Positions 1 through 64,000 of a DNA stretch of 64,000 nt are shown one piece after another. Below the pieces are notes generated by a model. That model made no database searches, was not told the origin of the DNA, and was given only the letters and a program-made list of their open reading frames with translations. Source of the stretch: Candidatus Berkelbacteria bacterium. Its GTDB lineage: Bacteria > Patescibacteriota > UBA1384 > JACPKC01. The stretch spans positions 25,051 through 89,050 of the forward strand of contig JACPKC010000006.1 in the NCBI GenBank assembly GCA_016187225.1, written 5' to 3'. A program made the translations under genes and the position numbers. How positions within the stretch are numbered: position 1 is the stretch's first letter; each line of letters opens with the position of its first letter.

Positions 1-2049
1 CTCGGCTTGCAACTTGATGTGATCAATTTTGTCAGCTCTTCTAGTCATTCTCTGTAGAGCGACTGCGCCATTTTTTCTGTTTACACTTCGTTTATGCTCG
101 TATGGAATGACCGACTTATTATAGGAAGAACTAAATTCTTCATAAACATGCCGTGATTTTCTATTCATTACACGTTCGTTTCGATAATGCTCAATGCCTG
201 CTTTTTCACTTTTCTCAAATTTTTGCAAATGAATCGTTTGACTTTTTGCCTCTTCTCGCGCCGTTTTTTTTCGGTGAGTGTGTCCCATGCTCGATGCTGA
301 AACACCGGAATTTTTTCTATACATGCTACGTTCGTGAGTTAGATGAATTACTGGTTCGAGTTGCTTTGTTTTCTGCGATTTCGGCCTTGGTTTTTGCAGA
401 TTTTCGGATATTAAAAATGGGAGATTGGGTTTAGGCAAATGGTAAGATTTTCTCACACTCGCTACACTCCCAGCAGAAGGGCGTTCTTTAGCCTTGGGTG
501 AATCAACTGATATTTTTTGTAAACATTCGTCGGTTGGAGTTTGACTGATGCTTATAGGGCAAACCCTAGTGAGTGGCATTTCAGTTTCAATGCTTTCGGC
601 TCGTCTTAAATGGCTTTCTTTTGTTTCTTCTTGTAACGGCCGATGGGGCGGACTGATGGCGGGGGCAGGTTGCTCTATGCATTGAACGTTCGTTGGTTGT
701 ATAATGAGTTCATCTCTAGAAACTAAACTATCTGTTTTACATTCGCAGATGCTCTTAATGACATATTCTGCATCTATGATTGGCTCAATCAAATCTATTT
801 TTGATGTAATTCTATCGCTAGCTATGTGATTCTTTAAACTCTTATGTTCTGTTTTAATATGGTCTGCCTGGATTTTTGTATCAACTTCGTTTGGTTCAAT
901 ATGTTCTATCCAATCAGTTTTTTCTCCTGGCTGCACATTTTCGGCTAGGTTTTTTAGCTCAAATTCAAATGAATCTTCTCGCTTAATTTCATTCTCACTC
1001 TCATTCTTTTCAGCATCCTCATCGGTATTCCCTGCTTTCCCATCTACGTACGTGCACACATTCAACGTTCGTTTAATTTGTGTTGGAGCAGGCATGTTGA
1101 GTGTTTCGTCCTCTATGCCGGAGGAGTTATCTAGGTCGGCTGGTTCTATTGGCAGAAGAATATCTAGTTCTTCGAGATTCGACTTCATCTCAACTCCAAG
1201 ACATTTGCCGACTTGAAGTATATTTGGGTCGCCCAGAGTGCGATAAATGTTTGTCATCAAAATGTTCACGTTCGGAATATGTGTAGCCCAAATGTGCTCT
1301 CCTCGCACAGAAAGCTCATTCACCAGAGTCGCATATAAACTAAATTGTTCAGGGTCGGCTAAGTCCCAATGCACAAGAGGCGAGCCGTCTTCATTGATGA
1401 GCTCAAAACCAGTTTCTGTGCGTAAAAGTGAAAAGTGAAAAAGCTGATGCTTCTCTTCTTGCTCAAGCGATTCTATTTTTTTTACGGGCCTGAATGGATC
1501 ATCTTGAGGGTCGATGTTCGTGACTTGATAGTCCGGTAAAGATGTTTCTGGCAGGATCGTCGCGCGGACAATATGAGTCTCTGGTTCAAGCTCAAAGTAC
1601 TGTTCTTGGCGAGTCTCTGGCGATTTTCTAAGCGCAGAGCCGAACTGGTTGAGTTCTGTGCACAATTTTTCAATTTCTTCAAATTCTTGCTCGCCGATAA
1701 GATCAAAGTCAAGTTCAACAAAACCATTGTCACGCAGTACCTGGGAGAGATTATCACTTTGCTCGAGAGGAATGAGGGGCATGAGTAGTTTGTGTGGAGA
1801 AATCTCTTTAGGACATTGCCAGAGGAGAAGAGAATGACTTTGATTCTCATTTTGCGACAAGTAATACCAAGTCTCTTTATTTGTTTGTGGATAAAATGCA
1901 AAAAAATCTTGCCCAATTCCTTCATGGCAAGATTCTTGTACTTGGCACTCGTCCTGATTTGGTTTGCAATCAACTAACTCAAGATTCTCATTGACTGGAT
2001 GATGCTGTTCAAGCTCGCGTGAAGATAGTTGTGCCTCAAGAGTTTCCAT
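1..2049 (-). CDS. Large acidic hypothetical protein, at least 683 aa, 5' partial at the window edge. The C-terminal region has degenerate basic repeats of the form xERxMNRKxxx.
   Basis: Manual reverse-complement translation from ATG at 2049-2047 (RBS GAGGAG 6 nt upstream) is open through all 683 codons to position 1. The ORF is absent from the track, probably because it has no stop inside the window. The track ORFs 153..434(+) and 1482..1973(-) are other frames or the antisense of this gene. The region is AT-rich relative to the core. Confidence 0.6.
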   Translation of the reverse strand, partial: METLEAQLSSRELEQHHPVNENLELVDCKPNQDECQVQESCHEGIGQDFFAFYPQTNKETWYYLSQNENQSHSLLLWQCPKEISPHKLLMPLIPLEQSDNLSQVLRDNGFVELDFDLIGEQEFEEIEKLCTELNQFGSALRKSPETRQEQYFELEPETHIVRATILPETSLPDYQVTNIDPQDDPFRPVKKIESLEQEEKHQLFHFSLLRTETGFELINEDGSPLVHWDLADPEQFSLYATLVNELSVRGEHIWATHIPNVNILMTNIYRTLGDPNILQVGKCLGVEMKSNLEELDILLPIEPADLDNSSGIEDETLNMPAPTQIKRTLNVCTYVDGKAGNTDEDAEKNESENEIKREDSFEFELKNLAENVQPGEKTDWIEHIEPNEVDTKIQADHIKTEHKSLKNHIASDRITSKIDLIEPIIDAEYVIKSICECKTDSLVSRDELIIQPTNVQCIEQPAPAISPPHRPLQEETKESHLRRAESIETEMPLTRVCPISISQTPTDECLQKISVDSPKAKERPSAGSVASVRKSYHLPKPNLPFLISENLQKPRPKSQKTKQLEPVIHLTHERSMYRKNSGVSASSMGHTHRKKTAREEAKSQTIHLQKFEKSEKAGIEHYRNERVMNRKSRHVYEEFSSSYNKSVIPYEHKRSVNRKNGAVALQRMTRRADKIDHIKLQAE

Positions 2050-2172
2050 ATTCTCCTCTGCAACGGAGGTGAGCACTGTAAATTTCTTAAGGCTGGTTGT
2101 CGGACTCCCACTCGAAGTGGATTACCGTTGCGGCACAGCGCCGGAATCTCACCGGACTTTCCCTAAAGATAT
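2050..2172 (-). promoter_or_regulatory. Cobalamin (B12) riboswitch, short class without the large P6 extension, plus its expression platform
   Basis: The minus-strand RNA reads AGGGAAAGUCCGGUGAGAUUCCGGCGCUGUGCCGCAACGGUAAUCC...GGGAGUCCGACAACCAGCC. This matches the conserved cobalamin-riboswitch core (AGGGAA, GGUGnnAnUCC, GCnG, CCGCAACGGUAA) and the 3' AGUCnGAnAACCnGCC element. A downstream CACCUCC can pair with the GAGGAG RBS of the ORF that starts at 2049. Confidence 0.75.
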
Positions 2173-2236
2173 GATAGTGACCTTAAGATTAAATTGTTAT
2201 TTTTATTCTAAACTAGATAGTCTTTAACGTGTCAAG

Positions 2237-2265
2237 AAAAGCCCCTTTTGAGGGGCTTTTCTTGA
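2237..2265 (-). terminator. Rho-independent terminator hairpin aaaagccccTTTTGAggggctttt, bidirectional
   Basis: A perfect GC-rich 9-bp stem is flanked by A-runs and T-runs. It lies directly after the 58-aa ORF and before the riboswitch promoter region. Confidence 0.7.
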
Positions 2266-2279
2266 GCTTGCACTATTTT

Positions 2280-2456
2280 TTACTGTGCTGGCGGAGTTCC
2301 TTGAGGCATCCCACCGCCCATGCCATCGTCTTCCTTAGTGCTTTCATCTGGCATCCCCGCTGGAGCCGGGGTATCAGATGGAGCCGATGGAGCGACTGGC
2401 GGCACGCCGCCTGGTTGATCATCACTTCCAGGCATATTTGGCATATCGTCGAACAT
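2280..2456 (-). CDS. Small 58-aa Pro/Gly/Met-rich acidic protein (MFDDMPNMPGSDDQPGGVPPVAPSAPSDTPAPAGMPDESTKEDDGMGGGMPQGTPPAQ)
   Basis: The ATG has a strong RBS (GGAGGTCGAT-ATG). The ORF is below the 60-aa cutoff of the track. It ends 15 nt before the terminator hairpin. Confidence 0.45.
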   Translation of the reverse strand: MFDDMPNMPGSDDQPGGVPPVAPSAPSDTPAPAGMPDESTKEDDGMGGGMPQGTPPAQ

Positions 2457-2542
2457 ATCGACCTCCTAGCCTTTTACTACTAACTGCATCATATCAGGAG
2501 AATCAATCAGGTAAATGCATACTTGTGGATAACACATTGACT

Positions 2543-3070
2543 CTAGTATTCATAGACATAAAACGGTCCGTATTGGGTGGTGCGTTGGAACGTCTCACTT
2601 GGCTTGCGGTTTGGGAGCGGAAAACAATAGGCAATAACGCGCGCGCCATGCCTTAATTCTTGTTCGAATTTTTTTTCAAGGCGTTTCATAATGTGCGGTA
2701 AGAGATAGCAATAAACAGTCGAAGTTTTTTTAAGATTGGTTGTATATAAATTTGCGCATCGAAAAGTCAATCCAGGAATCCCGCGGTGCCGTAACCGAGC
2801 AAATAAAACCAGCGGCAGAGAAATATCGACGCCTTCGGCTAAACTAGAGCCGTGTTTGCAAACATAGGCACAGAGCATTCCTCGGCCGGAACCGAGTTCT
2901 GTAAAATGTTCGCCTGGAGATAGTTGCGCGAGCGCGAGTATCACATGAAAGAGTCCGGGAGGTGTGCTAACAAATTGCGCTCCGCCAGCCACTGATATCA
3001 GGCCGGACAATCCCAAAATCAATAAACCGAGTGCGACACTAAGAAAAATTGTGCTTATCACGAGTGTCAT
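2543..3070 (-). CDS. Small class I SAM-dependent methyltransferase-like protein with an N-terminal TM helix
   Basis: The sequence ELGSGRGM resembles the glycine-rich motif I of Rossmann-fold methyltransferases. The N-terminal 40 residues are hydrophobic. Confidence 0.5.
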   Translation of the reverse strand: MTLVISTIFLSVALGLLILGLSGLISVAGGAQFVSTPPGLFHVILALAQLSPGEHFTELGSGRGMLCAYVCKHGSSLAEGVDISLPLVLFARLRHRGIPGLTFRCANLYTTNLKKTSTVYCYLLPHIMKRLEKKFEQELRHGARVIAYCFPLPNRKPSETFQRTTQYGPFYVYEY

Positions 3071-3178
3071 AGTTACAATATAACTAAAATTAAATTTGGT
3101 GGTGGCTGTATATAAAGTAGCGCGAATTCATCTACAACAAGAACTTGACACTATACTAATCGAAATCCCGCACGTTTT

Positions 3179-4560
3179 GTGCGGGATTTTATGAAAGCAG
3201 AGCCATTTAACGTCAGAGTGATTGCAGAACAATCCACCTATAAAAAACCGCTTGGCATTTTGGCATGGCACCCAGATCGTCTCGCCCGCAATAGCGTTGA
3301 TGGTGGAAAAATAATTTACTTGGTGGACACCGGAGCCATTGCTTCTTTGCGCTTTCCGCAATTTTGGTTTGAGCCAACTCCGCAAGGGAAATTTATGTTG
3401 AACATCGCTTTTGGACAAAGCAAATACTATGTGGATTCTCTTTCCGAAAACACGAAAAGGGGTTTGCGCCAAAAGGTTCGCAGGGGCGAATATCCGAGCG
3501 TTGCGCCCATTGGCTACATAAACGATGTCCGCACAAAATCAATCGTGGTGGATAGAAAGAAAGCTCGGATTATTCGCCAAGCGTTTGAGCTATACGCAAA
3601 AAGTAATTCGCGACTGGAGGACATTTCGAACTTTTTGGCGCAACGCGGAATACTATCCCACGGCGGAAAGAGAATCCACAAGACGAGGGCGACTTTTATC
3701 CTTTCCAACCCGTTTTACACCGGATTATTCAAATATGGCGGTGAACTTCACGAAGGAAAGTACGAGCCAATAGTGGCAAAGAAACTTTTTGATCAAGTAC
3801 AAGAAGTGATGAAACGGAGAAGTCGTCCGCGCCACAAACAGAAAAATGAACCACAAGTATATTGCGGACTCCTTTCGTGCGCGTCATGCGGTATGCAAAT
3901 CACTGGCGAATACAGGGTGAAGACGCAGTTGAACGGCACACAACATTTCTATACTTACTGCCACTGCACCAAGAAATCTAAAACTCAAAAATGTCCTGAA
4001 CCCTGTATTCGCCAAGAATCGTTGGACGCGCAAATTTCATCACTTCTGCAAAAAGTTTCTTTGCCACAAGATTGGGCGAACTATCTAAACGGAAGACTTG
4101 AAAAAGACAAAACGGAATCCGCCCAATCTGTTTCTGCTTTTGTTGAAAAAAATCAAAAAATGATTACTGACATCACAGCGAAGCTCCAGCGACTTTTAGA
4201 CGGCTATTTAGAACAAGATATAGACAAGGAAGTATATCGTGCTGAAGAATCAAAATTGCTATCCGAGAAAAAGTCGCTGGAGGAGGAAATATCTCGTAAT
4301 CAACAAAAGCAGAAACATTGGCTCGAACCGATGGAAAAGTGGATAAAGGACGCGGGAAATATGGAAAAAATTGCATTGGATAGCAACCTTTTTGCTAAAA
4401 AGGTTGCTGCCAAAGAAATCTTTGACTCGCACCTCTTTCTTGGCGAAAAAACAGTCCGCCCCGCCGAAGGCGGGACTCCGAATTCGTTTGGAAAAATGGG
4501 GGGAAATCAGTGGGACGCGCTTCGCGCGTCCCACGCTCTTGGGTCTTCTGTATCTTTTTC
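3179..4560 (+). pseudogene. Large serine recombinase (resolvase/invertase family), N-terminally truncated remnant
   Basis: The ORF begins inside the catalytic domain (LAWHPDRLARN...GKFMLNIAFGQSKYYVDSLSENTKRGL...PIGYIND). There is no upstream sequence in any frame for the catalytic-Ser N-terminus. The recombinase domain, a Cys-rich zinc ribbon (CGLLSCASCG...CHC...C) and a coiled coil follow. The track ORF reads on through a terminator hairpin and the opposite-strand tRNA-Gly, which is an artifact. Confidence 0.6.
4509..4533 (-). terminator. Hairpin gtgggacgcgc-ttc-gcgcgtcccac, likely terminator of the atp operon/tRNA-Gly transcript
   Basis: A perfect 11-bp GC-rich stem sits downstream of tRNA-Gly on the minus strand. 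A U-rich tract (uuuuucc) follows on the minus strand after a short spacer. Confidence 0.45.
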
Positions 4561-4568
4561 TACAAAAC

Positions 4569-4642
4569 TGGAGCGAGTGAGGGGAATCGAACCCCCGTCT
4601 CAACCTTGGGAAGGTCGCATTCTGCCATTGAACCACACTCGC
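4569..4642 (-). tRNA. tRNA-Gly (anticodon CCC), CCA encoded
   Basis: Manual fold. The acceptor is GCGAGUG/CACUCGC and the anticodon stem is CGACC/GGUUG. The anticodon loop is UUCCCAA and the T-loop is UUCGAUU. The discriminator is U. Confidence 0.85.
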
Positions 4643-4666
4643 AGACGCCTTCCGTATTGTAAACGA

Positions 4667-7351
<2,685 letters not shown>

Positions 7352-8848
7352 TTATTTGCTTTAAGTCGGCTTCAATCTCGTCGAGTTTCGGATTTTCATC
7401 AAAACGCGTGCAAACAGCTGGAAACTTAGTGGCCAAATACTCTCTTAGCCCAGCTTCAAACTCACCCACTCTCTCGACAGACACGTCGTCCAGATAACCA
7501 TTATTCACAGCATAAAATGCGATTACTTGATCGGCGACTGTAAGCGGCTGATATTGAGGTTGTTTCAAAAGCTCGCTCACACGCCGACCGCGTTCTAACT
7601 GCTTGCGTGTTGCCTCATCGAGATCAGAGCCAAATTGAGCGAAACTTTCAAGCTCACGAAATTGGGCGAGATCAAGACGCACCTGCCCCGCCACTTTTTT
7701 CATTGCCTTGGTTTGAGCCGAGCCGCCAACGCGTGAAACCGAAAGGCCAACATTTAGAGCCGGTCGAACACCGCGATAAAAGAGATCGGTTTCTAGAAAA
7801 ATTTGGCCATCGGTAATGGAAATGACATTCGTTGGGATATAAGCCGAAACATCGCCAGCCTGTGTTTCAATAATCGGTAAAGCCGTTAGCGAGCCGCCGC
7901 CATGATCTTGATTGAGCCGCGCGGCGCGTTCGAGCAAGCGTGAATGCAGATAAAACACGTCGCCTGGATAAGCCTCGCGACCGGGCGGACGACGCAAGAG
8001 CAAGGACATTTCGCGGTAGGCCCAGGCGTGTTTAGAAAGATCATCATAGACTATCAAAGCGTCCTGACCATGATCGCGGAAGTACTCGCCCATCGCGCAA
8101 CCGGCATACGGCGCCAGATATTGCAGAGGCGCTGGATCAGACGCACCCGCGACCACAATAATTGTATGCTCAAGTGCGCCATACTCCTGCAAGATCGCAA
8201 CGATGCGAGCAATCTTTGATTCCTTCTGTCCAATTGCAACATAAATGCAGATAATGCCACTGTTTTTTTGATTGATAATAGCGTCAATCGCCACCGCGGT
8301 TTTGCCAGTACCACGATCACCGATAATCAATTCTCGCTGACCACGACCAATTGGAATCAAGCCATCAATTGCCTTCAGGCCAGTTTGCACCGGCTGATTA
8401 ACTGATTGGCGAGTGATGACACCTGGAGCAATTTTTTCCAAGAGTCCGGTTTCTTTGGTCTCAATCGGCCCCTTGCCATCCAAGGCTTCACCGAGCGGAT
8501 TCACAACCCGACCAACGAGTGTCTCGCCGACCGGGACTGACATTACCTGACCGGTTGAGCGCACCGTATCTCCTTCGGCGACTGCTCGCGCATCCCCTAG
8601 AATCACAGCGCCGACGTTAGTCTCCTCAAGGTTAAGCGCGATGCCAGTTATAGTTAGTCCACTTTGAGTTACAAACTCTAACATCTCCGAAGATTGGGCG
8701 CGCTCCAAGCCAGCAACCCGTGCAATACCATCGCCAACCTCAATCACTGTACCTTGCGCGGTTTGGTGCGCCTCTGGCTTGTAACCTTGTATCCGTCGAC
8801 GCAGATGGTCAATAATTGTAGCTGAATTTTGTTCTGGCATATTTCTCC

Positions 8849-9346
8849 TTACGCTGTGAGGACTTTACGGAACCCAGCAAGTTTACCCTGGAGCGAATAG
8901 TCTAATGTCTGCCCAATTAAGGATAGTTTTAATCCACCCAAAATAGCTGGTTCAATCTGTCGATCTAAAATAAACTCTGAATCTGAAAAAACTTGCTCAA
9001 TCAGATGGATATGTTCGGGTGAAAGCTCGCTTGCCGTTGTAAGTGTCAAGCTGTAGGCATTCCTCGTTTTGGCTAAAATTTTCAACGCTTGATCCATTAT
9101 ACCGGTTAGGCGCTTAAAAGCTCCTTCTTCGGCCAAAAGAATCAAAAATTGCGCAAGCGCGGTAGGCATTATAAAATTTTTGGTAAAAACTTCTCGCGCC
9201 TTTTGTGAACCTTGAACGATTACTCGGCCAAGTAAGCGTTGAATGCGCCGATCCTTAAGAAGAAGATACCAACTCGATTGTTCGCGAAGTGGCACTTTCA
9301 CTTGCGCCTCAATTAAGGCCCGGGCGTGAACACGGTTACTGATCAT
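8849..9346 (-). CDS. atpH: ATP synthase delta (OSCP) subunit
   Basis: A 165-aa protein of OSCP-like sequence, positioned between atpF and atpA. Confidence 0.8.
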
Positions 9347-9887
9347 GCCGCTCCTTGACTGTCTTCAGGGCAGTTTTAATTTCGGCATCACTTAGAGGAT
9401 TTTTTTGCCCATCAAGAATGCGTTCAAGCGCCGCCGCAACGAGAGTGCCGATTTCATGCTCAACTTCACTCATAAGACGGCCTTTCTCGCTTTCAAGCTG
9501 TTTGTGAGTGCGATCTACGAAATCTGTGGCTTCGCGATCGGCTTTAGTCTTGATCTGCTCAGCGACTTGCTCGGCGGACGTCCGCGCCTCGTCGAGAATC
9601 TGCTTAGCCTCAATCTTTGCCGCTTGCAATTGTTCGGCTGTTTCACGCCCAATTTCTTCCGCGCGTTTGGCGCTTGCTTCAGCCTGACGGAGTCCTGCTT
9701 CGATCTTGTTTTGACGTTTACGCAAAATCTCGAGCACTGGCCGATAAAGCACCCAGCGCAACAATAAAAATAACAGGAAAAAATTGACAACCTGGGTAAT
9801 TAAGAGCGGTGTATCCACTCCCAAAGCGGCAATTCCGGAGAGAGCTGGCTCCGCCGTAACTTCAGTTGTAACAACTGTTTGTGACAT
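9336..9887 (-). CDS. atpF: ATP synthase Fo subunit b
   Basis: A single N-terminal TM helix followed by a long charged coiled coil, in the expected operon position. Confidence 0.8.
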   Translation of the reverse strand: MSQTVVTTEVTAEPALSGIAALGVDTPLLITQVVNFFLLFLLLRWVLYRPVLEILRKRQNKIEAGLRQAEASAKRAEEIGRETAEQLQAAKIEAKQILDEARTSAEQVAEQIKTKADREATDFVDRTHKQLESEKGRLMSEVEHEIGTLVAAALERILDGQKNPLSDAEIKTALKTVKERHDQ

Positions 9888-10139
<252 letters not shown>

Positions 10140-10892
10140 TTAGTGAGCTTCAGAATGGGTATCGGCTGTAGCTGTAACAATAAAAACAAGTGTCAGCATC
10201 ATAAACACAAGCGCCTGAATAAACCCAACGAGTAGTTCGATCACATAAAATGGCACCGGCACGACATAGGGAATTAAGAAGGCAATCACTACGAGTAATA
10301 CTTCTCCAGCGAAGATATTACCAAATAATCGAAAGGTAAAGGAGATCACGCGAGCAACTTCGCCTATGATATGCAGGAAGCCAACAAAAAATCCGATCGC
10401 ACCTTCCAGGGTTGGTTTAAATGAAAGATAGTGACGCACATGTTTAAAGAAGCCTAAAGCGATAATCCCCAAAATTTGAGTGCCTAAAACAGAGATGAGG
10501 GCGAGGGCGAGTGGAGTATTGAGATCGGTATTGGCGCTCCGTAAGAGTGGCGCTTCGCCAGTATTGGTATATAAAACCAAACTGCCAAATCCGGGGATGA
10601 GCTCCATCCAGTTCAGGGTAAGAATGAAAAGGAAAAAAGTGGCCAGAAAAGGCAGGAGTTGTTCGGCGCGACGGCGGTCTTGAGTCACTTGCTCAATGAG
10701 ATCGAGCAGAATTTCGATGATTCCTTCGGCAACATTTTGAAATCCGTTTGGAATGAGAGCAATGCGTCGAGTTGCCAAGAATGCCAAACTGACGAGCGTG
10801 AAAATTCCCAGCCAGGTTGCAAGAATCGAGTTTGTAACCACGATCGGACCGAGGGAGAATAATTTTTCAGAAGCAAGAGAAATTTCGTGCAT
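10140..10892 (-). CDS. atpB: ATP synthase Fo subunit a
   Basis: A 250-aa polytopic membrane protein with the conserved Arg-containing motif near the C-terminus (FRLFGNIFAGE). Confidence 0.9.
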   Translation of the reverse strand: MHEISLASEKLFSLGPIVVTNSILATWLGIFTLVSLAFLATRRIALIPNGFQNVAEGIIEILLDLIEQVTQDRRRAEQLLPFLATFFLFILTLNWMELIPGFGSLVLYTNTGEAPLLRSANTDLNTPLALALISVLGTQILGIIALGFFKHVRHYLSFKPTLEGAIGFFVGFLHIIGEVARVISFTFRLFGNIFAGEVLLVVIAFLIPYVVPVPFYVIELLVGFIQALVFMMLTLVFIVTATADTHSEAH

Positions 10893-10910
10893 ATTTCAAA
10901 AGATATATTT

Positions 10911-11159
10911 TTATTCGAAACGCTCAATTTGTTTGATATAGCGGTAGACCAAGCAACTCGAACTGGCAAGCGCTCCGCCTATTCCCAGAAGGATGAAAAG
11001 CGGACTTGTACCCAAGGTTTTATCCAAGTAAGCGCCGCCAAAACCCAGCAATGCCGCTGGAATTGCGATGATAAAACCCAACTGGCTAACAAGCGATAAA
11101 ACAAAAAGGACGCGCTTCATTTGTCCTCTCGAACCTGATACTAATCTGCTGATAATCAA
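10911..11159 (-). CDS. AtpI/AtpZ-like small membrane protein leading the atp operon
   Basis: An 82-aa protein with two TM helices immediately upstream of atpB. Confidence 0.5.
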   Translation of the reverse strand: MIISRLVSGSRGQMKRVLFVLSLVSQLGFIIAIPAALLGFGGAYLDKTLGTSPLFILLGIGGALASSSCLVYRYIKQIERFE

Positions 11160-11241
11160 GCGTCAAGTTCGTATTCAGTCTAGCGTTTAGAATCTTGTTT
11201 TTCCAGTCAAATCTTGCTACCTTTAGACCCGTTACATTTAA

Positions 11242-11318
11242 GGGTCCGTAGTGAAGAGGCCTATCACGCCTCCCTGTCACGGAGGAGATCGCCGGTTCGA
11301 ATCCGGTCGGACCCGCCA
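11242..11318 (+). tRNA. tRNA-Asp (anticodon GTC), CCA encoded
   Basis: Manual fold. The acceptor is GGGUCCG/CGGACCC and the anticodon stem is CCUCC/GGAGG. The anticodon loop is CUGUCAC and the T-loop is UUCGAAU. Confidence 0.85.
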
Positions 11319-11328
11319 AGCCGAATGT

Positions 11329-11666
11329 TTACGCAAGAGCAAGTTTAAGTTTTGCAATTTCACGTTCAGCGCGCACTAGACGTTTTTTGAGTTCATCAAT
11401 TTCCGTGAGAGCATCCTTCTCGGCATTATCCGTGCGTCTATCTAGCTTCTCCAGCGCAAAACGAATGTCAGCAAGTTCTTCTCTGATAAGTTGCTGATAG
11501 TAGGAGCGTTCTTCGAGGAAGCGCTGATCCATAAGTTGTTTTGTAATTTCGCGTTCTTCGAGGAAGCGCTGATCAACATAAGTTTTGAGTTCATTAACTG
11601 TTGCTTCATGTTGTGAAAACAACAATTCAGTCAACTGCTCAACTTGATGATCGGAAAATGCAATAT
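11329..11666 (-). CDS. Coiled-coil hypothetical protein with an internal 24-bp direct repeat
   Basis: A charged heptad-like sequence. The 24-bp repeat gcgttcttcgaggaagcgctgatc occurs twice (11520-11543 and 11567-11590) and encodes DQRFLEER twice. The ATG start chosen at 11666 is uncertain; the track uses TTG at 11712. Confidence 0.45.
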
Positions 11667-11764
11667 TTTTTGCCATGAGTATACTATCCCACACGTCAAA
11701 TGATAGCGTCAATTCGGGGTAGATTCTTATAGGTTGAGGGTGTCGACTCCGCTAGAATGTCAGC

Positions 11765-12688
11765 ATGAATATTTGGTCAATGACCCTCATCATTCTCGGT
11801 TTAAGTTTATTTGAGACTGTTTCTAGCATCGATAACGCGATTATCAATGCCGAGGTGCTCGGAACGATGCGAGCGCGAGCGCGACGCTGGTTTTTGATTT
11901 GAGGTTTATTATTAGCAGTCTTTTTAGTCCGCGGGCTCCTACCCTGGCTGATTATTTGGCTTGCCACGCCGGGTATTAGTCCCGCAGGCGCGTTCACAGC
12001 CGCATTTTCAAACGACCCTCGGGTTATCGTCGCAATCGAAGCGGCCGCACCCATACTCCTTACAGGCGGCGGCACCTTTCTTGTCTTTCTCTTTTTCCAC
12101 TGGCTGTTTTTAGAAGATAAGTATTTCGGTTTGCCCCACGAACGGATTCTGATGCGAACTGACCTATGGTTTTACGCAGTAATTTCTATCCTACTCTCGG
12201 CGATCGTCTGGTTTGCGCTCAAAACTGATCCAATGCTCGCTTTTGGCGCAACAGTTGGCTCAACAGCGTTCTTTATTACTCACGGCTTTAAGACGCAGGC
12301 TGAAAAAGGTGAGCAAGCGCTTCTGCACAGCTAGAACAATCTTTCAGATGTCTCCAAGATTCTTTATCTTGAGGCAATCGACGCGACTTTTTCAATTGAC
12401 GGTGTGCTCGGCGCTTTTGCTTTCACTCTTTCCGTGCCGCTAATTTTACTCGGCAATGGCATCGGCGCGCTGGTTGTCCGCCAGTTGACGCTTGGCAATA
12501 TCAAACGAATTAAACGCTACGTGTATCTAAAAAATGGGGCGATGTACTCCGTGCTCATTCTAGGTGGCGTCATGTTGACTGATGCGTTCGGCGCACATAT
12601 TCCGGAATGGTTTTCGCCCGTTGTCACGATTCTCGTAAATTGCTTACTTCTTCGGCAATCAATTCGAGCGTTCCGAAGCAGGTAAAAA
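11765..12688 (+). pseudogene. DUF475/TerC-like integral membrane protein gene interrupted by in-frame TGA (11900-11902) and TAG (12335-12337)
   Basis: One continuous reading frame carries DUF475-like motifs (TVSSIDNAIINAEVL ... LEAIDATFSIDGVLGAFAFTLSVPLILLGNGIGALVVRQLT). It is broken only by two nonsense codons, with no frameshift. The track shows only the fragments 12131..12334 and 12404..12685. Confidence 0.55.
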
Positions 12689-13132
12689 TAAAACCCCCGA
12701 AAAAGGGGGTTAAGCGCTGAAGTTCGGTAACTAGCGGCGCAACAACCAATAGTCAAGCGTCGCAAGCCAGATACCGATGGGCATGAGGAGGTAACTGATT
12801 GCAATGATCAACACCGCCACTGCCCAATGCACATGAAAGGTTTGGGTTTGGGCGACCCAACGCCAACGTTCCGACAGGCGCATTGCCTTAATTAAGACGT
12901 AGATCATACCAACGACAACCAATATAGTTATCGTATGGATTCTGGCAATGCCAGTAATCTCGCCAATGATCAAAGCAAAAAAAACTTGTCACAATAAAAA
13001 ACATAATGTTCTCCTTTTAAGTTTCAAGATCAGAAAGAGTATACACGAAGTCATTGACATTGAGACGATGTTGCCTCTATGATGCCAGGTTCCAATCAAG
13101 GGTTGGAAAATTTTAGAAGGGAATGATGTCAA

Positions 13133-13720
13133 GTGGGTTCTTTTAAAAATCAGCAAAATGGAAATGTGATCGCGGCGGCGAAAGCAGGCATTGTCTGCCT
13201 TTATGGAGTGTTCGACAACCAGCTCCGCAATTTTACCGAGATGGCTGGGTATCGGGATTATCTACGCGAATGCGCCGCAATCGTCGTGCGCGAAACAATC
13301 CCAATCGTGTATCTGGCGGGCGGGCACACGAACCCAAAGAGCAATTTCTCGGAAGCGAAATCGGTGGAGCGATACTTTCGAGATCATCTCGCACGCAATA
13401 AACCAGAGAACCAAATCAAAATCGAGCTTGAGGAGCGAAGTGTGAATACTCCACAAAATATTCACTTCTCGCTCACGCGGATACGGCTCGAATATCCGCA
13501 TCTTCGAGAGGTGCACATCTTTACCGATCGATGCCGCAAACTAAAAGGCATGGCGCTGGCGCATCACCTGTGCTTCGGGTTTCGGCACACTGTGCATGGC
13601 GTGCCGCGCATCGACACCCACCCAAACAGTGTCTGGTGGAAGCAGGCGATTCAGGCCTTCTGTTATTACTTTTTCTTCGAAAACATCCTGCGCGACATTG
13701 ATCGCGAGAAAAGGAGATGA
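13133..13720 (+). CDS. Hypothetical protein, possibly DUF218/YdcF-like
   Basis: A 195-aa ORF that ends in TGA-TAA. Similarity to DUF218 is weak and judged by eye only. Confidence 0.3.
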   Translation: MGSFKNQQNGNVIAAAKAGIVCLYGVFDNQLRNFTEMAGYRDYLRECAAIVVRETIPIVYLAGGHTNPKSNFSEAKSVERYFRDHLARNKPENQIKIELEERSVNTPQNIHFSLTRIRLEYPHLREVHIFTDRCRKLKGMALAHHLCFGFRHTVHGVPRIDTHPNSVWWKQAIQAFCYYFFFENILRDIDREKRR

Positions 13721-13802
13721 TAAGATTATTTTTTGTCTCTTCTTCAGATTCACCAGATATATCTGAAGAAGAAGATAAAAATCAGGAAAGGAGGAGAAAG
13801 GA

Positions 13803-14186
13803 ATGGAGATATACCTCTCCGATAAGCAGGTGCGGGTGCTGGTTGCCGTCGCCAAGGCCTCGAGCTTTGGTCGCTACCTTTACCCGCAATGGAGAGGCGC
13901 CATCGTCTATGACGATGGCAAAAGCGAGGTCTGGGAGGTGACGTGGCAAAATCCTTCCAACCTCAATCGCTGGCGGTTGAGGGGAGTGATTCAACAGAAC
14001 CTCCTGGAGAAGGTTCTGGGCCGAAAGGCCGAACTCCCTACACTCGGGACAGCGTTTTATTGTTGCGGCCTGGAACCGCAACAAGCGCTGGATTTTCGTA
14101 AGAAAATCCAGGCGAAAAAACAACCCCTCGCAGATCTCCCCGACCTGCAGGTTGTTGTTCGGCGCAACCCAACGAGCAGGAGGTAA
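13803..14186 (+). CDS. Hypothetical protein, first gene of a GC-rich two-gene cassette
   Basis: An excellent RBS (GGAAAGGAGGAGAAAGGA-ATG). Local GC is clearly higher than the flanks. Confidence 0.5.
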   Translation: MEIYLSDKQVRVLVAVAKASSFGRYLYPQWRGAIVYDDGKSEVWEVTWQNPSNLNRWRLRGVIQQNLLEKVLGRKAELPTLGTAFYCCGLEPQQALDFRKKIQAKKQPLADLPDLQVVVRRNPTSRR

Positions 14187-14188
14187 CA

Positions 14189-14473
14189 GTGGGAAACTCC
14201 TGCAAGGTGGGAAAGGCCGTACATCGGATCTGCGTCGCGGCCAAAAACGCACAGGAGATCCGTCTAGAGCTTGAACTTCGTGGCCAGGAAATTTGTCTGA
14301 CCGTCGAAGACGGGTCCTCGTTGGACTTCTGCGATCTCCTCGCAAAATGCTCGAACAACAAAACGGTGCCGAGCATAATCGCAGAGATCGCCGCTCTACC
14401 GCCTGAAAAGGTGGAAGAGTGGTTCCAGCGAAAGATGGATATGCAGGCAAGTCTCGTAGCACCTGGAAACTGA
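14189..14473 (+). CDS. Hypothetical protein, second gene of the GC-rich cassette (GTG start)
   Basis: An RBS AGGAGG sits 6 nt upstream of GTG. It starts 2 nt after the stop of the upstream gene, which suggests translational coupling. It is followed by the terminator cccacgctACCTGGAAagcgtgggttttt at 14495-14522. Confidence 0.45.
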   Translation: MGNSCKVGKAVHRICVAAKNAQEIRLELELRGQEICLTVEDGSSLDFCDLLAKCSNNKTVPSIIAEIAALPPEKVEEWFQRKMDMQASLVAPGN

Positions 14474-14522
14474 CGAGATTTGCCTCACCCCCCCAACCCA
14501 CGCTACCTGGAAGCGTGGGTTT

Positions 14523-15416
14523 TTACGTTTTTAGATAAATCACGGCGTGATATTTCTGCTCGGCGTCCTTAAGCCAATTATCAAACGATTGTTGGACAAC
14601 GCCCTGTTTTTCTAGGATCTCAATTGCGTGGTAGCCAAAATCGCTTTTAACTGGATTTTCCAGTATACCCGCGGGTGAGGAAAAAATTGCCTCCTCAATT
14701 ACCGGAAGCTGTTCGCCGCGCGCAACCCAACCCATATCGCCGCTGTTATCACGACTTTCTAGATGTTGGGAAAACTCTTTCGCAAGCGCGCTAAAATCGC
14801 CATTCTCGTTCTTGAGTTTACCGATCAACTCTTTCGCTTGATTTTCATCGGTGACCAAAATATGACGAAAATGCACTCGCTCCAAAAGCTCTGTTTTAAC
14901 TTTATCCTGCAATAAACGAATCTCAATCAGATCGCGTAAACGATCTCGACTCGAACCATAGAGCTCTTCAAGAATCGTATTTAATTCCTCCTCGCTCACC
15001 TCGCGCGGTTCGCCTTCTCCACCCTGCAAAACCAAAATTTCTTTATAAGCGGCGTCGATTTCAACTTGTTTCACTTTAAGATTAACATTTTTAGTCGCCC
15101 GTTTAATTGTGGCGTTAGAAACTAACAAATCAATCACCTGTCGACCAATCGGCGTACCAGGATCAACTGCTTCACCGGCTTGATTTGAGCGAGCGATAAA
15201 GGTTTCGATAAACGTTCGATAGTCTAAATACTCACGCGCCCAAATGAGTTGCCCCCCCACTCGCGCCACCGGGATCGGTAACCAACGAGCTAGCGAGCGG
15301 AGTTGAGGCGCATCATTGCCACGCAAGAAAGGTACGCCGATGCCAATCGTAATAAACACAATCAGACTTGCAACACCCGCGATCGTCCAGGGTAGCCATT
15401 TAGGAAATGCAGACAT
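14523..15416 (-). CDS. Parvulin-type peptidyl-prolyl cis-trans isomerase (PrsA/SurA-like), membrane anchored
   Basis: PpiC domain sequence (FRHILV...GDMGWVARGE...SDFGYHAIEI) with an N-terminal TM helix. Confidence 0.75.
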   Translation of the reverse strand: MSAFPKWLPWTIAGVASLIVFITIGIGVPFLRGNDAPQLRSLARWLPIPVARVGGQLIWAREYLDYRTFIETFIARSNQAGEAVDPGTPIGRQVIDLLVSNATIKRATKNVNLKVKQVEIDAAYKEILVLQGGEGEPREVSEEELNTILEELYGSSRDRLRDLIEIRLLQDKVKTELLERVHFRHILVTDENQAKELIGKLKNENGDFSALAKEFSQHLESRDNSGDMGWVARGEQLPVIEEAIFSSPAGILENPVKSDFGYHAIEILEKQGVVQQSFDNWLKDAEQKYHAVIYLKT

Positions 15417-15430
15417 ACATTCTTTTTAGT

Positions 15431-15967
15431 CTAGAAGCTGAACCAATCTGACGTCAAGACAACGCCCACCAGAGAAAGTGCCGAAAGTCCGAGCGCTGGC
15501 CAAAGCGATTTGAGCGGACGGGCAAGGTGTCGACATTCGAGGAGTTCGGCGACAATCAGGCCAACAATGACAATCACAAGCGCTCGAGAAGAAAAATTAG
15601 TTGGCCAAAAGAGCAAGATTAGAAAAATCTCAACTAAACCAATCGCCGCGGCATAGGCTAAAACAAGACTCGGCTTGTCAAAACGCATTAAAAGCCACAT
15701 AAACATAAGAACGCCAATCAAGAATAACAACGCTAAACTGCCCACCTCGCCAACGAGACCAAAAAATCGAATCTCAAAGGCAATCACCGACCACAAAAAT
15801 AAACTCATGAGAAGAGTTGCCCAGCGATTGTCTTGTCTCCAGGCCCAAAACGCTAAACAGCCGGCTAGAACACTAATGCCCCAAAGCCAAGCTGAATCAC
15901 GATCCATGAGGGGTAAGATGGTGACGCCTAAAATCAAAATTAGCGTGCCAAGGTTTTTGTTTGTCAC
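15431..15967 (-). CDS. Polytopic membrane protein, unknown function
   Basis: A 178-aa hydrophobic protein with four or five predicted TM helices. Confidence 0.5.
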   Translation of the reverse strand: MTNKNLGTLILILGVTILPLMDRDSAWLWGISVLAGCLAFWAWRQDNRWATLLMSLFLWSVIAFEIRFFGLVGEVGSLALLFLIGVLMFMWLLMRFDKPSLVLAYAAAIGLVEIFLILLFWPTNFSSRALVIVIVGLIVAELLECRHLARPLKSLWPALGLSALSLVGVVLTSDWFSF

Positions 15968-17328
15968 GGCGTTAAGACCACTGGCTCATAGTCTGCGCCT
16001 AAAGTTAAAACCAAATCGGCGGTTTCGCCTTCGGGCTTGGCGCTTGTCTCAACCTTTGCATTCAAGCGATCCGAAAGAAAATTAACCGTAAACGGCGCTC
16101 GACCTTGTGAATAATCATGTAGAACCGTTGCGGGCGCATCAACGATTTTATCGATTGAGACAATGTTATAACCTAAACTTTTAAGATCGAGCTCAAGTTC
16201 GTGCGCCAACCCAGGTTTACCACTGGCATTCAAAATCTCGATTTTAGCGTTTTCACGTTTTAAGTTTGGATCGGTAAAGAGTTCATGCGCGATCCGTTGC
16301 ACTTCCTTGAAGTTGCCTGTTTTTGGCACAAGATAATAACCACCCTCATTCACGGTCATAAGCGGCCCATCGCTACCATTATCGAGTACCTTGGTGACAA
16401 TGCCACCCGAGTCGACGGTATTGAGAATGCGATAGAGGCGTTCAAGCTCGGTTAAGCTCAAATCGGTGCGCACATGCTCGCCTAAAATCCCCATAATTTC
16501 AGAAAGCTTCCTTGGATTTGCAAGAATATCGAGCGAGAGGGAACGATCGCGGACTGCGAGCAAAATCTGTTGCTGGCGACTAGCGCGATCAAAATCTGAA
16601 GTCGTTTGGCGCGAGCGCGCATACTTAAGCGCAATCGTGCCATTGAGTTTCTGCGTGCCAGCCCCAATCGAAAAAGGTTGATAGCCTTCCAATTTTTCAT
16701 CTGGATAGAATGGATCATCAAGCGCCTTGGGTATCTCAACTGTGATGCCACCAAGAGCGTCGATGAATTTAATGAAACCGGTAAAATCGACTCTCACAAA
16801 ATAATGGATCGGCAAATCAAGCACATTGCCAACTGTCTCCTTTAGCACCTTAGGGCCATTGCCCGGCTCCTGACTTTCGCCGTATGAATGGGCGGAGTTG
16901 ATCTTACCGTTGCCATTACCGGCAATCGGCACACGCAAATCGCGTGGCAGAGAAAGTAAGGCAAGTTTTTTATTTTCAGGATCAAGGCTGGCGACCATTA
17001 TTGTGTCCGCAAGCGCTCCGCCTTTGTGTCCGCTTCCGCCAATTCCGATAAACAAAATATTGATCCTCCCATCCCCCTCGCCTTTCAAAGCATTGGGATC
17101 AAGTGTCTCGCCGAAGAACTTTAGAATTGGAGATTGAGTGTCAGAACTATCACTGACTTGAGTAAAAGCCCGCACCGCGCTCCAGCCAAACCAGACAATC
17201 CCCGCGAGAATAAGCGCAGAAACTATAAGAGTAAAAATCTTCGTTGGCGAAAGCTTGTAGGTTCGAAACTTATTCAAGCTCTGGCCATGATTTTTATCGA
17301 TATCGCTTTGAGATTGAGAAGACGACAT
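15964..17328 (-). CDS. LytR-CpsA-Psr (LCP) family cell-envelope phosphotransferase
   Basis: An N-terminal TM helix followed by the LCP core (NILFIGIGGSG...ADTIMVASLD). Confidence 0.75.
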   Translation of the reverse strand: MSSSQSQSDIDKNHGQSLNKFRTYKLSPTKIFTLIVSALILAGIVWFGWSAVRAFTQVSDSSDTQSPILKFFGETLDPNALKGEGDGRINILFIGIGGSGHKGGALADTIMVASLDPENKKLALLSLPRDLRVPIAGNGNGKINSAHSYGESQEPGNGPKVLKETVGNVLDLPIHYFVRVDFTGFIKFIDALGGITVEIPKALDDPFYPDEKLEGYQPFSIGAGTQKLNGTIALKYARSRQTTSDFDRASRQQQILLAVRDRSLSLDILANPRKLSEIMGILGEHVRTDLSLTELERLYRILNTVDSGGIVTKVLDNGSDGPLMTVNEGGYYLVPKTGNFKEVQRIAHELFTDPNLKRENAKIEILNASGKPGLAHELELDLKSLGYNIVSIDKIVDAPATVLHDYSQGRAPFTVNFLSDRLNAKVETSAKPEGETADLVLTLGADYEPVVLTP

Positions 17329-17354
17329 TGGTCTATTAGTTTACCACAAGGCGC

Positions 17355-17732
17355 TTACTGCATGCGCTCGAGGGTGAGGAAGGAAAAGCGTTTTTTAGTT
17401 CGACGTTTAAGCCTGCTCCAAAGAGTACGGGGCGAGAAAGTTGTAATTTCTGCGCTGTGGATGAGTTCAACGGGTAAATCTAAAACCCAGCCTGTGGCTT
17501 GCATTAGCGCCAAAGTTACTCGAACCGAAGTGCGACTATGCGGAACCACTAGAACGCCAAGCTGGTGCAAATCTTGCCAAGTTAAACTGTGCCGAGCCAA
17601 AAATTCAGCGATTAGTTTTTCTTCACTGCGTTCTTCTGGCTCCAGAACCAGAAGCTCTTCATACTCCTTGGCATTGACAAATAATGTCAACCTTAATTGG
17701 GTGCGATCGGCGCCGACTACTAAGCGTTTCAT
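17355..17732 (-). CDS. tsaB: TsaB-like (inactive Kae1 paralog) short protein
   Basis: An N-terminal actin-like fold sequence (MKRLVVGADRTQLRL...). It overlaps tsaE at its start, as is typical for tsaE-tsaB pairs. Confidence 0.45.
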   Translation of the reverse strand: MKRLVVGADRTQLRLTLFVNAKEYEELLVLEPEERSEEKLIAEFLARHSLTWQDLHQLGVLVVPHSRTSVRVTLALMQATGWVLDLPVELIHSAEITTFSPRTLWSRLKRRTKKRFSFLTLERMQ

Positions 17733-18166
17733 TTGCGTACCTCGATTTTTACGCATCTTTTGCCCTGACGGCTGAAAGAAAAATACAAGAGATAGTGTGC
17801 CTGTTCAATAATTTCAGGCAGATTGTCAATCCATTCAACGAGTGTCGCTCCTTCAGGATTTTCGAGGGTTAAGCCAAGCGCTTCGAAATCTTGTTTGCGA
17901 GTCAAGCGATAAAGATCAAGATGGTGAAGACGTTTAATACCTCTCACTGCTTGTGGCAACTTATAAATTTGCTCATAAACAAAGGTTGGCGAGATAACTT
18001 CGGCTTGTAGACCTAAATCGAGCAGTAAATGACGGACAAAGGTTGTTTTACCAGTACCTAAAAAACCAACCAAGCCGACAATTAGACCGGGTTTTAAGTT
18101 TTTCGCGAGCTCGTGAGCGACTGCCGTCAGTTCATTCAAAGTCTGAATTGGGAAAACTCGTTTCAT
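17729..18166 (-). CDS. tsaE: tRNA threonylcarbamoyladenosine biosynthesis protein TsaE (YjeE)
   Basis: A P-loop GFLGTGKTTFVRHL in a roughly 145-aa protein. Confidence 0.8.
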   Translation of the reverse strand: MKRVFPIQTLNELTAVAHELAKNLKPGLIVGLVGFLGTGKTTFVRHLLLDLGLQAEVISPTFVYEQIYKLPQAVRGIKRLHHLDLYRLTRKQDFEALGLTLENPEGATLVEWIDNLPEIIEQAHYLLYFSFSRQGKRCVKIEVRK

Positions 18167-20367
18167 ATTTTCATTCCGGCTTGGATCAAACCTATTGATC
18201 GTATCTCCAATTTCTGTCGAAGAGCAAGTAAGACACCGTCGACTAACAGAATACCGGCCATGAGGAGCGCCGCCAAGGCTCCGTAACTGCCTAATCGCCC
18301 TAGGGTAAGTGTTGGTCGGATAATTTTAGCGCCAAGCACGCGAGTAAAAGGCGGGGTACTTTGACTATCAGGCAAGACGCCGATTTCTGATTTGACAAAT
18401 AAGTCGGGCGCAAGATCAATCACTTCCTCATCATCTGCTACTCCGTCTTCATAGTCGCCGACAGACTCTCTTGTTGCCACCGCTGGATCTTCTCTTTCCG
18501 ACTCAGTTGAATCTGATTGTGCGCTGATTATTTCTTCAGTTTCACTCGTCGTCTCCTCTCTCAACACAGTCAACTCTTCGGCATCCAAGACACGAATTGT
18601 CAAAGGTTCAAGAGCCACAATAATTCCCTGTCCAGAAATTTCGCTCTGTTCAACTAGCGCAGGAAACACGACGCCTTTTTTACGAGAAAGATGGAAACTG
18701 TGATTTTCTGTTTGAATAATTGGCACAGAACCAGTTTTAACGACTATCCCTTGGAAGACTGTCACCTTTAACAGGTTTAACTCCTCGAGCTCGTCAAGGG
18801 ATTTCTTTTTCAGCTCTTGATGGCCAATGTGTTTAGCATCGTCAGGATTTGCCAGAAGGAGACGCGGTAAAGCGGCTTTGGAAACTTTAGCCACGATTTC
18901 AATGCGATCACCCGGCTGAAATGTAAGTGCGACACCATCACGAAGCTGAAGTTCAGCGGCAATCTGATCATCCCCGACAACAAGATGATGATCTGAATAA
19001 GCGCCTTGCACCAAAAGTACAGTTGCTTCGGTTCGGATCGTTTGATTTGCGAACTCATCCTTACCAATAATCAACTCCCTGAATGAATGGAATTCAATTG
19101 AAGAATCAGATGAGTCTTGCTCTTCGGATTCTTTAACGCCTCCCTCTGGAAGAATATCGGCATTTTCCACCCCGGGCGTGGGCGATGTCCAACCCCAACT
19201 GCCTTTTTTTGACCAACTTTTGTTAAACGACGCGCTCCCAAAACTCACATTCTCCACCTCTACCCCATTTGGAGCGATCAAGCGCACCATATCACCTGAA
19301 TTATTTAACTGTAACTTGGTTTGATTGCCTCCAAAAATTACTCGCGAACGACCCTCGATAACAACTGAATCCTCAAACGTGTAGGGGCGACTGCCGCCCT
19401 CATTAATATCGTCAATCTGCCAACCGATTAAGTTCACTGCCGTCTCACCCAGATTCTCAAGCTCAACAAACTCCTCGGCGCCCTCATTTGGGCGAGGGAG
19501 AATTTCCGATAGATGAATATCCTTACTGATCTGATTTGCCACACAGGGATAAGAAAAATTTTGGACAACCGATCCATTCCGCAAAACCTCGAGGCGCGCC
19601 TCGAGAAGACCGAATTGTGTCGGGAGTTCGAGGAAAAATCGGTATTTATTTGTTTCAATCAGCTCGCCTTCAGGACTTTGATTTTGCAAAATCAACCTTA
19701 AACGTTCGGGCACGCCGCCACTTAAAGCAATATCGAGCGGAATAGCGCCGCCTTGTTCCGGCCAAATCAAGCGGCAAGTTTGTTCCGCAAACTTAAGCGT
19801 CATGCTTCGTTCAGGGGTACCTAGATCATTGAGGTTGGCGTCTAAATTACGGGCTGTATTCGCATTTTGCCAGGCAGTCGCTTGAGCGCCAGATTGGCTA
19901 AAATCAACACGCTCCATCGAAGTTGGAGGCGATGTGGCGCCGGCAAAAGGCTTGCCTCCATCACCAGCTTGATCGATGACGTTTGCATCCGTAGCGCGCA
20001 ATTCGAGCGCAAGGGCGCTATTGCTAAGAGAAAGTTTCGAGTTAATCAAATCTGGTTCAAGATTAAGCGCCGACTCGCCGCCGCTGAAAGTATCGGCGGG
20101 ACCATTATTCGCGATCAGAAAAAAATCTCCCGGAGCAAGTTGGGTGTTCTCGGGAATCGTAATCAACTCGCGAGGTTCACTGCTCATAGACCAAATACTC
20201 CAGTGCGACAGATCAATAGATTCGGCGCTAATATTTTTCAGTTCAAGCCACTCATCGGCAGTCGAACGGCTTGATCCGGCCCAGGCAATTTCGCTAATGC
20301 CGACTGTTGGCGTGCTTGCTGAAACCCAACTTGGCAGTAAAAATAGAAAAAGAATTAGCCACGTCAT
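18163..20367 (-). CDS. Secreted surface protein with two lamin-tail (LTD) domains and a C-terminal TM anchor
   Basis: A signal peptide, then the LTD signatures ISEIAWAGS...EWLELKN and LSEILPRPNEGAEEFVELENLG, and a hydrophobic C-terminus. Confidence 0.7.
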   Translation of the reverse strand: MTWLILFLFLLPSWVSASTPTVGISEIAWAGSSRSTADEWLELKNISAESIDLSHWSIWSMSSEPRELITIPENTQLAPGDFFLIANNGPADTFSGGESALNLEPDLINSKLSLSNSALALELRATDANVIDQAGDGGKPFAGATSPPTSMERVDFSQSGAQATAWQNANTARNLDANLNDLGTPERSMTLKFAEQTCRLIWPEQGGAIPLDIALSGGVPERLRLILQNQSPEGELIETNKYRFFLELPTQFGLLEARLEVLRNGSVVQNFSYPCVANQISKDIHLSEILPRPNEGAEEFVELENLGETAVNLIGWQIDDINEGGSRPYTFEDSVVIEGRSRVIFGGNQTKLQLNNSGDMVRLIAPNGVEVENVSFGSASFNKSWSKKGSWGWTSPTPGVENADILPEGGVKESEEQDSSDSSIEFHSFRELIIGKDEFANQTIRTEATVLLVQGAYSDHHLVVGDDQIAAELQLRDGVALTFQPGDRIEIVAKVSKAALPRLLLANPDDAKHIGHQELKKKSLDELEELNLLKVTVFQGIVVKTGSVPIIQTENHSFHLSRKKGVVFPALVEQSEISGQGIIVALEPLTIRVLDAEELTVLREETTSETEEIISAQSDSTESEREDPAVATRESVGDYEDGVADDEEVIDLAPDLFVKSEIGVLPDSQSTPPFTRVLGAKIIRPTLTLGRLGSYGALAALLMAGILLVDGVLLALRQKLEIRSIGLIQAGMKI

Positions 20368-21209
20368 AATTTTTCTCCTAAAGACACCGTTTTACCCTCA
20401 GTTAATTCACCGTCGAGCGAAGCTGAACCCCTAGCGGGTGGCAAGCGATTAGGCGAGATGTCGATTTCTTGCAGATGTTCTTTGGCTTCAGTGGTCTGGG
20501 TGACAAGATCCTCATGAAAATGATCGGGATCATAGTCATGGGGAGCGTGCGCGTGTAGTTGCTTAAGACGACTCTGAAGTTCTGCCTCTTTTGAATTTGC
20601 TTGAGAAAGCTCTAGGGCGCGGGGCGACATAATTTCTTCATGGCCAGCAGTCCCAATGCGCATTGCTAGGCGATCATTGAGCATCAGAATGGTATTTGCG
20701 ATCACATGCGGTTTGGGGACATAATTCATAACAAAATTCGGCGCCTCACCAGCGCTCTCAACAACAACTGTCCCATAGCGGAAAAAAGTTTGAATATAAC
20801 CATTCATTTGCGCAGACACATCCTGGACACGGAGTAAACTTAACTCTGCCACTCTTCGATTAAATAAACCCACTTGTTTAACATGAAGCAAACGTTCAGG
20901 TGTAATTATAGCCACGTCAAGATAATGCTCAATCCACGCAGTTAAAAAGACCGCATCCGTGATCAACAAATATCCTCCGATCGTGAGAGATGTAAGAACT
21001 AAGTTTAAGCCTTTGAAGAAACCTATACCCTGGTAACTCACGACCGTGAAAAAAATGACGATCGGAATTATAAGCATGACAAGCACAAATAACAGCCAGC
21101 CAGCGAATGCCATCCAATGTCTCCGGACAAAGATTAGGATTTCTTCATTTTCAAGTTGCCCGGGGAAGAGATCGCTCTCCTTGCCGGTGACAAGATTAGT
21201 CTGAATCAT
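20364..21209 (-). CDS. Membrane protein with a bacterial PH (YdbS/YdbT-like) domain
   Basis: Two TM helices followed by a PH-like region, judged by eye. Confidence 0.4.
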   Translation of the reverse strand: MIQTNLVTGKESDLFPGQLENEEILIFVRRHWMAFAGWLLFVLVMLIIPIVIFFTVVSYQGIGFFKGLNLVLTSLTIGGYLLITDAVFLTAWIEHYLDVAIITPERLLHVKQVGLFNRRVAELSLLRVQDVSAQMNGYIQTFFRYGTVVVESAGEAPNFVMNYVPKPHVIANTILMLNDRLAMRIGTAGHEEIMSPRALELSQANSKEAELQSRLKQLHAHAPHDYDPDHFHEDLVTQTTEAKEHLQEIDISPNRLPPARGSASLDGELTEGKTVSLGEKL

Positions 21210-21415
21210 AAAGTTAGAGCTCCGATTATGATACCAACGAACGTGAGTAAAATAACGACGCTTGCAAAACCAATGTAGGCGCGCAACATTGATTGTGAGG
21301 CATCACCTGAATATCCATATTCGTTCAAATGATGAGCGGCGTAAACAGAATAGAGGACAAATGTTAGCAGGAGACAAAGATACACGATAATCGCGAAATA
21401 AAAGAGAGGACTCAT
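21206..21415 (-). CDS. Small 69-aa membrane protein
   Basis: Two hydrophobic helices, with overlapping stop/start to the downstream gene. Confidence 0.4.
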   Translation of the reverse strand: MSPLFYFAIIVYLCLLLTFVLYSVYAAHHLNEYGYSGDASQSMLRAYIGFASVVILLTFVGIIIGALTL

Positions 21416-21443
21416 AAAATTAGGTAATTAGTGGGGAATACAT

Positions 21444-22448
21444 CTATAAAACTTCGGCGCTACGAGCAGTGGTTTTTCGCCCTCTTGGGGTTCTCTCAAG
21501 CCAGCCTTCGCGAATCAAATAAGGTTCATAAACTTCTTCGATCGTTTGCATATCCTCGCCAAGCGAAGCGGCAATTGTTGAAAGACCAACGGGACCACCT
21601 TGAAATTTATTCGCAATCGTTGCGAGAAGTTCGCGATCAATTTTATCGAGTCCAAAAGGATCAATTCTCAATAATTCAAGCGCTCGACTAGCGATTTCAG
21701 CTGTAATGACACGTTCACGATGAACCTGGGCATAGTCGCGAACCCGACGCAAAAGTCGATTTGCAATTCGTGGAGTGCGGCGAGAGCGTCGCGCAACTTC
21801 CTTCGCGCCCGTTGTCTCAAGTGGCGCGGCCATGATTTTCGCAGATCGAGCAAGAATTTTTTCAATATCGCCAATTTCGTAAAAATCAAGATGGAAATGC
21901 CCGCCGAAACGGTCGCGCAGGGGCGCGCTTAACTGGCCAATGCGCGTTGTTGCGCCAATTAAGGTAAAGCGAGGCAGGTCAAGTCGGAGAGTTTTAGCGG
22001 CTGGCCCCTTGCCAAGCACAATGTCGAAGGCAAAATCCTCCATGGCCGGATAAAGCACTTCTTCAACCGTTCGGTTGAGGCGATGAATCTCATCAATAAA
22101 AAAAATGCTACCGGGGGATAGATTGCACAGAATCGAAGCAACGTCACCAGCTCGCTCGAGCGCAGGCCCAGAGGTAATCTTAATCTGTACTCCAAGCGCT
22201 TGAGCAACCACATACGCAAGACTCGTTTTACCAAGACCAGGCGGGCCGTAGAAAAGAATATGTTCCAGAGTTTGCTGACGTTCTTGAGTTGCTTGAATGA
22301 GAATTTCTAAATTTTGTTTCGTCGCCGTCTGACCAATAAAATCCGAGAAAGTTTTGGGACGAAAAGTGTTATCCTCGCGCACATCCTCTGGTTGGATCCG
22401 AGGTTGGGTTAAAATAGTCGTGTTTGATGAGAGTTCCGCTTCCTCCAT
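21444..22448 (-). CDS. ruvB: Holliday junction branch-migration ATPase RuvB
   Basis: An AAA+ Walker A GPPGLGKTSLA and the conserved RuvB C-terminal winged helix. Confidence 0.95.
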   Translation of the reverse strand: MEEAELSSNTTILTQPRIQPEDVREDNTFRPKTFSDFIGQTATKQNLEILIQATQERQQTLEHILFYGPPGLGKTSLAYVVAQALGVQIKITSGPALERAGDVASILCNLSPGSIFFIDEIHRLNRTVEEVLYPAMEDFAFDIVLGKGPAAKTLRLDLPRFTLIGATTRIGQLSAPLRDRFGGHFHLDFYEIGDIEKILARSAKIMAAPLETTGAKEVARRSRRTPRIANRLLRRVRDYAQVHRERVITAEIASRALELLRIDPFGLDKIDRELLATIANKFQGGPVGLSTIAASLGEDMQTIEEVYEPYLIREGWLERTPRGRKTTARSAEVL

Positions 22449-22466
22449 ACCTCGACTATATAGAAC

Positions 22467-23717
22467 TCATGGAAGGTAGTCGAGCGGATTGGCTCGGCTT
22501 GAATACTCCCAAATTTCAAAATGAAGATGCGGACCTGTCGACCAACCAGTTGAACCCATGTAGCCAATAATGTCACCTCGCTTAACCTCGTCGCCGCTTG
22601 CAACTACGAAACTCTGCAAGTGTCCATAGAGCGAGCTCCAACGCGCGTTGTGACCGATGACAATGTATTTGCCGTAAGCATATAGTTTGCCGTTATAGGT
22701 CATCTCGGTTACCGTTGTCACCGTTCCGTCGGAAGCGGCGTAAATGGGTGTGCCCGCCGAATTGACTAAATCTAGCCCGCCATGACCGCCATTTGGCTGA
22801 AATGGAGTCGAACCCCCAAAATAAGTGCTGATGTAACGATAATCTGTTGGCCACTGAAAACCCACATTCGAGGTGCCGCGATCACGCGCCTGAAGAACGC
22901 CCGGGCCAGATGCCTTAGTAAGACGCGATCGCACAAGCGCCATTTCGGATTCAACCTGGGCATTTAGCTTTTTCGCTTCATCGACCGCCGATTCATACGA
23001 CTCCTGCTGTTCTTTGGTTTCAACTAAAAGCACCGCTTTGCGACTCTGTTCATTTGCAAGACCAGCCTTGTAAGCCTCTTGCTGGGCTTGCAGACCTTTT
23101 AATTCTTGATACTTGCCATCAAGATCGGATTTCTTTTGTTCAACCTCCCGCTTAAGCGCATCAATTTCATGCAGGGTCGCATCGATGCGATATTCCAGTG
23201 ATTCAAGATACTCATTGTGCTCAATGACTTCCGAAATTGAATCAGAACCGGCAATAATAAAAAGCAACTCTTGCTCACTTGTTTCATAGAGCACGCGCAA
23301 GGTTTCATCCTGATTTCTTTTTTGTTCGTCCAATTCACGTTGACGTTGAGCAATCTCTTCTTCAGCTATCTTAATTTCAGATTCAGTCTGACGAACTTGC
23401 TCATCGGTTTCTTGAATTTTTTGTTCTGTCTGATCGATATCATCTTCTAAACGAGAAATTTGACCCTTGATCGTTGAGGCTTCTTTTTGCTTCTGCTCAG
23501 CCGCTTTTTGATTCTCGCGAATCTTTTTGTTGAGCTCGCGCGTTTGATCCTGTAGATCGCCTAGGCGATCTCGATCGCCTTGTTTAGAATCTTCAGCTCT
23601 AACCGCATTCGAACCAAACCAAGCGAATGGCATCATGAAGAATGCGACCAAAAGAGCGCTTAAAAATGCTTTGAATAAATGCCTGGAGTGACCACCATCT
23701 CGATCGCGATTCATCAT
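22467..23717 (-). CDS. EnvC-like coiled-coil M23 peptidase (FtsEX-associated murein hydrolase activator)
   Basis: A long N-terminal coiled coil followed by an M23 domain (HxxxD...GHLHFEIW). It lies immediately upstream of ftsX and ftsE. Confidence 0.8.
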   Translation of the reverse strand: MMNRDRDGGHSRHLFKAFLSALLVAFFMMPFAWFGSNAVRAEDSKQGDRDRLGDLQDQTRELNKKIRENQKAAEQKQKEASTIKGQISRLEDDIDQTEQKIQETDEQVRQTESEIKIAEEEIAQRQRELDEQKRNQDETLRVLYETSEQELLFIIAGSDSISEVIEHNEYLESLEYRIDATLHEIDALKREVEQKKSDLDGKYQELKGLQAQQEAYKAGLANEQSRKAVLLVETKEQQESYESAVDEAKKLNAQVESEMALVRSRLTKASGPGVLQARDRGTSNVGFQWPTDYRYISTYFGGSTPFQPNGGHGGLDLVNSAGTPIYAASDGTVTTVTEMTYNGKLYAYGKYIVIGHNARWSSLYGHLQSFVVASGDEVKRGDIIGYMGSTGWSTGPHLHFEIWEYSSRANPLDYLP

Positions 23718-23758
23718 ATCCCTCCGACACGATCTTTAATTATAGCACACTGGGCTCA

Positions 23759-24679
23759 TTATAGTTTGACGAATTTTCGAACTGCCATATAACTCATAGA
23801 AATCGATGTGCAGACCCCAATTAGGAGAAAAATTAATATAAGCCAGAATAAATTTTGTAAGAAGAAATCAAGCATATTGGGGGCCAAAAACTTGGCAATC
23901 GAGAGTAAGGGTGTCGAACTTGCGAGATCGTAGCGCAAGAAAAGATAAATTGTCGGCAGAGCCAATCCCGTCCCAATGACGCCAAAAAGCGCCGCCTCGA
24001 CTAAAAATGGCCAGCGCACAAAGGCTTCTGTTGAACCGACTAAGCGCATAATCTCAATCTCGTCGCTTCGAGAAAGAATGACCAGACGGGTCGTGTTATA
24101 AATGAGCACGTAGGACAAAAAAAGAAAAATGCCAGCTAAGATCCAGCCATTCTTGCGCACCGATTGAGCAGTTGTGACCAGACTTTCAATGACCGACTCA
24201 TTGTCTTGGTAGCTCACCCGCCGCACTGAAGCTTCATATTGAGACGAGTCAAAAATCCTGGCAATGGTGCTTAAATTCGCCGGATCATGCGCTCGAACTA
24301 TTAAGCTCCGCGGCAAAGGATTATCTTCGGGTGTAATTAAACTTTTTACCTTTTCCGAGGTACGTCGATCCTGCCAAATTTCATAGGCACGCTCTTTAGA
24401 AATATATTCGACCGTCTTAATATCGGGACGATTGACAAGTAAGCGACGAGTTTCTTGAATTGTCTCCTCGGAGACATCATCATTAAAGTAGACCGCAAGG
24501 TCGAGCTTGTCCTGGATGCCCTGGGTTGTATTAACAATCACCACGCTTTGAATCGCAAAAACACCGATAATGAAAAGTGTAATCGCGATTACGACGGTTG
24601 AAGCAACCGATAACCAACTGTTTCGGAAAAAATTAACCGCTCCCAGACGTAAAACGCGGCCAACGCTTCGCAAAGTCAT
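23759..24679 (-). CDS. ftsX: Cell division permease FtsX
   Basis: Four-TM FtsX topology, overlapping ftsE. Confidence 0.85.
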   Translation of the reverse strand: MTLRSVGRVLRLGAVNFFRNSWLSVASTVVIAITLFIIGVFAIQSVVIVNTTQGIQDKLDLAVYFNDDVSEETIQETRRLLVNRPDIKTVEYISKERAYEIWQDRRTSEKVKSLITPEDNPLPRSLIVRAHDPANLSTIARIFDSSQYEASVRRVSYQDNESVIESLVTTAQSVRKNGWILAGIFLFLSYVLIYNTTRLVILSRSDEIEIMRLVGSTEAFVRWPFLVEAALFGVIGTGLALPTIYLFLRYDLASSTPLLSIAKFLAPNMLDFFLQNLFWLILIFLLIGVCTSISMSYMAVRKFVKL

Positions 24680-25404
24680 CCGTTTATCTCCTTACCCTGG
24701 TGACCGGGCAAAACATACCGACCGATCTTTTCGTCTGAAACTATTCGACCGTGTTCCATAGCAATAACTCGTCGTTTTAAGTTATTAACAACTTCTTTGT
24801 TATGAGTGGCCAAAAGAACAGTGGTTCCGCTCCGATTGATGCGTTCAAGAAGCTCGATAATCTCGCCGGTTGTAGCCGGATCAAGATTGCCGGTCGGCTC
24901 ATCGGCAATCAGAATTCGCGGCGAATGAATCATAGCCCGAGCAATGGCAACACGCTGTTTTTCGCCACCGGAAAGTTCATGCGGGTAGTTTTCACCCTTA
25001 TCAGCCAATCCGACTAGGGTCAAAATTTTTGGCACTCGCTCTCGAATTTCAGCCGTTGAAATATCAGATACTTCGAGCGCAAAGGCAATGTTTTCCCAAA
25101 CAGTTTTTGCGGGCAAAAGTTTAAAATCTTGAAAAACAACACCCACTTTGCGTCGATAATAAGGCAATTCACGTGGTTGCAAGAGTGTGATATCGCGCTC
25201 GGCAATTAAAATTTTGCCATGGTCGGGTTTCTCCTCGGCAATCAAAAGCCGGATCAGGGTGCTCTTACCGGCGCCAGACGGGCCAACGATGCTTACAAAT
25301 TCGCCCTTGGCGATCTCTATGTTGATGTCATCAACCGCGATTGCGCGAGTTCGAGAACCGGATGTCCGAACATAAGTTTTTGCGATGTGTTGCAACTCAA
25401 TCAA
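24676..25404 (-). CDS. ftsE: Cell division ATP-binding protein FtsE
   Basis: Walker A GPSGAGKST, the ABC signature LSGGEKQRVAIARA, and Walker B ILIADEPTGNLD. Confidence 0.9.
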   Translation of the reverse strand: MIELQHIAKTYVRTSGSRTRAIAVDDINIEIAKGEFVSIVGPSGAGKSTLIRLLIAEEKPDHGKILIAERDITLLQPRELPYYRRKVGVVFQDFKLLPAKTVWENIAFALEVSDISTAEIRERVPKILTLVGLADKGENYPHELSGGEKQRVAIARAMIHSPRILIADEPTGNLDPATTGEIIELLERINRSGTTVLLATHNKEVVNNLKRRVIAMEHGRIVSDEKIGRYVLPGHQGKEING

Positions 25405-25507
25405 AACCCCTCCAAAATGATCTTGGGGACTTTAGACGCGCTTCTCTTGCATACAGAAACGTGTAAAATACGTCTATTTATAGGATAACAAATTCCTGGT
25501 CACACGA

Positions 25508-26410
25508 CTAGTGAAGAATTGATTTAAGAGAAGCGAGATTGCGCCTCATGCCTTCAACATAGCTTTCATTTTCATTCCCTGTCTCGAGCGGATCGAGTTC
25601 AGCGATTTTAATACCTAGATCCTGCGCCAATTGCTCAACAAGCGCCGGCGAAAATTGGGGTTCGGTAAAGAGTCCTTTGAGCTGATTCGACTCAACAATT
25701 GAACGAATCTCGGCGATGGTCCCGGGAGTCGGGGTTTCGCCCGGCGTCGCTTCGATAACCGCTACCTGTTCAAGCCCATAATCACGCGCAAAGTATTGAA
25801 AGGCGCTGTGAAAAGCAATAAATTTCTTCTGTGAAAATTGAGCAACAGCTTGGGTAATTTCCTGATCGAGGGATTTAAGTTGTGCTAGAAGTTGATCGGC
25901 ATTTTCTTGGTAATTGATGGCATGATTTGGATCGTTGTCAGAGAGCGCCTCGAGAATAGCGGTCGCTATTAGAGTGGCATTTTTGGGTGAAACCCAAAGA
26001 TGAGGATCGGTTCCAACCACGCCCTCTTCCTCGCCCTCAAGGAGTTGAATCGATTGAGAAAGCACACTCTCAAGTTCAAGAATTGGTAAATCTGATCGCT
26101 CAACTGATTCCAAAAGCGATTCCAGCCATTCTGTTTCTAGGTTAGCGCCATTGATAATCAGAAGATCGGCCGCCTTGAGCTCGGCAAGATTGGCTGGTGT
26201 CGGCTGATAATTGTGCACTTCTTGGCCGGAAGGAATAATTTGATCAACGCGCGCAAGATTACCTACGATTGGTTTTGTAAGCAGTGTCAGAGGATGAAAC
26301 GTGGTTACAACACGAAAACGCGCATCCTCTGCTTCAGGTTTCTTGAGCCACCAAGCGACAATGCCACCGATGGCTATCACCAATAACAATAGCCCGTACC
26401 AGTATTTCAT
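25508..26410 (-). CDS. Metal (Zn/Mn) ABC transporter substrate-binding protein, TroA/ZnuA family
   Basis: A signal/TM anchor followed by a cluster-9 binding-protein fold (…AFHSAFQYFARDYGL…). Confidence 0.75.
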   Translation of the reverse strand: MKYWYGLLLLVIAIGGIVAWWLKKPEAEDARFRVVTTFHPLTLLTKPIVGNLARVDQIIPSGQEVHNYQPTPANLAELKAADLLIINGANLETEWLESLLESVERSDLPILELESVLSQSIQLLEGEEEGVVGTDPHLWVSPKNATLIATAILEALSDNDPNHAINYQENADQLLAQLKSLDQEITQAVAQFSQKKFIAFHSAFQYFARDYGLEQVAVIEATPGETPTPGTIAEIRSIVESNQLKGLFTEPQFSPALVEQLAQDLGIKIAELDPLETGNENESYVEGMRRNLASLKSILH

Positions 26411-26588
26411 CTATTTTTAGAATAATCTCATTCACTAGCTAAAGCAAATTAGGACATTCTCACTTTTCCCGTTTTCGATATTGCGGCATCTCAAAGCTGG
26501 TCACCGCTCTTGTGTTTTGAGAGCAATTTTGGTAAACATCAGAGTTTGGCAACCTTTAAAATTTGGTCAGAAAAAGGAGGAAGAAAAA

Positions 26589-27443
26589 ATGCGGAATCAT
26601 GTTGAGTTGGCTGATTGGCTAGCTCAAACCTTTATCGTAAATGTCACAAGAGCCTGGCAATCTCCAACGTTCGATGATATGTACGCCTGCCTCATCGGCT
26701 GTCCGAAGTCGCAATCGAGCCCGCCGACACTGGACAGTGATCTTCCTAAATTAGGCGAGCAACTCAATTTATCCGAGTGGCAAAAGCTTGATCAACGCGT
26801 GAGCTGGATTCGGAAGAAAGAGTGGCTCTTTGCCGATGTCAACGGCGGCGTGAGACTCGTGCAAGATCCCGATCCGAATCTCATCCGACTTTACTTGAAT
26901 ACGCGGCGAAGTTTTTATCCGATCTACATCGATAAAATCGTTCGCCTGTTTGCCACTTTGGACCTCAAATTGAGAACCAAAGTCTGCACTCTCAAGTCCC
27001 GCTGGGACAACTATGATGGTATTACCATCTATGTTCGCCCTTACTACTTCAATCAAGTACTTGCCGCTGTCCGCCACAATCTTGATCATAAGATTTTCAT
27101 TCGATCTACAACGTCAAGGGTAGCGCGACAAGTTTTTGGAGGAGTTTACATTGCCCAGGAACCCGACCAGAGGCGAACCAGCTTTCATGGGAGGATTGCA
27201 AACGCAATCTCATCGGCGATTTATGAATCTCGAGAAGTCGGTGCCTTGATAATTGTCCCGCGTCAGACACGCGGGGGGCAACTCGAGGGCTGGAGCCTAG
27301 AAATTCTTAGCCAAGCTACCTGGCATGTTCAGCTCGGGGCCAGTCTCAAAAATTGGGGGGTTGACCCGAATCGAATTTATCTCAATCTGGCAATCGAATC
27401 CGAGGTTCGATCCGCAATTTGGAGATCACTCGGTTCACTGTAA
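26589..27443 (+). CDS. Hypothetical 285-aa protein, a lone plus-strand gene with strong RBS and terminator
   Basis: The RBS is AAAAAGGAGGAAGAAAAA-ATG. The terminator aaacgacgcctccgaggcgtcgttttt lies at 27450-27485. I recognise no family. Confidence 0.5.
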   Translation: MRNHVELADWLAQTFIVNVTRAWQSPTFDDMYACLIGCPKSQSSPPTLDSDLPKLGEQLNLSEWQKLDQRVSWIRKKEWLFADVNGGVRLVQDPDPNLIRLYLNTRRSFYPIYIDKIVRLFATLDLKLRTKVCTLKSRWDNYDGITIYVRPYYFNQVLAAVRHNLDHKIFIRSTTSRVARQVFGGVYIAQEPDQRRTSFHGRIANAISSAIYESREVGALIIVPRQTRGGQLEGWSLEILSQATWHVQLGASLKNWGVDPNRIYLNLAIESEVRSAIWRSLGSL

Positions 27444-27485
27444 AGGAGGATTTTCGCAAACGACGCCTCCGAGGCGTCGTTTTTC

Positions 27486-28328
27486 TTATCTAACCACTAA
27501 ATTTTTGAGAATTGAGATATTTTTTTTATCTGGGCCAGTATTATCAAAACCAGGAACTTCGAGAAGCCAAGGAAGCTTACAAAGTATCGGGTTTTCCAAC
27601 ATTGCCTTAAAGCCCGCCAGACCGATCTCGCCTTCACCAATGTTTTCGTGACGATCGCGGTGGCGTCCCAGTTCAAATTTTGAATCATTGGCGTGCATCA
27701 CTGCCAAACGCTCAAGACTCACAGCTATATCAAAATCCTTCAATAACTTGCGAAGCGTCTCTGGGGATCGAACGTCGTAACCAGCGGCAAAAAGATGACA
27801 AGTATCAAGACAGACCTTGACTCGCTGGGAGTTAACACCTTTTACTATCAGCGCAAGTTCTTCAAAATTCGACCCGATTACGCCACCTTGGCCAGCGGTG
27901 TTCTCAATAATTAACTGGCTTTTGCCTTGTGCGCGATGAAGAACTTCATCGACTGCCTTAATAACCTGTTGGATAGCCTCATCAGCGTCTCTTCCCTTGC
28001 GCGAACCAATATGAAAAATTACACCTTGAGAGCCGATTTGGTCAGCGACAGTTAAGGCATGTACCAAGGCATCGACTGATTTTTCTAGAAGCTCCTGGTT
28101 GTCTGTTGCCAAATTCACCAGGTACATTCCATGAATAAAAACCGGCGCGAGATTATGTTCGACAATGCCCAGCTTAAATTGCCTTACTTGCTGATCGGTA
28201 ATCACGGTTTGGCGCCACTGGCGCGGCGAGGTGACAAAAATTTGAAAACAATTAGCGCCAATTGAAAGAGCGCGTTGAATGGCTAAATCGACCCCACCAG
28301 CGACCGAGACGTGCCCGCCAATCTTCAA
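27486..28328 (-). CDS. nfo: Endonuclease IV (AP endonuclease family 2)
   Basis: TIM-barrel Nfo motifs (MKIGGHVSVAGG..., HGMYLVNLA, metal-binding His/Glu pattern). Confidence 0.85.
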   Translation of the reverse strand: MKIGGHVSVAGGVDLAIQRALSIGANCFQIFVTSPRQWRQTVITDQQVRQFKLGIVEHNLAPVFIHGMYLVNLATDNQELLEKSVDALVHALTVADQIGSQGVIFHIGSRKGRDADEAIQQVIKAVDEVLHRAQGKSQLIIENTAGQGGVIGSNFEELALIVKGVNSQRVKVCLDTCHLFAAGYDVRSPETLRKLLKDFDIAVSLERLAVMHANDSKFELGRHRDRHENIGEGEIGLAGFKAMLENPILCKLPWLLEVPGFDNTGPDKKNISILKNLVVR

Positions 28329-29098
28329 GCATGACCCCCTAGAAGTTGTGTCAGTTCAGCATGTAATTTCCCATTTGAGGCAAGAGCGGCACGACTCTTG
28401 AGCTTCATCGGCTGGTTATTGATGTCCGTTAGTTTGCCGCCCGCCTCTTCGAGTATCAAACGTGCCGCTACCCATTCCCATGGCTGAAGATCAAAATGCA
28501 AAAAAGCATCATGGATACCAGCCGCAACTGAACAGATTTCCAGTGCGGGCGCCTCGCGGGTTTTAAGTTGCCGGACTTTGTCCTTAATAAGCATTGCGGC
28601 CTCAAAACCTCGATCGCGACCCGCTCCGTGCCCAAAACCGGTAAGAACATACGAATCTTCAAGTCGAGATGTTGTTCGAGCAGTTAAGCGAGTATCTTGG
28701 AAGAAAGCGCCGCCGCCCTTGATAGCTGTATACAAACACCGCTTACTTGGCACCGAGACTACCCCAACTAAAGGTTCCCCATTTTCAACCCAGGCAACAG
28801 TCGTTGCAAAATGCTCATCGCCAGTGGCAAAATTTTCAGCGCCATTCAACGAATCAACGACCCAGAAACTCGGACTGGCCGGCGCCTCACCCATCTGTTT
28901 CCCCCAGATGACCTCTCGTGGATATACCTGACTTAAAAAAATTCGGATCGCCTCTCGACTTACTCTGTCAGCCTCAAGAACGCCCTTGTCTCGATCGCCC
29001 TTATGCCACTCACCCTCAAATTGGCGGCGTAATTCGTCACCGGAAATAAATGAGGCTTGCTTGGCAACTTGTAAACGAGTTTGTAGATCAACTGCCAT
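28325..29098 (-). CDS. Inositol monophosphatase family protein (SuhB/CysQ-like)
   Basis: A degenerate WxxDPxDGT-like motif (WVVDSLNGAENF) in a roughly 257-aa protein. Confidence 0.55.
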   Translation of the reverse strand: MAVDLQTRLQVAKQASFISGDELRRQFEGEWHKGDRDKGVLEADRVSREAIRIFLSQVYPREVIWGKQMGEAPASPSFWVVDSLNGAENFATGDEHFATTVAWVENGEPLVGVVSVPSKRCLYTAIKGGGAFFQDTRLTARTTSRLEDSYVLTGFGHGAGRDRGFEAAMLIKDKVRQLKTREAPALEICSVAAGIHDAFLHFDLQPWEWVAARLILEEAGGKLTDINNQPMKLKSRAALASNGKLHAELTQLLGGHA

Positions 29099-29100
29099 TT

Positions 29101-29685
29101 TTACTCCATTTGATTATTTGTATATATAATAAAATGCGCGATGTCATCGTTTGTCACGAGAAGAGTATGATCCGTGGTCAATATAAGACCACGATTCGGC
29201 CGAACCTGAAAACCGAGATAAACAACTGGAATGTGTTTGGCTTTAGCAGCATAAACCACCGGCTGAAGATCAGAATCAGAGCTTGCGAGAATGATTTTCC
29301 CAACCTTGTCTTCGTAAATATCTTGCAAGATGTCGACGGCAATACGAACATCGACCCCTTTTTCTTCAAATGTTATGCCGTCGTTACGAACTCGACTCCG
29401 CACGCTTCCACCAGTAATATAGCGAAAACCTTGCTGTTCCAGGTGTTTGCGCAGTTGCGCTTCGCGTTCAATTAATTCCTGGGACTTTTCTTGAGTGTGT
29501 CGGCTTGAGTGCAGTTTGGCAAAATAGAAGGTTGCTAGATCAACATTTTCATTCTTGAATAGATGATTAAAAAGTCCCCAAAAATCATAGTGAGTAAGAT
29601 CGTTTAATAAGCCTCGCCGCCGCAAGATACTCCTAATTCGGGCGAATAAATTTTGCCCGTCAATGTAGAGGTGAGTAGATTTCAT
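29101..29685 (-). CDS. NYN/LabA-like PIN-fold domain protein
   Basis: An N-terminal LYIDGQNLF motif and NYN-like acidic residues. Confidence 0.55.
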   Translation of the reverse strand: MKSTHLYIDGQNLFARIRSILRRRGLLNDLTHYDFWGLFNHLFKNENVDLATFYFAKLHSSRHTQEKSQELIEREAQLRKHLEQQGFRYITGGSVRSRVRNDGITFEEKGVDVRIAVDILQDIYEDKVGKIILASSDSDLQPVVYAAKAKHIPVVYLGFQVRPNRGLILTTDHTLLVTNDDIAHFIIYTNNQME

Positions 29686-29784
29686 AATAAATCGAAATGA
29701 GGAAGAAATGAGATCGAAAAGATAATTGACTATACCATATTAAGCATTTTCCAGGTAGGTAGATCTTAATCCCCTGCTTCGGTT

Positions 29785-30414
29785 TTAGCTCGAACTATCT
29801 TTTCGCCAATCGCCAGCAACATAGCGGTTGCGATTTGATGTTAAATGCCAAGCGTGAGGATCAGCCGTGACAATTTGATCCCATAAAGCTTGAGCTGTTT
29901 TCGTAAATAGAGTCGGATAAACATTTTTCTTTCGGCTTTCAATCCAGATTTCACCCATCGAGTGCCCCCTCTTGCGAAGCTCACTTAACTCAAGCTCAAC
30001 ATCGATATTATCGGCGTCTTTAACAATCTTTGCCTCAATACTTTGCCTCGATTCATATTCTTGAGCAAGCGCCAACATCTCCGCTTCATGAATTGTGCCA
30101 TCAAAAGTATCTTGCGTTGCCAGCGCGTCATCTCGCTTGGTGTACTGACGAGAAAGATAATGCACATCCCCCGTGCGGCTTTCAGCCACATCATGCAAAA
30201 GCGCCAGCTTTAAAATTTTTTCGTGATCGCCGGCGCCTTCTAATTTGGCAATCGTAAACGCAATCCACGCGACCCGAAAGAGATGCTCGGCGCAATTCGC
30301 CGTCTCGGGGCCAAGAAACTGCTTCCACACCCGATCTAGGTGACGAAGTGTTCCAATTTCATAAAGCAACTCAACATCACGCGCAAGTGTTGGGATTTTA
30401 GTTTCATTCCCCAT
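29785..30414 (-). CDS. HD-domain hydrolase (YfbR-like 5'-deoxynucleotidase family)
   Basis: The motifs H...HD...D (EHLFRVAW...LLHDVAESRTGD). Confidence 0.7.
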   Translation of the reverse strand: MGNETKIPTLARDVELLYEIGTLRHLDRVWKQFLGPETANCAEHLFRVAWIAFTIAKLEGAGDHEKILKLALLHDVAESRTGDVHYLSRQYTKRDDALATQDTFDGTIHEAEMLALAQEYESRQSIEAKIVKDADNIDVELELSELRKRGHSMGEIWIESRKKNVYPTLFTKTAQALWDQIVTADPHAWHLTSNRNRYVAGDWRKDSSS

Positions 30415-30441
30415 ACTGCCTCCTCTTAACCTGATAAGTAT

Positions 30442-33084
30442 TTAAGCCCCGTGGCATTTTTTGAATTTTTTGCCCGATCCACATGGGCAAGGGTTGTTGC
30501 GACCAACCTTGCCATAGGGGTTGGGTGTGTTAATAGGTTTAGGTACGACAGTCGAAACACTAGCGCCCGGTCCGCGAACAATAATGGCAACTTTGTTTTT
30601 TGGTGGCGCTGTGGGCGATGTCGGTCTAGTTGACAACGAAGTGGCATCCCTGTGTTCTAATTTCATTGTGACACGAGGAGTTGCTTGAGACTGCGAACTC
30701 TCTGCTGTTCTCACTTCGAGCTTCATCAACATCTCTACAACCTGATTTTCTATCTCGTCTTTTAATTTTGTGAAGAGGCCAAAAGCCGCATCTTTGTACT
30801 CGACAAGCGGATCGCGTTGAGCATAGCCTTTAAGACCGATGCCTTCACGCAAGTGTTGCATAGTCGAAAGATGGTCGACCCACAAAGCGTCAATTGTGCG
30901 CAAATAAATTAGTCGTTCCAAAGAATAAAATTGCGCTTCGTCAACTGAAATTATTTTTTGCTTAAAATCCTCGATCTCATCGGGGTGTAAAAGTTCGAGC
31001 ACTTCCTCATGAAGCCGACGATCAGTTTCCACATTCATTAGGAGAATTCTGCGTCGCTTGCGATAAATAACTTCACGTTGCTGATTGATTACATCGTCGT
31101 ACTCAACCAAATGTTTGCGAATGTCAAAATTATGCCCCTCAACCCGCCGCTGGGCCTGCTCGATGGAACTCGTTATAAGCTTATGTCGAATCGGTTCATT
31201 ATCAGGAAGGCCGAGTCGATTCATCATGCTCTTGAGGCGATCGCCGGCGAAGATCCTCATTAAATCATCGTCAAGAGAAACGTAAAATTGCGACTCCCCT
31301 GGATCACCTTGGCGGCCAGAACGACCACGGAGTTGATTATCAATGCGGCGAGCTTCGTGACGTTCAGTGCCAATCACGGCTAGACCGCCCGCTGATAGGA
31401 CCTCTTGGTGACACGCTTCCCAGGCAGTTATATCTTGTTTAGATGCGCCCAGGCCAGGTTTTTTGCCGCCCAGCAAAATATCAACGCCGCGCCCTGCCAT
31501 ATTAGTCGCCACAGTTACACGCCCTGGTTCGCCTGCGTGCTCAACAATTTTTGCCTCGCGTTCGTGTTGTTTAGCATTTAACACGTCGTGCTTAATGCCC
31601 GCGCGCTTCAAAAGTTTCGAAAGACGTTCAGACTTTTCAATTGAGATTGTCCCTACCAACACCGGCTGTTGCTTTTGAGCGTGACGTTTGATTTCTTCGA
31701 CAATAGCTGTAAATTTGGCGCTCTCGGTTTTATAAATTACATCATCGTGGTCAAGGCGAATCATGGGCCGATGGGTTGGAATCTCGACGACATCCAGATT
31801 ATAGATTTTTGCAAACTCTTCGGCTTCAGTCGCGGCTGTACCGGTCATGCCAGCAAGTTTACCGTACATGCGAAAAAGATTCTGAAATGTGATTGTGGCC
31901 ATGGTTTTGGATTCCTGGCGCACCTTAACTTTTTCTTTCGCTTCAATTGCCTGATGTAAACCTTCGGAGTAGCGCCGACCCGGCATCAGTCGACCCGTAA
32001 ATTCGTCAACGATAATCACCTCGCCATTTTTAACTACATAGTCGCGATCGCGCTGAAAAAGAGCCTGCGCTTTGAGCGCTTCTTCGAGGTGGTGAACCAA
32101 GTGGACGGTTGTGTCAGCGTATAAATTTTTAACGCCTAGCGCTGATTCGACTTTGTGAATGCCGCTATCAGTCATCGTTACATAACGCTCCTTTTCGTTG
32201 ACAAGATAGTCTGTATTGATCGCGAGCTTTGGGATAATTTGGGCAAATTTAGCATATAAATCCGCAGATTCCTCGGCCGCGGCGGAGATGATGAGTGGAG
32301 TGCGAGCTTCATCAATTAAGATAGAATCAACTTCATCGACGATGGCAAAAATTAACTCTCTTTGCGTCAGGCGATCGGGTTGGACAGCCATATTGTCACG
32401 CAGATAGTCAAAACCAAATTCATTGTTCGTGCCGTATGTAATATCGCAAGCATAGGCTTCACCGCGAGTGCAAGGCACTAGATTTGGCCAATCAGAATTT
32501 GAATTTGGAATATCTGATTTCAGATCATTTTCTGTTTTCTGTTTTCTGTTTTCTGTTGCTTCCGGCGAGTAGCGCCAGCTCTGCTCCTGTTGGCCAATCA
32601 CGCCAACCGATAAATCCAGAAAAGTGTAGAGCGGGCCGTTTGAGTGAGCGCCAACTTTTGCCAAATAATCATTCGGCGTTACTAGGTGAGCGCCCCGACC
32701 GGCAAGGGCATTCAAAACGAGCGGCAAAGTTGCCACTAAAGTCTTACCCTCACCCGTTCTCATTTCAGCGATTTTGCCTTGATGAAGAACGATTCCACCT
32801 GCCAACTGAACGTCAAAATGTCGCAGACCCAAGGTACGTTTACTCACTTCACGAACGTACGCAAATACCTCGGGTAGTCTTTCATTAAGAAAGCTCTTCT
32901 GGGTTTCCAGATTACTCATTGTACGAACGTCAAAAAAATGTTTTTTAAACTGCTCCTTAAGTTCCTGGCCGGAAAATTTTTCAAGTTTCAACTCGAGTGC
33001 GTTGATCGTATCAATGAGTGGCTGGATTTTTTTAAGCTCTTGAGCGTTTGGATCGCCAAAAAGTTTTTTCAGTAGACTTGTCAT
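30442..33084 (-). CDS. secA: Preprotein translocase ATPase SecA
   Basis: An 880-aa protein with DEAD-motor motifs and a C-terminal zinc-binding [14 protein letters not shown]. It contains a lineage-specific insertion encoded partly by a (TTCTGTT)4 repeat. Confidence 0.95.
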
Positions 33085-33494
33085 TCTCTACGCCTTCGAA
33101 AACGACCGAGGAGTCTGCGAGGAGTCGAAAGTGTGCTTGAGAGCCAATCACGTATTCTAATTTTACGCTCCGCATTCCGACTTTTCTTAATTAATTTATC
33201 ATGACGCTTGCGAAGATATCTCTCGGTTTTCTTGTAAAGTCGATCAAAGGCGGTGCGAAAATCTTCCGCTAATGCTTCAGCGTGGAATGTCCTTGGCTCC
33301 TTGGTGACCGCCACGGCAACATGCACATAGTGCGTTTTACCTTTTCGAGTGCTGTGAATATGTTCGGCACGAAGATCAAGTTGCGTGGGTTCGGGAACAT
33401 ATCGATCAAGTTTTTCAAAAAGTTTAACTGCCGAATCTTGGAGCGATCGATTAAGCTTATGCTCTTTATCGAGAAGCTTGAAAGTTACTTGCAT
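33081..33494 (-). CDS. hpf: Ribosome hibernation promoting factor / RaiA family
   Basis: A 137-aa protein with a YfiA-like beta-alpha-beta fold and a basic C-terminus. Confidence 0.7.
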
Positions 33495-33502
33495 TCAGCC
33501 TC

Positions 33503-34777
33503 CTAATGATTTTTTGGTCTTAAACTATCAATCCCTCCAAGATATTCACGCAGGGCGGCTGGGATTTTGATCGAGCCATCACCGGTTTGATGATTTTCCA
33601 GGAGCGCAATCAGGATTCGCGGCGAAGCGATGACGGTGTTGTTGAGAGTGTAAACGTAGCGCTTTTGCCGTTTTGCGTCGAGGTATTGAATACCCAACCG
33701 GCGCGCCTGCCAGTCGCCGAGGGCAGAATTAGAGTGCGTTTCGCCATAACTTTGACGCGAGGGCATCCAAGTCTCAATATCATGCATCCGCGTCTTGCCG
33801 ACGCCCATCTCAACCGTAGCGATATCAACAACGCGATAAGGCAGTTCCAAAAGCTTAAGCATCTTTTCAGCAAGAGCGAGCATTTCGTTAAACAATTTTT
33901 CCTGTTCAGCCTCATCGGCTCCACATAGGATTACCTGCTCGACTTTCAAAAACTCGTGCAGTCGATATAATCCTTTAGTATCTTTGCCGTGACTGCCCGC
34001 TTCGCTTCTGTAACACTGCGAGACCCCACAAACCTTCTTGGGCAAATCTTGCTCCTTAAACGTCTCGCCAGCAAAGTAAGATAAAAGAGCTGGCTCGGCT
34101 GTTCCAGCAAGAAAGCGGCGTTCTTTGGCATTGACATCTTCTAGGCGAGTAATGTTGCCAACTTGGTAAATTTCTGACCGGCCTGAAGGAAAGTGGCCGC
34201 TACCAACCAGCGCAAACTCACGCACAATCGTCGGCGGCACCATAAGCGTGAAATCGTGTTCGCGCATCAACCTTAGCGCCAATAGCATAAGACCCTGATG
34301 TAAAAGCACAGCCTCATTTTTTAAGTAATAACCTCGGAAACCGCCAACTTTTGCCCCGCGCTCGGTATCGATTAAATCAAGCTCGCGACCAATGGTCAGA
34401 TGATCTTTTGGTTCAAACCCAAGTTTTGGCGGCTCACCCTCAACCCGAACCACTCGATTCATTGACTCGTCACCCACCGGGGCTTCAGGTGAAGGGATTT
34501 GCGGCACAAGTAACATTAGTTCCCGAAAACGCTCTTCAATCTGGGCTATTTTTGGAGCTAGTGCCTGGAGCTCTCGTTTGAGCATCGGGCCATGCTCTTT
34601 GGCTTGCTCGGGCAATAATCTGTTCCGCTCACCGAGTAAACGATCGCGCGCAGTAATTAATTTGCGACGCGATTCATCAATGCGAAGCAACGCATCAAGA
34701 TCAAGCGCCAGCTCCTTTTGAGCGATCGCTGTTTTCACCTTTTCCGAATTGGTCCTAATAAACTCGATATCTAACAT
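33503..34777 (-). CDS. serS: Seryl-tRNA synthetase
   Basis: An N-terminal coiled-coil arm plus class II motifs in a 424-aa protein. Confidence 0.9.
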   Translation of the reverse strand: MLDIEFIRTNSEKVKTAIAQKELALDLDALLRIDESRRKLITARDRLLGERNRLLPEQAKEHGPMLKRELQALAPKIAQIEERFRELMLLVPQIPSPEAPVGDESMNRVVRVEGEPPKLGFEPKDHLTIGRELDLIDTERGAKVGGFRGYYLKNEAVLLHQGLMLLALRLMREHDFTLMVPPTIVREFALVGSGHFPSGRSEIYQVGNITRLEDVNAKERRFLAGTAEPALLSYFAGETFKEQDLPKKVCGVSQCYRSEAGSHGKDTKGLYRLHEFLKVEQVILCGADEAEQEKLFNEMLALAEKMLKLLELPYRVVDIATVEMGVGKTRMHDIETWMPSRQSYGETHSNSALGDWQARRLGIQYLDAKRQKRYVYTLNNTVIASPRILIALLENHQTGDGSIKIPAALREYLGGIDSLRPKNH

Positions 34778-34792
34778 TGTTACCTCATAAAT

Positions 34793-36424
34793 TCATGTCG
34801 ATGCTTGTTTTAGACGTGCCAGAATCAACTCTTTCTGTTCTTTTTCAGCCTCGAGCCAAGCGCCAAGTCGCGGGCCAGAGCGGACGCCGCCCAATACTTG
34901 ATAGAGTGTCATAAAGGCTTCTCTAACTTCAAGTGACGTCTTGTTTGCAGAAACCCGTATTACTTCTGTTAGTTGATCGCTAACCCAATTTGTATCCGCC
35001 AAAGCTTGAGCTAAATCCTCGAGAAATTTTTTTTGGTGGTCTGAAAGTTCAAGTTTAGGCAGTGTCAACTGAAAGTTAAAAAGTTTACGACCCTTAAATT
35101 GCGCGAGCCAGCGCTGGGCGGCGGTGACGCGTGCGTTGAGTTCAGCGTTTTCAGATTGAGTTAAAGGTGAGTTTTTCTCATCTTCAGCATAGGCCTTAAT
35201 TGCAAAAGCAGGCTGTTGGATTAAATTAGCTAACACTCGAAACCGCACAACGTATTTTGGGGCTTCTTTCGAAGGTTCTAAGCGTACCGCTTTGTAAACA
35301 GCGCCCTCTGAACTAGTACGATTCTTATGAAAAATCTGGAGCAAGCGATCATACTCATCGTAGAGATCTGGCAGCTGATCCGCATCGGTGCGAAATTCAA
35401 TGCCAGTCCTCGGCCGCGGGCGAATCATAAGCAAGCGCAAAATTTCAGCCGGCGCCTGGGCGGTAAAGGTAGTGGCCGATACCCCAACGCCTTTTGACGT
35501 ACTCATTTTTCTGCCGTCCAAATAAATGTGCTCATAAAATAAATCTTCCGGCACACGCTCATAGTCTCGCTCTAATTGAGGTGCGAAAAGTCGCTCAAAA
35601 ACAGCCCCGGCAACATCGCGCGATCCGCCTTTGGTGTAATGATCCTTGCCCGCCCCTTCGATATCGCTTTTGTAGACGAACCACTTAGCCGCCCACTCGA
35701 TTTTCCAAGGCAGTTTGGCGCCGCCATTAAAGGGCGACCTCTTGCCCTGGTGACCACAACCGTTAGCCCACGCTTCGGCAGTGTCGCCACACCGATATAC
35801 AGCTTGCTCTCCATCCCACGCGATGATCTCGGTGCTCGCAATTTTTCCGCAGGCCTCACAACGAATATTCACCGGGTAATCGGGCAAGAGCGCCTTCCCA
35901 ACACGATCAGCGCTTCGATGCTTGACTACCTCATTATAAACCTGTCCAACGAGTTGAGCGTGCTCAAGCACAAGACGAATCGCTTCGTTAAACGTGCCCT
36001 GTTCATATTCACGAGAACTGTAAAGGGTTTCCGACTCAACGCCCAATGAGCGGTAAACCATCTCAAATTCATCGGCAAAATACCGTCCAAAATTATTTTC
36101 GAAAGTTACAACACCATTTGATGGACGATTTTTATTATCGGGCGCTGGCACAAAGCGCATTGGCATTCCGAGATACTGTTCATAAGCCGGGTCAAAGTCG
36201 GCTGGGACTTTATCGAATGGATCAAAATCATCAAATCCATAAATATAACGCGTCTCATACTCGCGCTCGCGCAGAACGCGAGTAACAGCATCGTGTAGAA
36301 GCACGCCCCTCAAGGCGCCGACATGGATGTGACCGGAAGGTGTTTTCCAGTCAGAAACAACGTAGGGAGGCGCGTGGCGCTTACTAACTCGCTCGGCTCG
36401 TTCTGCCGCCCAAAATACCTTCAT
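34793..36424 (-). CDS. lysK: Class I lysyl-tRNA synthetase
   Basis: A HIGH-type motif PSGHIHVGALRG and the KMSKS variant KMSTSKG, at the roughly 540-aa size typical of class I LysRS. Confidence 0.8.
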   Translation of the reverse strand: MKVFWAAERAERVSKRHAPPYVVSDWKTPSGHIHVGALRGVLLHDAVTRVLREREYETRYIYGFDDFDPFDKVPADFDPAYEQYLGMPMRFVPAPDNKNRPSNGVVTFENNFGRYFADEFEMVYRSLGVESETLYSSREYEQGTFNEAIRLVLEHAQLVGQVYNEVVKHRSADRVGKALLPDYPVNIRCEACGKIASTEIIAWDGEQAVYRCGDTAEAWANGCGHQGKRSPFNGGAKLPWKIEWAAKWFVYKSDIEGAGKDHYTKGGSRDVAGAVFERLFAPQLERDYERVPEDLFYEHIYLDGRKMSTSKGVGVSATTFTAQAPAEILRLLMIRPRPRTGIEFRTDADQLPDLYDEYDRLLQIFHKNRTSSEGAVYKAVRLEPSKEAPKYVVRFRVLANLIQQPAFAIKAYAEDEKNSPLTQSENAELNARVTAAQRWLAQFKGRKLFNFQLTLPKLELSDHQKKFLEDLAQALADTNWVSDQLTEVIRVSANKTSLEVREAFMTLYQVLGGVRSGPRLGAWLEAEKEQKELILARLKQAST

Positions 36425-36462
36425 GTTGGTACTATACCAAACATTCTCTCCTGATTACCAGG

Positions 36463-36924
36463 TCAAGCAACTGTTTGAATAGTGTACGTGATTAGGCCTG
36501 CCGGCGTTTTAATATCAACTGTCTCACCAGCTTTGTTCCCCACAAGCGCCGAACCAACCGGCGATTCAGAAGAAATCTTGCCATTGAGCGGATCGCTTTC
36601 ATTTGAGCCAACAATCTCGTATGTCGCCGGCTTGCCATTGCCATCAACCACCCGCACCGTACTACCAATCCGAATTTCGCCGGCGCCACTTACGGCCTCA
36701 ACGATCTCTGCTCGTTTTAGCATGACCTTAAGCTCTGCGATTCGCCCCTCAATAAAAGCGAGCTGTTCGCGAGCATCGTGATAATCGGCATTCTCATTAA
36801 GATCCCCAAGTTCACGCGCCTCTGCCATCCGTTTGATGATCACAGGCCGATCAACGGTTTTCAGTTTTTGCAGTTCCTGCTTAAGCTTTTCATAACCTTC
36901 CGGCGTTACCTGATTGACAGTCAT
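36463..36924 (-). CDS. greA: Transcription elongation factor GreA
   Basis: An N-terminal coiled coil with acidic tip residues and a C-terminal FKBP-like domain. Confidence 0.9.
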   Translation of the reverse strand: MTVNQVTPEGYEKLKQELQKLKTVDRPVIIKRMAEARELGDLNENADYHDAREQLAFIEGRIAELKVMLKRAEIVEAVSGAGEIRIGSTVRVVDGNGKPATYEIVGSNESDPLNGKISSESPVGSALVGNKAGETVDIKTPAGLITYTIQTVA

Positions 36925-37197
36925 ATAACCTCTTCTGTTCTTCTCTAAAACGATTAGGAATAGGGAGTAGTATAAATTCTCATCGCGATCAAGTCAATTG
37001 GATGTACTGGTTTAGATCATACACGCATTGGCGTTGGTTGTTGAATGGTTAGATCGTATTCATGCGGAGTTAGTAAGTCGAGCGCGTCATGGGCATGAGC
37101 GCATCGGTAATTACCCAAAAAAAGAATGATGAAGGATAAGCTAGATGCTCTATAAATGTTAGGCGAGCGATAGCTATAAACGTACGCATGCTTGCAT

Positions 37198-37358
37198 TAG
37201 ATGTATTCCCCAATAATTTTATGCTCGAAATTGGTTTGAATTTGAGCGAAACGAATGAAAGTCGAGAGAGACGTAACGAGAGTTACGTTGACCGAGGCGA
37301 GTATTCGATGGAGCCAAATTCGAGACGATTTAGGCATAAAGGTTATTGGGGAATACAT
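37198..37358. repeat. 26-bp inverted repeat (gatgtattccccaataa.ttttatgc) flanking a roughly 108-bp core, intergenic between greA and mrdA
   Basis: The arms at 37198-37223 and 37333-37358 are near-perfect reverse complements (one mismatch region). The core holds a further small hairpin acgtaac-gagag-ttacgt. Confidence 0.6.
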
Positions 37359-37374
37359 CTAACTATACAGGATT

Positions 37375-39267
37375 TTATCGCCGCTCTTCGCTCGGACGGG
37401 AAAAATGCCACTTAAGAACTTCTTCTGCAACCGGCAATGCCACCTCATTGCCAGCGCCGCCGCCGTCGATCAAAATGACGACTACCAATTCCGGCGTTTC
37501 AGAGGGCGCAAAGGCTGTGAACCAGGCATGCGTTTTGTCTTCGGCGCCAAATTGGGCGGTACCGGTTTTAGCGGCCGAGGAAACCGGCAAAGATTGGAGT
37601 CGGCGCGCCGAACCACTTAAAACTGCCTCTCGCATCCCCGCTCTAACAATGCGTAATGTCGTATCTGAAAGCATACCCTCGACTCGAGCGCCAGGTGGCG
37701 CAAGCCCACCCCGACCATCGGTCGGCTGATCCTTCCAAAGCAGATGGGGCGTAATTTGAGTGCCGCCATTCGCGATCGCACTGATCGCTGTGGCCAGCTG
37801 AATTGGCGTCACTATTAAATCGCCTTGGCCAATCGCAAGGTGGTAGGTGTCACCCAGAAACCATTTTTCGCCTTTAACTTCTTGTTTCCATTCAGGGGTT
37901 GGCACAAGACCCGCGGCCTCACCTGGCAGATCCACACCGGTTTTCTTGCCAAAACCAAAGAGTTTTAGGTAATAATCAAGCCGCTCAATACCTAAACCGC
38001 GAATTTGCTCCCAGCCACCGCCAACGGCGTAAAAAAAAACGTTAGAAGAAACCGCGATTGCCTTCTTAACATCGGTCCAGCCATGCACTTTCCAATCTGG
38101 AAACTTGAACTCGCCGATCGTAATTTCACCGGGCGCATTAATCGTTGTTGTTTCAGTGATAACGCCGTCGGCTAAACCACCAGCCGCGATCACGGGTTTA
38201 ATGACTGATCCAGAAGGATAGACGCCGCCGATAGCTCGGTTTGAGAATATCTTGAGTGGATTTTCAGTCAATTCCTGGTAACGTTCAGCTGTCAAGCCCA
38301 GAGAGAACTCATTGTTGTCATAATCAGGTAAGCTGACCAGAGCACGAATACTGCCGTCACGCGGATCGAGCGCAAGCGCCGCGCCTGAATCGCTTTGAAC
38401 TTCACTGATTTTTTTCTCAAGTATCTCGCCTAATTTTTGCTGAAGCGGCAGATCGAGTGTCAGTACCAGTGTATCCCCTGAAACTGGTTCTTGCGCGCCT
38501 ACGATTCGCTGAAAATAACCCCTCGAGTCGACTTCAACTTGCTCGGCGCCTCGTTTGCCCTTCAGCAATGCTTCGTATTCTCGTTCGATACCCGCCTGTC
38601 CGGTTAAACTATTCATCGAAGAGTCTGGATGCGTATTTAATTCCGATTCTGTAATTTTACCGGTATAACCCAAAATATGACTCAAACCAGGCGCTCGAGC
38701 ATATTCGCGGCGAGCGCGATCCACAACTCGCAAGCCAGGCGTATCTTTAAGCATTACCTTAAGCAAAATCGCGTCAGTATGTTCCACTCCCTCTCGCAGA
38801 ATGATTGGGGTAAGTGAACGCAGACCCTCCTTTTCGACTCGCTCGCGGAGCTCCTCGGCTGAAAAATCGGTCACTTGAGCGGCTTGGGTATAAACTTGAT
38901 CGCGATCAATTTGAGCGTGCGGTAGATCGGCAGGCGTCAGTTCGAGCGCAAACGCGGCGACGTTTTTGGCAAGCACCTTGCCCGTACGATCCAAAATCAC
39001 TCCTCGCGGTGGTTGAATTTCGCGGCTTCGAATGCGGTTGCCTTCAGCCAAAAGCTGATGGCTTGCGCCTTGGGTAACTTGCAAAGTTAAAAGTCGACCG
39101 ATTAAAATAATCATGAGCAAAGCAACGCCTAAAAAAGAACCTGTAAGATTTGGACGTTCTCGTTCTTTCTCCAAGCCGGAACCCTCTAAGCCTTCACTCC
39201 AATCAAATTCATGGGCGGGTTCGGGCAACTTACCAAGTTGATTTCCAGGTTCGAAAATTGAGTTCAT
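37375..39267 (-). CDS. mrdA: Penicillin-binding protein 2 (class B transpeptidase)
   Basis: An N-terminal TM helix and dimerisation domain, then a transpeptidase with the SxxK motif (SVIK). It is adjacent to mreD. Confidence 0.9.
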   Translation of the reverse strand: MNSIFEPGNQLGKLPEPAHEFDWSEGLEGSGLEKERERPNLTGSFLGVALLMIILIGRLLTLQVTQGASHQLLAEGNRIRSREIQPPRGVILDRTGKVLAKNVAAFALELTPADLPHAQIDRDQVYTQAAQVTDFSAEELRERVEKEGLRSLTPIILREGVEHTDAILLKVMLKDTPGLRVVDRARREYARAPGLSHILGYTGKITESELNTHPDSSMNSLTGQAGIEREYEALLKGKRGAEQVEVDSRGYFQRIVGAQEPVSGDTLVLTLDLPLQQKLGEILEKKISEVQSDSGAALALDPRDGSIRALVSLPDYDNNEFSLGLTAERYQELTENPLKIFSNRAIGGVYPSGSVIKPVIAAGGLADGVITETTTINAPGEITIGEFKFPDWKVHGWTDVKKAIAVSSNVFFYAVGGGWEQIRGLGIERLDYYLKLFGFGKKTGVDLPGEAAGLVPTPEWKQEVKGEKWFLGDTYHLAIGQGDLIVTPIQLATAISAIANGGTQITPHLLWKDQPTDGRGGLAPPGARVEGMLSDTTLRIVRAGMREAVLSGSARRLQSLPVSSAAKTGTAQFGAEDKTHAWFTAFAPSETPELVVVILIDGGGAGNEVALPVAEEVLKWHFSRPSEERR

Positions 39268-39290
39268 CCGATTCCTTCTCCACCTCGAAG

Positions 39291-39770
39291 CTAGGGCCGA
39301 AAGATGAGTTTGTGTTGATGTTTAGATTGAAAGCGAAGGAGTGGCCAAGCTCCAAGAAAACTTAAAATTCCGGCGGCGCGCAAATCTAACCAAAACTGCT
39401 CCCAAGCATTTTGACGCCACGCCAAAACCAGCTCGGCGGTGGCAACTAAAACTAAAGCCATCAGAATTACACCCCACCAAGGAGGAGTTTGGATCTCGCG
39501 CTTCAAGAAGATGCCTAGGCTACTGTAGACCAGTAAAAGTGGTAAAAACGTGCTTCCAAAACGAAGCGGCAAAATTAAATCGATTAGGGCGCTCCCAATT
39601 AAAATCCAGCCTAAACCCAACTCTGCATAACCAAGCACTAAAAAAGGCAGAGCGCCGAGCGCAATCAGATTTGGCTGTCCGCCCATCAAAGGCCAAGCAG
39701 CCAAGGGCCCAGTTTGCGCAAGTACTGTTATATACGCGATGAGAGCGACGATAAGCCATTGAATTTTCAT
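39291..39770 (-). CDS. mreD: Rod shape-determining protein MreD
   Basis: A small polytopic membrane protein between mreC and mrdA. Confidence 0.6.
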   Translation of the reverse strand: MKIQWLIVALIAYITVLAQTGPLAAWPLMGGQPNLIALGALPFLVLGYAELGLGWILIGSALIDLILPLRFGSTFLPLLLVYSSLGIFLKREIQTPPWWGVILMALVLVATAELVLAWRQNAWEQFWLDLRAAGILSFLGAWPLLRFQSKHQHKLIFRP

Positions 39771-39790
39771 AAAATTATTGGAGAGTACAT

Positions 39791-40567
39791 TTAATGATCT
39801 GCCTTGAGAACAAGAACCTCTTCTAATGAAGTAAATTTGACTGGCGTCGTCAGCGCAATCCGCTGAAGAATCTCGGATTCAGTTGAGATAACTCTATCAA
39901 CTGTGCCCACTGGGATATCGGCAACCACCAGATCGCCTAAAGGACTCGTATAAACAAATTCACCTTGGGTAGTTGTCACATCGATTGGCACCGAGTCGAC
40001 CACAAGGCCACGAAAGCCGCCCCTCAAAAGACCTTGCCCGCGTGATTTTTCAAGCACAACCGGGAGTGATGCCGACGGACTCGTGAGTAACTGAACAGTG
40101 CTCGTATTCGCGCCCAATAAATCAATTGTTCCCACTAAAAAACCCTGGCTAATCACCGGCGACCCAACCTGAATTTTATCTTGCTCACCCACATTGATCA
40201 CAATTTCCTCCAGCATTTTACTTGGCGAACGCGCCACGACTTGCGCTGGTAACAAATCCACCCCCGGGATTTCATTTGCTTTTTTCATTTCAGCCTGTAT
40301 CACTCGCTCATTGCGCAAAGTTTCACGCGCCTCGGCAAGCTGACTACTTAAAAATGCATTCTGTTCCTCGGCAGTCTTAAGCTGACTGCGAAGATCGCTC
40401 ACCTCTCTCAAGGCTTGAAAAAAAGAACGACTCCGACTCGCTATTTTGGTTGGGCCCTTGGCAGGGGCGAGTAAAGCTACCGCTCTCTCTCTTAATGGAT
40501 TTAAGACTGGTGAAATTAACATTCCAAACACACCAACGCCAAATATAAGCATTAATGTTCGTGGCAT
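39791..40567 (-). CDS. mreC: Rod shape-determining protein MreC
   Basis: An N-terminal TM helix, a coiled coil and a beta-rich C-terminal domain, downstream of mreB. Confidence 0.8.
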   Translation of the reverse strand: MPRTLMLIFGVGVFGMLISPVLNPLRERAVALLAPAKGPTKIASRSRSFFQALREVSDLRSQLKTAEEQNAFLSSQLAEARETLRNERVIQAEMKKANEIPGVDLLPAQVVARSPSKMLEEIVINVGEQDKIQVGSPVISQGFLVGTIDLLGANTSTVQLLTSPSASLPVVLEKSRGQGLLRGGFRGLVVDSVPIDVTTTQGEFVYTSPLGDLVVADIPVGTVDRVISTESEILQRIALTTPVKFTSLEEVLVLKADH

Positions 40568-40576
40568 GAGTTTAAG

Positions 40577-41635
40577 CTAAAGCTCATGGGTGTTTTCGAT
40601 AAGAACGGGGCGAAGTAGATCGAGATCCTCAAGGACAATGCCCGTACCGCGCACTACCGCTGTGAGCGGATCTTCAGCCACATGAACTTCTGTGCCAGTT
40701 TCTTGCTGGACTAGACGATCGAGACCACGCAGAAGCGCGCCGCCGCCAGCGAGCGTAATCCCTCGGAGCATAATATCAGCTACGAGTTCCGGCGGCGTTT
40801 CCTCAAGTGTTACTTTTATGGCGGCTAGAATTTGCTGAACTGATTTACTCAAGGCCTCGCGTACCTGACTCTCGGTGATAAGAAGCTCACGCGGTAGACC
40901 GCTCACAAGATCGCGGCCGCGAATTGGCACCGTTTCCGGCTTTTCCGAGTAGGGCAGAGCCGAACCGAGGTTGATCTTGATATCTTCCGCCATGCGATCA
41001 CCAATCAATAAATTCAATTTCTCCCGGGCATATAATTTCATATCCTCATTCAGCTCATCGCCAGCAATCCGAAGCGAACGGCTGGCGACAATTCCACCCA
41101 AAGAAATGACCGCGACTTCAGTCGTGCCGCCGCCAATGTCAACGATAAAATTACCGCCTGGCTCCTGAATTGGCATCCGACTACCTACGGCCGCGGCGAC
41201 CGGCTCTTCAATCAAAAAAACTTCTCGAGCGCCCGCATTTAGCGCCGCTTCTTCAACAGCCCGCCGTTCAACCTCGGTTACGCCATAAGGAATGCCGATC
41301 ACAACGCGTGGTCGCGAAAAAAAAGGCCAACGCGGACCCTGTACTCGACCGATGAAATACTTGAGCATCTGCTCGGTGACCTCAAAGTCAGAGACCACCC
41401 CATCTACAAGTGGCCGAATCGCCACAATGTGCGCCGGTGTGCGCCCAACCATTTTGCGCGCTTCATCGCCGATCGCCAGAATTTGTTTAGTTTTGTGATT
41501 GATCGCCACCACCGAGGGTTCATTTACTACAATCCCTTTGCCGCGGATATAGACGAGCGTATTTGCAGTGCCCAAATCAATGCCAATATCGTGAGCAACT
41601 AATCCGCGCAGTCGTTTCAGCACTTCCGCCTCCAA
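40577..41635 (-). CDS. mreB: Actin-like rod-shape protein MreB
   Basis: Conserved MreB sequence throughout (DLGTANTLVY...GGGTTEVAV...). Confidence 0.95.
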   Translation of the reverse strand: MEAEVLKRLRGLVAHDIGIDLGTANTLVYIRGKGIVVNEPSVVAINHKTKQILAIGDEARKMVGRTPAHIVAIRPLVDGVVSDFEVTEQMLKYFIGRVQGPRWPFFSRPRVVIGIPYGVTEVERRAVEEAALNAGAREVFLIEEPVAAAVGSRMPIQEPGGNFIVDIGGGTTEVAVISLGGIVASRSLRIAGDELNEDMKLYAREKLNLLIGDRMAEDIKINLGSALPYSEKPETVPIRGRDLVSGLPRELLITESQVREALSKSVQQILAAIKVTLEETPPELVADIMLRGITLAGGGALLRGLDRLVQQETGTEVHVAEDPLTAVVRGTGIVLEDLDLLRPVLIENTHEL

Positions 41636-41660
41636 CCCCCTTTTCGAGCGATGAGTAAGA

Positions 41661-42467
41661 TTACTGTAGGTATTGTACTATGTTTTCCTGATGTTCAGCA
41701 ATTGTTTTGGCAAAGTGCGCTTTGCCTTCTTTGTCGGTGATAAAATAAAGATAGTCATGCTCGGCTGGCTTAAGCGCCGCTTGAATCGAAGCTAAACCAG
41801 GATTGCTAATCGGCGCGGGCGGCAAACCCGCATTTAAATATGTATTGTAAGGTGACTGAATACTCAAATAATCAGCTCTTAATAACACCGGCCACCAATT
41901 AACTTCGAGGCAGTCGGCACCTGTCTCGTAGGTTTCTGCCACGCACTTTAGGTGCAATTCATTTGCTTTAGCATATTGAACGGTTGGGTCGGCATCGAGT
42001 TTCATGCCGAGTTTCAACCGGTTTGCATATACACCGGCAATTGCGGCGCGATCCTCGTCATGTTTCGCTTCCCGCTCGACAATTGAAGCGAGAATTAAGT
42101 CTTCAGAACCAACTGTGAAACCCGCTATTCGCTTTTTGTAATTTGCAAGCATTTTGAGGACGATCGCGTCAGCCGATCCGCTCTCGGCAAATCGATAAGT
42201 ATCAGGAAAAAGTTGACCGAATTGATCGGGCATTGAGAGGGCTGAATAAAATTCGCCTGGATTGGTGATCAATTTTTCACCTGTTAGGCGGGCGGCCATC
42301 TCTTCAATCCGCCAGCCTTCAGGGAATAACACTGTGATTTCGACTTGCTTTTGCACTTCGGCTGAAGGTTGAGTCTGAAATTGTTGCCATCCCCACCAAA
42401 GCAGTCCGCCGAAGGCAATAAAACCTAAACCGCTCATGATTATTAAAATTCGTTTGAGGGCTTTCAT
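41661..42467 (-). CDS. mltG: Endolytic murein transglycosylase MltG (YceG-like)
   Basis: An N-terminal TM helix plus the YceG domain. Confidence 0.8.
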   Translation of the reverse strand: MKALKRILIIMSGLGFIAFGGLLWWGWQQFQTQPSAEVQKQVEITVLFPEGWRIEEMAARLTGEKLITNPGEFYSALSMPDQFGQLFPDTYRFAESGSADAIVLKMLANYKKRIAGFTVGSEDLILASIVEREAKHDEDRAAIAGVYANRLKLGMKLDADPTVQYAKANELHLKCVAETYETGADCLEVNWWPVLLRADYLSIQSPYNTYLNAGLPPAPISNPGLASIQAALKPAEHDYLYFITDKEGKAHFAKTIAEHQENIVQYLQ

Positions 42468-42823
42468 GCTCGATTCAGATATTGCTCAAGAAGCAGACGA
42501 GCGGCGCGCGCGTCGCTGTCTCCACCCCCTTCGCGCGCCAGTTGTCGCTCCGCCTCTTTCGTGGTTAAAGTTTCATCTAATTCGACAGTCTGAAGTCCGG
42601 GATACTCTTTAGCCAAGTCGGCAATAATTTTTTGCGCCAAGGGCAGTCCGGAACGAGTGCGCCCGATGATAAGGGTTTGAATGTGATATTCCTCGATAAA
42701 ATGATCGAGTTGCATTGTTAGTTCAGTCTGGGCTAAAGTCGACAGTTCGAGGACAATTTTTCCGACGGGGTTAACGGCGACACCAATCCGCTTTGCACCC
42801 AAATCGAGAGCCAGAATACTCAT
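42464..42823 (-). CDS. ruvX: Putative pre-16S rRNA nuclease / Holliday junction resolvase-like YqgF (RuvX)
   Basis: A 119-aa protein beginning MSILALDLGAKRIGVAV. Confidence 0.85.
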   Translation of the reverse strand: MSILALDLGAKRIGVAVNPVGKIVLELSTLAQTELTMQLDHFIEEYHIQTLIIGRTRSGLPLAQKIIADLAKEYPGLQTVELDETLTTKEAERQLAREGGGDSDARAARLLLEQYLNRA

Positions 42824-44460
42824 TAGTTGTGTTCCCTTGCCCGCTCAAGTTTGATTTGAGTAACCGACCGTGGAATCGAGCCTCGAAAAGCCGGACGAAT
42901 CTGGACTCTTGCCTGTGTAATGCCCGGCTGATCTTTAAGAATTTGTTCGGCTTGGATGCTAGTCTTACCGGCGACCAGCTCTTTGAGCGCCGTTTCATCA
43001 ATTTTTTGGGCCACTTCAGTTTTCAGCGTGCCTTTAAGCGCGAGCAATCCCTGATCGTATTGTTTGGATTCAATCTCGGTTTCCATGGAGTCTTCTTGTG
43101 TTACTACCAACTCCTTATCGGGAGGCAATTTTTTGCCAATGAGCGCCAACACCATCCCCTGATACTCGGCAACCCGAAAACCGATACTGCGCGCCCGCAC
43201 CTTCGCCTCGAGTTCAAAATTATCTGCCTCGTCATTTGCGGCCTTGCTAGATTGCGCGCTGACAACGCTCACATCGATGGCATCTGCCAAGACAGTCATT
43301 TCTTTTGCCTCACGCTTCAACTGATCAGACAGGTTGTCTTTCGATTTTTCTCCGATCGAAGTGCGGGCGGCCTCGATATCCTGTTCGGTGACAACTTTCA
43401 CAGTTCGACTCTCGCCGCCTGTAAAAGCTTGAGTATTTTCCGCCGTCACTTTTTCTTGTTTTGTGCCGGAAAAACTTGTCAGTGTGAAACTGCCAGCGTC
43501 AAGATTGAATTGGCCTCCAACGACGCTCGCCTCAACTCTTGCCGTTGCCTTGCCAGGCTTGACCGTGACGTCGCCTGAAATATCGAGACTAACCGTTGCC
43601 GCCGAGACAGTCGCTTCGTCGAGGGTGGCAAACTGCAAACCATCTCGGGAGAGAGTGGCGCCGCTGGGCACCGTAACCGTTTCGCCCAAACGATTACTAA
43701 TTAAAACCGTGCCGGTTGCTTTTGCGCCGACCTCTTTATTTCCCGTTGTCTCAAACACTTCTTTAACCGTGGTTTCGACTTGAACTTTCTGGCCCGGAAT
43801 ATGACCTGTGTCACTCTGAATCGCGTCAATATTGTTATCAACGACTATGCTCGCGGTGTCGGTAAGCGGATCGCTTTGAACACCTAGGATAAGGATAGCG
43901 CGCGGATAGAAAACGAAGAACCAAATGCCGGCGAGAGTCACAGCCAGCAACAAACTTGCACCCACCAATTTCTGCATCCATCCTGAACGCTGACTCGGCG
44001 CAATTGATGATGGCTTCGAGCCAAGCGGGGTCGGTTTGGGATGAGCAGGTGCGGGGGTTTTAATATTGGACGTCGACGCATCGTAACGCTTCACCGGCAC
44101 CGGCGCTGGTCCGACCACCTCATCTTCGGTTTGCGGCCGATCATCAAGATCGATCACGTCGTCAACTGCTGGCTTTGGCATACGCGGCGCACTAATAGGC
44201 TGATCGTCGCCGACCGAGGCATAAACTGGAATACCCACCTGTAGGGCAAGACCCGTGCCATGTTTGTCGTGTGTGACAATTGAAATTGACTTTTTAAGCC
44301 GCTCCGCCTCGCGCTTTAAGAGTTTAAGGTTGACGATACTGCTAATTAGCTGGGCGCGTTTAGGTAAAACTAACGCTATCTGCTTGCCAGGCAAATTTTT
44401 GAGCTTATCTACAACCGAAGTAATCTCTTCATCAGCTTCAAGATAAAGAATATCGTCCAT
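42823..44460 (-). CDS. Hypothetical bitopic membrane protein, translationally coupled to ftsA
   Basis: A cytoplasmic N-terminal domain (about 110 aa), then a Pro-rich linker, one TM helix and a roughly 350-aa extracytoplasmic domain. Its start overlaps the ftsA stop. Confidence 0.5.
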   Translation of the reverse strand: MDDILYLEADEEITSVVDKLKNLPGKQIALVLPKRAQLISSIVNLKLLKREAERLKKSISIVTHDKHGTGLALQVGIPVYASVGDDQPISAPRMPKPAVDDVIDLDDRPQTEDEVVGPAPVPVKRYDASTSNIKTPAPAHPKPTPLGSKPSSIAPSQRSGWMQKLVGASLLLAVTLAGIWFFVFYPRAILILGVQSDPLTDTASIVVDNNIDAIQSDTGHIPGQKVQVETTVKEVFETTGNKEVGAKATGTVLISNRLGETVTVPSGATLSRDGLQFATLDEATVSAATVSLDISGDVTVKPGKATARVEASVVGGQFNLDAGSFTLTSFSGTKQEKVTAENTQAFTGGESRTVKVVTEQDIEAARTSIGEKSKDNLSDQLKREAKEMTVLADAIDVSVVSAQSSKAANDEADNFELEAKVRARSIGFRVAEYQGMVLALIGKKLPPDKELVVTQEDSMETEIESKQYDQGLLALKGTLKTEVAQKIDETALKELVAGKTSIQAEQILKDQPGITQARVQIRPAFRGSIPRSVTQIKLERAREHN

Positions 44461-44461
44461 A

Positions 44462-45718
44462 TTAGACTCTCAATGATCCTACCACGCGCTGAACTACACG
44501 GTCACCCACAGTCGATCGACCAACCAGCTCAATGGCCAAATTGGCCAGCGCCATTGGGGTAATATCCTGAACAGTTTTGAGCTCACCGGTAATATCCTGC
44601 ACAGTTGAGATCTCACTCGGTTTTAAAAAATGAATCAAAGGTTTACGCGCAAAGGGCAAGTGTTTGCCCCAAGTCGCTTCCTTGAGCGCCTCGCTAATTT
44701 CCGGCAGGTTACTGCCGCCACCACAAAGGAGTATTCTTGAAGGGAGCAAATCAACATTTGTAAACTCACTTAAAGTGAGCTCTATCCCCGAAAGCCAAAC
44801 GTCGACATCGGTCGCGAGCGCTTCCTTGGTTGCTGTCTCGTCTTTTTTATCGAGTTTGCCAGCGGTGTAATCCAGCTTACGCGCTTCGGCCTCGGCAAAA
44901 GTTGTGCCAAAAGTGTTCATGATTCGCTTTGTGAAAGCCCGGCCGCCAAGCGCGAACATCTTAGTCCCAATTAAGCCGCCGTTATTAACCACCGCTAGAT
45001 CAGTTGTGCCGCCACCGACATCGATAAAAATTGCCGAGAATTCGCTCGATTCTTCAGGTCCGGTAATGCGAGCAACGGCGTAAGGCTCTGCCGCAACCGA
45101 GAGAAGATCGAGACTCAACTCCTCGGCAATCGTTTGAAGCGCGCCCAAGTGAACAATTGGCGCAAAGGCAGAATAGATGCCAACCTGCACCTCGCGGCCT
45201 TGAAAACCGAGTGGATTCGTTACTTTATAGCCATCGATTCGGACATCAACAATGGCGGCGTTGACAAGTCGAACATCAATTTCAGCCTGACCAGTTTCCC
45301 AGGCTAAAAGCGCCTTAGCGCGATCGTGAGCGCGATTTTGGACACGACCGAGAATTTCCTGCAACTCCTCGCCGGTGATCTTAGCCAAGGGTTCGGGACG
45401 AACGTATTTAATAGTTGTCGTAGTGCCCTTGACGAGCTCGCCAGCAATGCCCACAATCGTTTGATCGGGCAAGTAGTTTGCTTGTTCTGCCGCCCGTTCC
45501 AGCGCGGCCTCGCAATTTTCAATCACACCATGAATATCGGTGACGGTGCCGCCCTGCATATCCGCCAAACGCTGACGTTGCTTACCAACACCGACAACTT
45601 TAGCCGATAAACCATCGACTTCAAAAATCAAGGCTTTGACAAATTCAGTGCCGATATCAAGCGCGATCGCTCGTTTATCATGAGCCGGCGCACGTTTTGC
45701 CCAACTAAAAAGTCTCAT
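44462..45718 (-). CDS. ftsA: Cell division protein FtsA
   Basis: An actin/Hsp70-fold ATPase with the FtsA-specific 1C insert pattern in a 418-aa protein. Confidence 0.85.
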   Translation of the reverse strand: MRLFSWAKRAPAHDKRAIALDIGTEFVKALIFEVDGLSAKVVGVGKQRQRLADMQGGTVTDIHGVIENCEAALERAAEQANYLPDQTIVGIAGELVKGTTTTIKYVRPEPLAKITGEELQEILGRVQNRAHDRAKALLAWETGQAEIDVRLVNAAIVDVRIDGYKVTNPLGFQGREVQVGIYSAFAPIVHLGALQTIAEELSLDLLSVAAEPYAVARITGPEESSEFSAIFIDVGGGTTDLAVVNNGGLIGTKMFALGGRAFTKRIMNTFGTTFAEAEARKLDYTAGKLDKKDETATKEALATDVDVWLSGIELTLSEFTNVDLLPSRILLCGGGSNLPEISEALKEATWGKHLPFARKPLIHFLKPSEISTVQDITGELKTVQDITPMALANLAIELVGRSTVGDRVVQRVVGSLRV

Positions 45719-45762
45719 CTCCCTCCGTTATAATAGGCGCGTTAACCTAAGTATAGCATTTC

Positions 45763-47577
45763 TCACTCAACACTCGCCTTAATTCGACGGACGCCAGCCG
45801 AAGCCGACTGTTCTTTCAGAATCTTGAATTGACCAATCTGACCAGTCTGCGCAACGTGCGGGCCGCCGCAGAATTCTTTTGAAATCGCTTCCCCAAGAGT
45901 TCGACCGATGAAATAGACTTTTACTTGATCTGGATACCGATGGGTAAAAAAGTGAAGCGCGCCGCTTTTTTTTGCCTCATCCAAAGGCAGTTCAACGACT
46001 TGCACTGGAAGGTCTTGAGCGATCACGCCATTTACCCAAGATTCTATATTCCGAATTTGTTCGGGGCTTAATTTTTCCGCATGCGTGAAATCGAAACGCA
46101 GACGTTCCGGGTTGATATCCGAACCTTTTTGCTGAACGTGAGCGCCAAGGACATGCCTAAGCGCCGCTTGTGTAAGGTGAGTTGCGGTATGCAGACGCAA
46201 GACTCGATTTAATTCTTCTTTATTGCCGGCGCGCAGTTCGCCGGTATCCAAAATCAAACCGTGGCCGCCAAACTTTTTCTCAAAGCCGGCGCTCGAAACT
46301 TGTCGATGCGCAGTTAGTAAGTTATCAAAGGCTTGATTGAAAGCTACTCGATTCGGTGTCAATCCGTTCGCAACCAAAATTTCATAACCAAGTTCGGGCG
46401 GCAGAGCATGACTTTGATAAGCTAAAAATGCCAATTTAGCCGCTCCTTCCGATCCGAGTGGAGTCTGCTTGGGTGCTTCTTTTTCCAAAAAGCGCGTCGC
46501 CCGTTCAAGCTGAACACTAAAGTGTTGCTGTTCAGCTAAAATCACATCTTGAATCGACACGCGCGTGAGATGCGGGTAAGAGTCGGCGTAAGTTGAGATG
46601 ACTGCTTCAATTAAGAGTGGCCAATCTGTAAATTCCAACTGACGCGCCGCTTGCACAGCTCGACGAATCAGGCGTCGCAACACGTAACCTCGATCTTTGT
46701 TACTCGGCAAAACACCATCCGCCACCAAGAAAACCGCCGCCCGCATATGATCGGCAAGAACGCGAACGGTTCGATTATCTGATGCGCCTTGAAGAGTTGA
46801 AATTGCCGCTATCGTTGGTTGATAGAGATCGGTCTCGTAGATACTTTCCAACCCATTCACTGTCATTAAAACTCGCTCTAAACCGACACCGGTATCAATA
46901 TTTTTCTGCTTGAGCGGTTCAAAACGATTTTCAGCGACTTTGTTGTATTCCATAAAAACGTTGTTCCAAATTTCCACCCAGTGATCATCGGTTGCCGAGC
47001 CGGGCTGACATTCAACGCCGCACTGCTCCGAATAAATGTGCACAAAAATTTCAGTGGTTGGACCACATGGACCAGTGACATGAACCGGCCCCCACCAATT
47101 GTCTTCTTTCAAGGACACGATGCGAGTGACGCCTAACTTCTGCCAGATCCTTTGCGCATCTTGATCGAGTCCAATCCTTTTAGCTGAATCACCCGCAAAA
47201 ATCGTTGCGGCCAAACGCTCGACTGGGAAACCAAGCGCGCTGGTGACAAATTCAAAACTCCACTCGATAGCTTCCCGTTTGCCGTAATCACCGAGCGACC
47301 AATGTCCAAGCATCTCAAAAAATGTGGCGTGCGTTGCGTCGCCAACCTGCTCAATATCCGTTGTCCGCAAACTGCGTTGGATATTAACAAGTCGAGTGCC
47401 ATCCGGATGTTTTTCGCCCAATAAATAAGGGATAAGCGGATGCATTCCGGCAGTTGTGAAAAGCACAGAAGCGTCTTGAAGCGGCACTAGCGAGGCCTGG
47501 GGAATTTCGCTATGCCCATGAGCGCGATAGAAATCAATAAATTTTCTTCGCAATTCCTGATGAGTCATAGGGCTCAT
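45763..47577 (-). CDS. alaS: Alanyl-tRNA synthetase, short form lacking the C-Ala domain
   Basis: The class II AlaRS catalytic core and the editing domain HxxxH motif (HTATHL) in only 604 aa. Confidence 0.9.
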   Translation of the reverse strand: MSPMTHQELRRKFIDFYRAHGHSEIPQASLVPLQDASVLFTTAGMHPLIPYLLGEKHPDGTRLVNIQRSLRTTDIEQVGDATHATFFEMLGHWSLGDYGKREAIEWSFEFVTSALGFPVERLAATIFAGDSAKRIGLDQDAQRIWQKLGVTRIVSLKEDNWWGPVHVTGPCGPTTEIFVHIYSEQCGVECQPGSATDDHWVEIWNNVFMEYNKVAENRFEPLKQKNIDTGVGLERVLMTVNGLESIYETDLYQPTIAAISTLQGASDNRTVRVLADHMRAAVFLVADGVLPSNKDRGYVLRRLIRRAVQAARQLEFTDWPLLIEAVISTYADSYPHLTRVSIQDVILAEQQHFSVQLERATRFLEKEAPKQTPLGSEGAAKLAFLAYQSHALPPELGYEILVANGLTPNRVAFNQAFDNLLTAHRQVSSAGFEKKFGGHGLILDTGELRAGNKEELNRVLRLHTATHLTQAALRHVLGAHVQQKGSDINPERLRFDFTHAEKLSPEQIRNIESWVNGVIAQDLPVQVVELPLDEAKKSGALHFFTHRYPDQVKVYFIGRTLGEAISKEFCGGPHVAQTGQIGQFKILKEQSASAGVRRIKASVE

Positions 47578-48254
47578 TTACTCAATTTATTCGCGATTGC
47601 ACCCTGAACGGCGCGCAAGAGTCGATTAGCAAGCGGCTCGGCTATCGATTCCTGAACTAAAAATTCATTCAGCGCCCGCGCGCCGCTCAATCTCGCTGGA
47701 TAAAGTTCTTCGTATTTGGCTTTGGCATCGAGCACTTTCTTGACATAACCCAAACTCTCCAGGGGGATTGCTGTGCGATCGCCGCGAGCGTATCGATCCC
47801 CAGCTCCGCCACCACCATTATAAGCAACGATCGCTGGTTCGATCGCATTATACCGACCCATCAAACCCTGTAAATGATAGGCGCCAAATTTAATATTCAC
47901 TTCTGGATTATAGAGTTGATCGACTGTGAAATTCACAGTCCCCAAACGACGAGCGATACCCTGCGCTGTCAGTGGCATGAGTTGCATGAGGCCACGCGCT
48001 CCAACCGGCGAGATTGCATCAGGACGAAAACGACTCTCCGAGTAAATCACCGCAGCGACCAAGTAAGGATCAAGATCATGATCCTCGGCTTCCTGAAGGA
48101 TAATCGACTCATAAGCCAATGGATAGCGCAACTCGGCAAAGATTTGTGTGAATAGCCAAAGAGTGAGCGCAACTAAACCGAGGAGACCTAAAATTACCGC
48201 CCAACGGAATAAATCACGCTTAGGCGTTCTGGCTGAAACTGCGACTTGAATCAT
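47574..48254 (-). CDS. Lytic transglycosylase (SLT domain), membrane anchored
   Basis: The SLT catalytic motif ESRFRPDAISPVGARGLMQLMP. Confidence 0.8.
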   Translation of the reverse strand: MIQVAVSARTPKRDLFRWAVILGLLGLVALTLWLFTQIFAELRYPLAYESIILQEAEDHDLDPYLVAAVIYSESRFRPDAISPVGARGLMQLMPLTAQGIARRLGTVNFTVDQLYNPEVNIKFGAYHLQGLMGRYNAIEPAIVAYNGGGGAGDRYARGDRTAIPLESLGYVKKVLDAKAKYEELYPARLSGARALNEFLVQESIAEPLANRLLRAVQGAIANKLSK

Positions 48255-48421
48255 GAATTCATACTATAAAAAAACTCTTCTTTGAGACAGAGGAATGATT
48301 AAAGCCCAGCGATGACATCTCAAGGGAAAAGTGAGAAAGTCCTAAACATTAAATCTTTTGTCAATAAAAGTCGGGTTCTGGATTGCCCAAAACCCGGCTT
48401 TGAATGGTGCTTTGACCCTGG

Positions 48422-49105
48422 CTACATTGTCGCCAATACTCTGGCGATCGGCTCAAGCGAGCCGAGTAGAATATCCGGCTCCGCCGCCTTGAGTCTCTCT
48501 ATCGAGCACACCCCGCCACCAACGGCTATCGAAGTCGCCCCAAGCGCTTGCGCAATTTCAATCTCTTCAAGCGAGTCGCCGATAATCACGACCTGGTGTG
48601 GCTGATAGCGTGAATATTGGGCGAGCAATTCCCGAAGACGATCCAGCTTGGTGGCCGCTACGACAACATCAAGCTGACCACAATTAGCACTCAGTTCTCT
48701 AAAAAAGTGACTCACTTGTAGGCGGTCGAGCTGTCGCTCGATGCTCCCCACAGTGTTGTTGGAAAGAATCCAGTTTTGACGTCGCCGACGGCGTTGGACG
48801 CACAGAATGATCCGCACGCCTCGACGCAAAGCAATATTGGACGAAAGTCTCTCATAAGCCTCGTACCAATGCCCGACCTCGGTGATCAAACGACCCGGGT
48901 CGCAACCGCGGCCGAGATAAAACTCTCGGACCGGCAGACCGAACTCGGCTTGCAGCTCCGTCAAACTAACCTCGCGACCACCGAGAAGACGAATAAAACT
49001 ATTCGTCGCCGCTAGGTGGGCCCTGGAATCGGCCACAACGGTGCCGTTCCAGTCCCACACAATCAACTGAACACGACGTAACAACTTCAATAGTTTCTCA
49101 CTCAC
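48422..49105 (-). CDS. HAD-superfamily hydrolase (phosphoglycolate phosphatase-like)
   Basis: A DxDxT-type motif I (VWDWNGTV) and a C-terminal GDSLEEIEIA motif. Confidence 0.7.
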   Translation of the reverse strand: MSEKLLKLLRRVQLIVWDWNGTVVADSRAHLAATNSFIRLLGGREVSLTELQAEFGLPVREFYLGRGCDPGRLITEVGHWYEAYERLSSNIALRRGVRIILCVQRRRRRQNWILSNNTVGSIERQLDRLQVSHFFRELSANCGQLDVVVAATKLDRLRELLAQYSRYQPHQVVIIGDSLEEIEIAQALGATSIAVGGGVCSIERLKAAEPDILLGSLEPIARVLATM

Positions 49106-49175
49106 CCAGATTATTCCTTTCTCTTAAGGTAACAAACGATTATATCTATATCCGAGAATCCAACCTTGATCAATC

Positions 49176-49259
49176 TGGTGCCGAGGGTGGGATTCGAACC
49201 CACAAGCCTTGCGGCGCAGGATTTTAAGTCCTGTGCGTATACCGTTCCGCCACCCCGGC
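49176..49259 (-). tRNA. tRNA-Leu (anticodon TAA), type II with long variable arm, CCA encoded
   Basis: Manual fold. The acceptor is GCCGGGG/CCUCGGC and the anticodon loop is CUUAAAA. There is a 13-nt variable arm, and the T-arm is GUGGG-UUCGAAU-CCCAC. Confidence 0.85.
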
Positions 49260-49289
49260 CAAGTTGGCCAAAGTTTAACAAAAAATTTC

Positions 49290-50306
49290 CTAGGCCGCCA
49301 CAGGAGTAGGTTGGCCAAGACGCAAAGGAAGAGTCAACAATGACGGCGCAACATGCACGATTTGCCAGCCCAAAGAAGAACGTAAAAACTTGCCCGAGAA
49401 CGAAAAGCCAGCCGCCTTGCGAATTCCACCACCACCAAACAAATTTGCGAGAGCGGCAACGTTAACGGCATCATCTTCGGTCCGCACCGAGGCTTTAATT
49501 CGGCCATTGGGCAGTTCGCACAAAAGAATCGTTGCCCGCGCTTCAGGCACGCAGTTAATCAGATTCACGCAACCGGCCAGGTCTTCGTGATAAGCATTGC
49601 AAGTCGCTAGATCTTCTTCAGTGATAATTGAAGTGACAATTTTAAGACTTGGATGATACTTAATTCGTGAGAGCGCCACCCCCCAAAGCCGCAAAGCCGG
49701 CACGGACTTAAAGCTCGCAACGTTCGCGTTGATTAGATCCAAACGCGCGCCGCGCGCCATGAGTTCTGCGGCCTGACTTAACACAATTGGCGAGGTATTA
49801 GAATGCTTGAACCCGCCGGTATCGTTGTAAAGCCCGGTGAGCAGACAAGTGGCGATGTCGGCATCCAAATTAATATCAAGCGCTTTAATTAGCGGAAAAA
49901 TCAATTCGGCGGCGGATGAAGCGTTGCTGTCGACGTAATTGAGCGAGGCTAATTTATGCAAGTCGTTGCGTTGGTGATGATCGATGTTGATGATTCTTTG
50001 ACGAAAACGGGTAAACTCGCGAATCCGATGCGCGAGGCCGGTGCGTTTAAGATCGCCGCAATCGATAATCACGATTCGATCGTAACTTCCAAGTAAGCAA
50101 TCGCGTTGAATGAGATTCACACCGGGCAAAAAACGAAAAGGATGCGGGATCTCATCCACACAAGTAAGGGTCACGTTTTTACCCAGACGTCGCAGAGTAT
50201 GACCAAGCGCTAGAAGACTGCCTGCGGCATCGCCATCGGCTTGCTCGTGGGTGATCAACAACAAGCGTTCAGCCGCACGAAGAGTGTTGGAAACTAGAGA
50301 GATCAT
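49290..50306 (-). CDS. DHH-family phosphoesterase (NrnA-like)
   Basis: DHH motifs (HEQADGDA..., IDHHQ) with a DHHA1-like C-terminus. Confidence 0.75.
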   Translation of the reverse strand: MISLVSNTLRAAERLLLITHEQADGDAAGSLLALGHTLRRLGKNVTLTCVDEIPHPFRFLPGVNLIQRDCLLGSYDRIVIIDCGDLKRTGLAHRIREFTRFRQRIINIDHHQRNDLHKLASLNYVDSNASSAAELIFPLIKALDINLDADIATCLLTGLYNDTGGFKHSNTSPIVLSQAAELMARGARLDLINANVASFKSVPALRLWGVALSRIKYHPSLKIVTSIITEEDLATCNAYHEDLAGCVNLINCVPEARATILLCELPNGRIKASVRTEDDAVNVAALANLFGGGGIRKAAGFSFSGKFLRSSLGWQIVHVAPSLLTLPLRLGQPTPVAA

Positions 50307-50387
50307 AGGATGGATTATGCAGTTATATTTTGCCAGCGCGTGGGACGGAGCGACGGAGCGATTATGAGGGTGTGGCTCACAATGAGT

Positions 50388-50866
50388 TTATGTATGTTTA
50401 AGAAGATAAATTTTGCGTTCACCCTCCGGCAAATCGCTTTTCGTCATCTTAATGTTTTCAACAGTTTCGGGCGTCTGCCCTCCGATGCGCGCGAAAGTTT
50501 CGCCTTTTTGCACGCCAACGAGAATAACAATGCGCGGCTCAATTTCGCCAATCAATTTAGCAATGGTCTGCAATTCGTCAGCTGATTCATTATCGGCGTG
50601 GACAAAGAGCAGGTCGACGTCTTCAAGACGAGCGAGTTCAGTTTCAGTGACCTGGCGTTTTTTCTGCCCCGCAACCGCGATTACCAAGGTTTCGATATGC
50701 AAATGGGCGAGATCGGGTGTAACCTCTGCAAAAACACCGGCTTTTTCATATTCACCCGGGCCATCGAGTACCAAATCGTTGATTTTGAGTTGGCCATCGA
50801 GTTCGATCGTGGCGGTTTTCGTTTTGAGGCGGCATTTTGAATCACCAGTGACACTGATCTGCATAG
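50388..50866 (-). CDS. Hypothetical protein (about 158 aa)
   Basis: The start was chosen at the ATG with RBS AAAGGA (MQISVTGDSK...). Weak resemblance to small metal-dependent hydrolase-like proteins, not confirmed. Confidence 0.35.
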
Positions 50867-50935
50867 CTATCCTTTCATGGAATATTTCAAAATATCGCAT
50901 TGTTGGCGCAAGGTAAAGAGTTAGGTGGTGAAAAT

Positions 50936-50978
50936 AAAAAGGCCCGGGCATTCAAACGATGCTCACGGGCCTTTTTTC
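50936..50978. terminator. Bidirectional rho-independent terminator at the core/high-GC-island junction
   Basis: The sequence aaaaaggcccgg...ccgggccttttttc has a GC stem with A-runs and T-runs on both sides. Confidence 0.65.
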
Positions 50979-51330
50979 ACCGACGCGGTTGAACGAGGTC
51001 GAAGACCCCGTTGCCGGGGTCCTCGGCGCCTCCCCACTCTTCATCGGGCGGCCATTCACGGCCGACCCAACGAAGAATTGGAGGCGCAAAGATTAGAATC
51101 ATAAGCAGTAAAAAACTGCTTATGATCTGTTCCAGCGTCAATCGCGTCACCTCCTTCGCTGGGTTCGATTTTGATCTTCGAAAAGATCAAGCCCAGCGAG
51201 CAGGTTCCCTCTAACCCACTCCGGATTCAGGAGAGGGCGGTACTTCTAATCAAAGAAACACTGCCCCAATCCGGAGTGGATGAGAGGGGAGGAGCTTGGG
51301 AGCTCCTCATTGACTTGCATTGGTCTATCT

Positions 51331-51454
51331 ACAATAATAGATACACCAATGCAGACACCCCGACCACCAGCAATATAATTGCGATAGCCAGGGCAAAGAT
51401 GAGAGTGCGAAATGACAATTGCTCGTCATACTCGACCCTCTTTTTCTTTTCCAT
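51331..51454 (-). CDS. 41-aa hydrophobic micropeptide (MEKKKRVEYDEQLSFRTLIFALAIAIILLVVGVSALVYLLL)
   Basis: Preceded by the conserved repeated leader ...ATCGCGAGAGGAGGTGAAAA-ATG with a perfect SD. The gene is below the track cutoff. Confidence 0.4.
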
Positions 51455-51607
51455 TTTTCACCTCCTCTCGCGATGATTAATTACGCGACGGGATTTCCTC
51501 GGGAGTGGCATCAGACTCTCCCGAGGTGAAGGAGTCGCATTAATAACCGTGAGAGAAGCCCGACCCCGTTCGACTCGCTCTGCGAGTTCGCTCGGGGTCG
51601 GAAAAAA

Positions 51608-52240
51608 TCACCATGGCCAGTATTTCGCCCGCTTCTGACTCTTCATCAGAAGCGGGCGACTGGGCGCCCAACCACACTCCTTACTGCCCATGGGGCATAG
51701 GGTGTAGTGGGCACCCGAGCCGCAGGCGCACTCGGCCGCCTGGGCCAGAGCCTCGAGAACTTCAGGTCGGTTTCTGAAGTTCCCGAGAACTTCAGGTCGG
51801 TCGAGTTGGCGAACCTCGACGGGTCCGCTGATCGCCTCGAAAAAAAATTCGAGGTAGACCGATTCCCGCTGGCTAAGCGGGTCAGTCACCCCCTCGTACT
51901 GAAGGGTCCAACCGGCCACGCCTTGCAAGGCAACGAGCCTCGCGCCGGAGGTCGAGGAGGTCCAGGCGAAGGACGTGACGTCCTCCTCCAGATACCCCCT
52001 CCAACCAGAGTGCTCCCCAGGCACTCGATGGGCGACGGGAGCGGTCGGAGGCATTACCTCCCGCCCGCCCAAAGAATTTTCCGCCATATAGACGAGCCCC
52101 TCGCGGGGTGCCGCCTCGGGTTCGCAGTCCTCCCCCCGTGGCATTTGGTTGGTTAGCCCGAAGGCCAACGAAACCAAATTTTCCCACGAGGTTTCCCCCG
52201 CGAAAATGTTTTGCTGGGTGGCGCTGGTGAGGGTCGTCAT
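51608..52240 (-). CDS. Hypothetical protein (210 aa) with an internal 19-bp tandem duplication
   Basis: An RBS GGGAGGG sits upstream of the ATG. The duplication ccgagaacttcaggtcggt x2 (51758-51810) encodes RPEVLGNFRNRPEVLE. Confidence 0.5.
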   Translation of the reverse strand: MTTLTSATQQNIFAGETSWENLVSLAFGLTNQMPRGEDCEPEAAPREGLVYMAENSLGGREVMPPTAPVAHRVPGEHSGWRGYLEEDVTSFAWTSSTSGARLVALQGVAGWTLQYEGVTDPLSQRESVYLEFFFEAISGPVEVRQLDRPEVLGNFRNRPEVLEALAQAAECACGSGAHYTLCPMGSKECGWAPSRPLLMKSQKRAKYWPW

Positions 52241-52482
52241 GTTGACGCCCTCCCTTCTTGCCCATTTTTCGATGGGCGGATCGTGGGTTTTTAACGTGTT
52301 TTACCACACGGATGACAAAGCTAACTCATCCCCATTGGGCATTAGTTAGCAGGGCATCACCCTGCTGCTATTTTAGGACCCGAGCACAGAGTCCTCGCTC
52401 TTCACTTCGATCCTCGTCGGATTGACGAAAAGCGAAGAAAGAGCCCTGCCTCACCGGTCGAAACCGACGAAGCAGGATGGGA

Positions 52483-52860
52483 TCAGTCGTCGGGCTGGCG
52501 ACGCGCGTCTGCCCCGAGTTCATCGAACTCGAGAACTAGACGTCTGACCCGTCGGAAACGAACAAACCGGTAGTACCGGCCGTTCACCTCCCAATCCGAT
52601 TCCTCCGGGTGCGCCACGATCTCGGCTTCCGACCAGAGTGGTCGAAGTCCCAGATCGACCATTCGGGCGAGAACAGAGAGCGGGACGACGGTAATCACAT
52701 CGTCATATCCACCCTCGCGGACTCGTCGCACGATCGTCTCGGCATTGTCGAACGGGCGCGAATCGCGCTCAACCCTCACATCCGCCCCAAACAACCGGCG
52801 CAAAGCGCCGAGCTGGACGGGATTCATCCCGTGCCGGCTGATCCAAAGGATTCGTTTCAT
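52483..52860 (-). CDS. Hypothetical protein (about 125 aa; start MKRILWISRHG...)
   Basis: An RBS GGAAAGGAGGGGG sits upstream of the internal ATG at 52860. The longer track ORF extends upstream without an RBS. Confidence 0.45.
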   Translation of the reverse strand: MKRILWISRHGMNPVQLGALRRLFGADVRVERDSRPFDNAETIVRRVREGGYDDVITVVPLSVLARMVDLGLRPLWSEAEIVAHPEESDWEVNGRYYRFVRFRRVRRLVLEFDELGADARRQPDD

Positions 52861-52877
52861 CGAATCCCCCTCCTTTC

Positions 52878-53066
52878 CTAGTTGATCCCGACGGTCTGCC
52901 CCGAGTATTGCGCGGCGATATACTGCGCATCCTCGAAATCGACCGGCTCGGACAAAATTTGGAACTCGCCCGGGTTTCGCGGGTCGGCAAACTCGGTCCA
53001 CAGCACCAGATAATTCCGGTCCGTGGTCGGCTGTCCTGACTCCAGCTCAACGATATGGATGGCCAT
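52878..53066 (-). CDS. Hypothetical 62-aa acidic protein
   Basis: It is preceded by the conserved repeated leader ...ATCGCGAGAGGAGGTGATCAC-ATG. Confidence 0.45.
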   Translation of the reverse strand: MAIHIVELESGQPTTDRNYLVLWTEFADPRNPGEFQILSEPVDFEDAQYIAAQYSGQTVGIN

Positions 53067-53195
53067 GTGATCACCTCCTCTCGCGATAATTGATTACGCA
53101 ACAACCCTTAAGTCGCGCGCTGATCGATAACCGTGAGAGAAGCCCGACCCCACAATCCACCGAAGCGAACGTGGGGTCGGGAAAAACAACTACTC
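53063..53195 (-). promoter_or_regulatory. Repeated intergenic module: terminator-like hairpin (cccgacccc...ggggtcggg), a conserved cttctctcacggttat box, and the leader gcgtaatNaatNatcgcgagaggaggtg-ATG. A second copy lies at 51455..51612.
   Basis: Two copies have the same order of conserved blocks and a variable spacer. Each directly precedes a minus-strand small gene. Confidence 0.6.
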
Positions 53196-53429
53196 GTCGA
53201 CCGGAAAGACGAAATACTGGAATACGCTGAAACTAGTTGCCGCGGCAACCGTTCGCGCATCCTCCAATGCTTCATCCACCGTATCGTGCGTGCGAGTCAG
53301 AAAACAAACGTGCCCGTCGTAGCGATAAAGTTTTGCGCCCAACCGCTCGTACTGAACAACATCGTCAACTGGCTCGCAGTAGTTGTTCTCGACAAAGCCA
53401 CCGCGGTATTTCATTTTTTTCTCCTCCAT
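53190..53429 (-). CDS. Hypothetical 79-aa protein
   Basis: An RBS GGAGGAGAAAAAAATG. It lies downstream of the 53564..54151 gene in the same orientation. Confidence 0.4.
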   Translation of the reverse strand: MEEKKMKYRGGFVENNYCEPVDDVVQYERLGAKLYRYDGHVCFLTRTHDTVDEALEDARTVAAATSFSVFQYFVFPVDE

Positions 53430-53563
53430 TCTTTTGATGGGGCAGTCGCTATCAGCGAGATGTCCATCAAAGTTCAGAGGCGCGGTGGCTTAAAAAACTG
53501 TTGGCCAGCCTTCCGAGCGGCTGGCAAAAAAAGTGAACCTCGCTCGGACGAGGGAGATGAGGG

Positions 53564-54151
53564 CTAGATTTGCGGCATGCGCCGCTCATCTAGCCACTCC
53601 CACTCGCTGGGGAGTGAGTCCCTCTCGGGGTAGGGGGTGGTATCGTCCCACCCCTGATTCTGCCACGCCGCCGTGTCGGCCCGCCGCTTGACGCGGCCGG
53701 TCATGAGGGCCTCGTCCTCCGGGGCCGAACCGGAGGATATCAGTCCCCCCTGGTAACCCCGCCACATCTGGTGGCGGAGATACTTGTCCCCCGCCAGGAT
53801 GGGTCCAAGCGAGGAATAGCACCAGGGATGCCGCGAGAGATACTCTCGCAGGAACCCCTCGAGTCCGACCTCGAACTCCAGGCGCCGAAGCGCCCGGCTC
53901 GCCGTCGCCCGCAGTTCGTGCGGGAGGGACTCCTCCTCCCCCACAAAGGGGAAGTAGGGTCCGTGTGCCGTATCTGGCACCTCCCCCAGGGCCCCAGACA
54001 ATTTGTAGTACGGGACCTGGTTGACCCGCACTCCCAGGATGGCCGGCGAGGCGATCCATCCTTGGTGCTTTCCGTCCACCTGGACGGAGTAGAGCCCGGC
54101 GACCTCGCCGGACTCTACCAGGGTCAGGGTGCTGTTCTGGGTGCTCTGCAT
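53564..54151 (-). CDS. Hypothetical 195-aa protein (MQSTQNSTLTLVESGE...) sharing a 5' module with the gene at 58185..58625
   Basis: The start is at the ATG inside the conserved roughly 135-bp promoter/leader repeat (RBS GGAGGTG). The first roughly 10 codons are homologous to the paralogous cassette. Confidence 0.5.
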   Translation of the reverse strand: MQSTQNSTLTLVESGEVAGLYSVQVDGKHQGWIASPAILGVRVNQVPYYKLSGALGEVPDTAHGPYFPFVGEEESLPHELRATASRALRRLEFEVGLEGFLREYLSRHPWCYSSLGPILAGDKYLRHQMWRGYQGGLISSGSAPEDEALMTGRVKRRADTAAWQNQGWDDTTPYPERDSLPSEWEWLDERRMPQI

Positions 54152-54266
54152 GGCAGGCACACCTCCATTCTTAAACTCCCGCTTGCGCGGGGCGATGGAA
54201 GGACTATAAATAGTCAGCCCGTCGCCCAACATAAACGAGTTATTTCCGCTCATCCTCGATTCCTCA
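54130..54266 (-). promoter_or_regulatory. Repeated promoter/leader module, about 135 bp, copy 1; copy 2 lies at 58614..58749
   Basis: The two copies are near-identical, for example gtgctctgcatggcaggcac...cccgcttgcgcggggcgatggaaggactataaatagtcagccc...cataaacgag...catcctcgattcctcatcggtttcga. The module contains a GCAA-tetraloop hairpin cccgc-gcaa-gcggg in the leader and the start codon of the downstream gene. Confidence 0.7.
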
Positions 54267-54408
54267 TCGGTTTCGATGAAAGTCCGAGGTAACTCAAAAA
54301 AAACTTTTGGCCAGCCGCGATGCGGCGGTGAAGCTTGATTAGCATCAAACCTCGCCGCCACAACCCGAGTTTGCAGAATCCCTGTTAATTTCCTATACTT
54401 GAGTTATT

Positions 54409-54648
54409 ATGCCTAATGTCTTCATTCCCAAAGAATATGAACGGACTCGCGAGCTCGTCGCCATCCCTAAAAAGAAGTATGAGGCTTATCTTGAGGCGCA
54501 ACGCGCTCAAGCACGACCAGCCAAACATGCCCAATCCAAACGAGATCAAGAGCTGACGGAGGTACTGGAAATTATCCGCAGAGGTAAAGCCGACTACCGC
54601 GCCGGTAGAATTCGGACTGTCCAATCGCTTTCGGAACTCATGGAGTAA
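54409..54648 (+). CDS. Type II antitoxin (RelB/ParD/Phd-like)
   Basis: A 79-aa protein immediately upstream of a RelE/ParE-like toxin gene, with a 5-nt gap. A sigma70-like promoter TTGCAG-17-TATACT lies upstream. Confidence 0.6.
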   Translation: MPNVFIPKEYERTRELVAIPKKKYEAYLEAQRAQARPAKHAQSKRDQELTEVLEIIRRGKADYRAGRIRTVQSLSELME

Positions 54649-54653
54649 ATCCA

Positions 54654-54926
54654 GTGCGTCGACCGATCGCAACTATCGATGTGACGCCAGATTTTGAAAA
54701 GGCTTTTCGTCGCCTGCCAGTTCGTATCCAGCGTTTGGCCACCAAGAAAACAAGTTGGTTTCGCGATAATGCACACGATTCCAGGCTAAAAACTCATAAG
54801 TTGAGCGGCCAACTCAACGAACACTGGTCGTTTTCCGTAAATCGCGAGTACCGGATTCTATTTGAGTTCACGAGTAATACCACCGCACTCTTCCACTCAA
54901 TTGGCACCCACGCCATCTATCGTTGA
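54654..54926 (+). CDS. Type II toxin, RelE/ParE superfamily
   Basis: A 90-aa protein with the motif HKLSGQLNEHWSFSVNREYRILFEF, characteristic of RelE/ParE-fold toxins. Confidence 0.65.
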   Translation: MRRPIATIDVTPDFEKAFRRLPVRIQRLATKKTSWFRDNAHDSRLKTHKLSGQLNEHWSFSVNREYRILFEFTSNTTALFHSIGTHAIYR

Positions 54927-55294
54927 AGTGCGTCTGCAACCCGTAAGACCGATCCGGATCAATCCCCAGGCGCCAAAACTCGATGTGAGTGGAGAGATGC
55001 TTCCATCGCTGGTCACAACTATTCGTTGCGTCAAGTAAAAAGATCCCTTCCTCCGATTTTAGGGGAAGAGAAGAAGCGGGGCGGGAGGCAAGCGTGCCTG
55101 CGACCGCCCCAAGCTTTGGCCGGGTTCCGATCGATTGATCGGAAGCGTTAAGACGGGAGCAATCCTTCGGGGTGTTCGCTCAACCGTCTTGCCGGCCTAC
55201 CCGCAAAAGTTGCGGGTAGGGTTGGATTCTCCGCCGTCGGCGGATTCTTACTCTCGCGCCACCAACCAAGGCGCGGGAGGGCAGTGTTTATGCT

Positions 55295-55510
55295 AGACCA
55301 GTCTCGCAAAGAGACAGTCGGCTTCATGCTCGACGTCCTCTCCCGAGTCTGATCTAGACTCATTTCCACAGCAGAGACACTGTCTGTACTCAAACAGTGT
55401 GCCTCCACTGGAGAAATTGTGCAGTTCGTTGTTTTTGATCCACTGCACAATTTCTCTTTTCAGCTCGGGATCACTTTCGATCGCCCGAGCAAGATTGGAG
55501 AAAAGCATTC
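55295..55510 (-). CDS. Small 71-aa Cys-containing protein (…YRQCLCCGNESR…)
   Basis: An RBS GGGAGGAGGGAGAAAGA-ATG. It contains a perfect 12-bp inverted repeat within the CDS. Confidence 0.35.
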
Positions 55511-56194
55511 TTTCTCCCTCCTCCCACCCTCGCGGGTAGGATGCCTGGTTGGCCGCGGGTGCGGGCCAGGGCGGGCAGATTCCCAATTCTTCCGTGATCG
55601 TGGGTTTCGACCACGCTCTGCCAGTCCGTGGAGGACTAGCATCCCGTTCTTTGAACGAGGAGCGTCCCCACGGAGCCTGGTGGCTCGGAAGAATTGGGTT
55701 TCCCCTTGTTCGTCCACTCACCAACTGCCAGCGGTGAGAGACAGGGCGGTTCGCCCCTCCAAGCGCGCGAAGACTAACTGGTCGAAGCGCGCGCTAGAGC
55801 CGAGTTTTGGTTACTTGCTTACTCGGGTGCAAGGTTGTCTTTATTCTCTGGGCGTTGCTGCCGGCAGACACATTTTTTTTTACGAGAGTGTCCACTCGTT
55901 CCAATTATTACTAATTGGATCGTTCCCTGCGCTGACCGGGCAAGGAGACCGGACTGATTTATGTTTTAGAAGCAACGCCAGTGAACGTTGCTCAACCGCG
56001 CGCGTGCCTTCATTAAAGAGGCCGCTTCTCACGGATAACTATGGTCACCCCTTAAAACCGCTCCGACAGTTTTAAGGGGATCTTTTACGCCACCCGACGT
56101 TGCCATTATGGTTTAGGCAACTCTCCCCGCCGACCTCAACGCTACAACGCGCTTAGGGCCAACGGTTGACGGGTGGGAGCCTGTCGTGGCACCC

Positions 56195-56602
56195 CTATGC
56201 GAGAAGGGGCAGAAGCACCTGCCGACGCTCCTGGTCAAATGTGTCCTTTAATAGACACCGTTTCGACCAGGCTTTAGATGGTTCAGCATTCAGGTACTGA
56301 ACCATCTGTCTGTACGCCATCTTGTCCGACGACGCACAGAACGCCCGTGCTCCCCCCTCGAGCTGACGGCCAACCTCCTCCTGGAGGTCCCAGATTGACG
56401 AAAGATTTTCCCATCCTTCGCCTCCAAGACTCTCGTCCAGGAAGAGCACGGCGTACTGGCGTTCAGCCAGCGCCTGCCGCGTCTCGGCCGCCGTCGTAGG
56501 AGCCACGACGTCCACGCCAACCGGCAGGACAGCAAGGAGCCGAGAGAGGAACATCTCTCGCCACTCCTCGCAGTCCTCGATCAGCAGGACGCTTTGGTTC
56601 AT
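56195..56602 (-). CDS. Standalone response-regulator receiver-like domain protein (degenerate)
   Basis: LLIEDCEE...VLFLDESL places acidic residues at CheY-like positions. The RBS is GGAGGTGAAAAG-ATG. A perfect 11-bp inverted repeat lies within the CDS. Confidence 0.45.
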   Translation of the reverse strand: MNQSVLLIEDCEEWREMFLSRLLAVLPVGVDVVAPTTAAETRQALAERQYAVLFLDESLGGEGWENLSSIWDLQEEVGRQLEGGARAFCASSDKMAYRQMVQYLNAEPSKAWSKRCLLKDTFDQERRQVLLPLLA

Positions 56603-56929
56603 CTTTTCACCTCCTTCGTTGGACTCAATTTTGATTTACCGATCAAATCCAACGAGGAAATGAATGCGCTCCTTAAGAACAAATCTGCTGCAAAAGTTCA
56701 ACCATGAATCAAACTCCAGTCACTATGGCTCTAATGACGTGCTCGCCCATCATCTTAACGACCTAACCCATTTCCGCACCGCGATCGCCCGCTGGCTGAC
56801 GAAACAAGTTGACTGATCAAGCCTTTCGAGACTTCGTTGACGATCTCCGATTCACGATTTTATAAGTTAATAAATCATGAACCCGAGTCGATCTCCCTCT
56901 ACCTGCTTGCACAGGCGAGGGAGAAAAAT

Positions 56930-57226
56930 CTACATCGCTGCCCGAACCCGGTCGGCAGCTAGTCGCTCTCTACGCCACCTCTCCTCGAGGTACTCGGCGT
57001 ACCAAGCGAGCAACTGCTCGGTGGTGCCGTCGAGAGCGGCGTTAACCGCCTCGAGCTGGGCGGCTTCTTTCTCCAGGTCGAGGCCGTCGAGCGGCTCAAG
57101 CTGGAGAAAGTACGCCGCTTCACGAATGGCGGCGTCCTTGGCGCGGCGCACCACGGCCGGAACCATGGCGTTCTTGGCCTCCGCCTCGGCGTACCGGCCC
57201 TCCCGGTTGTCGCGTTCGGTCGCCAT
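56930..57226 (-). CDS. Hypothetical 98-aa acidic/helical protein
   Basis: An RBS GGAAGGGAGG sits upstream of the ATG. Confidence 0.4.
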   Translation of the reverse strand: MATERDNREGRYAEAEAKNAMVPAVVRRAKDAAIREAAYFLQLEPLDGLDLEKEAAQLEAVNAALDGTTEQLLAWYAEYLEERWRRERLAADRVRAAM

Positions 57227-57301
57227 TTTGAGCGACCTCCCTTCCTTAATTGGTATTCAGGGAACCACCCTGCTGCTATTTTAGGACCCGAGCACAGAGT
57301 C

Positions 57302-57351
57302 CTCGCTCTTCACTTCGTCTTTCGATGAATCGAAAAGCGAAGAAAGAGCCC
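57302..57351. repeat. 50-bp repeat, left copy, flanking the vapBC cassette (ctcgctcttcacttcgtctttcgatgaatcgaaaagcgaagaaagagccc)
   Basis: It is identical 50/50 to the copy at 58098..58147. It forms an imperfect palindrome with bulges. A variant copy with a different 17-nt centre lies at 52398..52447. Copies 52358.. and 57266.. also share a 36-bp 5' extension. Confidence 0.8.
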
Positions 57352-57427
57352 GGCTCTCCGGTTGATTTGAAGATCATAGTTGGAATCAAGAGTGAAAGAT
57401 TGGTAAGATAATTGACGAAAGGAACTG

Positions 57428-57730
57428 ATGCCCAAAGTAATCAGTAAACCAAAAATCCGCGTTCCTGATGCGTACCAGGGTTATCAACGTTTGGTGGCGA
57501 TTTCGGAAACAGATTACCAGCGCCTGGTTGACAAGATGCGACCTGCCAAAACCGATCCGGCCGATCGCGCCACTGTCTGGAAAGCAGTGGAAGGCATCTG
57601 GGCTGACCGAGACGATCTTGATCCAATCCGTTATCAACGGCAATTACGGAACGAGTGGAATAAACGCGAAAAACGCCAGTATCGCTTGGGCGGGCGGGCA
57701 AAAAATTCGACGCACGCTAAGCGCTCATGA
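57428..57730 (+). CDS. vapB: VapB-like antitoxin
   Basis: A 100-aa protein that overlaps the downstream PIN toxin gene by 4 nt. Its GC is clearly lower than the surrounding island. Confidence 0.55.
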   Translation: MPKVISKPKIRVPDAYQGYQRLVAISETDYQRLVDKMRPAKTDPADRATVWKAVEGIWADRDDLDPIRYQRQLRNEWNKREKRQYRLGGRAKNSTHAKRS

Positions 57731-58092
57731 CGCTCGACACCAATATCATCATCACGCTTCTCAAAAACGAAGCGTCTTTGGTGAAATGGTTCCAGCAACT
57801 GCAGCGCGACCAGGTTATTTTCATATCCTCGATCACGCGAGCTGAACTTTTATCAGAATCAAAGTCAACCGCTAGGCAACTTGCTCGGATCGCACGATTT
57901 TTGAATTCCTTCCATTCTGTGCCACTAGATGACAAAATTGCCGATCATGTCGCAAGCTTGCGGCGCGCCTACTCTAAACTGCATGTTCCTGATGCCGCCG
58001 TGGCCGCCACTGCAATCATCATGGGCACGCCACTCGCCAGTCGCGACAAGGTATTTCGAAAGATTAAGGAACTCGATTTGATTGTGCCATAG
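57727..58092 (+). CDS. vapC: VapC PIN-domain toxin
   Basis: A PIN domain with a conserved acidic residue in MTLDTNIII near the N-terminus and conserved Asp/Glu further on, in a 121-aa protein. Confidence 0.7.
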   Translation: MTLDTNIIITLLKNEASLVKWFQQLQRDQVIFISSITRAELLSESKSTARQLARIARFLNSFHSVPLDDKIADHVASLRRAYSKLHVPDAAVAATAIIMGTPLASRDKVFRKIKELDLIVP

Positions 58093-58097
58093 GCTTT

Positions 58098-58147
58098 CTC
58101 GCTCTTCACTTCGTCTTTCGATGAATCGAAAAGCGAAGAAAGAGCCC
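58098..58147. repeat. 50-bp repeat, right copy, flanking the vapBC cassette
   Basis: See the left copy. It is an exact direct repeat. Confidence 0.8.
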
Positions 58148-58184
58148 CCCGCTCGAAATGTTTTGCGAGACGGGGGGACAACGT

Positions 58185-58625
58185 TTAGACAGGCGCCTCG
58201 AGCGGGCGCTGGACGAGGGCTTTGCGCACCTCGACCCCGACGACTTCGTAGCCGCCGAAGGCGAGGATGTCACGCCCTCGCTCATCCTGGCCGGTCACGA
58301 TCACCCGCCCGTCCTCGCCCCGCTTGAAGACCTGGCGCAGGACATGAATGCCCTGCTCGGCCAGCCCCTCGACGAGGGCGATCATGACCGGCTCGGGCCC
58401 GCCGGCCTCGACCGCCACCACCTCCCTCTCCTCGGTGGCCTCGATCATGTCGATGACCGCCTGGACGGCGGCCACCGGATCGGCGCCATAAGGCACGTCC
58501 TCGGTGACCACCTCGAGGTCGTCACCGAAGACGACCGCGAGGGCCGCTCGACGGTCCTCACTCAACGGGTGACGCATCACCCGCAGGATTACCGGGGTCA
58601 GGATGGTGTTTTCGGTGCTCTGCAT
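58185..58625 (-). CDS. Hypothetical 146-aa protein (MQSTENTILTPV...) carrying the shared 5' module
   Basis: It has the same promoter/leader/first codons as the gene at 53564..54151. Confidence 0.5.
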   Translation of the reverse strand: MQSTENTILTPVILRVMRHPLSEDRRAALAVVFGDDLEVVTEDVPYGADPVAAVQAVIDMIEATEEREVVAVEAGGPEPVMIALVEGLAEQGIHVLRQVFKRGEDGRVIVTGQDERGRDILAFGGYEVVGVEVRKALVQRPLEAPV

Positions 58626-58872
58626 GGCAGGCACCTCCTCTCATGAGCTCCCGCTTGCGCGGGGCGATGGAAGGACTATAAATAGTCAGCCCAGCGCCCA
58701 ACATAAACGAGTCAGTTCACACTCATCCTCGATTCCTCATCGGTTTCGACCCGTTCTAAACGAAGTCGAAGAATGAGAGCCCGAGGTGAGCCCCCGACCG
58801 CATTCAGCAATGGGTCAGGGTCAAGCAGTCCGGCGCAAGTAAGCTACCTGGCCGGACTGAAGTCATGAGGCG

Positions 58873-61800
58873 CTAGCGGCGGTTGAACCGCGCTTTGAGC
58901 GCCTCGATCTGGGCCTGGGCGGTGGCCGCGTCTTCGGCAGAAGGTTCTGCCGGCGCGGCTTCGCGCGCCTTAGCCCGTTTCTTGCTCTGCCCCGATCCAG
59001 CCGATTCGCTGGCGCGAACCTCCGGCTCGGGGACTTGCGGTTTGTCTTCCGGGAAGGGCGGCTCGAGCCGCACTAGCGTGAGACGGAAGGAGCCAGTGTT
59101 GACCAACTCCCTTACCTCGCTCACGTAGTACGACTTGCCCGCAACCGGCTCCGGTGAGCGGCGGTCGAGCACGAACTTGGCGTGCTTCGATCCGGCCTCC
59201 CACTGGAGTTCTCCGGTTTTGGGGTGTCGCCCCTGGCGGAACGAGAGCTTGAACCATGCACGCTGGGAGACCATCTCCTCAGCGCGCTGGTAATCAGCCT
59301 CGTACCGCTCCCGATTCCTGGCCGCCCACGCCTCGTCCGTAAGAATGACTCCCGTGAAGTCATTCCGAACGAGTGGGCAGGCGCAGTCCGTCGGGAACCA
59401 CTCGGCGGCAACAGTGCCATCGATGAAAATTTTCACCGTGGCCACCGCATCCCACCGTTTATGGGTCCCTTCCGGCCGCACCTCGGCCAGGACAGCTTCG
59501 TCGTACTGGGTCAGCCCACTGTTTGACTGGGCCCAGACCACCCGGTTGATCGGGTGGAGGTTGGTCTGGCGGCAAACCAAACGGGTTTGACCCGTCTGGT
59601 CGCCCCACTCGGTATGCTCTTCAACCATCGGGTGGGAGCAAACCGGGCAGGTACCAAGGAGCGTGCGCAGGCGATCGTTCGCCGATCGCTTCAGCTCCTC
59701 TTTCTGCCGCTTGGCGTCCTCGGCCTTCTTTTGGAGCTCGGCCGTTTTCACGGAGAGCTCCTCAAAGAGCGCGCACGTCGACACGAAGTCGTGGCGCTTA
59801 AAGGCTTCGGTCGCCTCAGTCGCAAGGCGCTCAACCTCCCTCTCCTCCTTATAGGAGAGCAAACCATCGCGCTCATAGGTCGCGATCGTTTCCTGCTCCT
59901 CCCGAATGAGGGCGAGGGCGGTCTCCGCCTCGGGGCGCTTGGTCTCGTTGGTCTGGTGGTGAGCCAGCGCCAACTCGACCCGCGCCCGGACAGTCGCGAG
60001 CAGGTCGAGCGCCTTCTTCGGCTCCGGGGTGCGGCTGTAATAGCCGTCGCTCGTCCGGAGCAAGGCGCGCGCCTGCTCGATCTTTGCCGAGAGTCCCTCC
60101 GACTCGTACCAGCTGTCTTTCCCCGCTTCACGCGAGGTCAGACCGTAAGCCTGGTACTCGTCGAGGTTCACCCCGGCAAGCAGTTGGGCGACCGCGTCGG
60201 CTTCAGCTTGCGCTTCGGCCACGTAGCGGTCGCGATTTCTGCGTTCGTCTTCCTCGGCATCGAGCTTGGCCTTGGCTTTGATGGCCTCGGCCTGGCTCGT
60301 CTGCGCCTCCTCGCAAGTGCGGTACCATTTCTGGTACCAGCTCGCGTAGTAGGCGCGGAACGCCGGGTAGGCGAACGCCCCGGTCACGGCGTCATAGATC
60401 TCGGGTTCGGCGACCGCGGGGAGCGGCTCCAAACCCTTGACCACGAGTGTCGTGTCGGGGTGGTTGGTCGTGAACGCCTGCCAGGCCAACTCCAGCCGTT
60501 GCGCCTCGATCTGCTCGCGCAGGGTCGAGACGTCGGTGCCAGAGATGGCGGTGTAGCCCTTGTCCTGCAGCTTGAGCGTGTAGCTCGCGCCGCTCGGAAT
60601 GAGATGCTCCACCACTGCCTGGTCGGCGTTCTGGATGGTCGCCACCGACACCTGGATGGTGACGGTCTGCTTCTTCTCGCTCGAGTAGTACGACGCGCTG
60701 TCGTACTTATACTCGACGTTGCAGACCTCGCCGCCGATCAGCACGGTGTCGGGCGCCTGCTCGCGGATGTACGTTGCTTCCTCACCGGAAACAAACGTCG
60801 CCCGCGCCAGGCCAAAGTCGATGCCCTCGATCGCCGGATCGTCCATCCGGTAGATCTCGCCGAGTCGCTCGGCATAGATCTTGGCCGCCTCACTTTGAGT
60901 GAGCGGCCCCCGAACGGCGCCCCCGGACTTGGCTTGAAGTTCGGTCAGCTCGGCATTGACTGCCTGGCCAACTTCCCCCAGCCAAACTCGGGCAAACTGG
61001 TCGGCCAAGGCTTTGGTCGCCTCGGCGTTTCTCTGGGCGGCCACCACCGTCGTTGCGACTTCGGTGCCGTTGAACACCAGCACCTCGTCACAGACGACCT
61101 CGCCTCGCTCCTCACTCCACCGATAGTTCCGGCAGAGATTGGAGGCGAGGTGAGGCGCCACCTCGGCCAGCCAAGTCGGGTCAACCGCCGAGGCATTTTT
61201 GATCAGGCGGAGCGTCATTGAACGCCCTCGCCGATCTGTAATGCCAAGGTCGAACGGTTGGCCGACCAGCCACTCGGGCAAACTCGAGCGCTTCATCAAG
61301 CAGCTCTCCTTTGCCAGCTCTCGTTCGCCGTTGCCGCCGTTCTGGTATCGACCACTATAGGAAGAGCTCTTCCTATACAAATGGTCAACCAACCCAGTCG
61401 AGCAGGCCTTGAGAGTGTCTTGCTGAGAGCCGAAGCTCCCAAACTCAACATCCCCGACCCCCCGCACGGCGTCAGCAAGCGTGGGAATCTGGGCGTAGGC
61501 ACGCTTGATGTTCATGCCCACAATCCCAGCTTCCCGCCAGTCAACCTGCTTGAGGCTCCGATCCGCCTCCCGCAGGGCCCGTTTGACCTGCTCTCTCCGG
61601 CTCTCGCGCTGTTTGCGCTTGAGGTTCTTGTTAAAAACCTCTTGCCGCGGCGCGGTGCCGAGCAGGTGCTCAATCGTGTTCTGGCCAATCAAGGCGACCA
61701 GAACCGCCAGTTGGGCAAGTAGATCGCTCTCAGTTTCCTTGACACCGAAAAACGATCGCCACTCGCCACTTCTGGCAACGATGTCGCCGGCGTCAAGGCA

Positions 61801-63108
61801 AGCCGCGATGACAATCACGTCATCCACGACTCCCCGTTGCGCCGCTTCTAGGATCATCCGGGCAGAGTGCACCTCGATCGGCAAGCGATTAATCGCATAG
61901 CCGACTTCGGTCACTTTCCCGGCCTGGTCGATGGCGCCGAGACCTTTGAGCGCCTTCTTCGCATCAGCAATGACCTGGCGGTCAAGCTGATGGAAGAACG
62001 GCAGCTCGGCTGCGTCGTACCCGGCAATGGCCAAACGGAGCACCGTCTGGTCAAGCCGGGTGCGCATGATCTCGGGCACCGGGTAGCCGGGCCGCTCGGC
62101 GCTGGGGCAGTGGTCGATGTAGACCCCTTCGCCCAAGCGGCCGGTTCGGCCTCGGCGCTGTTGGCCGCGAGCTTTGGCGATCGGCTTGAGGTACAAGCCT
62201 TCTACGCCACTGACCAGCTCGACGCGTCGTTCCATGCCGGAGTCGACAACGGCGAGCCGGCGCCCGGGACTCGGCACTAGCGTACGGCCGGTTTCCAAGG
62301 CGTTGGTTGAAACCACCACCTTGGGCCGGTCGTACCGCTTGTAGGCGCGGTCTTTTTCCTCGCGCTTGAGCTTCCCGTAAAACGGGATCAGCTCGGCATC
62401 GAGGCTTTGGAGCCGCGCAACAGTCGCCACGATCTCGGCCTCGCCCGGCTGGAAGCAGAGGACGTCAAAGCCCTCAGCGACCAACTTGGCAATGTCAGCC
62501 TCGATCGTGGCACCAGCCGGTCGGTCGACGATTGGGAACTGCCTCCCCGGCACCTTGAACACCGGCGCGTTCCCGCGCTTGCGCGCGAGCTCGTCCGAGG
62601 CCAAAGTAGCCGAGAGGACCACGATCTTTTTAAAGACCGAGTTCCCTTCCTGGAGGTGCTTCCACGCCCAGGCCTCCAGAGTGGATTGGTTCGTATTCCA
62701 CTCGTGGAGCTCGTCGATGATGAGGATGTCGAACCGGTTGTGACCGGCCAACTCCCTCACCAGCGCGAGACCGTCGGTGCAGAACAGAATTGACGTCTCC
62801 GCCGAATCCTGCCTGCCCTTGCCGGTCCGGTAGCCGACGGTCGTGCCAAACGGCACGCCCATGAGCTGGGCGACATACTCGCTCGTGCCGATGACCGTTT
62901 CGATCAACGGCTCGGTTACAAGTACGCTGTTACCCAGCTCATGGTACCACTGGGGCACCATTGTCGACTTGCCGGAGCCGGTTTCGGCCTCGACAATCAT
63001 GTAGGGCGCGGCGCATCCAATGATCGCGGCTTTGAAGGCCTCGATCGGGAGCGCATCACGCCCGTTGCTGGTCGGGGAGCTGTTATTCACCATGCCATTC
63101 TTGGTCAT
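58873..63108 (-). CDS. HrpA-like DEAH/RHA-family ATP-dependent helicase (1411 aa) with a long C-terminal extension containing a Cys4 zinc-finger-like motif
   Basis: Motif I ETGSGKST, motif II DELHE, motif III SAT and motif VI QRRGRTGR. An HA2-like region (ELPFFHQLD...LGAID) follows. The C-terminus is a coiled coil with CPVCSHP...C...CAC and an Ala/Glu/Lys-rich tail. Confidence 0.75.
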   Translation of the reverse strand: MTKNGMVNNSSPTSNGRDALPIEAFKAAIIGCAAPYMIVEAETGSGKSTMVPQWYHELGNSVLVTEPLIETVIGTSEYVAQLMGVPFGTTVGYRTGKGRQDSAETSILFCTDGLALVRELAGHNRFDILIIDELHEWNTNQSTLEAWAWKHLQEGNSVFKKIVVLSATLASDELARKRGNAPVFKVPGRQFPIVDRPAGATIEADIAKLVAEGFDVLCFQPGEAEIVATVARLQSLDAELIPFYGKLKREEKDRAYKRYDRPKVVVSTNALETGRTLVPSPGRRLAVVDSGMERRVELVSGVEGLYLKPIAKARGQQRRGRTGRLGEGVYIDHCPSAERPGYPVPEIMRTRLDQTVLRLAIAGYDAAELPFFHQLDRQVIADAKKALKGLGAIDQAGKVTEVGYAINRLPIEVHSARMILEAAQRGVVDDVIVIAACLDAGDIVARSGEWRSFFGVKETESDLLAQLAVLVALIGQNTIEHLLGTAPRQEVFNKNLKRKQRESRREQVKRALREADRSLKQVDWREAGIVGMNIKRAYAQIPTLADAVRGVGDVEFGSFGSQQDTLKACSTGLVDHLYRKSSSYSGRYQNGGNGERELAKESCLMKRSSLPEWLVGQPFDLGITDRRGRSMTLRLIKNASAVDPTWLAEVAPHLASNLCRNYRWSEERGEVVCDEVLVFNGTEVATTVVAAQRNAEATKALADQFARVWLGEVGQAVNAELTELQAKSGGAVRGPLTQSEAAKIYAERLGEIYRMDDPAIEGIDFGLARATFVSGEEATYIREQAPDTVLIGGEVCNVEYKYDSASYYSSEKKQTVTIQVSVATIQNADQAVVEHLIPSGASYTLKLQDKGYTAISGTDVSTLREQIEAQRLELAWQAFTTNHPDTTLVVKGLEPLPAVAEPEIYDAVTGAFAYPAFRAYYASWYQKWYRTCEEAQTSQAEAIKAKAKLDAEEDERRNRDRYVAEAQAEADAVAQLLAGVNLDEYQAYGLTSREAGKDSWYESEGLSAKIEQARALLRTSDGYYSRTPEPKKALDLLATVRARVELALAHHQTNETKRPEAETALALIREEQETIATYERDGLLSYKEEREVERLATEATEAFKRHDFVSTCALFEELSVKTAELQKKAEDAKRQKEELKRSANDRLRTLLGTCPVCSHPMVEEHTEWGDQTGQTRLVCRQTNLHPINRVVWAQSNSGLTQYDEAVLAEVRPEGTHKRWDAVATVKIFIDGTVAAEWFPTDCACPLVRNDFTGVILTDEAWAARNRERYEADYQRAEEMVSQRAWFKLSFRQGRHPKTGELQWEAGSKHAKFVLDRRSPEPVAGKSYYVSEVRELVNTGSFRLTLVRLEPPFPEDKPQVPEPEVRASESAGSGQSKKRAKAREAAPAEPSAEDAATAQAQIEALKARFNRR

Positions 63109-63147
63109 GGTAAATTTCCCTTTCGGGAAAGCCGTCTAGCCTTTCGG

Positions 63148-63879
63148 CTAGGCGGCCAACAGCTCCTCTCGGAGATCGGCCGCCGCCCAAGCGACTTGCG
63201 CTCGGGCGCGACCCTGCTCGAACGGCGACCTTGCAGCCAGCCGTTCGGCGAGGGCCGACTCAAGGGAGTCGGCGGCGTCATGCCACCGACTCACGCTCGA
63301 GTCCCGGGCGACCAGGAGCAGAAGCTCCGGTCGCCGGGAGGCGACCACGGTTTTGCGCCAGAGCCCCTGGCACACGGGGGCAGAAGCGGCCAACGCCTCA
63401 CGGCGAGCCGCTTCTGCCTTTTGTTGGCGCGCCCACTCGCCTTTGGGCAGGGCGCGGCAATTCTGCCGCTCCTGCTTGCGGGCGCGGCGAGCCTCCCGGG
63501 CGGCGCGGTCGCGGGCCACCTTGGCCAGCACCGCCGCCCGGGTCACCTGACCGCGGACAGGTTGGGCTTTCGCCCGTTCCTGCCGCCGGTTGGCCCGCCG
63601 GCGCGCCGTCCGCCACGACCGCCCCTCGCTGGGGACGGCATGGAAAGTTTTTCTGCCACAAAGTGGCTGCGGCACCCAGAGCTGGTCGCCCATCAGAGCG
63701 GCCAGCTCCCCGGCCGCGAGGCGAATGCCCCGCGACCGAAAAAACTTCTTCGCCCGGGTGCGAGAGACGAACTCTCGACGGCCCGGGCAGGTCATGACAC
63801 CATTTTCCCGGGTGATGCCAAACCCGGTGGCGAGCACGAAGCTCGCCAGGAAAACGAGAACCAGCCCAATAATGAGCAT
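63148..63879 (-). CDS. Hypothetical membrane-anchored Arg-rich protein (243 aa)
   Basis: An RBS GGAAGGAGGAAAACGAG-ATG. It has an N-terminal TM helix and a highly basic (R/A/E-rich) remainder. Confidence 0.45.
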   Translation of the reverse strand: MLIIGLVLVFLASFVLATGFGITRENGVMTCPGRREFVSRTRAKKFFRSRGIRLAAGELAALMGDQLWVPQPLCGRKTFHAVPSEGRSWRTARRRANRRQERAKAQPVRGQVTRAAVLAKVARDRAAREARRARKQERQNCRALPKGEWARQQKAEAARREALAASAPVCQGLWRKTVVASRRPELLLLVARDSSVSRWHDAADSLESALAERLAARSPFEQGRARAQVAWAAADLREELLAA

Positions 63880-64000
63880 CTCGTTTTCCTCCTTCCCCCG
63901 CTTTGCGGGTTTTTCAACCGCACGGGGGATTCACCGGCTGGCGAATGCCCACCCCGAACAGCGACGCCTTTCACGTCTCCCTCTGCGCCACATTTTTCCT

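Follow-up and report, generated by a model that had tools for sequence, protein, structure and literature searches.

The rightmost part of a 64,000-nt stretch of Candidatus Berkelbacteria DNA (hereafter the window) is far richer in GC than the housekeeping region it adjoins, and the question raised by this arrangement is whether the GC-rich DNA belongs to the chromosome at all and, if so, from where it came. The original prediction was of a genomic island taken up from a high-GC donor, conceivably an actinobacterial host, with a content reminiscent of a prophage, a plasmid or a defence locus.

Composition and left boundary of the island

The predicted abrupt change at about 50.98 kb, located at a bidirectional terminator and persisting to the end of the window, is evident as a step in GC content from 0.476 (positions 1-50980) to 0.593 (50981-64000). 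Over 300-nt windows, core GC has a mean of 0.476, a standard deviation of 0.039 and a maximum of 0.59, and island GC a mean of 0.593. A likelihood change-point falls at about 51,480, and the intervening 0.5 kb (50,980-51,480) has a GC content of about 0.50-0.55; this interval is assigned to the island on the strength of its island-type repeats (ribosome-binding and leader sequences), with 51147-51175 resembling 56607-56635 (86% identity) and 51458-51489 resembling 53071-53102 (91% identity). GC-rich codons and long antisense ORFs were also correctly anticipated: GC3 is 0.58-0.87 in the minus-strand island genes (0.79 in the helicase gene) versus 0.45-0.58 in adjacent core genes, and a 555-aa ORF (59554-61221, plus strand), for instance, faces the helicase gene. 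The foreign composition of the region is further supported by tetranucleotide signatures, which correlate at 0.70-0.81 between island and core as opposed to 0.93-0.95 among core chunks. A 0.8-kb cassette at 13.7 kb, cited previously as a second entry of GC-rich DNA, is too weak to serve as evidence of one, since GC over 13.8-14.5 kb is only 0.55, about 2 standard deviations above the core; this stretch has no DNA in common with the island.

The hairpin at the boundary (Table 1) sits between the last island gene and a core gene for a 158-aa protein, and folds with z-scores of -4.6 (plus strand) and -5.6 (minus strand), with none of 200 shuffles as good. A simple terminator scan did not pick it up, and it is from sequence and fold that the hairpin is predicted to be a strong terminator separating the island from the housekeeping genes, the core side encoding ATP synthase, SecA, LysRS, PBP2, FtsA and AlaRS. 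An independent assembly (Logan contig L002) corresponds to positions 49180-52387 at 100% identity and crosses the junction, making a chimera unlikely, as had been argued on other grounds; the island is a genuine part of the Candidatus Berkelbacteria chromosome. It occupies at least 13 kb of the window and more than 15.7 kb when GC-rich genes just past the window are counted, its right boundary lying outside; its full length is probably greater than 15.7 kb.

Loci in relatives with the gene order FtsA-AlaRS-SLT-DHH-158aa (DHH 45-66% identical) have flat GC and no island genes beside the 158-aa gene. Several observations were counted against import: no precise empty site could be demonstrated, the 15.7 kb available yielded no integrase, relaxase or other mobility genes and no flanking att-like repeats, and the nearest tRNA gene (Leu, 49176-49259) lies 1.7 kb from the island edge.

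Gene content and repeated modules

The island is organized as an array of GC-rich genes in the same direction on the minus strand, with strong GGAGG ribosome-binding sites, and it contains duplicates of both its promoter/leader and its hairpin-rich intergenic modules (Table 1). The direct repeats and folds thus bear out the prediction of many small minus-strand genes and repeated promoter/leader modules. Direct repeats D6, D1 and D9 of the first promoter/leader module match the second at 89-100% identity, and Logan contig L001 ends inside the second, at position 58663. The cargo consists of the helicase gene, a GNAT acetyltransferase gene just past the window, two paralogues of a Rossmann-like small protein, and orphan genes. 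The 194-aa protein, the sole orphan searched database-wide, matched nothing but itself in 5.8 billion protein clusters. A receiver domain in the 135-aa protein, which its modelled pattern might suggest, is not established. The 681-nt structured stretch gave no Rfam match at E <= 1, and its predicted folding would suit either a non-coding RNA or a long leader.

Table 1. Features of the island and its left boundary (RBS, ribosome-binding site)
Feature	Positions	Strand	Basis and remarks
Left-boundary hairpin, A-run on one side and T-run on the other, two-way intrinsic-terminator-like	50937..50978	.	Fold, sequence reading
54-aa hydrophobic peptide gene, island-type GGAGGTGA ribosome-binding module	50977..51141	-	ORF and RBS scan; leader repeat
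41-aa membrane-peptide gene	51329..51454	-	Called in Logan contig L002; RBS scan; leader repeat 51458-51489
210-aa protein, no family match	51608..52240	-	Family searches; GC 0.62, GC3 0.73
Structured intergenic module, copy 1, four hairpins	52335..52480	-	Fold z -7.4; further copies 57249-57369, 58098-58165
125-aa small protein, paralogue of the CPR-specific 146-aa protein	52483..52860	-	Family HMM E 2.6e-6; BLASTP between both E 0.002
62-aa gene, strong RBS	52878..53066	-	RBS scan; GC3 0.77
74-aa gene, strong RBS	53190..53414	-	RBS scan
194-aa orphan protein, ATG start after a GGAGGTG site common to the 146-aa gene	53564..54148	-	Leader and first codons match 58590-58749
Promoter/5'-leader module, copy 1, with RBS and about first 11 codons	54116..54276	-	Direct repeats, fold
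Toxin-antitoxin cassette	54409..54926	+	Pfam, GC (0.49-0.50)
Putative antitoxin, 79 aa	54409-54648	+	Assigned by position only
RelE/HigB/ParE-superfamily toxin, 90 aa	54654-54926	+	Pfam HigB-like_toxin E 3.1e-6, 28 bits vs cut-off 27
71-aa candidate gene, weak call, no family match	55293..55508	-	RBS scan
681-nt stretch with no convincing ORF, strongly structured as RNA	55515..56195	-	Fold z -6.3 (20 shuffles)
135-aa protein, receiver-like alternating strand-helix pattern	56195..56602	-	Pfam cREC_REC E 0.1 only; single-sequence model pLDDT 52
98-aa gene, no family match	56930..57226	-	ORF calls, RBS scan; GC 0.67, GC3 0.81
Structured intergenic module, copy 2, vapBC left flank	57249..57369	-	Repeats D3, D4; fold z -3.35
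vapBC-type cassette	57428..58092	+	Pfam, GC (0.49-0.52)
Upstream gene of vapBC-type cassette, 100 aa, overlaps PIN toxin gene	57428-57730	+	
PIN toxin, 121 aa	57727-58092	+	Pfam PIN E 9.3e-18
Structured intergenic module, copy 3 (partial), vapBC right flank	58098..58165	-	Repeats D4, D5
146-aa small protein (NCBI HYW32_01705), Rossmann-like alpha/beta fold	58185..58625	-	
Promoter/5'-leader module, copy 2	58590..58749	-	Direct repeats to copy 1
HrpA-like DEAH/RHA helicase, 1411 aa (NCBI HYW32_01710)	58873..63108	-	Pfam DEAD, Helicase_C, HA2; GC 0.63, GC3 0.79
243-aa protein, N-terminal hydrophobic segment, Arg/Ala-rich remainder, no family match	63148..63879	-	Family searches; GC 0.70

The relBE-like and vapBC modules, at 54.4-54.9 and 57.4-58.1 kb, are of core-like composition (GC 0.49-0.52), as the original prediction held. 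The vapBC cassette lies between perfect 50-nt direct repeats, 57302-57351 being identical to 58098-58147, whereas other copies of the same intergenic module are only 88-91% alike. This arrangement is suggestive of an order of events in which two cassettes of resident composition were inserted into the island later, on the opposite strand, and in which the vapBC insertion would have duplicated a 50-nt piece of the intergenic hairpin module. As in the VapBC and RelBE/HigBA/ParDE systems that stabilise mobile DNA, the PIN and RelE/HigB-superfamily toxins are each accompanied by a small upstream gene (overlapping in the case of PIN), and both cassettes are embedded in accessory DNA. They differ from those systems in that neither putative antitoxin matched a known family, in their host-like GC and antisense orientation to the island genes, and in the perfect duplicates of a structured module that bracket vapBC.

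The HrpA-like helicase and its relatives

The long helicase gene noted previously, which encodes a giant protein, is complete and is the main gene of the island; its NCBI record is labelled Candidatus Berkelbacteria. The NCBIfam HrpA score of the protein is 199 bits, far under the cut-off of 723. A profile of its family matches Escherichia coli HrpA (9ggr) with an E-value of 2.7e-124 over HrpA residues 75-899, and the Walker A, DExH, SAT and QRxGRxGR motifs show no variation in the family alignment, such that sequence comparison places the family in the HrpA branch of DEAH helicases. Features shared with E. coli HrpA (PDB 9ggr, 9gft, 6zww) include the RecA1/RecA2 core with these motifs, the HA2 winged-helix and ratchet domains, and a similar length (1411 versus 1300 aa) with a long C-terminal region, here an extension of about 750 aa. 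The two proteins are, however, only about 30% identical, across about the first 450 residues; the island helicase lacks the N-terminal 75 residues of HrpA, its last 630 or so residues are not alignable to HrpA, and its gene lies in a GC-rich island near a GNAT gene, whereas hrpA is a stand-alone housekeeping gene. In E. coli, HrpA acts as an RNA helicase powered by ATP, and it splits and rescues collided ribosomes (PMC11419001); by analogy, a similar remodelling of RNA or of ribosome complexes is the most likely role of the island helicase.

The CPR affinity of the island rests on the helicase, GNAT and 146-aa genes, the other island genes tested having no homologues. Among the best 120 helicase relatives listed, all those that are named are CPR (Magasanik-, Kaiser- or Nomurabacteria, or 'Patescibacteria group') and none is actinobacterial. 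Organism-named members of the 146-aa protein family are likewise CPR only, contrary to the suggested actinobacterial donor. The 146-aa gene has a GC of 0.68, and its GC3 is 0.88 when the start is placed at 58625 and 0.87 over the longer ORF (58185-58634); one family member, 61% identical, matches in composition the CPR genome that carries it (0.55-0.60 GC). The GNAT gene, a conserved partner that often accompanies long-form helicases, here lies within about 3 kb of the helicase gene, outside the window and separated from it by two genes; in three related loci (L016, L102 and L103; GNAT 35-48% identical) the two are immediate neighbours.

Long-form relatives of the helicase are 43-62% identical. 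Of the seven long-form loci compared, six (the window, L008, L004, L005, L102 and L016) are GC-rich islands with 0.15 to 0.26 more GC than the DNA around them, and in L103 the gene has host-like GC. Genome GC is related to codon-position GC, and by this relation the values for the helicase gene (GC1/GC2/GC3 of 0.65/0.45/0.79) point to a source of roughly 0.62-0.65 GC.

Origin of the island

The abrupt GC step, the orphan status of most small genes, and neighbour genes in related islands with the GC3 of 0.91-0.98 that is typical of very high-GC genomes might be taken to mean that the contig is chimeric, or that the DNA came from outside the CPR, for instance from a high-GC actinobacterial host. 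Such an origin is very improbable given the unbroken crossing of the junction in an independent assembly, the island-type repeats that extend right up to the terminator, and the exclusively CPR relatives of every traceable gene. For a CPR prophage remnant, plasmid or integrative element, in which the helicase would serve element replication or RNA metabolism, the layout is appropriate, as small orphan arrays, duplicated leader modules and toxin-antitoxin cassettes recall phage early or plasmid leading regions, and distant helicase relatives (31-36%) occur on IMG/VR contigs of 95-433 kb, one near a divergent family-B DNA polymerase. Nevertheless, none of ten island proteins matched PHROGs, domain searches of the island proteins revealed no capsid, terminase, integrase, relaxase or replication-initiator domains, and no close relative was found in 50,697 phage records (and no cultured phage carrying one) or in the 72,556 plasmid records of PLSDB, where only generic hrpA/hrpB matches at 26-32% identity appeared; closer relatives of the helicase lie among housekeeping genes on long chromosomal contigs, and a mobile element of this kind is rather improbable. 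Slightly more doubtful again is a defence or conflict island with the helicase as motor of an undescribed anti-phage system. Mokosh MkoA is comparable to COG1643 helicases, and a large HrpA/COG1643-type helicase in a variable island with toxin-antitoxin genes is what Mokosh and other helicase-based systems would also present. However, PADLOC models gave no island match at E <= 0.01, helicase and partners included, the island showed neither a PLD nuclease nor any other effector domain, accessory genes differ between loci, and HrpA, the closest characterised relative, is a housekeeping RNA/ribosome helicase.

A stronger though still unlikely alternative takes the helicase-GNAT locus to be a CPR chromosomal module of long standing, passed on vertically, whose high GC was not recently imported but arose or was kept in place; a recombination hot spot with GC-biased gene conversion, or selection acting on the RNA, are examples of how this might come about. 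In four loci (L005, L016, L102 and L103) the helicase keeps TrmB, a 23S_rRNA_IVP-family gene, recA, HTH_25, FtsK and GNAT around it, and such constant neighbours resemble vertical inheritance at a fixed site and were counted against free mobility. Between L005 and L103, RecA is 75% and the helicase 51% identical, yet helicase GC3 differs between the two (0.57 versus 0.32) although their sites are similar, and a GC excess is weakly visible even in distant short-form relatives. Against this, the core genes beside the present island are different ones, and it is absent from relatives in which those genes are ordered alike; unrelated neighbour genes are equally extreme in L102 and L016 (GC3 0.98 and 0.91), indicating that whole blocks differ rather than a single gene; and host GC is retained in the embedded cassettes, an argument against mutation acting locally on the region.

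The original prediction therefore stands in part: foreign composition, a joined contig, embedded cassettes and island genes absent from relatives all favour a genomic island from a high-GC donor, and the prophage, plasmid, known defence system and actinobacterial donor are not upheld. The explanation that is favoured, if only somewhat, is an island in the Candidatus Berkelbacteria chromosome exchanged through the CPR gene pool, with later toxin-antitoxin insertions. Lateral exchange within that pool would have brought in the island or, at a minimum, its helicase-GNAT core, from a lineage or element of about 0.62-0.65 GC rather than an actinobacterial host; the source was probably a high-GC CPR lineage. 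Genomic islands and mostly within-phylum transfer have been reported for Patescibacteria (PMC12455944). Those islands (IslandViewer-type) differ in that here GC is above that of the host, no recombinase, tRNA or repeat boundary was found, and the helicase-GNAT core is found GC-rich again in several lineages of CPR bacteria, at times with conserved neighbours. They are alike in their atypical composition within a streamlined CPR chromosome, in accessory and orphan genes, and in a gene pool mainly common to other Patescibacteria, and in Candidatus Berkelbacteria the toxin-antitoxin cassettes probably stabilise the island.

Composition, boundaries and assembly of the island

GC content rises abruptly near 51 kb and remains high up to the end of the window. 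Pooled GC is 0.593 for 50981-64000 as against 0.476 for 1-50980 and, in 1-kb windows, GC stays within 0.39-0.52 until 51 kb and within 0.52-0.67 thereafter (the core, in 300-nt windows, has a mean of 0.476, an sd of 0.039 and a maximum of 0.59). The minus-strand island genes have GC3 values of 0.58-0.87, with 0.79 for the helicase, whereas adjacent core genes lie at 0.45-0.58. With base composition corrected for, the island's tetranucleotide signature correlates with those of 13-kb core chunks at 0.70-0.81, while such chunks correlate with one another at 0.93-0.95. In both composition and oligonucleotide signature the island thus departs from the host chromosome, as expected of a horizontally acquired one. 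Long antisense ORFs, such as one of 555 aa opposite the helicase, occur as expected of GC-rich coding DNA.

The left edge is marked by a hairpin flanked by an A-run to one side and a T-run to the other (see table), which was missed by a simple terminator scan; this strong terminator insulates the island from the core. Together with pooled GC, GC3 and the tetranucleotides, it bears out the GC jump and the left edge that had been proposed from the sequence. The best single GC change-point is at ~51,480, about 0.5 kb to the right of the boundary first proposed. The intervening half kilobase is island too, since it holds two minus-strand peptides whose leaders recur further inside the island. Beyond the right edge of the window, a third plus-strand gene, of 327 aa, lies at a GC of 0.41-0.50. 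Next come two minus-strand genes, for a GNAT acetyltransferase and a 120-aa protein, where GC is 0.51-0.63. These GC-rich minus-strand genes indicate that the island reaches at least 66.7 kb (extended window coordinates).

A chimeric contig would be a rival explanation for such a junction. However, a 3,208-nt Logan contig from run SRR12113424 (L002) matches window positions 49180-52387 at 100% identity across the compositional junction, and holds the core DHH-family gene and the island 210-aa gene together. A second Logan contig (L001) corresponds to 58663-64000 and runs 2,683 nt beyond the window. The two contigs stop, at 52387 and 58663, within internal island repeats, where breaks are expected; the compositional junction is not a site of that kind. 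An assembly artefact at the junction is therefore unlikely, in agreement with the original prediction of a foreign island rather than a chimera. In NCBI, the helicase (HYW32_01710) and its neighbour (HYW32_01705) are proteins of the Candidatus Berkelbacteria MAG and come from a 161,004-nt contig, and the left side of the window is chromosomal, since the genes there include those for ATP synthase alpha and beta, SecA, class I LysRS, a PBP2-type transpeptidase, FtsA and AlaRS.

No DNA is common to island and core. A GC-rich cassette at 13.7 kb had been put forward as a sign that GC-rich DNA entered the genome elsewhere, but it reaches just 0.55 GC, likewise has no DNA in common with the island and was discarded as support. 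The stretch in question has no convincing gene, ORFs overlapping on both strands and no Rfam match. Elsewhere in the core, a large serine recombinase gene overlaps or abuts a tRNA-Gly gene and, with the low GC of the first 2 kb, may mark the margin of another integrated element, one of low GC. A borderline cobalamin riboswitch and, amid core genes, a protein with two lamin-tail (LTD) stretches were also seen. A HAD-hydrolase gene of slightly raised GC, beside tRNA-Leu, has no tblastn match in L019-L025, loci that otherwise keep the surrounding gene order.

Coordinates of features in the window and at loci of helicase relatives
Feature	Sequence	Position	Strand	Remarks
Low-GC first 2 kb	window	1-2000		GC 0.39-0.43
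Cobalamin riboswitch	window	2074-2200	-	31.9 bits; gathering score 31.5
Large serine recombinase, 507 aa	window	3179-4702	+	Pfam Recombinase and Resolvase
tRNA-Gly(ccc)	window	4569-4642	-	
Mildly GC-rich stretch	window	13800-14500		GC 0.55
Lamin-tail protein, 734 aa	window	18163-20367	-	
HAD-hydrolase	window	48422-49105	-	GC 0.55
Boundary hairpin	window	50937-50978	both	fold z -4.6 and -5.6 against shuffled sequence
Two small hydrophobic peptides	window	50977-51141; 51329-51454	-	last before terminator
GGAGGTGA-type leaders of the two peptides	window	51147-51175; 51458-51489		resemble 56607-56635 and 53071-53102, respectively
Hairpin-rich intergenic module, three copies	window	52335-52480; 57249-57369; 58098-58165	-	
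tRNA-Ser(aga), ARAGORN, 96 nt	window	53708-53803	-	probably false positive
Leader of ~160 nt, two copies	window	54116-54276; 58590-58749		precede 194-aa and 146-aa genes
RelE/HigB/ParE-superfamily toxin	window	54654-54926	+	
Stretch of 681 nt without convincing ORF	window	55515-56195	-	fold z -6.3, 20 shuffles
Perfect 50-nt repeat flanking vapBC	window	57302-57351; 58098-58147		part of hairpin-rich module
PIN-domain toxin	window	57727-58092	+	E 9.3e-18
146-aa protein	window	58185-58625	-	
Helicase, 1411 aa	window	58873-63108	-	
243-aa protein	window	63148-63879	-	Arg/Ala-rich, hydrophobic N-terminus
Helicase-side genes of extreme GC3	L102	5988-8183		
Helicase-side gene of extreme GC3	L016	1683-2525		
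793-aa helicase, then 735-aa gene	L017	10001-14818		
Features of IMG/VR sequence	L009	2217-4085; 9977-11935	-; +	

Gene array, structured spacers and toxin-antitoxin cassettes

The island is an intact array of GC-rich genes read in one direction; its leaders are repeated, its spacers are structured, and it carries a complete DEAH helicase. From right to left, the genes for the 243-aa protein, the helicase and the 146-aa protein are followed by 98-aa and 135-aa genes, the 681-nt stretch, a weak 71-aa candidate gene, a 194-aa orphan, genes of 74, 62, 125 and 210 aa, and the two small hydrophobic peptides. A GGAGG-type ribosome-binding site precedes nearly all of them, and the two copies of the ~160-nt leader include this site and the first codons of the gene that follows. 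The first copy of the intergenic module has four predicted hairpins (z -7.4), one of which differs from its counterpart in the second copy in the sequence of the inner stem, yet pairs in both predicted folds. On the strength of its predicted folding, the 681-nt stretch is a candidate structured RNA. A search of the island against Rfam, at the gathering threshold and at E <= 1, gave only a chance miRNA match and no family for this stretch. The tRNA-Ser predicted by ARAGORN is inside the 194-aa ORF and has no Rfam support.

Two plus-strand cassettes within the array have core-like GC (0.49-0.52), and the relBE-like and vapBC modules originally proposed are confirmed by Pfam matches of their toxins. 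In the case of the RelE/HigB/ParE-superfamily toxin, the match is to HigB-like_toxin (28.0 bits; cut-off 27), with weaker matches to ParE_like and YafQ. A 79-aa gene, assigned as partner on position alone, ends 6 nt upstream, giving the toxin and adjacent small gene of a RelE/ParE-superfamily type II system. In the case of vapBC, the PIN toxin gene is preceded, in the manner of type II VapBC systems, by a 100-aa putative antitoxin gene that overlaps it by 4 nt and has no family match. The vapBC cassette is flanked by perfect 50-nt copies of part of the hairpin-rich module, whereas the remaining module copies are just 88-91% alike, and thus the duplication, and hence the vapBC insertion, looks younger than the module family.

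The 194-aa protein has no relative among 5.8 billion protein clusters. The family of the 146-aa protein, of which the 125-aa island gene is a divergent paralogue, has 59 cluster representatives, and its organism-named members are from Patescibacteria or the present Berkelbacteria MAG only; an HMM of the family found no member in the other helicase loci. For the 135-aa protein, a receiver domain suggested by eye lacks support (single-sequence model pLDDT 52, Pfam E 0.1).

The helicase family and its GC-rich blocks in other CPR genomes

The island helicase has the DEAH core with the HA2 winged-helix and ratchet domains expected of HrpA (Pfam DEAD, Helicase_C, HA2_N and HA2_C), and the catalytic motif columns are invariant in its family. 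Among solved structures, the helicase matches E. coli HrpA chains best, and a profile built from 20 members of the family covers residues 75-899 of full-length HrpA (9ggr) and no more (E 2.7e-124). The helicase is not, however, an HrpA orthologue in the sense of the NCBIfam equivalog TIGR01967, to which only residues 10-447 align, at 198.9 bits versus a cut-off of 722.75. With the helicase as single query, a genome-collection scan returned one locus only, an apparently truncated copy in a Taylorbacteria MAG, and no paper linking CPR or Patescibacteria with HrpA-like helicases was found. In a Kaiserbacteria-type locus (L017), a helicase gene has a separate 735-aa gene downstream of it; origin of the long form by fusion of such a pair is not obvious, as BLASTP gave no similarity between the 735-aa protein and the C-terminal half of the window helicase. 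A distant short-form relative is also found on a 250-kb IMG/VR sequence of 0.25 GC (L009), a few kilobases from a divergent family-B DNA polymerase, and the family may thus be encoded by jumbo-phage-like elements too.

Comparison of the surroundings of the closest helicase relatives in 1-kb windows showed that a GC-rich helicase locus is not unique to the present genome. For instance, helicase GC is 0.61-0.67 in surroundings of 0.35-0.41 (L004), 0.65-0.68 in 0.46-0.51 (L008), 0.52-0.54 in 0.28-0.38 (L005), and 0.57-0.62 in 0.32-0.41 in a Magasanikbacteria MAG (L016). In L102, the helicase has a GC of 0.64 and a GC3 of 0.82, while the adjacent dnaA, dnaN and trmB lie at GC 0.36-0.40. Helicase-side genes are more extreme still, with GC3 of 0.98 for a DUF3228 protein in L102 and 0.91 for a 280-aa protein with DHH-like motifs (by eye) in L016, in hosts with GC3 of about 0.3. 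Six of the seven long-form loci, the window counted, exceed their surroundings by 0.15 to 0.26 GC; the seventh (L103) carries a helicase-GNAT pair at host-like GC (0.38) and GC3 (0.32). For distant short-form relatives the difference is -0.02 to +0.10.

A GNAT gene adjoins the helicase in L016, L102 and L103, the GNAT proteins being 35-48% identical, and in the present genome one lies within about 3 kb of the helicase, just past the window edge with two genes between. By BLASTP and phmmer, GNAT is the only small gene common to the island and the other helicase loci. Genes for TrmB and a 23S_rRNA_IVP-family protein are near the helicase in L005, L016, L102 and L103, as are recA, an HTH_25 gene and FtsK in L005, L016 and L103. 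Three loci with an identical 1442-aa helicase differ in one cassette about 300-1,200 nt downstream, where L005 has a 97-aa opposite-strand gene and L006 and L007 have a 173-aa AAA_28 gene, evidence of strain-level turnover of cassettes in a related island.

Origin of the island and its possible function

The island had been proposed to be a prophage-like, plasmid-like or defence-like element from a high-GC donor, plausibly an actinobacterial host. Neither the prophage, plasmid and known-defence labels nor the actinobacterial donor is supported. PHROGs matched none of ten proteins at E <= 0.01 (nine minus-strand island proteins and the 327-aa protein beyond the window), no phage structural domain was found with Pfam or NCBIfam, and a tblastn search with the helicase of 50,697 phage records recovered bacterial-type hrpA/hrpB on three records only, with no close relative. 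Likewise, Pfam and NCBIfam gave no domain of a replication initiator, relaxase or type IV secretion system, and PLSDB gave generic hrpA/hrpB matches only (26-32% identity), most of them from very large records classed as non-mobilizable. PADLOC yielded nothing for the helicase and no significant match, the only one being CARF-type for the 146-aa protein (E 0.0011, 16.9 bits). All named helicase relatives are CPR (Magasanikbacteria, Kaiserbacteria, Nomurabacteria and 'Patescibacteria group'), as are those of the 146-aa family, and an actinobacterial origin thus fails on taxonomic affinity for the two proteins that could be compared, the 194-aa protein having no relatives. A 61%-identical relative of the 146-aa protein is found at native composition, amid housekeeping genes, in a CPR genome of 0.55-0.60 GC, so that high-GC CPR lineages able to act as donors exist. 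Judged by their sequence relatives, the traceable island genes come from the CPR gene pool, not from a presumed host.

In the 15.7 kb available, the island proteins have no integrase, recombinase or transposase domain (Pfam/NCBIfam), and a comparison of 49.0-51.7 kb with the 2.9 kb at or past the right edge revealed no flanking att repeats; the nearest tRNA to the left edge, tRNA-Leu, is 1.7 kb away. The mobility gene with flanking repeats or tRNA target typical of an island is therefore not seen within this stretch. Seven loci in other genomes keep the core order FtsA-AlaRS-SLT-DHH-158aa (the DHH protein being only 45-66% identical), and these have flat GC and no island gene within 1.1-9.5 kb upstream of the 158-aa gene. 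A neighbourhood conserved in some lineages, a different site here and GC from native to extreme have no simple explanation. One possibility is that GC-rich versions drawn from the CPR pool repeatedly replaced a resident locus, another that a local process raises GC. Transfer is favoured, since the foreign composition is common to whole blocks of unrelated genes, the embedded toxin-antitoxin cassettes are free of it, and relatives that keep the gene order of the present genome show no island gene next to the 158-aa gene. With transfer as the preferred reading, the block would have been acquired through lateral exchange between CPR bacteria, either newly or in place of a resident locus, and the toxin-antitoxin cassettes would have come later and would help to keep it. 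Genomic islands have been reported for Patescibacteria in general, with most transfer within the phylum (PMC12455944).

The helicase probably acts on RNA or ribosomes, like E. coli HrpA, which splits collided ribosomes (PMC11419001). The GNAT protein weakly resembles RimI-type ribosomal-protein acetyltransferases, at E 4e-4 and with a score far below the cut-off, a likeness that would fit a translation-related module but is only a lead. We consider it rather unlikely, if conceivable, that helicase and GNAT form the core of an undescribed CPR-specific element, recurring as a GC-rich block in low-GC CPR chromosomes, often in the same neighbourhood (TrmB, 23S_rRNA_IVP gene, recA, FtsK). The helicase-GNAT blocks lie up to 0.26 GC above their hosts, and neighbouring genes reach a GC3 of 0.98. 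Such an element might move, or replace a resident allele, without a recognisable recombinase; alternatively, a local process might drive or preserve high GC at a single locus. In either case, the structured intergenic repeats and the 681-nt stretch could provide the helicase with RNA substrates or regulate it.

CPR genomes are tiny and streamlined, and how they gain genes is poorly understood. Three results bear on this question: the GC-rich block seen in this CPR chromosome is genuine and no assembly artefact, its traceable genes are of the CPR pool and not of a presumed host, and several unrelated CPR genomes carry the same helicase-GNAT core in GC-rich form. The island itself is moderately interesting, and it is the recurring blocks that merit follow-up: if the recurrence holds in a larger sample, they would represent either a new kind of module, mobile or replaceable and specific to CPR bacteria, or an unusual process acting locally on composition. 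For annotation, high GC beside a low-GC core in a metagenome-assembled CPR genome need not indicate contamination or host DNA. The analysis also draws attention to a branch of HrpA-like helicases that is widespread and uncharacterised. Given that E. coli HrpA rescues collided ribosomes, this branch could be linked to the quality control of translation in organisms whose ribosomes are unusual.

Follow-up and report, generated by a model that had tools for sequence, protein, structure and literature searches.

Two unrelated genes share a 5′ expression module in a high-GC genomic island of Candidatus Berkelbacteria

Two otherwise unrelated genes on the minus strand of a Candidatus Berkelbacteria genome, here called genes A and B, begin with the same stretch of DNA. 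This shared segment, M1, covers the whole 5′ expression region including the start codon, more than a terminator, and runs on into the reading frames. We consider it probable, at roughly 0.6, that M1 is a composite intergenic expression module that was copied onto gene A in a high-GC island where modules of several kinds recur. The window, the whole stretch of DNA analysed, is 64 kb long. As the preliminary description had it, the reading frame at 53564..54151 (minus strand) encodes MQSTQNSTLTLV... and that at 58185..58625 (minus strand) encodes MQSTENTILTPV...; the region it had singled out, 54130-54266, falls within M1 copy A. The genes and the elements of M1 are listed here, with the basis of each assignment in brackets.

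54116..54290, minus strand: M1 copy A, from the tail remnant through codons 1-12 of gene A (alignment with copy B)
58590..58787, minus strand: M1 copy B, same layout with 24 extra nt, TTCTTCGACTTCGTTTAGAACGGG, through codons 1-12 of gene B (alignment)
54249..54276 (copy B 58722-58749), minus strand: 28-nt invariant purine-rich box TCGAAACCGATGAGGAATCGAGGATGAG (repeat family D7)
Between the purine-rich box and the 45-nt block: 18-nt invariant block ACTCGTTTATGTTGGGCG
54176..54220 (copy B 58648-58692), minus strand: 45-nt block, identical between copies (alignment)
54202-54215, minus strand: palindrome GACTATTTATAGTC in the 45-nt block (sequence)
54203-54208, minus strand: -10-like TATAGT within the palindrome (sequence)
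54195-54202, minus strand: anti-Shine-Dalgarno CCTTCCAT in the 45-nt block (sequence)
54178-54191, minus strand: CCCGC-GCAA-GCGGG hairpin in the 45-nt block (sequence)
54160..54166 (copy B 58632-58638), minus strand: Shine-Dalgarno (SD) GGAGGTG of gene A (sequence)
54141..54160 (copy B 58615-58634), minus strand: hairpin GTGCCTGC-CAT-GCAGaGCAC with the ATG in or at the loop (predicted fold)
53564..54151, minus strand: gene A, 195 aa, ORFan, residues 1-12 from M1 (ORF and coding signature)
58185..58625, minus strand: gene B, 146 aa, uncharacterised alpha/beta family, core from about residue 10-13 (TPV-ILRVMRH)
52483..52860, minus strand: g125, distant gene B paralogue in the same island, starting at the core (MKR-ILWISRH)

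Read along the minus strand, the two copies run 54290->54116 (A) and 58787->58590 (B) and are direct repeats. Self-comparison of the island with blastn aligned 58749->58590 to 54276->54116 at 88.9% identity over 162 columns (E 3e-48), which confirms that genes A and B share their 5′ regions; a repeat search split the same pair into families D1, D4 and D7. Gap-tolerant alignment carries the homology upstream across a 24-nt indel to ACCTCGG (54290 / 58787), so that M1 measures ~175 nt (A) and ~198 nt (B). The shared module that had been proposed is thus real, and somewhat larger than the 135-165 bp first assigned to it. Downstream, similarity persists to codon 12, with 8/12 residues identical, and nothing is shared beyond that point in DNA or protein. 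Searches for sub-patterns of M1 of 21 and 29 nt, allowing as many as 3 mismatches, gave exactly two occurrences in the window where 0.00-0.01 would be expected, which excludes chance.

Conservation within M1 is uneven. Perfect runs of 28, 18, 45 and 21 nt separate clustered mismatches, and the clustering departs from a permutation expectation whether scored by the sum of squared run lengths (p = 0.004) or by the longest run (p = 0.018). These blocks coincide with the purine-rich box, with the palindrome, -10-like element and GCAA hairpin, and with the hairpin that spans the SD to codon 4. The GACTATTTATAGTC sequence, the CCCGC-GCAA-GCGGG hairpin, the GGAGGTG and the ATG of the preliminary description were all found in both copies, while the linker between the 45-nt block and GGAGGTG is variable and 15-17 nt long. 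At its 5′ start M1 carries the remnant of a T-rich terminator tail, and the 24 extra nt of copy B resemble the terminator tail of a second island module, M2, in which a box related to the purine-rich one, CCGACGAGGATCGAAGTGAAGAG, is also present. The start-codon hairpin is the same in both copies, with the ATG at 54149-54151 (A) and 58623-58625 (B), and its conservation accounts for that of codons 1-4 at the nucleotide level. Overall the non-coding part of M1 is more conserved than the coding part. The perfectly conserved blocks may be the parts under functional constraint, in which case genes A and B would probably answer to the same transcriptional and translational control, that is, be co-regulated; with two copies and no orthologous locus, constraint is inseparable from recent gene conversion. 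Two short reading frames inside M1 were rejected as genes, a leader peptide MLGxGLTIYSPSIAPRKRE and a mini-ORF MRNRG: no SD precedes either of them, and the frame changes from one copy to the other through a 2-nt indel.

Beyond the shared codons the two genes have nothing detectable in common. Gene A has no homologue but itself among 5.8 billion clustered proteins, no match in Pfam, PHROGs, PADLOC or PDB sequences, and no tblastn match in phages. Its codon-position GC (GC1 0.67, GC2 0.48, GC3 0.83) is uniform along the gene and resembles that of the island helicase, gene B and other island genes, so we take it to be a genuine coding gene; the single-sequence AlphaFold model (pLDDT 52.6) is unusable. 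Gene B is a member of an alpha/beta family that is widespread, uncharacterised and weakly CARF-like; it has 59 representative relatives and no Pfam or PDB sequence match. Its model is confident (pLDDT 94.8), with strands that alternate with helices and residues 1-9 as coil. The best Foldseek PDB matches are the CARF proteins Cam1 and Csm6, at a TM of only 0.39, the PADLOC CARF3 model gives a weak match (E 1e-3, 52 residues), and the closest homologue, P0192, adjoins a Csx3-like gene; we treat a CARF-like identity as a lead and not as a result. Among viral proteins, the best matches by fold are uncharacterised ones from phages, ~125-145 aa long, and a single-sequence query found no viral relatives. 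BLASTP finds no similarity between the two proteins beyond codon 12, and gene A matches the gene B and g125 family profiles in none of its frames, which led us to reject the idea that gene A is a frameshifted gene B paralogue. The cargo of the two modules is, as claimed, unrelated on all the sequence evidence, with an ORFan on one side and a member of a conserved alpha/beta family on the other.

The 12 shared codons look as if they belonged to gene B originally. The core of its family reads V/I-L-R-I-T/S-R-H, and in most members only 2-5 residues precede the VLRITRH core. P0192, at 70% identity to gene B, carries an N-terminal extension, MKNTSTLSPAPV, of the same length as gene B's, and that of P0221 is MTKSITTATTPI. 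A 'P-V/I' stands directly ahead of the core in P0192, P0203, P0221, P0227 and P0239; M1 codons 10-12 encode TPV in gene B and TLV in gene A, and because of this recurrence they look gene-B-family-like. The same-length extension and the 'P-V/I' of its relatives together make the 12 codons look native to gene B. From these comparisons we suggest, with moderate confidence, that M1 originated as the 5′ end of a gene-B-type gene and that a copy of it turned gene A into a chimera; the evidence that points from B to A consists of 4/12 identities and a short motif. The 5′ end of such a gene, including its first 12 codons, would have been duplicated or recombined in front of the unrelated ORFan gene A, whose promoter, leader and N-terminus would then be borrowed.

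The paralogue g125 begins with MKR directly at the family core and has no 12-residue extension. Its relationship to gene B is supported by an hhalign probability of 97% (E 1e-10) and by reciprocal profile matches; its own family is well conserved, and six IMG/VR viral contigs also carry members. We asked whether the g62-g125 pair is a local product of insertion into an M1-headed gene, and the neighbours of g125 relatives led us to reject this: a small gene of 64-76 aa lies immediately upstream in two other contigs, and in a third the nearest upstream gene, of 163 aa, is ~350 nt away.

The label 'promoter' in the preliminary description is not supported: a sigma-70 scan returned nothing within M1, where TATAGT is preceded by no acceptable -35. 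Promoters of CPR bacteria are poorly known. TATAGT (54208-54203), inside the palindrome, is the sole promoter-like element of M1, and it aligns with the TAAAAT of M2 at equal distance from CTGKGCT. Promoter activity may reside there, and the palindrome, or the longer imperfect GGGCGAcGGGctGACTATttATAGTCctTCCaTCGCCC, could serve as an operator.

At the RNA level, the leaders of both copies fold better than shuffled sequences (z = -2.8 and -3.5). When CCUUCC is included, it is predicted to pair with the SD around the GCAA hairpin, with the AUG in a second hairpin, and the CCUUCC-SD pairing is retained despite 7 linker differences. If TATAGT acts as a -10 element, transcription would start near 54196 (near 58668 in copy B) and leave CCUUCC outside the mRNA, so that the SD would be sequestered in read-through transcripts only. 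In the fold predicted from a start ~7 nt after TATAGT the GCAA hairpin comes first in the leader, and copy A has its SD unpaired. Read-through RNA from upstream might then be translationally silent, and RNA from M1's own promoter translatable and protected by its 5′ hairpin; such RNA-level control would be one reading in keeping with both predicted folds. Opening the ribosome-binding region would take 15.6 and 19.9 kcal/mol, above the host mean of 11.3 +/- 4.6; as a discriminator this energy was rejected, being ordinary for the island, where other genes require 12-25 kcal/mol.

M1 lies in a region of unusual composition. GC content is ~47% up to ~51 kb and 55-67% from there on, which places M1 inside a high-GC island that continues past the window end. 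We regard the island as horizontally acquired. Its host is a member of the CPR and not a T4-type phage: the island's helicase (1411 aa, DEAH/HrpA-like) is HYW32_01710 of Candidatus Berkelbacteria in GenBank, on a 161-kb contig, and PBP2, MreC, a DHH-family protein and tRNAs are encoded in the window. An independent contig, L002, reaches ~2.7 kb past the window end and has four called genes, including one for a GNAT acetyltransferase; its 243-aa gene lies partly within the window. Many small minus-strand ORFans of the island have no Pfam, PHROG or PADLOC match, and none of ten island proteins scanned against PHROG gave one. The further modules and cassettes are as follows.

54409..54926, plus strand: antitoxin and HigB/RelE-like toxin cassette, just upstream of M1 copy A
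57428..58092, plus strand: antitoxin and PIN (VapC) toxin cassette
57249..57369 (copy b), 52341-52461 and, in part, 58098-58165, minus strand: M2 (terminator tail, box, CTGTGCT-N7-TAAAAT; families D2, D3)
51458-51489 and 53071-53102: M3 (repeat search)
51147-51175 and 56607-56635: M4 (repeat search)
54310..54339, minus strand: 30-nt sequence, 20 nt upstream of M1 copy A

Recurring pieces make up nearly every intergenic region of the island and belong to at least four module families. An identical 25-mer precedes the M3 copies (51543-51567 / 53127-53151), and the repeat families that recur besides those of M1 are D2, D3, D5, D9 and D10. M1 and M2 can be aligned over the terminator tail, the CCGAYGAGGA-TCGARG box and CTGKGCT-N7-TATAGT/TAAAAT, which makes them diverged relatives, the 5′ half of M2 being homologous to M1. 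Direct M2 repeats of 68 nt (57302-57369 and 58098-58165) lie on either side of the VapBC cassette, and the two M1 copies enclose a 4.47-kb segment from gene B through the HigBA cassette. The 30-nt sequence beside copy A is also the first 30 nt of L002, ~12.4 kb away at the far island end, which makes it a further repeat or else a junction, alternative or circular. Such repeats probably act as homology patches for rearrangement. A history of cassette shuffling, as put forward in the preliminary description, is therefore plausible: other intergenic regions of the island likewise consist of recurring modules, one of which flanks a toxin-antitoxin cassette.

The same description had also spoken of a 'family of variable effector genes', which is not supported. 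There are two copies only in the window and none in the viral, genome and metagenome collections, and neither protein bears any mark of an effector. The exact 23-mer GACTATTTATAGTCCTTCCATCG has no match in the viral, species-representative genome and JGI metagenome collections; of the invariant parts of M1, GTGCCTGCCATGCAGAGCAC has no exact match in metagenomes and CGATGAGGAATCGAGGATGAG none in genomes; and blastn of M1 against plasmids returned nothing. On other CPR contigs that carry helicase homologues (62% and 56% identity), the region downstream differs and has no M1, and when all the modules were compared by blastn with each retrieved locus, only the window's own contigs matched. A 12-mer, ACTATTTATAGT, occurs ~300 nt upstream of P0192 in the same orientation, at the tip of a terminator-like hairpin, and is a possible echo of M1; it is palindromic and so of low information content, and it is missing upstream of P0221.

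Among known systems, the promoter-early stem-loop (PeSL) cassettes of T4-type phages appear to be the closest analogue of M1 (Arbiol, Comeau & Krisch 2010, PMC2839356; Comeau et al. 2014, PMC4122927). Each PeSL is a conserved motif of ~100 bp in which terminator and promoter are combined and which stops at the SD and start codon; PeSL adjoin ORFans in plastic regions, where recombination inserts or deletes cassettes and forms mini-circles (PMC2839356, PMC4122927). M1 is likewise a composite intergenic motif of ~100-200 nt with a stem-loop or terminator and a putative promoter region, ending at the SD and start codon, and M1 and M2 recur in a plastic region, adjoin ORFans and bracket cassettes as direct repeats. 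Unlike PeSL, M1 sits in an island of a cellular CPR genome instead of a T4-type phage, has no detectable sigma-70 consensus promoter, and continues its homology 12 codons into the genes. Copies are few here (2 of M1, 3 of M2, 2 of M3 and 2 of M4), all within the high-GC island and adjoining ORFans or toxin-antitoxin cassettes, as against dozens of PeSL; and whereas PeSL copies recombine and form mini-circles, here the 68-nt M2 repeats around VapBC and the 30-nt alternative junction in L002 are hints of recombination, and no recombination product was observed.

Other parallels are looser. Mosaic (lambdoid) phages have conserved boundary or linker sequences at module junctions, and 'moron' units with their own promoter and terminator. 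As in M1, short conserved sequences at gene borders link otherwise unrelated genes, each with its own terminator and promoter. This picture of lambdoid linkers and 'moron' units comes in part from the discussion in PMC2839356. Here, by contrast, both M1 copies lie in one genome, 4.5 kb apart, and a single genome is involved. The vsp/vlp genes of Mycoplasma are variable surface-protein families with conserved 5′ expression regions, and they resemble our pair in that a conserved 5′ non-coding region and first codons give way to divergent coding sequence. The vsp/vlp products are homologous lipoproteins with a signal peptide in common, many members and phase variation, whereas genes A and B encode two unrelated, cytoplasmic-looking proteins without a signal peptide. 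The array of small, mostly same-strand ORFans and toxin-antitoxin cassettes with repeats in between recalls an integron, with the difference that M1-type repeats are 5′ expression modules, not attC, and that each cassette has its own expression signals. M1 lacks the imperfect inverted-repeat architecture of attC, and the repeat search found no inverted-repeat pair in the region, so attC was rejected; the island proteins that were scanned, both within the window and over the 2.7 kb past its end, contain no integrase or recombinase domain. A MITE or insertion sequence was likewise rejected, as the repeat search found no terminal inverted repeats on M1, whose left boundary is ragged with an indel and whose right boundary falls inside ORFs.

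Several other accounts of the shared segment were weighed. The source is a metagenome-assembled genome (MAG), and the 45-nt core identical in both copies is too long for short k-mers to bridge, so one copy might be a chimeric join made in assembly. Against this, the copies differ at ~18 positions, on either side of the core, and copy-specific flanks were recovered in three Logan contigs from two other sequencing runs, with the left flank of B (L002) and the right flank of A (L001) reproduced exactly. These contigs stop within the 45-nt core, as expected of a k=31 graph at a true repeat. Because independent contigs match the unique flank of each copy, the repeat is real, and we find an assembly artefact scarcely credible. 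It is also highly improbable, in our judgement, that the 12 shared residues are a functional tag for secretion, localisation or partner binding on cargo or effector proteins. Identity at 8/12 residues, with start codon and reading frame kept in both copies, is what a tag would require; yet 5/5 nucleotide differences in codons 5-11 alter the amino acid (Q/E, S/T, T/I, L/P) and none is synonymous, codons 1-4 are accounted for by the conserved RNA/DNA hairpin, and the coding part is the less conserved one. The peptide is polar and without signal-peptide character, its residues 1-9 are coil in the confident model of gene B, and two proteins only carry it. The shared residues look like a by-product of where the copy ended, not a functional tag. 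If M1 were instead a dedicated cis-regulatory RNA, a leader of the riboswitch, thermometer or protein-binding type, its structure would explain the similarity. Both leaders do fold well, with an SD pairing that survives linker changes and invariant GNRA tetraloop and start-codon hairpins. We nevertheless hold this to be very unlikely: the identity runs upstream through the terminator tail and box, which are foreign to a leader RNA, the opening energies are no outliers among island genes, and Rfam has no matching family, either in a gathering-threshold scan of the window or at E <= 1 over 50900-59000. Two sequences give no real covariation test.

An insertion would explain the duplication differently. 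A circular or foreign 4.47-kb segment (gene B ... HigBA) with an M1-type module could have integrated by a single homologous crossover in a resident M1 upstream of gene A, leaving direct M1 copies on either side, and the main evolutionary role of M1 would then be that of a portable recombination site. The copies do bracket exactly the stretch from gene B through the HigBA cassette, VapBC between its 68-nt M2 repeats is a smaller parallel, both island halves have M1-M2-M4 in colinear order, the 30-nt sequence beside copy A is joined to the far island end in another contig, and PeSL provide a precedent (PMC2839356, PMC4122927). On the other hand, no M1A-M1B recombinant junction was seen, the k=31 contigs simply breaking at the core; with 11% difference between the copies, the event would be old or homeologous; no related island without the segment was found; and the 'TP[VI]' argument makes part of M1 gene B coding sequence rather than neutral linker. 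We rate insertion as a less likely though serious account. It is compatible with copying of the 5′ end of gene B onto gene A and does not exclude it. A broader and more speculative reading, which we think doubtful, is that M1-M4 are PeSL-like portable terminator-promoter-leader cassettes in a cellular CPR island, homology patches for the insertion, excision and 5′-end exchange of cassettes. ORFan and toxin-antitoxin cassettes might then be excised, possibly as circles, and N-termini grafted in frame, with no need for a dedicated recombinase; an SD-sequestering leader would silence read-through, each cassette being translated only from its own promoter, and the adjacent HrpA-like RNA helicase might modulate that leader.

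Under the preferred reading, the copying of an expression module onto gene A, the duplication of M1 is ordinary mosaic evolution of a mobile element and a new example of known mosaicism; on present evidence it fits that pattern and opens no new question. If correct, it would be a clean, small example of a mobile island making an expressed chimeric gene, in which an ORFan takes over promoter, leader, ribosome-binding site and N-terminus, all ready-made, from a gene nearby, and it would mean that in a CPR bacterium gene turnover is shaped by regulatory cassettes that recur. Promoters and regulatory RNAs of the CPR are almost uncharacterised, and the invariant blocks of M1 are candidate promoter, operator and leader elements of Patescibacteria.

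Recurring intergenic modules punctuate the high-GC island. Beyond M1, the duplicated 5′ module that heads genes A and B, they comprise a diverged M1 relative (M2), short leader/RBS modules (M3 and M4) and a terminator-like element, positioned as follows.

Recurring elements within the island
57302–57369 and 58098–58165: M2 direct repeat, 68 nt, flanking the antitoxin/PIN-VapC cassette (57428–58092, plus strand), which lies on the opposite strand
51147–51175 and 56607–56635: M4, a short leader/RBS module common to two unrelated small genes
51458–51489 and 53071–53102: M3, a short leader/RBS module common to two unrelated small genes
51543–51567 and 53127–53151: terminator-like element of 25 nt, its copies identical, common to two unrelated small genes

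Both halves of the island show the same module order, M1-M2-M4. The two M2 repeats are 88% identical overall and their initial 51 nt are identical; their placement on either side of the PIN-VapC cassette is the pattern expected if one crossover inside M2 had brought the cassette in. Between the HigBA cassette (54409–54926, plus strand) and M1 copy A, we found 30 nt (54310–54339) identical to L002:1–30, the start of a Logan contig that reaches ~2.7 kb past the window end. After these common 30 nt, L002 leads on to the island's far end, ~12.4 kb away. Judged from sequence, the match would represent a further repeat or else a junction of a 12.4-kb unit, whether alternative, tandem or circular.

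By profile comparison (hhalign probability 97%), gene B (58185–58625, minus strand) and g125 (52483–52860, minus strand) are distant paralogues, both belonging to one uncharacterised alpha/beta superfamily. Gene B has a predicted structure of high confidence (pLDDT 94.8). Among fold comparisons its best leads are the CARF proteins Cam1 and Csm6, with a TM of only 0.39, and its best HMM lead is PADLOC CARF3 (E = 1e-3). A Csx3-like gene adjoins one gene B homologue. Six IMG/VR phage contigs carry relatives of g125; a gene of 64–76 aa lies directly upstream of the g125 relative in two further contigs. The core of the M1 palindrome, the 12-mer ACTATTTATAGT, is seen again in the same orientation in the region L009:655–700, ~300 nt upstream of gene B's closest homologue. 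There the 12-mer sits at the apex of a long terminator-like hairpin (CCCAGCAGAACTATTTATAGTTTCTGCTGGG) with a T-run after it.

Between g135 and an ORF of 71 aa, 686 nt (55509–56194) are devoid of genes. Read on either strand, this stretch folds far better than its shuffles (z = −6.2 for minus and −6.1 for plus, 20 shuffles per strand); strong local hairpins are numerous within it, and Rfam gives no match to it at E ≤ 1. From these folding predictions, the stretch is a candidate for a structured ncRNA or for an array of hairpin elements. The tRNA-Ser(aga) of 96 nt called by ARAGORN within gene A (53708–53803, minus strand) is probably a false positive, since the region has no match with the Rfam tRNA model and its coding signature is uniform throughout. 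A cobalamin riboswitch match at 2074–2200 (minus strand) in this CPR genome scores 31.9 bits, barely over the gathering score of 31.5.

Repeats also occur elsewhere in the window. The motif CATTAGATGTATTCCCCAATAATTTTATG (~29–48 nt; 37195–37244, 37315–37362 and 39768–39796) lies in inverted orientation on either side of the PBP2 gene and a neighbouring 159-aa ORF, upstream of mreC. We considered and rejected an insertion sequence here because the enclosed genes encode PBP2 and a small protein. At 44558–44616 there is a tandem pair of 29–30-nt units, GGTAATATCCTGAACAGTTTTGAGCTCAC, 86% identical.

The island itself spans 51000–64000 at 55–67% GC and continues into L002, in a genome of ~47% GC. 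Its HrpA-like helicase (1411 aa) has homologues at 56–62% identity whose genes are likewise high in GC (61–67%), and in contig L004 the high-GC helicase gene is set within CPR sequence of 35–41% GC, adjoining def/fmt/rpsP/trmD. The high-GC homologues and this embedding together suggest a horizontally moving element in Patescibacteria, centred on the helicase.

Follow-up and report, generated by a model that had tools for sequence, protein, structure and literature searches.

The vapB-vapC gene pair in the window analysed here (64,000 nt of Candidatus Berkelbacteria contig JACPKC010000006.1) stands between two identical 50-nt imperfect palindromes, raising the question of whether these repeats are dedicated sites for the capture of toxin-antitoxin (TA) cassettes or have another origin. 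The first-pass annotation had favoured capture, proposing an attC- or integron-like recombination site and a site-specific mechanism for collecting small TA cassettes within a foreign, GC-rich island. The reading that best accounts for the evidence, with a probability of roughly 0.55, is that the 50-mer, called H below, is native to the intergenic regions of the island and is no dedicated recombination site, and that vapBC was inserted by way of H as an anchor or target.

The segment enclosed by the two repeats contains only two ORFs and no mobility gene:

57352-58097, plus strand: inserted segment between the H copies, 746 bp, host-like composition
57428-57730, plus strand: putative VapB-type antitoxin, 100 aa, whose stop codon overlaps the vapC start as ATGA
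57727-58092, plus strand: VapC toxin with a PIN domain, 121 aa (Pfam PF01850, E=9.3e-18)

A PIN-domain toxin encoded after a small, overlapping antitoxin gene is the arrangement of a VapBC type II TA pair. NCBIfam VapC models match the toxin at scores under their curated cut-offs. The 100-aa antitoxin ORF has no match in Pfam or NCBIfam, and its C-terminal W...R.EW recurs, as judged by eye and without an alignment, in small ORFs upstream of VapC relatives. The GC content of the cassette is 0.49 (GC3 0.52-0.55), as against 0.59-0.68 for the island genes (GC3 0.68-0.87), and its tetranucleotide usage correlates at 0.73 with that of the host and at 0.30 with that of the island; the earlier statement that the inserted DNA is host-like rather than island-like is thereby borne out. 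The evidence supports reading the vapBC pair as host-like DNA that was inserted secondarily into a GC-rich island. No near-identical copy of the pair was found among 5.8 billion proteins, and exact-protein look-ups record VapB, VapC and the adjacent island protein X1 only from the NCBI contig.

Two exact matches to H (CTCGCTCTTCACTTCGTCTTTCGATGAATCGAAAAGCGAAGAAAGAGCCC) occur in the window, 100% identical to each other, and they bracket vapB-vapC precisely as the first-pass annotation had described; in 100 shuffles no match appeared, not even at a tolerance of 3 mismatches. A paralogous site carries a third, variant copy:

57302-57351, minus strand: H copy 1, 50-nt imperfect palindrome, exact match, with the extension towards gene Y1 on one side and the vapB-promoter end of the insert on the other
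58098-58147, minus strand: H copy 2, a 50-mer identical to copy 1, beginning 5 nt past the vapC stop codon and abutting hairpin T2 of gene X1
52394-52446, minus strand: H copy 3, a 53-nt variant that keeps the arms, differs in its 20-nt apical part and lacks an insert
Left junction of the occupied site: extension-H-GGCTCTCC / extension-H-GGCTCTCCGG
Right junction of the occupied site: GGCTTT-H-CCCGCTCG

The existence of the third copy, its conserved arms and its lack of a cassette had been noted correctly; its position, previously given as 52398-52447, and the length of its centre, previously 17 nt and here 20 nt, needed correction. The arms that it shares without change with the other copies comprise 16 nt on the left and 17 nt on the right. 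Three copies are the total for the 64-kb window together with the 2.7 kb beyond it in L002, and none occurs in the 51 kb of host DNA of the window or in L002-L005. A covariance model built from H and its extension (R1) recovered the three known copies only, together with weak matches in L003 and L004 (E ~0.005) that we distrust.

Folding confirmed that the repeat is an imperfect palindrome able to pair as a single strand, with DNA z-scores of -4.3 and -3.2 for the hairpin and -20.9 to -25.7 kcal/mol for its RNA folds. The fold is strand-specific: H copy 1 reaches -22.2 kcal/mol as minus-strand RNA versus -20.9 kcal/mol as plus-strand RNA, H copy 3 reaches -25.7 versus -19.8 kcal/mol, and the G-U pairs exist on the minus strand only. 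The overall form is that of an RNA hairpin of ~20 bp, in which a 6-7-bp stem is followed by a bulge of 1-2 nt and a 5-bp stem below a variable top. Within H, the variants differ in this apical part only, where three one-sided U-A/U-G changes maintain stem pairing in copy 3; as evidence for covariation this is thin, coming from two variants only. The duplicated stretch coincides with the stem-loop to within plus or minus 3 nt, and its GC content (0.48) is similar to that of the cassette. Identical arms around a strongly diverged centre are a pattern that recombination sites such as attC also show.

All genes of the island lie on the minus strand, and on that strand H is part of a longer intergenic module that occurs at two sites:

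58185-58625, minus strand: X1, island gene, 146 aa (HYW32_01705), directly preceding T2-H
58145-58177, minus strand: T2, GC-rich terminator-like hairpin starting 7 nt past the X1 stop, -19.9 kcal/mol
57352-57365, minus strand: possible remnant of a terminator (T1), GC-rich, adjoining H copy 1 and resembling the 3' half of T3
57249-57301, minus strand: extension at site 1, with small hairpins h2 and h3, leading to the ribosome-binding site of Y1
56930-57226, minus strand: Y1, island gene, 98 aa, downstream of the site 1 module
52483-52860, minus strand: X3, island gene, 125 aa (HYW32_01655), directly preceding T3-H; a weak paralogue of X1
52444-52477, minus strand: T3, terminator-like hairpin starting 5 nt past the X3 stop, flagged by the terminator scan, -21.6 kcal/mol
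52341-52393, minus strand: extension at site 3, with small hairpins h2 and h3, upstream of Y3
51608-52240, minus strand: Y3, island gene downstream of the site 3 module, unrelated to Y1

Both T2 and T3 have the make-up of an intrinsic terminator, a GC-rich hairpin and then a U-tract on the transcribed strand, here the minus strand. The tail of T2, CUCUUUCUUCGCUUUUCG, is the 5' arm of H, and CTCTTTCTTCGCTTTTCG, which directly follows both T2 and T3, is at once this arm and a U-rich tail. On the opposite side of H, the 36-nt extension that the first-pass annotation had found to be shared between copies one and three is exact (52358-52393 and 57266-57301), and the similarity runs 17 nt further, to 57249 and 52341, for an extension of 53 nt in all. 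BLAST also carries the alignment of sites 1 and 3 past H, on to 57362/52458. In an anchored alignment this T1-like stretch of ~14 nt was equalled by 6 of 400 random island 25-mers (p ~0.015); it fits homology-anchored import and two pre-existing modules equally well. X1 and X3 share a weak N-terminal similarity (BLASTP E=0.002; 11 of 2000 shuffles scored equally).

These relationships bear on the alternative, named in the first-pass annotation as refuting its own proposal, that the repeats are ordinary terminators duplicated with their genes. The alternative is borne out in part: two H copies follow weak paralogues, each directly after the terminator hairpin of that gene. With no U-tract after it on either strand, H itself was ruled out as an intrinsic terminator. 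A sigma-70 promoter (TAAAAT) considered in the extension was rejected as well, having no acceptable -35 box and no flag from the scan. Rfam 15 gave no match on H or on the module, at the gathering score or with E up to 5. H is consistent with an RNA element in minus-strand transcripts of the island itself, and together with its terminator and extension it probably forms a transcript-boundary module that would act in termination and perhaps in RNA processing or stabilisation. As no U-tract follows H and no sigma-70-like promoter was found in the extension, we infer rather than observe this RNA role.

Long hairpins and repeated modules are general in the intergenic regions of the island and of related helicase islands, and the other internal intergenic repeats of this island are 87-91% identical. 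Searches of the island genes against Pfam, PHROGs and NCBIfam returned families only for the helicase, the PIN domain and a RelE/HigB-like toxin, with no phage-family matches among them. The helicase has no close relatives in viral contigs; among genomes, its close relatives come from one Taylorbacteria contig (L008), which is without comparable repeats. The RelE/HigB-like toxin belongs to a second host-like TA pair of the island, flanked by neither H nor any other direct repeat:

54409-54926, plus strand: 79-aa ORF and RelE/HigB-like toxin

Examined as a possible attC site, H resembles integron sites, including those of CALIN elements, in several respects. The cassette is small and of a kind often found there, a TA pair; the palindromes are imperfect and bulged, with conserved outer arms and a variable centre; and the site lies just 3' of the cassette genes. 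The core triplets of attC, 5'-AAC of R'' and GTT-3' of R' (crossover at G/TT), are absent from both variants of H on either strand, so that an R''/R' core is missing. The geometry of H is only loosely like that of a folded attC, whose single strand forms two stems with extrahelical bases, a spacer left unpaired and a terminal structure that varies. No IntI, attI or Pc was found, and no tyrosine recombinase occurs among the Pfam-scanned island ORFs or the host ORFs inspected by eye, together a subset of the ORFs of the 64-kb window; the window yielded a single recombinase, of the serine type, truncated at its 5' end and 53 kb distant. In place of an array in which each cassette carries its own attC, there is one cassette between two sites that agree in all 50 nt (100%), and H is missing from the second TA pair. 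Unlike an integron site, H is built into the surrounding operon's terminator module and has its best fold as RNA of the transcribed minus strand. A dedicated attC- or integron-type capture site is not supported by these observations, and the earlier proposal of one gives way to that of an RNA element of island transcripts.

Nor does the locus correspond to an IS200/IS605-type element, in which a Y1 HUH transposase recognises hairpins at the left and right ends, the target is not duplicated and excision is precise. As in REP/BIME palindromes and IS200/IS605 elements, H is a short, imperfect, strand-specific intergenic palindrome, and IS608-type ends carry similar hairpins in direct orientation. 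H differs in that it is not dispersed in host DNA, and no HUH transposase, TnpA or RAYT gene was seen among the window ORFs inspected. Moreover, the 53-nt outer flank of the left hairpin is shared with the cassette-free site, and precise excision of an IS200/IS605 element would not leave there a solo H with this same extension.

Relatives of this VapBC subfamily offer a comparison that is independent of H. The survey covered 26 metagenome loci as well as L005 and L006, all with VapC relatives. In the metagenomes these relatives are also flanked by direct repeats, of 26-97 nt, which are specific to each locus and consist of hairpins or of duplicated gene ends, often coding:

L014: 47-nt hairpin repeats, 87% identical
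L020: 43-nt palindrome, 95% identical
L024: repeats of at least 52 nt, corresponding to the 5' end of the coding sequence of a yebC-like gene
L025: repeat of the first 26 nt of the next gene, both copies identical
L026: three TA pairs enclosed by a repeat of the first 34 nt of the next gene
L005 and L032: arrays of small cassettes

In a placement control, vapC was bracketed by repeats at 8 loci, moderately above the chance expectation of 4.9; at the six loci with a single pair, 4 brackets were seen where 1.4 were expected. Because the repeats differ from locus to locus and are often pieces of a neighbouring gene, they fit target duplication or homology-anchored insertion and not a conserved recombination site, and this variety, like the absence of H from the second TA pair, tells against site-specific capture of TA cassettes in the island. 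The repeats of L005 had been considered as attC-like hairpins and were ruled out, being coding fragments with no consensus palindrome; those of L019 were ruled out as cassette sites, the same 55-nt element adjoining housekeeping genes too.

Differences between the copies of a repeat are instructive in two of these loci. Over 22 codons, the two copies in L024 show 7 synonymous differences and 1 non-synonymous one, suggesting, by the mainly synonymous nature of the changes, that one copy probably arrived with donor DNA; the copies in L005 likewise differ mainly at synonymous sites. In naturally transformable bacteria, homology-facilitated illegitimate recombination starting from one short anchor would leave a recipient and a donor copy as direct repeats, and the mainly synonymous differences in L024 and L005 fit this process. 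The H copies of the window are identical, so donor and recipient copy are indistinguishable here.

For the vapBC locus, the favoured reading is as follows. On the minus strand, the stop codon of X1 or X3 is followed after 5-7 nt by the terminator hairpin, whose U-rich tail is the 5' arm of H; next come the H hairpin (~20 bp), another two, smaller hairpins and the next gene's ribosome-binding site. This anatomy, the composition, the strand-specific fold and the recurrence of locus-specific repeats around VapBC relatives are observed; the recombination route, like the RNA function, is inferred. Host-like vapBC DNA would have entered one such intergenic region later, and H would have come to lie on both sides through an insertion that either used it as a homology anchor or duplicated it as a target. 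With no mobility gene in the insert, this route would correspond to the "insertion with long target duplication" of restriction-modification (RM) complexes (Nobusato et al. 2000, Gene 259:99; Furuta, Abe & Kobayashi 2010, PMC2853133). A search with the arm pattern GCTCTTCACTTCG-N10-30-CGAAGAAAGAGC had no matches in three public contig collections (genome_contigs, viral_contigs and metagenome_contigs), in keeping with a confinement of H to the island. Counting against a duplication made by the insertion, no empty allele of this exact site was found; the Logan contigs break at the repeats, and the cassette-free counterpart is the paralogous site at 52394-52446 only.

RM systems without mobility genes have been found inserted with target duplications ranging from 45-47 bp to about 400 bp (PMC2853133; PMC3874152), the cases of 45-47 bp coming from Haemophilus, Thermus and Xylella and some of them overlapping gene 3' ends (PMC2853133). 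Two of the properties by which Furuta et al. (2010) recognised such insertions are present at the vapBC locus: a complete addiction-type unit of less than 20 kb without a mobility gene (746 bp here), and a direct repeat longer than 30 bp (50 bp and 100% identical here). In both cases a compact post-segregational-killing unit occupies a place with few genes, at the end of a gene or beside it, the flanking direct repeats, of tens of bp, copy the local target, and the composition of the insert differs from that of its surroundings. The present case differs in that the unit is a type II TA pair, the duplicated target coincides with a stem-loop, the host belongs to the Patescibacteria (CPR) and the target lies inside another foreign island. 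Furthermore, the RM insertions were defined by comparison with genomes carrying the empty site, whereas the cassette-free counterpart here is a paralogous site.

Duplication of H by the insertion must be weighed against the possibility that both copies were there beforehand. It is rather unlikely, on balance, that two tandem modules (X1-T2-H-extension ... T1-H-extension-Y1) existed already and that vapBC DNA replaced the stretch between them, the H copies being old paralogues, perhaps homogenised by gene conversion. [quoted passage not shown] (PMC2853133). At 88% identity, however, 50 identical bases out of 50 have a probability of ~0.002, so that an extra, recent duplication or conversion event would be needed; the junction on the right coincides exactly with the gap of 2-3 nt that separates H from the next hairpin, and the true gene-end duplications in relatives cannot be pre-existing repeats. 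An origin of H with the cassette, as the terminator of vapBC itself, with copy 3 as the scar of a lost cassette, is very improbable. The cassette-like GC content of H and the start of copy 2 only 5 nt past the vapC stop would agree with it, but no U-tract follows H on the plus strand, the G-U pairs belong to the minus strand, copies 1 and 3 share the 53-nt extension on the island side, both native sites show the terminator-H arrangement after island genes, and H is absent from the host DNA of the window.

We regard as improbable, too, a structure-specific recombination site (like attC, CTX attP or IS608 ends) at which a recombinase encoded elsewhere would capture circles of vapBC plus one H. 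The bulged palindrome with identical arms and a centre that varies between two variants, the match of the duplication to the stem-loop within 3 nt, and the position of copy 2 where a cassette-borne site would be expected all suit this view, as does L032, in which three TA cassettes (VapBC, HicAB and RelE-type) are separated by a 79-nt imperfect palindrome with conserved arms and a variable centre. A reading of both H and the L032 palindromes as sites of an undescribed TA cassette system in Patescibacteria-type genomes, one that would need no integron integrase in cis and would capture small cassettes at folded hairpins or by anchoring at gene ends, is improbable as well. The missing AAC/GTT core, the absence of any tyrosine recombinase or HUH enzyme among the window ORFs inspected, the single cassette and the H-free second pair, the embedding of H in a terminator module, its better fold on the transcribed strand, the locus-specific and often coding repeats of relatives and the want of a near-identical vapBC among 5.8 billion proteins all speak against a recombination site. 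An assembly artefact, in which vapBC and one H from a separate molecule or another locus were threaded into the island through the shared 50-mer, appears highly unlikely. The window does come from a metagenome-assembled genome, and SRR12113424, assembled independently at k=31, yields contigs interrupted by every repeat of at least 31 nt, so that neither H junction can be confirmed from them; VapB, VapC and X1 are on record from the NCBI contig only. Yet ordinary reads are longer than a 50-bp repeat, as are the k-mers with which the usual assemblers finish, and three independent contigs match the window at 100% identity, with their ends exactly at the points expected for k=31. The unitigs of the missing genes would be shorter than 1 kb, and their absence from the k=31 record consequently says little.

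The mechanism of "insertion with long target duplication" is still unexplained since it was described for RM systems. The vapBC locus provides an example from a TA system in a CPR genome, with a duplicated target that coincides with a stem-loop. Together with the gene-end repeats of relatives and their mainly synonymous differences, it may point to a selfish pair that takes a short piece of its neighbour along and finds in it a homology anchor on one side. Were this general, it would account for the accumulation of TA pairs at terminators and gene ends, and for their arrays, in small genomes poor in classical mobile elements. For annotation, bulged palindromes flanking a cassette are insufficient grounds for calling an integron-like site.

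As to the hairpin itself, H is known from sequence alone, with no Rfam match and no phage-family matches in its island, and in these points it stands apart from the RNase III sites of the T7 early region. Those sites and their like in phage and mobile-element operons are intercistronic hairpins of ~20 bp with a small bulge, recurring between the cistrons of a gene cluster that lies on one strand. Their lower stem is conserved and their top variable, as in H.

A toxin-antitoxin (TA) module, vapBC, is inserted in the window and is bracketed by a duplicated hairpin element, H. The 50-mer H, CTCGCTCTTCACTTCGTCTTTCGATGAATCGAAAAGCGAAGAAAGAGCCC, has exactly two occurrences in the window, as the first-pass annotation had reported for the repeats around vapBC, and 0 of 100 shuffles matched it with up to three mismatches allowed. 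The 746 bp between them contain two ORFs, which share an ATGA overlap. A third copy without the insert does exist and has the same arms (16 nt and 17 nt), but it had been placed at 52398-52447; it lies slightly to the left, is 53 nt long and has a centre of 20 nt. The 36-nt extension said to be common to copies 1 and 3 is exact (57266-57301 and 52358-52393), and similarity beyond it reaches 57249 and 52341.

57302-57351, H copy 1
57428-57730, ORF of 100 aa
57727-58092, PIN-domain ORF, vapC (Pfam PIN, E=9.3e-18)
58098-58147, H copy 2
58145-58177, minus strand, T2, gene-specific GC-rich hairpin (-19.9 kcal/mol)
58185-58625, minus strand, island gene X1, whose end is followed 7 nt later by T2
52394-52446, H copy 3
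52444-52477, minus strand, T3, gene-specific GC-rich hairpin (-21.6 kcal/mol)
52483-52860, minus strand, island gene X3, whose end is followed 5 nt later by T3

The window belongs to a contig of 161 kb from a MAG of Candidatus Berkelbacteria (locus tags HYW32_). Within the window, host DNA of about 48% GC extends to about 50.95 kb and an island of about 60% GC from there to the window end. The minus strand carries all native island genes, none of which matched a family in Pfam, PHROGs or NCBIfam except a 1411-aa HrpA-like helicase. The inserted DNA had been described as host-like in composition, which is correct: its GC is 0.49, its GC3 0.52-0.55 and its tetranucleotide correlation 0.73 with the host versus 0.30 with the island, whose genes have GC of 0.59-0.68 and GC3 of 0.68-0.87.

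Read on the minus strand, H has a native setting. At both sites the tail CUCUUUCUUCGCUUUUCG after T2 or T3 is the 5' arm of H, which closes as a hairpin of about 20 bp and is followed by a 7-bp hairpin, a 5-bp hairpin and the ribosome-binding site of the downstream gene, Y1 or Y3. X1 and X3 share weak N-terminal similarity (BLASTP E=0.002, equalled in 11 of 2000 shuffles); Y1 and Y3 are unrelated. Folding far exceeds shuffled controls and bears out the bulged imperfect palindrome described earlier. The H RNA is more stable on the minus than on the plus strand (-25.7 vs -19.8 kcal/mol for variant 3; -22.2 vs -20.9 for variant 1) because several pairs are G-U on the former and C-A on the latter. 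Differences between variants inside H are all apical, and three U-A/U-G changes preserve pairing. Neither a U-tract downstream of H itself nor a sigma-70-like promoter in the extension was found. The island is rich in long hairpins and duplicated intergenic modules, as are the related helicase islands L003 and L004, in which a hairpin of about 50 nt comes after a terminator and directly before the next ribosome-binding site. Our conclusion is that H belongs to a transcript-boundary module in the island, and it may act in the processing or stabilisation of RNA. Within the island, further intergenic or 5'-end modules occur in duplicate at 86-100% identity (54102-54276 / 58579-58749; 51458-51489 / 53071-53102; 51543-51567 / 53127-53151; 51147-51175 / 56607-56635), and they include an N-terminus, MQST.N..LT.V, common to two otherwise different genes.

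The best-supported mechanism, with a probability of roughly 0.55, is insertion at this native hairpin module without a dedicated system; vapBC would have entered by way of a long target duplication or a one-sided homology anchor. [quoted passage not shown] 2000). Flanking direct repeats there fall into three classes, namely site-specific recombination, long target duplication and chance insertion between repeats (PMC2853133), to which the three main explanations here correspond. The window agrees with long target duplication in content and repeat length, the published class being defined by empty-site comparison. The left junction bears on this reading and on a possible though distinctly less probable one, insertion of vapBC between two pre-existing modules. 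Immediately right of H copy 1, a stretch of 14 nt (57352-57365, GGCTCTCCGGTTGA) is GC-rich, in contrast to the AT-rich vapB promoter region beyond it, and is similar to the loop and 3' half of T3; the BLAST alignment of sites 1 and 3 continues to 57362/52458, and 6 of 400 random island 25-mers equalled the resemblance. Copy 1 may thus retain a remnant of its own terminator, which would make the left boundary less clean than the exact bracketing first proposed. Such a remnant fits an origin in which vapBC was imported along with a T-H piece from a related island, and it fits equally well two older modules with vapBC replacing the DNA between them.

An integron-like capture site resembling attC had also been proposed, and the evidence does not favour it. 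It is improbable that H was acted on in trans by a hairpin-specific recombinase: its conserved arms with a variable centre and its location 5 nt past the vapC stop are compatible with a structure-specific site, but neither strand of H contains an AAC or GTT triplet, and no tyrosine recombinase was seen among the ORFs scanned or inspected in the window, the sole recombinase seen being a serine recombinase (3179-4702) with its N-terminal catalytic part missing. Moreover, the window and contigs L002-L005 hold just three H copies, the exact arm pattern is missing from three public collections, and no near-identical VapC was found elsewhere, the top relatives being 50-51% identical. An assembly artefact is very hard to credit. 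Contigs assembled independently from SRR12113424 with k=31 match the window at 100% identity over 49180-52387, 54312-57295 and 58663-64000; their ends at 52387, 57295 and 58663 are the exact positions predicted from repeats of at least 31 nt, and contig L007 confirms the host/island junction.

VapC was aligned with its two closest relatives, and a search with this alignment yielded 26 metagenome loci; when each locus was compared with itself, several showed direct repeats flanking the vapBC pair.

L014, 47-nt repeats with a GC-rich hairpin, 87% identical
L020, 43-nt palindrome, 95% identical
L024:1091-1859, first ~22 codons of the adjacent yebC-like gene
L025:729-1368, first 26 nt of the next gene (110 aa, DksA/TraR-like by eye), copies identical
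L026:2595-4647 / L027, first 34 nt of the next gene (400 aa), around 2 kb with three TA pairs
L005:972-4084, 96-nt coding direct repeat, four copies, 75-82% identical, between small cassettes
L032:187-2002, three TA cassettes spaced ~540-610 bp, separated by a 79-nt imperfect palindrome
L019:6-6186, 55-nt general intergenic repeat, five copies

Because the repeat sequences are unrelated between loci, they are local targets rather than a cassette-borne site. That H is a terminator carried by the cassette is very doubtful. L024, L025 and L026 each retain an intact copy of the adjacent gene; in L025 this follows from the repeat being the first 26 nt of the gene after the insert. In L005, reached through VapC relative P0123, the cassettes are an AbiEii pair, a 57-aa ORF with a PIN toxin, and an 86-aa ORF with DUF2283 plus a 215-aa ORF. 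All copies of its repeat specify one C-terminal peptide, PFFQGTxLGDFFY..LLFGAYELALKW, when read on the minus strand, with mostly synonymous differences, and the array looks as if insertions had occurred serially at the 3' end of a single gene. Synonymous differences equal or exceed non-synonymous ones in 5 of 6 pairwise comparisons of the L005 repeats and number 7 against 1 over the 22 codons of L024, as would be expected if one copy came with donor DNA of another lineage.

The L032 cassettes (VapBC, its toxin disrupted; HicAB; and a RelE-type toxin resembling that at window 54654-54926) are separated by palindromes with conserved arms and a variable centre. This layout is similar to that of an integron, but the 4.7 kb examined contain no integrase, and the array lacks canonical R-box pairing. 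The L019 repeat resembles a REP-type element. It combines one hairpin of constant sequence (CTCCCTTT..AAAGGGAG) with another whose stem varies in sequence yet is paired in each copy; it adjoins housekeeping genes (rny, HU) as well as vapC. In a placement control vapC was bracketed in 8 loci versus 4.9 expected, and in 4 of the six single-pair loci versus 1.4 expected. This is only moderately significant, and the argument thus rests chiefly on what kind of duplications these are and how tight they are.

A further TA pair lies in the island.

54409-54926, plus strand, 79-aa ORF and RelE/HigB-like toxin of host-like composition, inside the minus-strand island

Neither H nor any other direct repeat was found at its flanks. 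Contig L001 stops at 54312, an end that no repeat in the window explains, so a branch in the assembly graph appears to lie near 54341/54342; this point is the centre of the loop of an 18-bp hairpin located 67 nt upstream of the pair. This branch could reflect an occupied/empty polymorphism of the second pair. A GC-rich module (about 60-65%) around a 1350-1410-aa HrpA-like helicase, accompanied by ORFan genes and long conserved intergenic hairpins, occurs at window 50950-64000, at L004:7800-13400, and in L003 and L008. Its hosts, all Patescibacteria, differ widely in GC (48% for the window vs about 38% for L004), and it looks like a family of mobile islands. In the large serine recombinase ORF, some 65 positions are missing from the start of the resolvase catalytic domain; the ORF overlaps at its 3' end a tRNA-Gly on the opposite strand (4569-4642) and may be a remnant of another integrated element. 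A 96-nt tRNA-Ser called by ARAGORN inside an island ORF (53708-53803), without Rfam confirmation, is probably a false positive. The host part also contains a cobalamin riboswitch (2074-2200) at 31.9 bits, marginally over the Rfam gathering score of 31.5.

Follow-up and report, generated by a model that had tools for sequence, protein, structure and literature searches.

An HrpA-like DEAH/RHA helicase family, mostly of Patescibacteria, and its structured leader RNA

Background

Near one end of the window (the whole 64,000-nucleotide stretch of Candidatus Berkelbacteria DNA analysed here) lies a gene for a very large, divergent DEAH helicase, embedded in DNA of raised G+C content. An earlier note on this DNA, made from its sequence, suggested a role in defence, replication or transfer. 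Is this gene cargo of a mobile or defence island, or a resident gene of its host, and what might its product do?

Results and discussion

The helicase gene and its motor domains

The 1411-aa ORF reported in the earlier note is present; by the ORF list and translation it occupies positions 58873..63108 of the minus strand and begins with ATG. It is NCBI gene HYW32_01710 (Candidatus Berkelbacteria), and database protein P0001 is 100% identical to it. HYW32_01710 is a member of a large, uncharacterised HrpA-like family that is found mostly in Patescibacteria, with relatives at no fewer than 257 GTDB species loci. The actinomycete isolates Actinoallomurus and Spirillospora also have a member, which is why the family may represent a paralogue that acts on another substrate.

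From RecA1 and RecA2 through the winged helix, ratchet and OB/connector to a region akin to the HrpA C-terminal region (CTR), the protein's HrpA-type build is complete, and all of it is encoded on the minus strand. RecA1 (aa 36–172; 62593..63003) is matched by Pfam DEAD (E = 6.9e-8) and contains motifs I (GSGKS, aa 44), II (DELHEW, aa 132) and III (SAT, aa 166), as well as a divergent motif Ia, TEPLIETVIG; residues H135, E136, W137 and N138 are invariant across 20 family members. RecA2 (aa 211–326; 62131..62478) carries motifs V (TNALETGRT) and VI (QRRGRTGR, aa 317) and is placed by alignment to HrpA in the PDB and by a Pfam Helicase_C score of 21.2 bits, which falls just short of the 23.5-bit cut-off. 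The HA2 winged helix and ratchet (aa 387–451; 61756..61950) are covered by HA2_N at aa 387–411 (19.6 bits, under its cut-off of 21) and HA2_C at aa 415–451 (23.4 bits). The earlier note had called motifs I, II, III and VI, the DELHEW form of motif II and an HA2-like segment correctly, and its assignment of the N-terminus to HrpA-like DEAH/RHA helicases holds for about 450 aa; the best PDB sequence matches are E. coli HrpA (7akp, 8po6, 9ggr; E = 2e-49, aa 16–443).

The OB/connector region that follows (aa ~452–700; 61009..61755) is kept family-wide, as judged from a continuous profile alignment and from invariant columns that extend to F679. In relatives whose gene is split, this region is the end of a separate core ORF, and the split ORFs stop at a point corresponding to about aa 715. 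Neither OB_NTP_bind nor DUF3418 gives a Pfam match on the 1411-aa protein; a precomputed DUF3418 match (PF11898) exists for two relatives, P0009 and P0058. A profile built from 34 family members aligns with HrpA residues 74–903 in a single stretch (E = 2.4e-129), beating every eukaryotic DEAH protein, and the top NCBIfam matches are HrpA models, the alignment extending in relatives to HrpA profile position 883. The divergence from standard HrpA that the earlier note remarked on is real: the helicase scores 198.9 bits with the HrpA equivalog TIGR01967, a wide miss of the 722.75-bit cut-off.

The C-terminal region and its extension

Because the family profile aligns to HrpA 74–903 and the sole significant structural match is HrpA, the C-terminal "unknown 900 aa" amount for the most part to a CTR of HrpA type. 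In the AF2 model of aa 701–1411 the mean pLDDT is 81.6, with values above 90 across the first ~440 residues. Its HrpA-type CTR (aa 701–1150; 59659..61008), located with this model and Foldseek, is predicted to be a helical bundle, two alpha+beta domains and a long helical Hook-like domain, with pLDDT mostly >90; the description "coiled-coil rich" gives way to these confidently modelled domains. The single significant Foldseek match of aa 701–1411 in the PDB is disome-bound HrpA (9gft_B; E = 5e-4, probability 0.99, 550 columns), and the low TM-scores of that match (0.17 and 0.10) indicate that the modelled protein has domains, not their arrangement, in common with it.

After the CTR come about 260 family-specific residues, in which a Zn-ribbon-like segment and an OB-like barrel are followed by a disordered linker and a conserved terminal peptide. 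The putative zinc-ribbon-like segment, C1154-x2-C1157 ... C1179-x5-H1185 (59554..59649), is recognised from its Cys positions and from conservation in a subset of homologues, which keep CPxC and a second Cys/His pair (C-x5-H or C-x3-C); its pLDDT is low (55–70). The cysteines are spaced C1154-x2-C1157-x21-C1179-x62-C1242-x-C1244, so the pattern CPVCSHP-x17-C-x37-CAC given earlier is wrong in its x17 and x37 spacings, and the two closest homologues have DTR in place of the CAC pair. A helix and small beta-barrel at aa 1258–1352 (59053..59337; pLDDT 93–96) are probably OB-like, their Foldseek matches being weak and all to OB folds (Rpo18, uS12, RPA, ExoVII; E ~0.1, probability <=0.99, ~78 columns). 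The Ala/Lys/Glu tail that had been noticed is present. A disordered Ala/Lys/Glu/Pro linker leads to a conserved amphipathic C-terminal peptide (..AQAQIEALKARFNRR; 58876..58938), identified by family comparison. In most of the family the C-terminus reads ..LxxLKAKF(G/N)(K/R) or ..DLSxLFGG..., and in split systems the second ORF carries this peptide. The DUF1998/MZB module that had been suggested for the C-terminal region has no Pfam match.

A structured leader RNA

A structured leader of ~135 nt precedes the helicase ORFs of the family. Many relatives divide this protein between two ORFs, one for a core of ~650 aa and one for a CTR protein of ~490–700 aa, and each ORF has a leader copy of its own in front. 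Among 34 distinct leader copies each lies 54–98 nt ahead of the start codon of a helicase-core or CTR ORF, with the sole exception of that at locus L022 (a 114-aa ORF is downstream); all CM matches are on the coding strand and abut a start codon. Covariation backs helices P1 and P3, with 27 double-change cells versus 7.4 in shuffles, none of 500 of which reaches 27. Comparison of the isolated leader with 4227 Rfam families, T-box included, gave no match even at E <= 10, and the leader is an undescribed RNA. The 3' helix of the leader lies directly against the Shine-Dalgarno sequence, and the leader would control expression post-transcriptionally.

At the present locus the leader precedes a 243-aa ORF instead of the helicase. 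Positions 63880..64000 (minus strand) hold the 3' two-thirds of a divergent copy, with a GGGUGGG core and the Shine-Dalgarno sequence GGAGG, recognised with CM R1 and by comparison with the copies at L002 and L003; its 5' hairpin lies just outside the window, at about 64017–64033. On the extended contig CM R1 matches L001:2651-2774 (26.2 bits, E = 4e-4), and inside the window there is a partial match at 63923–63954. The orphan 243-aa ORF (63148..63879, minus strand; from the ORF list) lies between leader and helicase and encodes an Arg/Ala-rich protein with a hydrophobic N-terminal helix (GC1/2/3 = 0.74/0.57/0.78) that has no match in Pfam, PHROGs or PADLOC and no relative among the related loci.

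Between the stop of this ORF and the helicase ATG are two adjacent GAAA-tetraloop hairpins (63116..63157, minus strand), whose RNA has a minimum free energy of -26.7 kcal/mol (z = -3.69; none of 200 shuffles folds as well). Both had been noticed before, and the first is longer than was claimed, GGCCG-C-CUAGCC-GAAA-GGCUAG-A-CGGCU, and holds the UAG stop of the 243-aa ORF. The pair is unique to this locus, being absent from the other loci in a search of 193 related ones, and the motif CCGAAAGG is not enriched within the window. The helicase AUG lacks a free Shine-Dalgarno sequence, and the stop codon of the 243-aa ORF is overlapped by two stable hairpins, so translation of the helicase is most likely coupled to that of this ORF.

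In some related loci a type III hammerhead (RF00008) with a full consensus core lies directly 5' of the leader (L021, 49.1 bits, cut-off 48.5; L159, 48.2; L106, 35.1; L088, 32.4; L163, 27.9). None was found at the present window's locus, and in most related loci other structured elements occupy the hammerhead position; at least two further conserved structured elements are found immediately 5' of the ORFs.

Base composition and neighbourhood

The composition profile of positions 51500..64000, which include the helicase, is 0.54–0.65 G+C versus ~0.47 in the other 51 kb, and helicase GC3 is 0.79 versus 0.43–0.51 for mreB, alaS, pbp2 and others. It is this GC-rich gene in a lower-GC genome that gives the locus its island-like look. 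In 65 of 67 loci the helicase has a higher GC3 than its host, and helicase GC3 follows that of the host (slope 0.97, r = 0.83); long residence fits this family-wide, host-scaled offset better than repeated recent import. We note that the GC3 excess and mosaic exchange of helicase cores are not expected from a plain housekeeping role.

The helicase has a recurrent chromosomal neighbourhood in many Patescibacteria, which speaks for a resident gene: a TrmB-type regulator is upstream in 18 loci (19 ORFs, L032 having an extra copy downstream), and a large protein with a GNAT domain recurs in 13. The GNAT gene is upstream of the helicase at the present locus and at L041, L007, L006, L012 and L088. 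The 3.5 kb past the window hold a GNAT acetyltransferase and unknown ORFs, and no nuclease, methyltransferase or integrase; the partner nucleases or methyltransferases suggested beyond 64 kb were thus not found there. The earlier note had set a DUF3418-like C-terminus, housekeeping synteny and a high-GC host against its own proposal. The C-terminus and a recurrent neighbourhood are largely what we observe, whereas the host is not high-GC.

A role as cargo of an integrative element, in DNA transfer or in phage defence together with effectors encoded nearby, would account for the 12-kb stretch at 54–65% G+C beside 47% chromosome, whose ORFs lack Pfam matches, with a tRNA-Leu ~2 kb off the compositional boundary. 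It is also consistent with the swapped helicase core between L002 and L003, islands otherwise 80–92% identical, with defence-flavoured neighbours at L004 (HEPN/MNT, bAvd) and L048 (a P-loop and a Csx3-like protein), and with the uncorrelated helicase and TrmB identities (Spearman -0.05, 18 loci). We nevertheless consider such an origin unlikely: PADLOC and PHROGs give no match for the helicase or nine neighbours, IMG/VR holds no relatives, phage and plasmid collections contain nothing beyond ~30% identity to hrpA/hrpB, and the window's island ORFs are not kept beside the helicase in other loci. The missing integrase, the recurring chromosomal neighbours and the host-scaled GC3 offset likewise argue against it, and the proposed role in defence, replication or transfer is not supported. 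That the region derives instead from another, GC-rich organism through faulty assembly or binning is highly improbable. A Logan assembly made independently from the same sample does cover only window positions 58663–66683, with no bridge into the 47% G+C part, but GC-rich helicase genes lie between low-GC flanks on single contigs of many independent assemblies (L002, L004, L007, L024, L029, L034), including contigs of 0.4–0.9 Mb, and the GC3 offset recurs in nearly every locus.

Possible functions

The reading that we favour, with about even confidence, is that of a resident, lineage-specific 3'->5' RNA helicase of the HrpA branch of DEAH/RHA proteins, widespread in Patescibacteria (CPR), controlled by its leader and acting on ribosomes as HrpA does. 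The motor would engage mRNA, as homology with E. coli HrpA suggests. In HrpA the CTR docks on the small subunits when ribosomes have collided, which allows the stalled ones to be split, and the helicase may work in the same manner. Ribosome binding and splitting by HrpA require its CTR (PMC11419001). Further contacts, with RNA or partners, would come from the additional Zn-ribbon, the OB-like barrel and the terminal peptide. A less probable role, though one we rate above that of island cargo, would be to remodel or process structured RNAs in the manner of Prp43/DHX15, Prp22 or Dhr1, with precursors of CPR rRNA, or the ribozyme- and leader-bearing RNAs made from the helicase locus itself, as candidate substrates. 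With E values of 1e-117 to 1e-105, eukaryotic DEAH helicases of splicing and ribosome biogenesis match the family profile nearly as strongly as HrpA does. Structured elements, hammerheads among them, lie immediately 5' of the ORFs, the additional OB-like and Zn-ribbon-like modules suggest more RNA binding, and both motif Ia and motif V, which bind RNA, are changed. Yet the C-terminal region has a single significant structural relative, the ribosome-docking CTR of HrpA, into which the family sequence profile continues, cis-acting ribozymes do not need a helicase, and there is no evidence tying the protein to rRNA genes.

Comparison with known systems

In the T-box antiterminator/antisequestrator layout, as in the family leader, an AGGG/CCCU helix with a ~7-nt bulge starting with UGGN is followed by a closing hairpin directly 5' of the Shine-Dalgarno sequence. 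The likeness is one of topology only: the family leader has no recognised Stem I or specifier features, and the ORFs downstream encode helicases, not aminoacyl-tRNA or amino-acid functions.

Eukaryotic Prp43/DHX15, Prp22/DHX8, Prp16 and Prp2 align through the core, winged helix, ratchet and OB domains over ~590 profile positions and have no similarity past the OB domain; to our knowledge bacteria lack the G-patch proteins and the spliceosome with which these helicases work. HrpB (~810 aa) shares the helicase core, HA2 and OB (PDB E = 1e-25; TIGR01970, 172.6 bits), but it scores lower than HrpA and lacks the long HrpA-type CTR matched by the aa 701–1150 model.

The closest known relative is E. 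coli HrpA (PDB 6zww, 9gft/9ggr), a DEAH/RHA helicase that rescues collided ribosomes. It is the best match by sequence and fold, is of similar length (about 1300 versus 1411 aa) and has the same domain order, RecA1, RecA2, WH, ratchet, OB, connector and CTR (alpha+beta and helical). The core is only ~30% identical, however, and scores fall far under the equivalog cut-offs; motif II is DE(V/L)HEWN rather than DEAHER, and in the present subtype the RNA-contacting motifs Ia and V are changed from TQPRRLAA to TEPLIETVIG and from TNVAQTSVT to TNALETGRT. The family also differs in its ~260-aa C-terminal extension, in a gene that is often split into two ORFs with a structured leader in front, and in a GC3 above that of the host, an excess not seen in the canonical hrpA of Acinetobacter.

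The helicase and its family

The ORF at 58873..63108 on the minus strand of the window encodes, from an ATG start, a 1411 amino acid (AA) protein identical to NCBI HYW32_01710, from a Candidatus Berkelbacteria MAG (161-kb contig). An earlier note on this DNA had reported a helicase with a DELHEW motif II here, and both gene and motifs are as it described; GSGKS lies at AA 44, DELHEW at 132, SAT at 166 and QRRGRTGR at 317, and these Walker A, DExH, SAT and QRxGRxGR motifs, with the two RecA domains, place the protein in the DEAH/RHA group of superfamily 2. The Pfam DEAD (AAs 36–172) and HA2_C (AAs 415–451) domains score above their cut-offs, Helicase_C (AAs 211–326) slightly under its own, and HA2_N (AAs 387–411) reaches 19.6 bits against a cut-off of 21. 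There are no Pfam matches past AA 451 and OB_NTP_bind is not directly matched; the HA2 winged-helix/ratchet and OB parts are nevertheless both present, the latter recognized through a continuous alignment of the family profile to HrpA residues 74–903 (see below).

A search of 8000 scored candidates gave 582 database proteins at E ≤ 1e-5, the best 120 of which are 780–1550 AAs long and come from Patescibacteria wherever the source names a taxon. When one genome per GTDB species was scanned with the motifs as guide, at least 257 loci were confirmed, again mostly in Patescibacteria; others include a coherent group of Clostridia MAGs and two actinomycete isolates, Actinoallomurus and Spirillospora. 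Conservation in the family is unbroken to about AA 680, and H135, E136, W137 and N138 are invariant. Many genomes have a two-ORF form, in which a ~650 AA core, reaching to a point that corresponds to about AA 715, is accompanied by a ~490–700 AA homologue of the C-terminal part; in loci L021, L023, L029, L159, L161, L006 and L008 the second ORF corresponds to about AAs 715–1411 of the window protein.

The helicase cores fall into two subtypes, of which the window's has TEPLIETVIG, DELHEW and TNALETGRT, and a more canonical one has TQPRRLAA, DEVHEW and TNVAQTSVT. Loci L002 (5039–13203) and L003 (3–9373) are 91.6% identical in nucleotide sequence over 3.9 kb upstream and 80% identical in the 3'-terminal 2.8 kb of the helicase gene, and yet the 5' 1.4 kb that encodes the core differs in subtype, indicating that cores have been exchanged by recombination.

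A conserved leader RNA

Many of the helicase starts are preceded by a conserved string, which was made into a pattern for a metagenome scan that gave 34 distinct true copies of a leader, each 54–98 nt before the start codon of an ORF for the core or the C-terminal part; the sole exception is L022, where a 114 AA ORF comes next. The leader is about 135 nt long. At its 5' end is helix P1, GGGCAaCCCUGCCC, which has compensatory variants and is followed by a variable hairpin; in the middle GGAAGUC opens hairpin P3, followed by GGCCGAGCAGGG-UGGGuuu and a further hairpin, and at the 3' end aCCCCUaGCUCG adjoins the Shine-Dalgarno (SD) sequence AGGAG. The GGGUGGG of the leader core is invariant. P1 and P3 covary, with 27 double-change cells against 7.4 in shuffled alignments (none of 500 shuffles matches the observed value), and the signal collapses in slid controls. 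A long-range helix could not covary in the 34-copy set because the search pattern fixed one of its strands, and more divergent copies do have compensatory changes there (CAAGC/GCUUG in L061 and CAGGC/GUCUG in L033). A covariance model finds 19 loci at ≥50 bits (21 copies), on the coding strand and at a start codon, and weaker, correctly placed matches in L030, L060, L001 (the window's own locus on an extended contig), L045, L002, L038, L079, L009 and the Spirillospora locus L040. In split loci L023, L029, L159 and L161, the ones checked, each ORF of the pair has its own leader copy (in L023 at 8395–8515 and 10580–10693).

No match to the leader was found in Rfam 15 at E ≤ 1 with whole loci or E ≤ 10 with the isolated leader. 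The T-box riboswitch model RF00230, with its Stem I/specifier and T-box sequence, is likewise unmatched. It is a conserved, covarying RNA that is tied to a single protein family and absent from Rfam, and as such a tractable candidate for a new class of cis-regulatory element.

The window's copy of the leader is a divergent one (26.2 bits, E = 4e-4) at 63880–64000 on the minus strand; it is cut by the window end and continues to about 64033. It precedes not the helicase gene but a 243 AA ORF (63148..63879, minus strand). The 39 nt spacer before the helicase ATG folds into two adjoining GAAA-capped hairpins with an MFE of −26.7 kcal/mol (z = −3.69; 0 of 200 shuffles as stable). The pair was noticed earlier and is real and stable; its first hairpin is longer than had been described and holds the UAG stop codon of the 243 AA ORF. 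GGGAA, which forms the 3' arm of the second hairpin, is the only purine-rich stretch near the helicase AUG. Since this AUG has no free SD and the upstream stop codon is within hairpin 1, the simplest reading is that helicase translation would be coupled to that of the 243 AA ORF. The hairpin pair is private to the window locus, with no counterpart in related loci. Some leaders (e.g., L037) have a P2 hairpin capped by GAAA, and derivation of the pair from it was considered and rejected, since the window locus has a full leader of its own farther upstream and nothing matching the pair is seen in other loci. We note that a leader-like string, CCGCCCUGGCCCGCACC ... GGGUGGGAGGAGGGAGAAAGAAUG, is also present in the GC-rich region of the window (about 55508–55575, minus strand); its similarity is to the 5' part and the core of the locus leader, and a small ORF follows it.

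Ribozymes and other 5' elements

In five loci a type III hammerhead ribozyme directly precedes the leader: L021 (9482–9537, 49.1 bits), L159 (6556–6610, minus strand, 48.2 bits), L106 (4185–4239, minus strand, 35.1 bits), L088 (4494–4548, 32.4 bits) and L163 (6878–6960, minus strand, 27.9 bits); against the RF00008 gathering threshold of 48.5 bits the L021 match passes and that of L159 narrowly misses. No hammerhead (RF00008) was found in the window or in L001. At the hammerhead position, about 100 nt upstream of P1, loci L161, L159, L023, L097 and L019 have an alternative conserved two-hairpin element, hairpin-ACUUUAUUCGG-long hairpin-UCGAUAGAG, whose stems covary and which has no Rfam match, and a third type of element (..GAGAGACGAUnGGnGGAGUAUCG..) is found in L036, L037, L112 and L171. 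This interchange of hammerheads and other elements at one position marks it as a place to seek new self-cleaving motifs. L159 also contains a LOOT RNA (RF03000, 82 bits; 9337–9456, plus strand) on the opposite strand to the helicase operon and about 2.8 kb upstream of it.

Codon-third-position composition

The helicase gene has a G+C content at third codon positions (GC3) of 0.79 in the window, where host genes have 0.43–0.51 (about 0.46). The offset is family-wide: over 67 loci helicase GC3 exceeds the mean of distant ORFs by 0.167 on average, is the higher in 65 of them, and in 53 tops every distant ORF (Wilcoxon p = 1.5e-12, indicative only since the loci are not phylogenetically independent). 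Helicase GC3 follows host GC3 with a slope of 0.97, an intercept of +0.18 and r = 0.83. G3 and C3 are raised equally, which rules out a base-specific bias such as A-depletion as the cause, and canonical hrpA on one Acinetobacter contig has no offset (0.335 against 0.24–0.41 for its neighbours). A constant offset above host composition fits long residence together with a gene-specific bias, for which selection acting on the mRNA and, at a recombining locus, biased gene conversion are both candidates; it agrees less well with imports drawn repeatedly from a single GC-rich pool, and the largest offsets (the window, L002, L007, L024 and L029) could still reflect recent transfer. The family is a clean case of gene-specific composition that could serve to separate mRNA selection from biased gene conversion.

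The leader, the ribozymes and this composition might all belong to a self-regulating RNA module, a reading to which we give only a small chance. A cis ribozyme, either a hammerhead or the unclassified element at the same position, would trim the helicase transcript; a pseudoknot-capable leader of a new class would sense the helicase or C-terminal-region protein, or else a ribosome- or tRNA-derived signal; and a selected G/C excess at silent sites would make the long mRNA structured or slowly decoded, hence a substrate for the collision-sensing helicase that it encodes, closing a homeostatic feedback.

Gene neighbourhood

Up to 51 kb the window is ordinary small-genome chromosome of about 47% G+C, with mreB, mreC, PBP2, yceG, a short alaS, a DHH phosphoesterase and tRNAs; from about 51.5 kb on G+C climbs to 0.54–0.65. 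The alanyl-tRNA synthetase (45763–47577, minus strand) is just 604 AAs long, with catalytic and SAD domains. A cobalamin riboswitch (RF00174, 31.9 bits, barely over the gathering score) lies at 2074–2200 on the minus strand, upstream of a large ORF that runs off the window start. ARAGORN calls a 96 nt tRNA-Ser(aga) at 53708–53803 (minus strand) inside a GC-rich ORF, which is below the gathering score of the Rfam tRNA model and probably spurious or degenerate. The junction between the GC-rich and 47% G+C parts is seen only in the MAG contig, since an independent Logan contig stops at about 58663, some 210 nt past the stop codon of the helicase gene.

A role in phage defence or in replication/transfer within a mobile island had been suggested for the helicase. 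The ORFs of the GC-rich part have no Pfam, PHROGs or PADLOC matches. PADLOC-DB v2 gave no defence model match for the helicase or nine neighbouring ORFs, a PHROGs search gave none, the phage and plasmid collections returned just ~30% identity to hrpA/hrpB, an IMG/VR scan found no relative, and near-identity DNA searches of the 40–64 kb part against plasmids and phages were empty. Partner nucleases or methyltransferases were looked for beyond 64 kb; neither these nor an integrase turned up in the 3.5 kb that an independent assembly adds past the window, which has two unknown ORFs and a gene for a GNAT acetyltransferase. By tblastn and tblastx against related loci only the GNAT gene and a small ORF (58185–58634, minus strand) have relatives, so the island content of the window is not a conserved system. 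What does recur beside the helicase are GNAT proteins, one large (13 loci) and one small, ORFs with DHH motifs and, upstream in 18 loci, a TrmB-type regulator in divergent orientation. Helicase and TrmB identities, compared as a test of vertical descent, do not correlate, but they are so saturated that this carries little weight. The DHH/DxDG motifs in upstream GC-rich ORFs of other loci offered a possible link to the window's DHH gene (49290–50306), which was rejected; those ORFs have no Pfam match and are unrelated to it. In Spirillospora the neighbours include a sortase and LysE and are uninformative.

With these search results, unconserved island ORFs and the same neighbours recurring, we reject a defence or transfer role as the leading reading. 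It retains a low probability through the mosaicism of the loci and occasional defence-like neighbours. Among individual neighbourhoods, a P-loop NTPase fused to a Csx3-like domain (PF09620, 26.1 bits) is encoded at L048 5177–6391; such Csx3-like P-loop proteins are upstream of the helicase in six loci (L048, L008, L028, L036, L049 and L054), and L004 has bAvd and a HEPN/MNT pair near it.

The C-terminal region and relation to known helicases

For the C-terminal 900 AAs a search for DUF3418, DUF1998/MZB or other defence-associated modules had been suggested. The C-terminal four-Cys MZB domain (DUF1998) of the MrfA type has no Pfam match at E ≤ 0.1. The cysteines are there, with a spacing other than that first given; the actual layout is C1154-x2-C1157-x21-C1179-x62-C1242-x-C1244. 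The two closest homologues lack C1242 and C1244, so that the fourth and fifth Cys are unconserved among them, while CPxC followed by C-x5-H or C-x3-C recurs; membership in the MrfA/DUF1998 helicases is not supported. A homologue search with the C-terminal 711 AAs alone gave none at E ≤ 0.001, its candidate list probably swamped by low-complexity helical proteins, and full-length matches were used in its place.

Profile and structure searches suggest that much of this region is related to the C-terminal region of HrpA. The solved structures nearest to the helicase are E. coli HrpA chains, and a profile of 34 family members aligns with HrpA residues 74–903 as one stretch (E = 2.4e-129), crossing the OB/connector and ending within the alpha+beta-1 domain. 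In an AlphaFold2 model of AAs 701–1411 (mean pLDDT 81.6, >90 across the first ~440 residues) two alpha+beta domains are accompanied by a helical bundle and a long domain of helices. Foldseek gives this model a single significant PDB match, to HrpA as bound to the disome (9gft_B, E = 5e-4, probability 0.99), at TM-scores of 0.10–0.17 whose low values are expected when domains are flexibly linked. PF11898 (DUF3418) was seen on two relatives, and the window protein has no Pfam match to it. The protein falls well short of the HrpA equivalog cut-offs (TIGR01967, 198.9 against 722.75 bits; PRK11131, 183.5 against 1400).

The final ~260 AAs have no counterpart in HrpA. They include a poorly modelled Zn-ribbon-like segment, a helix and small barrel at AAs 1258–1352 (pLDDT 93–96), a disordered linker and, at the C-terminus, an amphipathic peptide (58876–58938, minus strand). 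Foldseek matches of the last 271 AAs are all sub-threshold and all to OB-fold proteins. Most family members finish in ..LxxLKAKF(G/N)(K/R) or ..DLSxLFGG.., and in split systems it is the second ORF that carries this end; the conserved peptide looks like a docking motif for a partner.

The helicase belongs to the HrpA family, with changes in its RNA-contact motifs and a C-terminal extension specific to the lineage. E. coli HrpA splits the collided ribosomes to which it binds, in a reaction that depends on ATP; its alpha+beta-1, alpha+beta-2 and Hook domains dock on the 30S head of both the stalled and the collided ribosome, and its C-terminal region is needed for splitting (PMC11419001). By homology, the window's helicase is most likely ribosome- or mRNA-associated. 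Should the family prove to be HrpA's counterpart in Patescibacteria, it would show collision rescue in reduced genomes with unusual ribosomes, in a form whose ribosome-docking half may be a separate polypeptide and to which Zn-ribbon, OB-like and terminal-peptide modules have been added.
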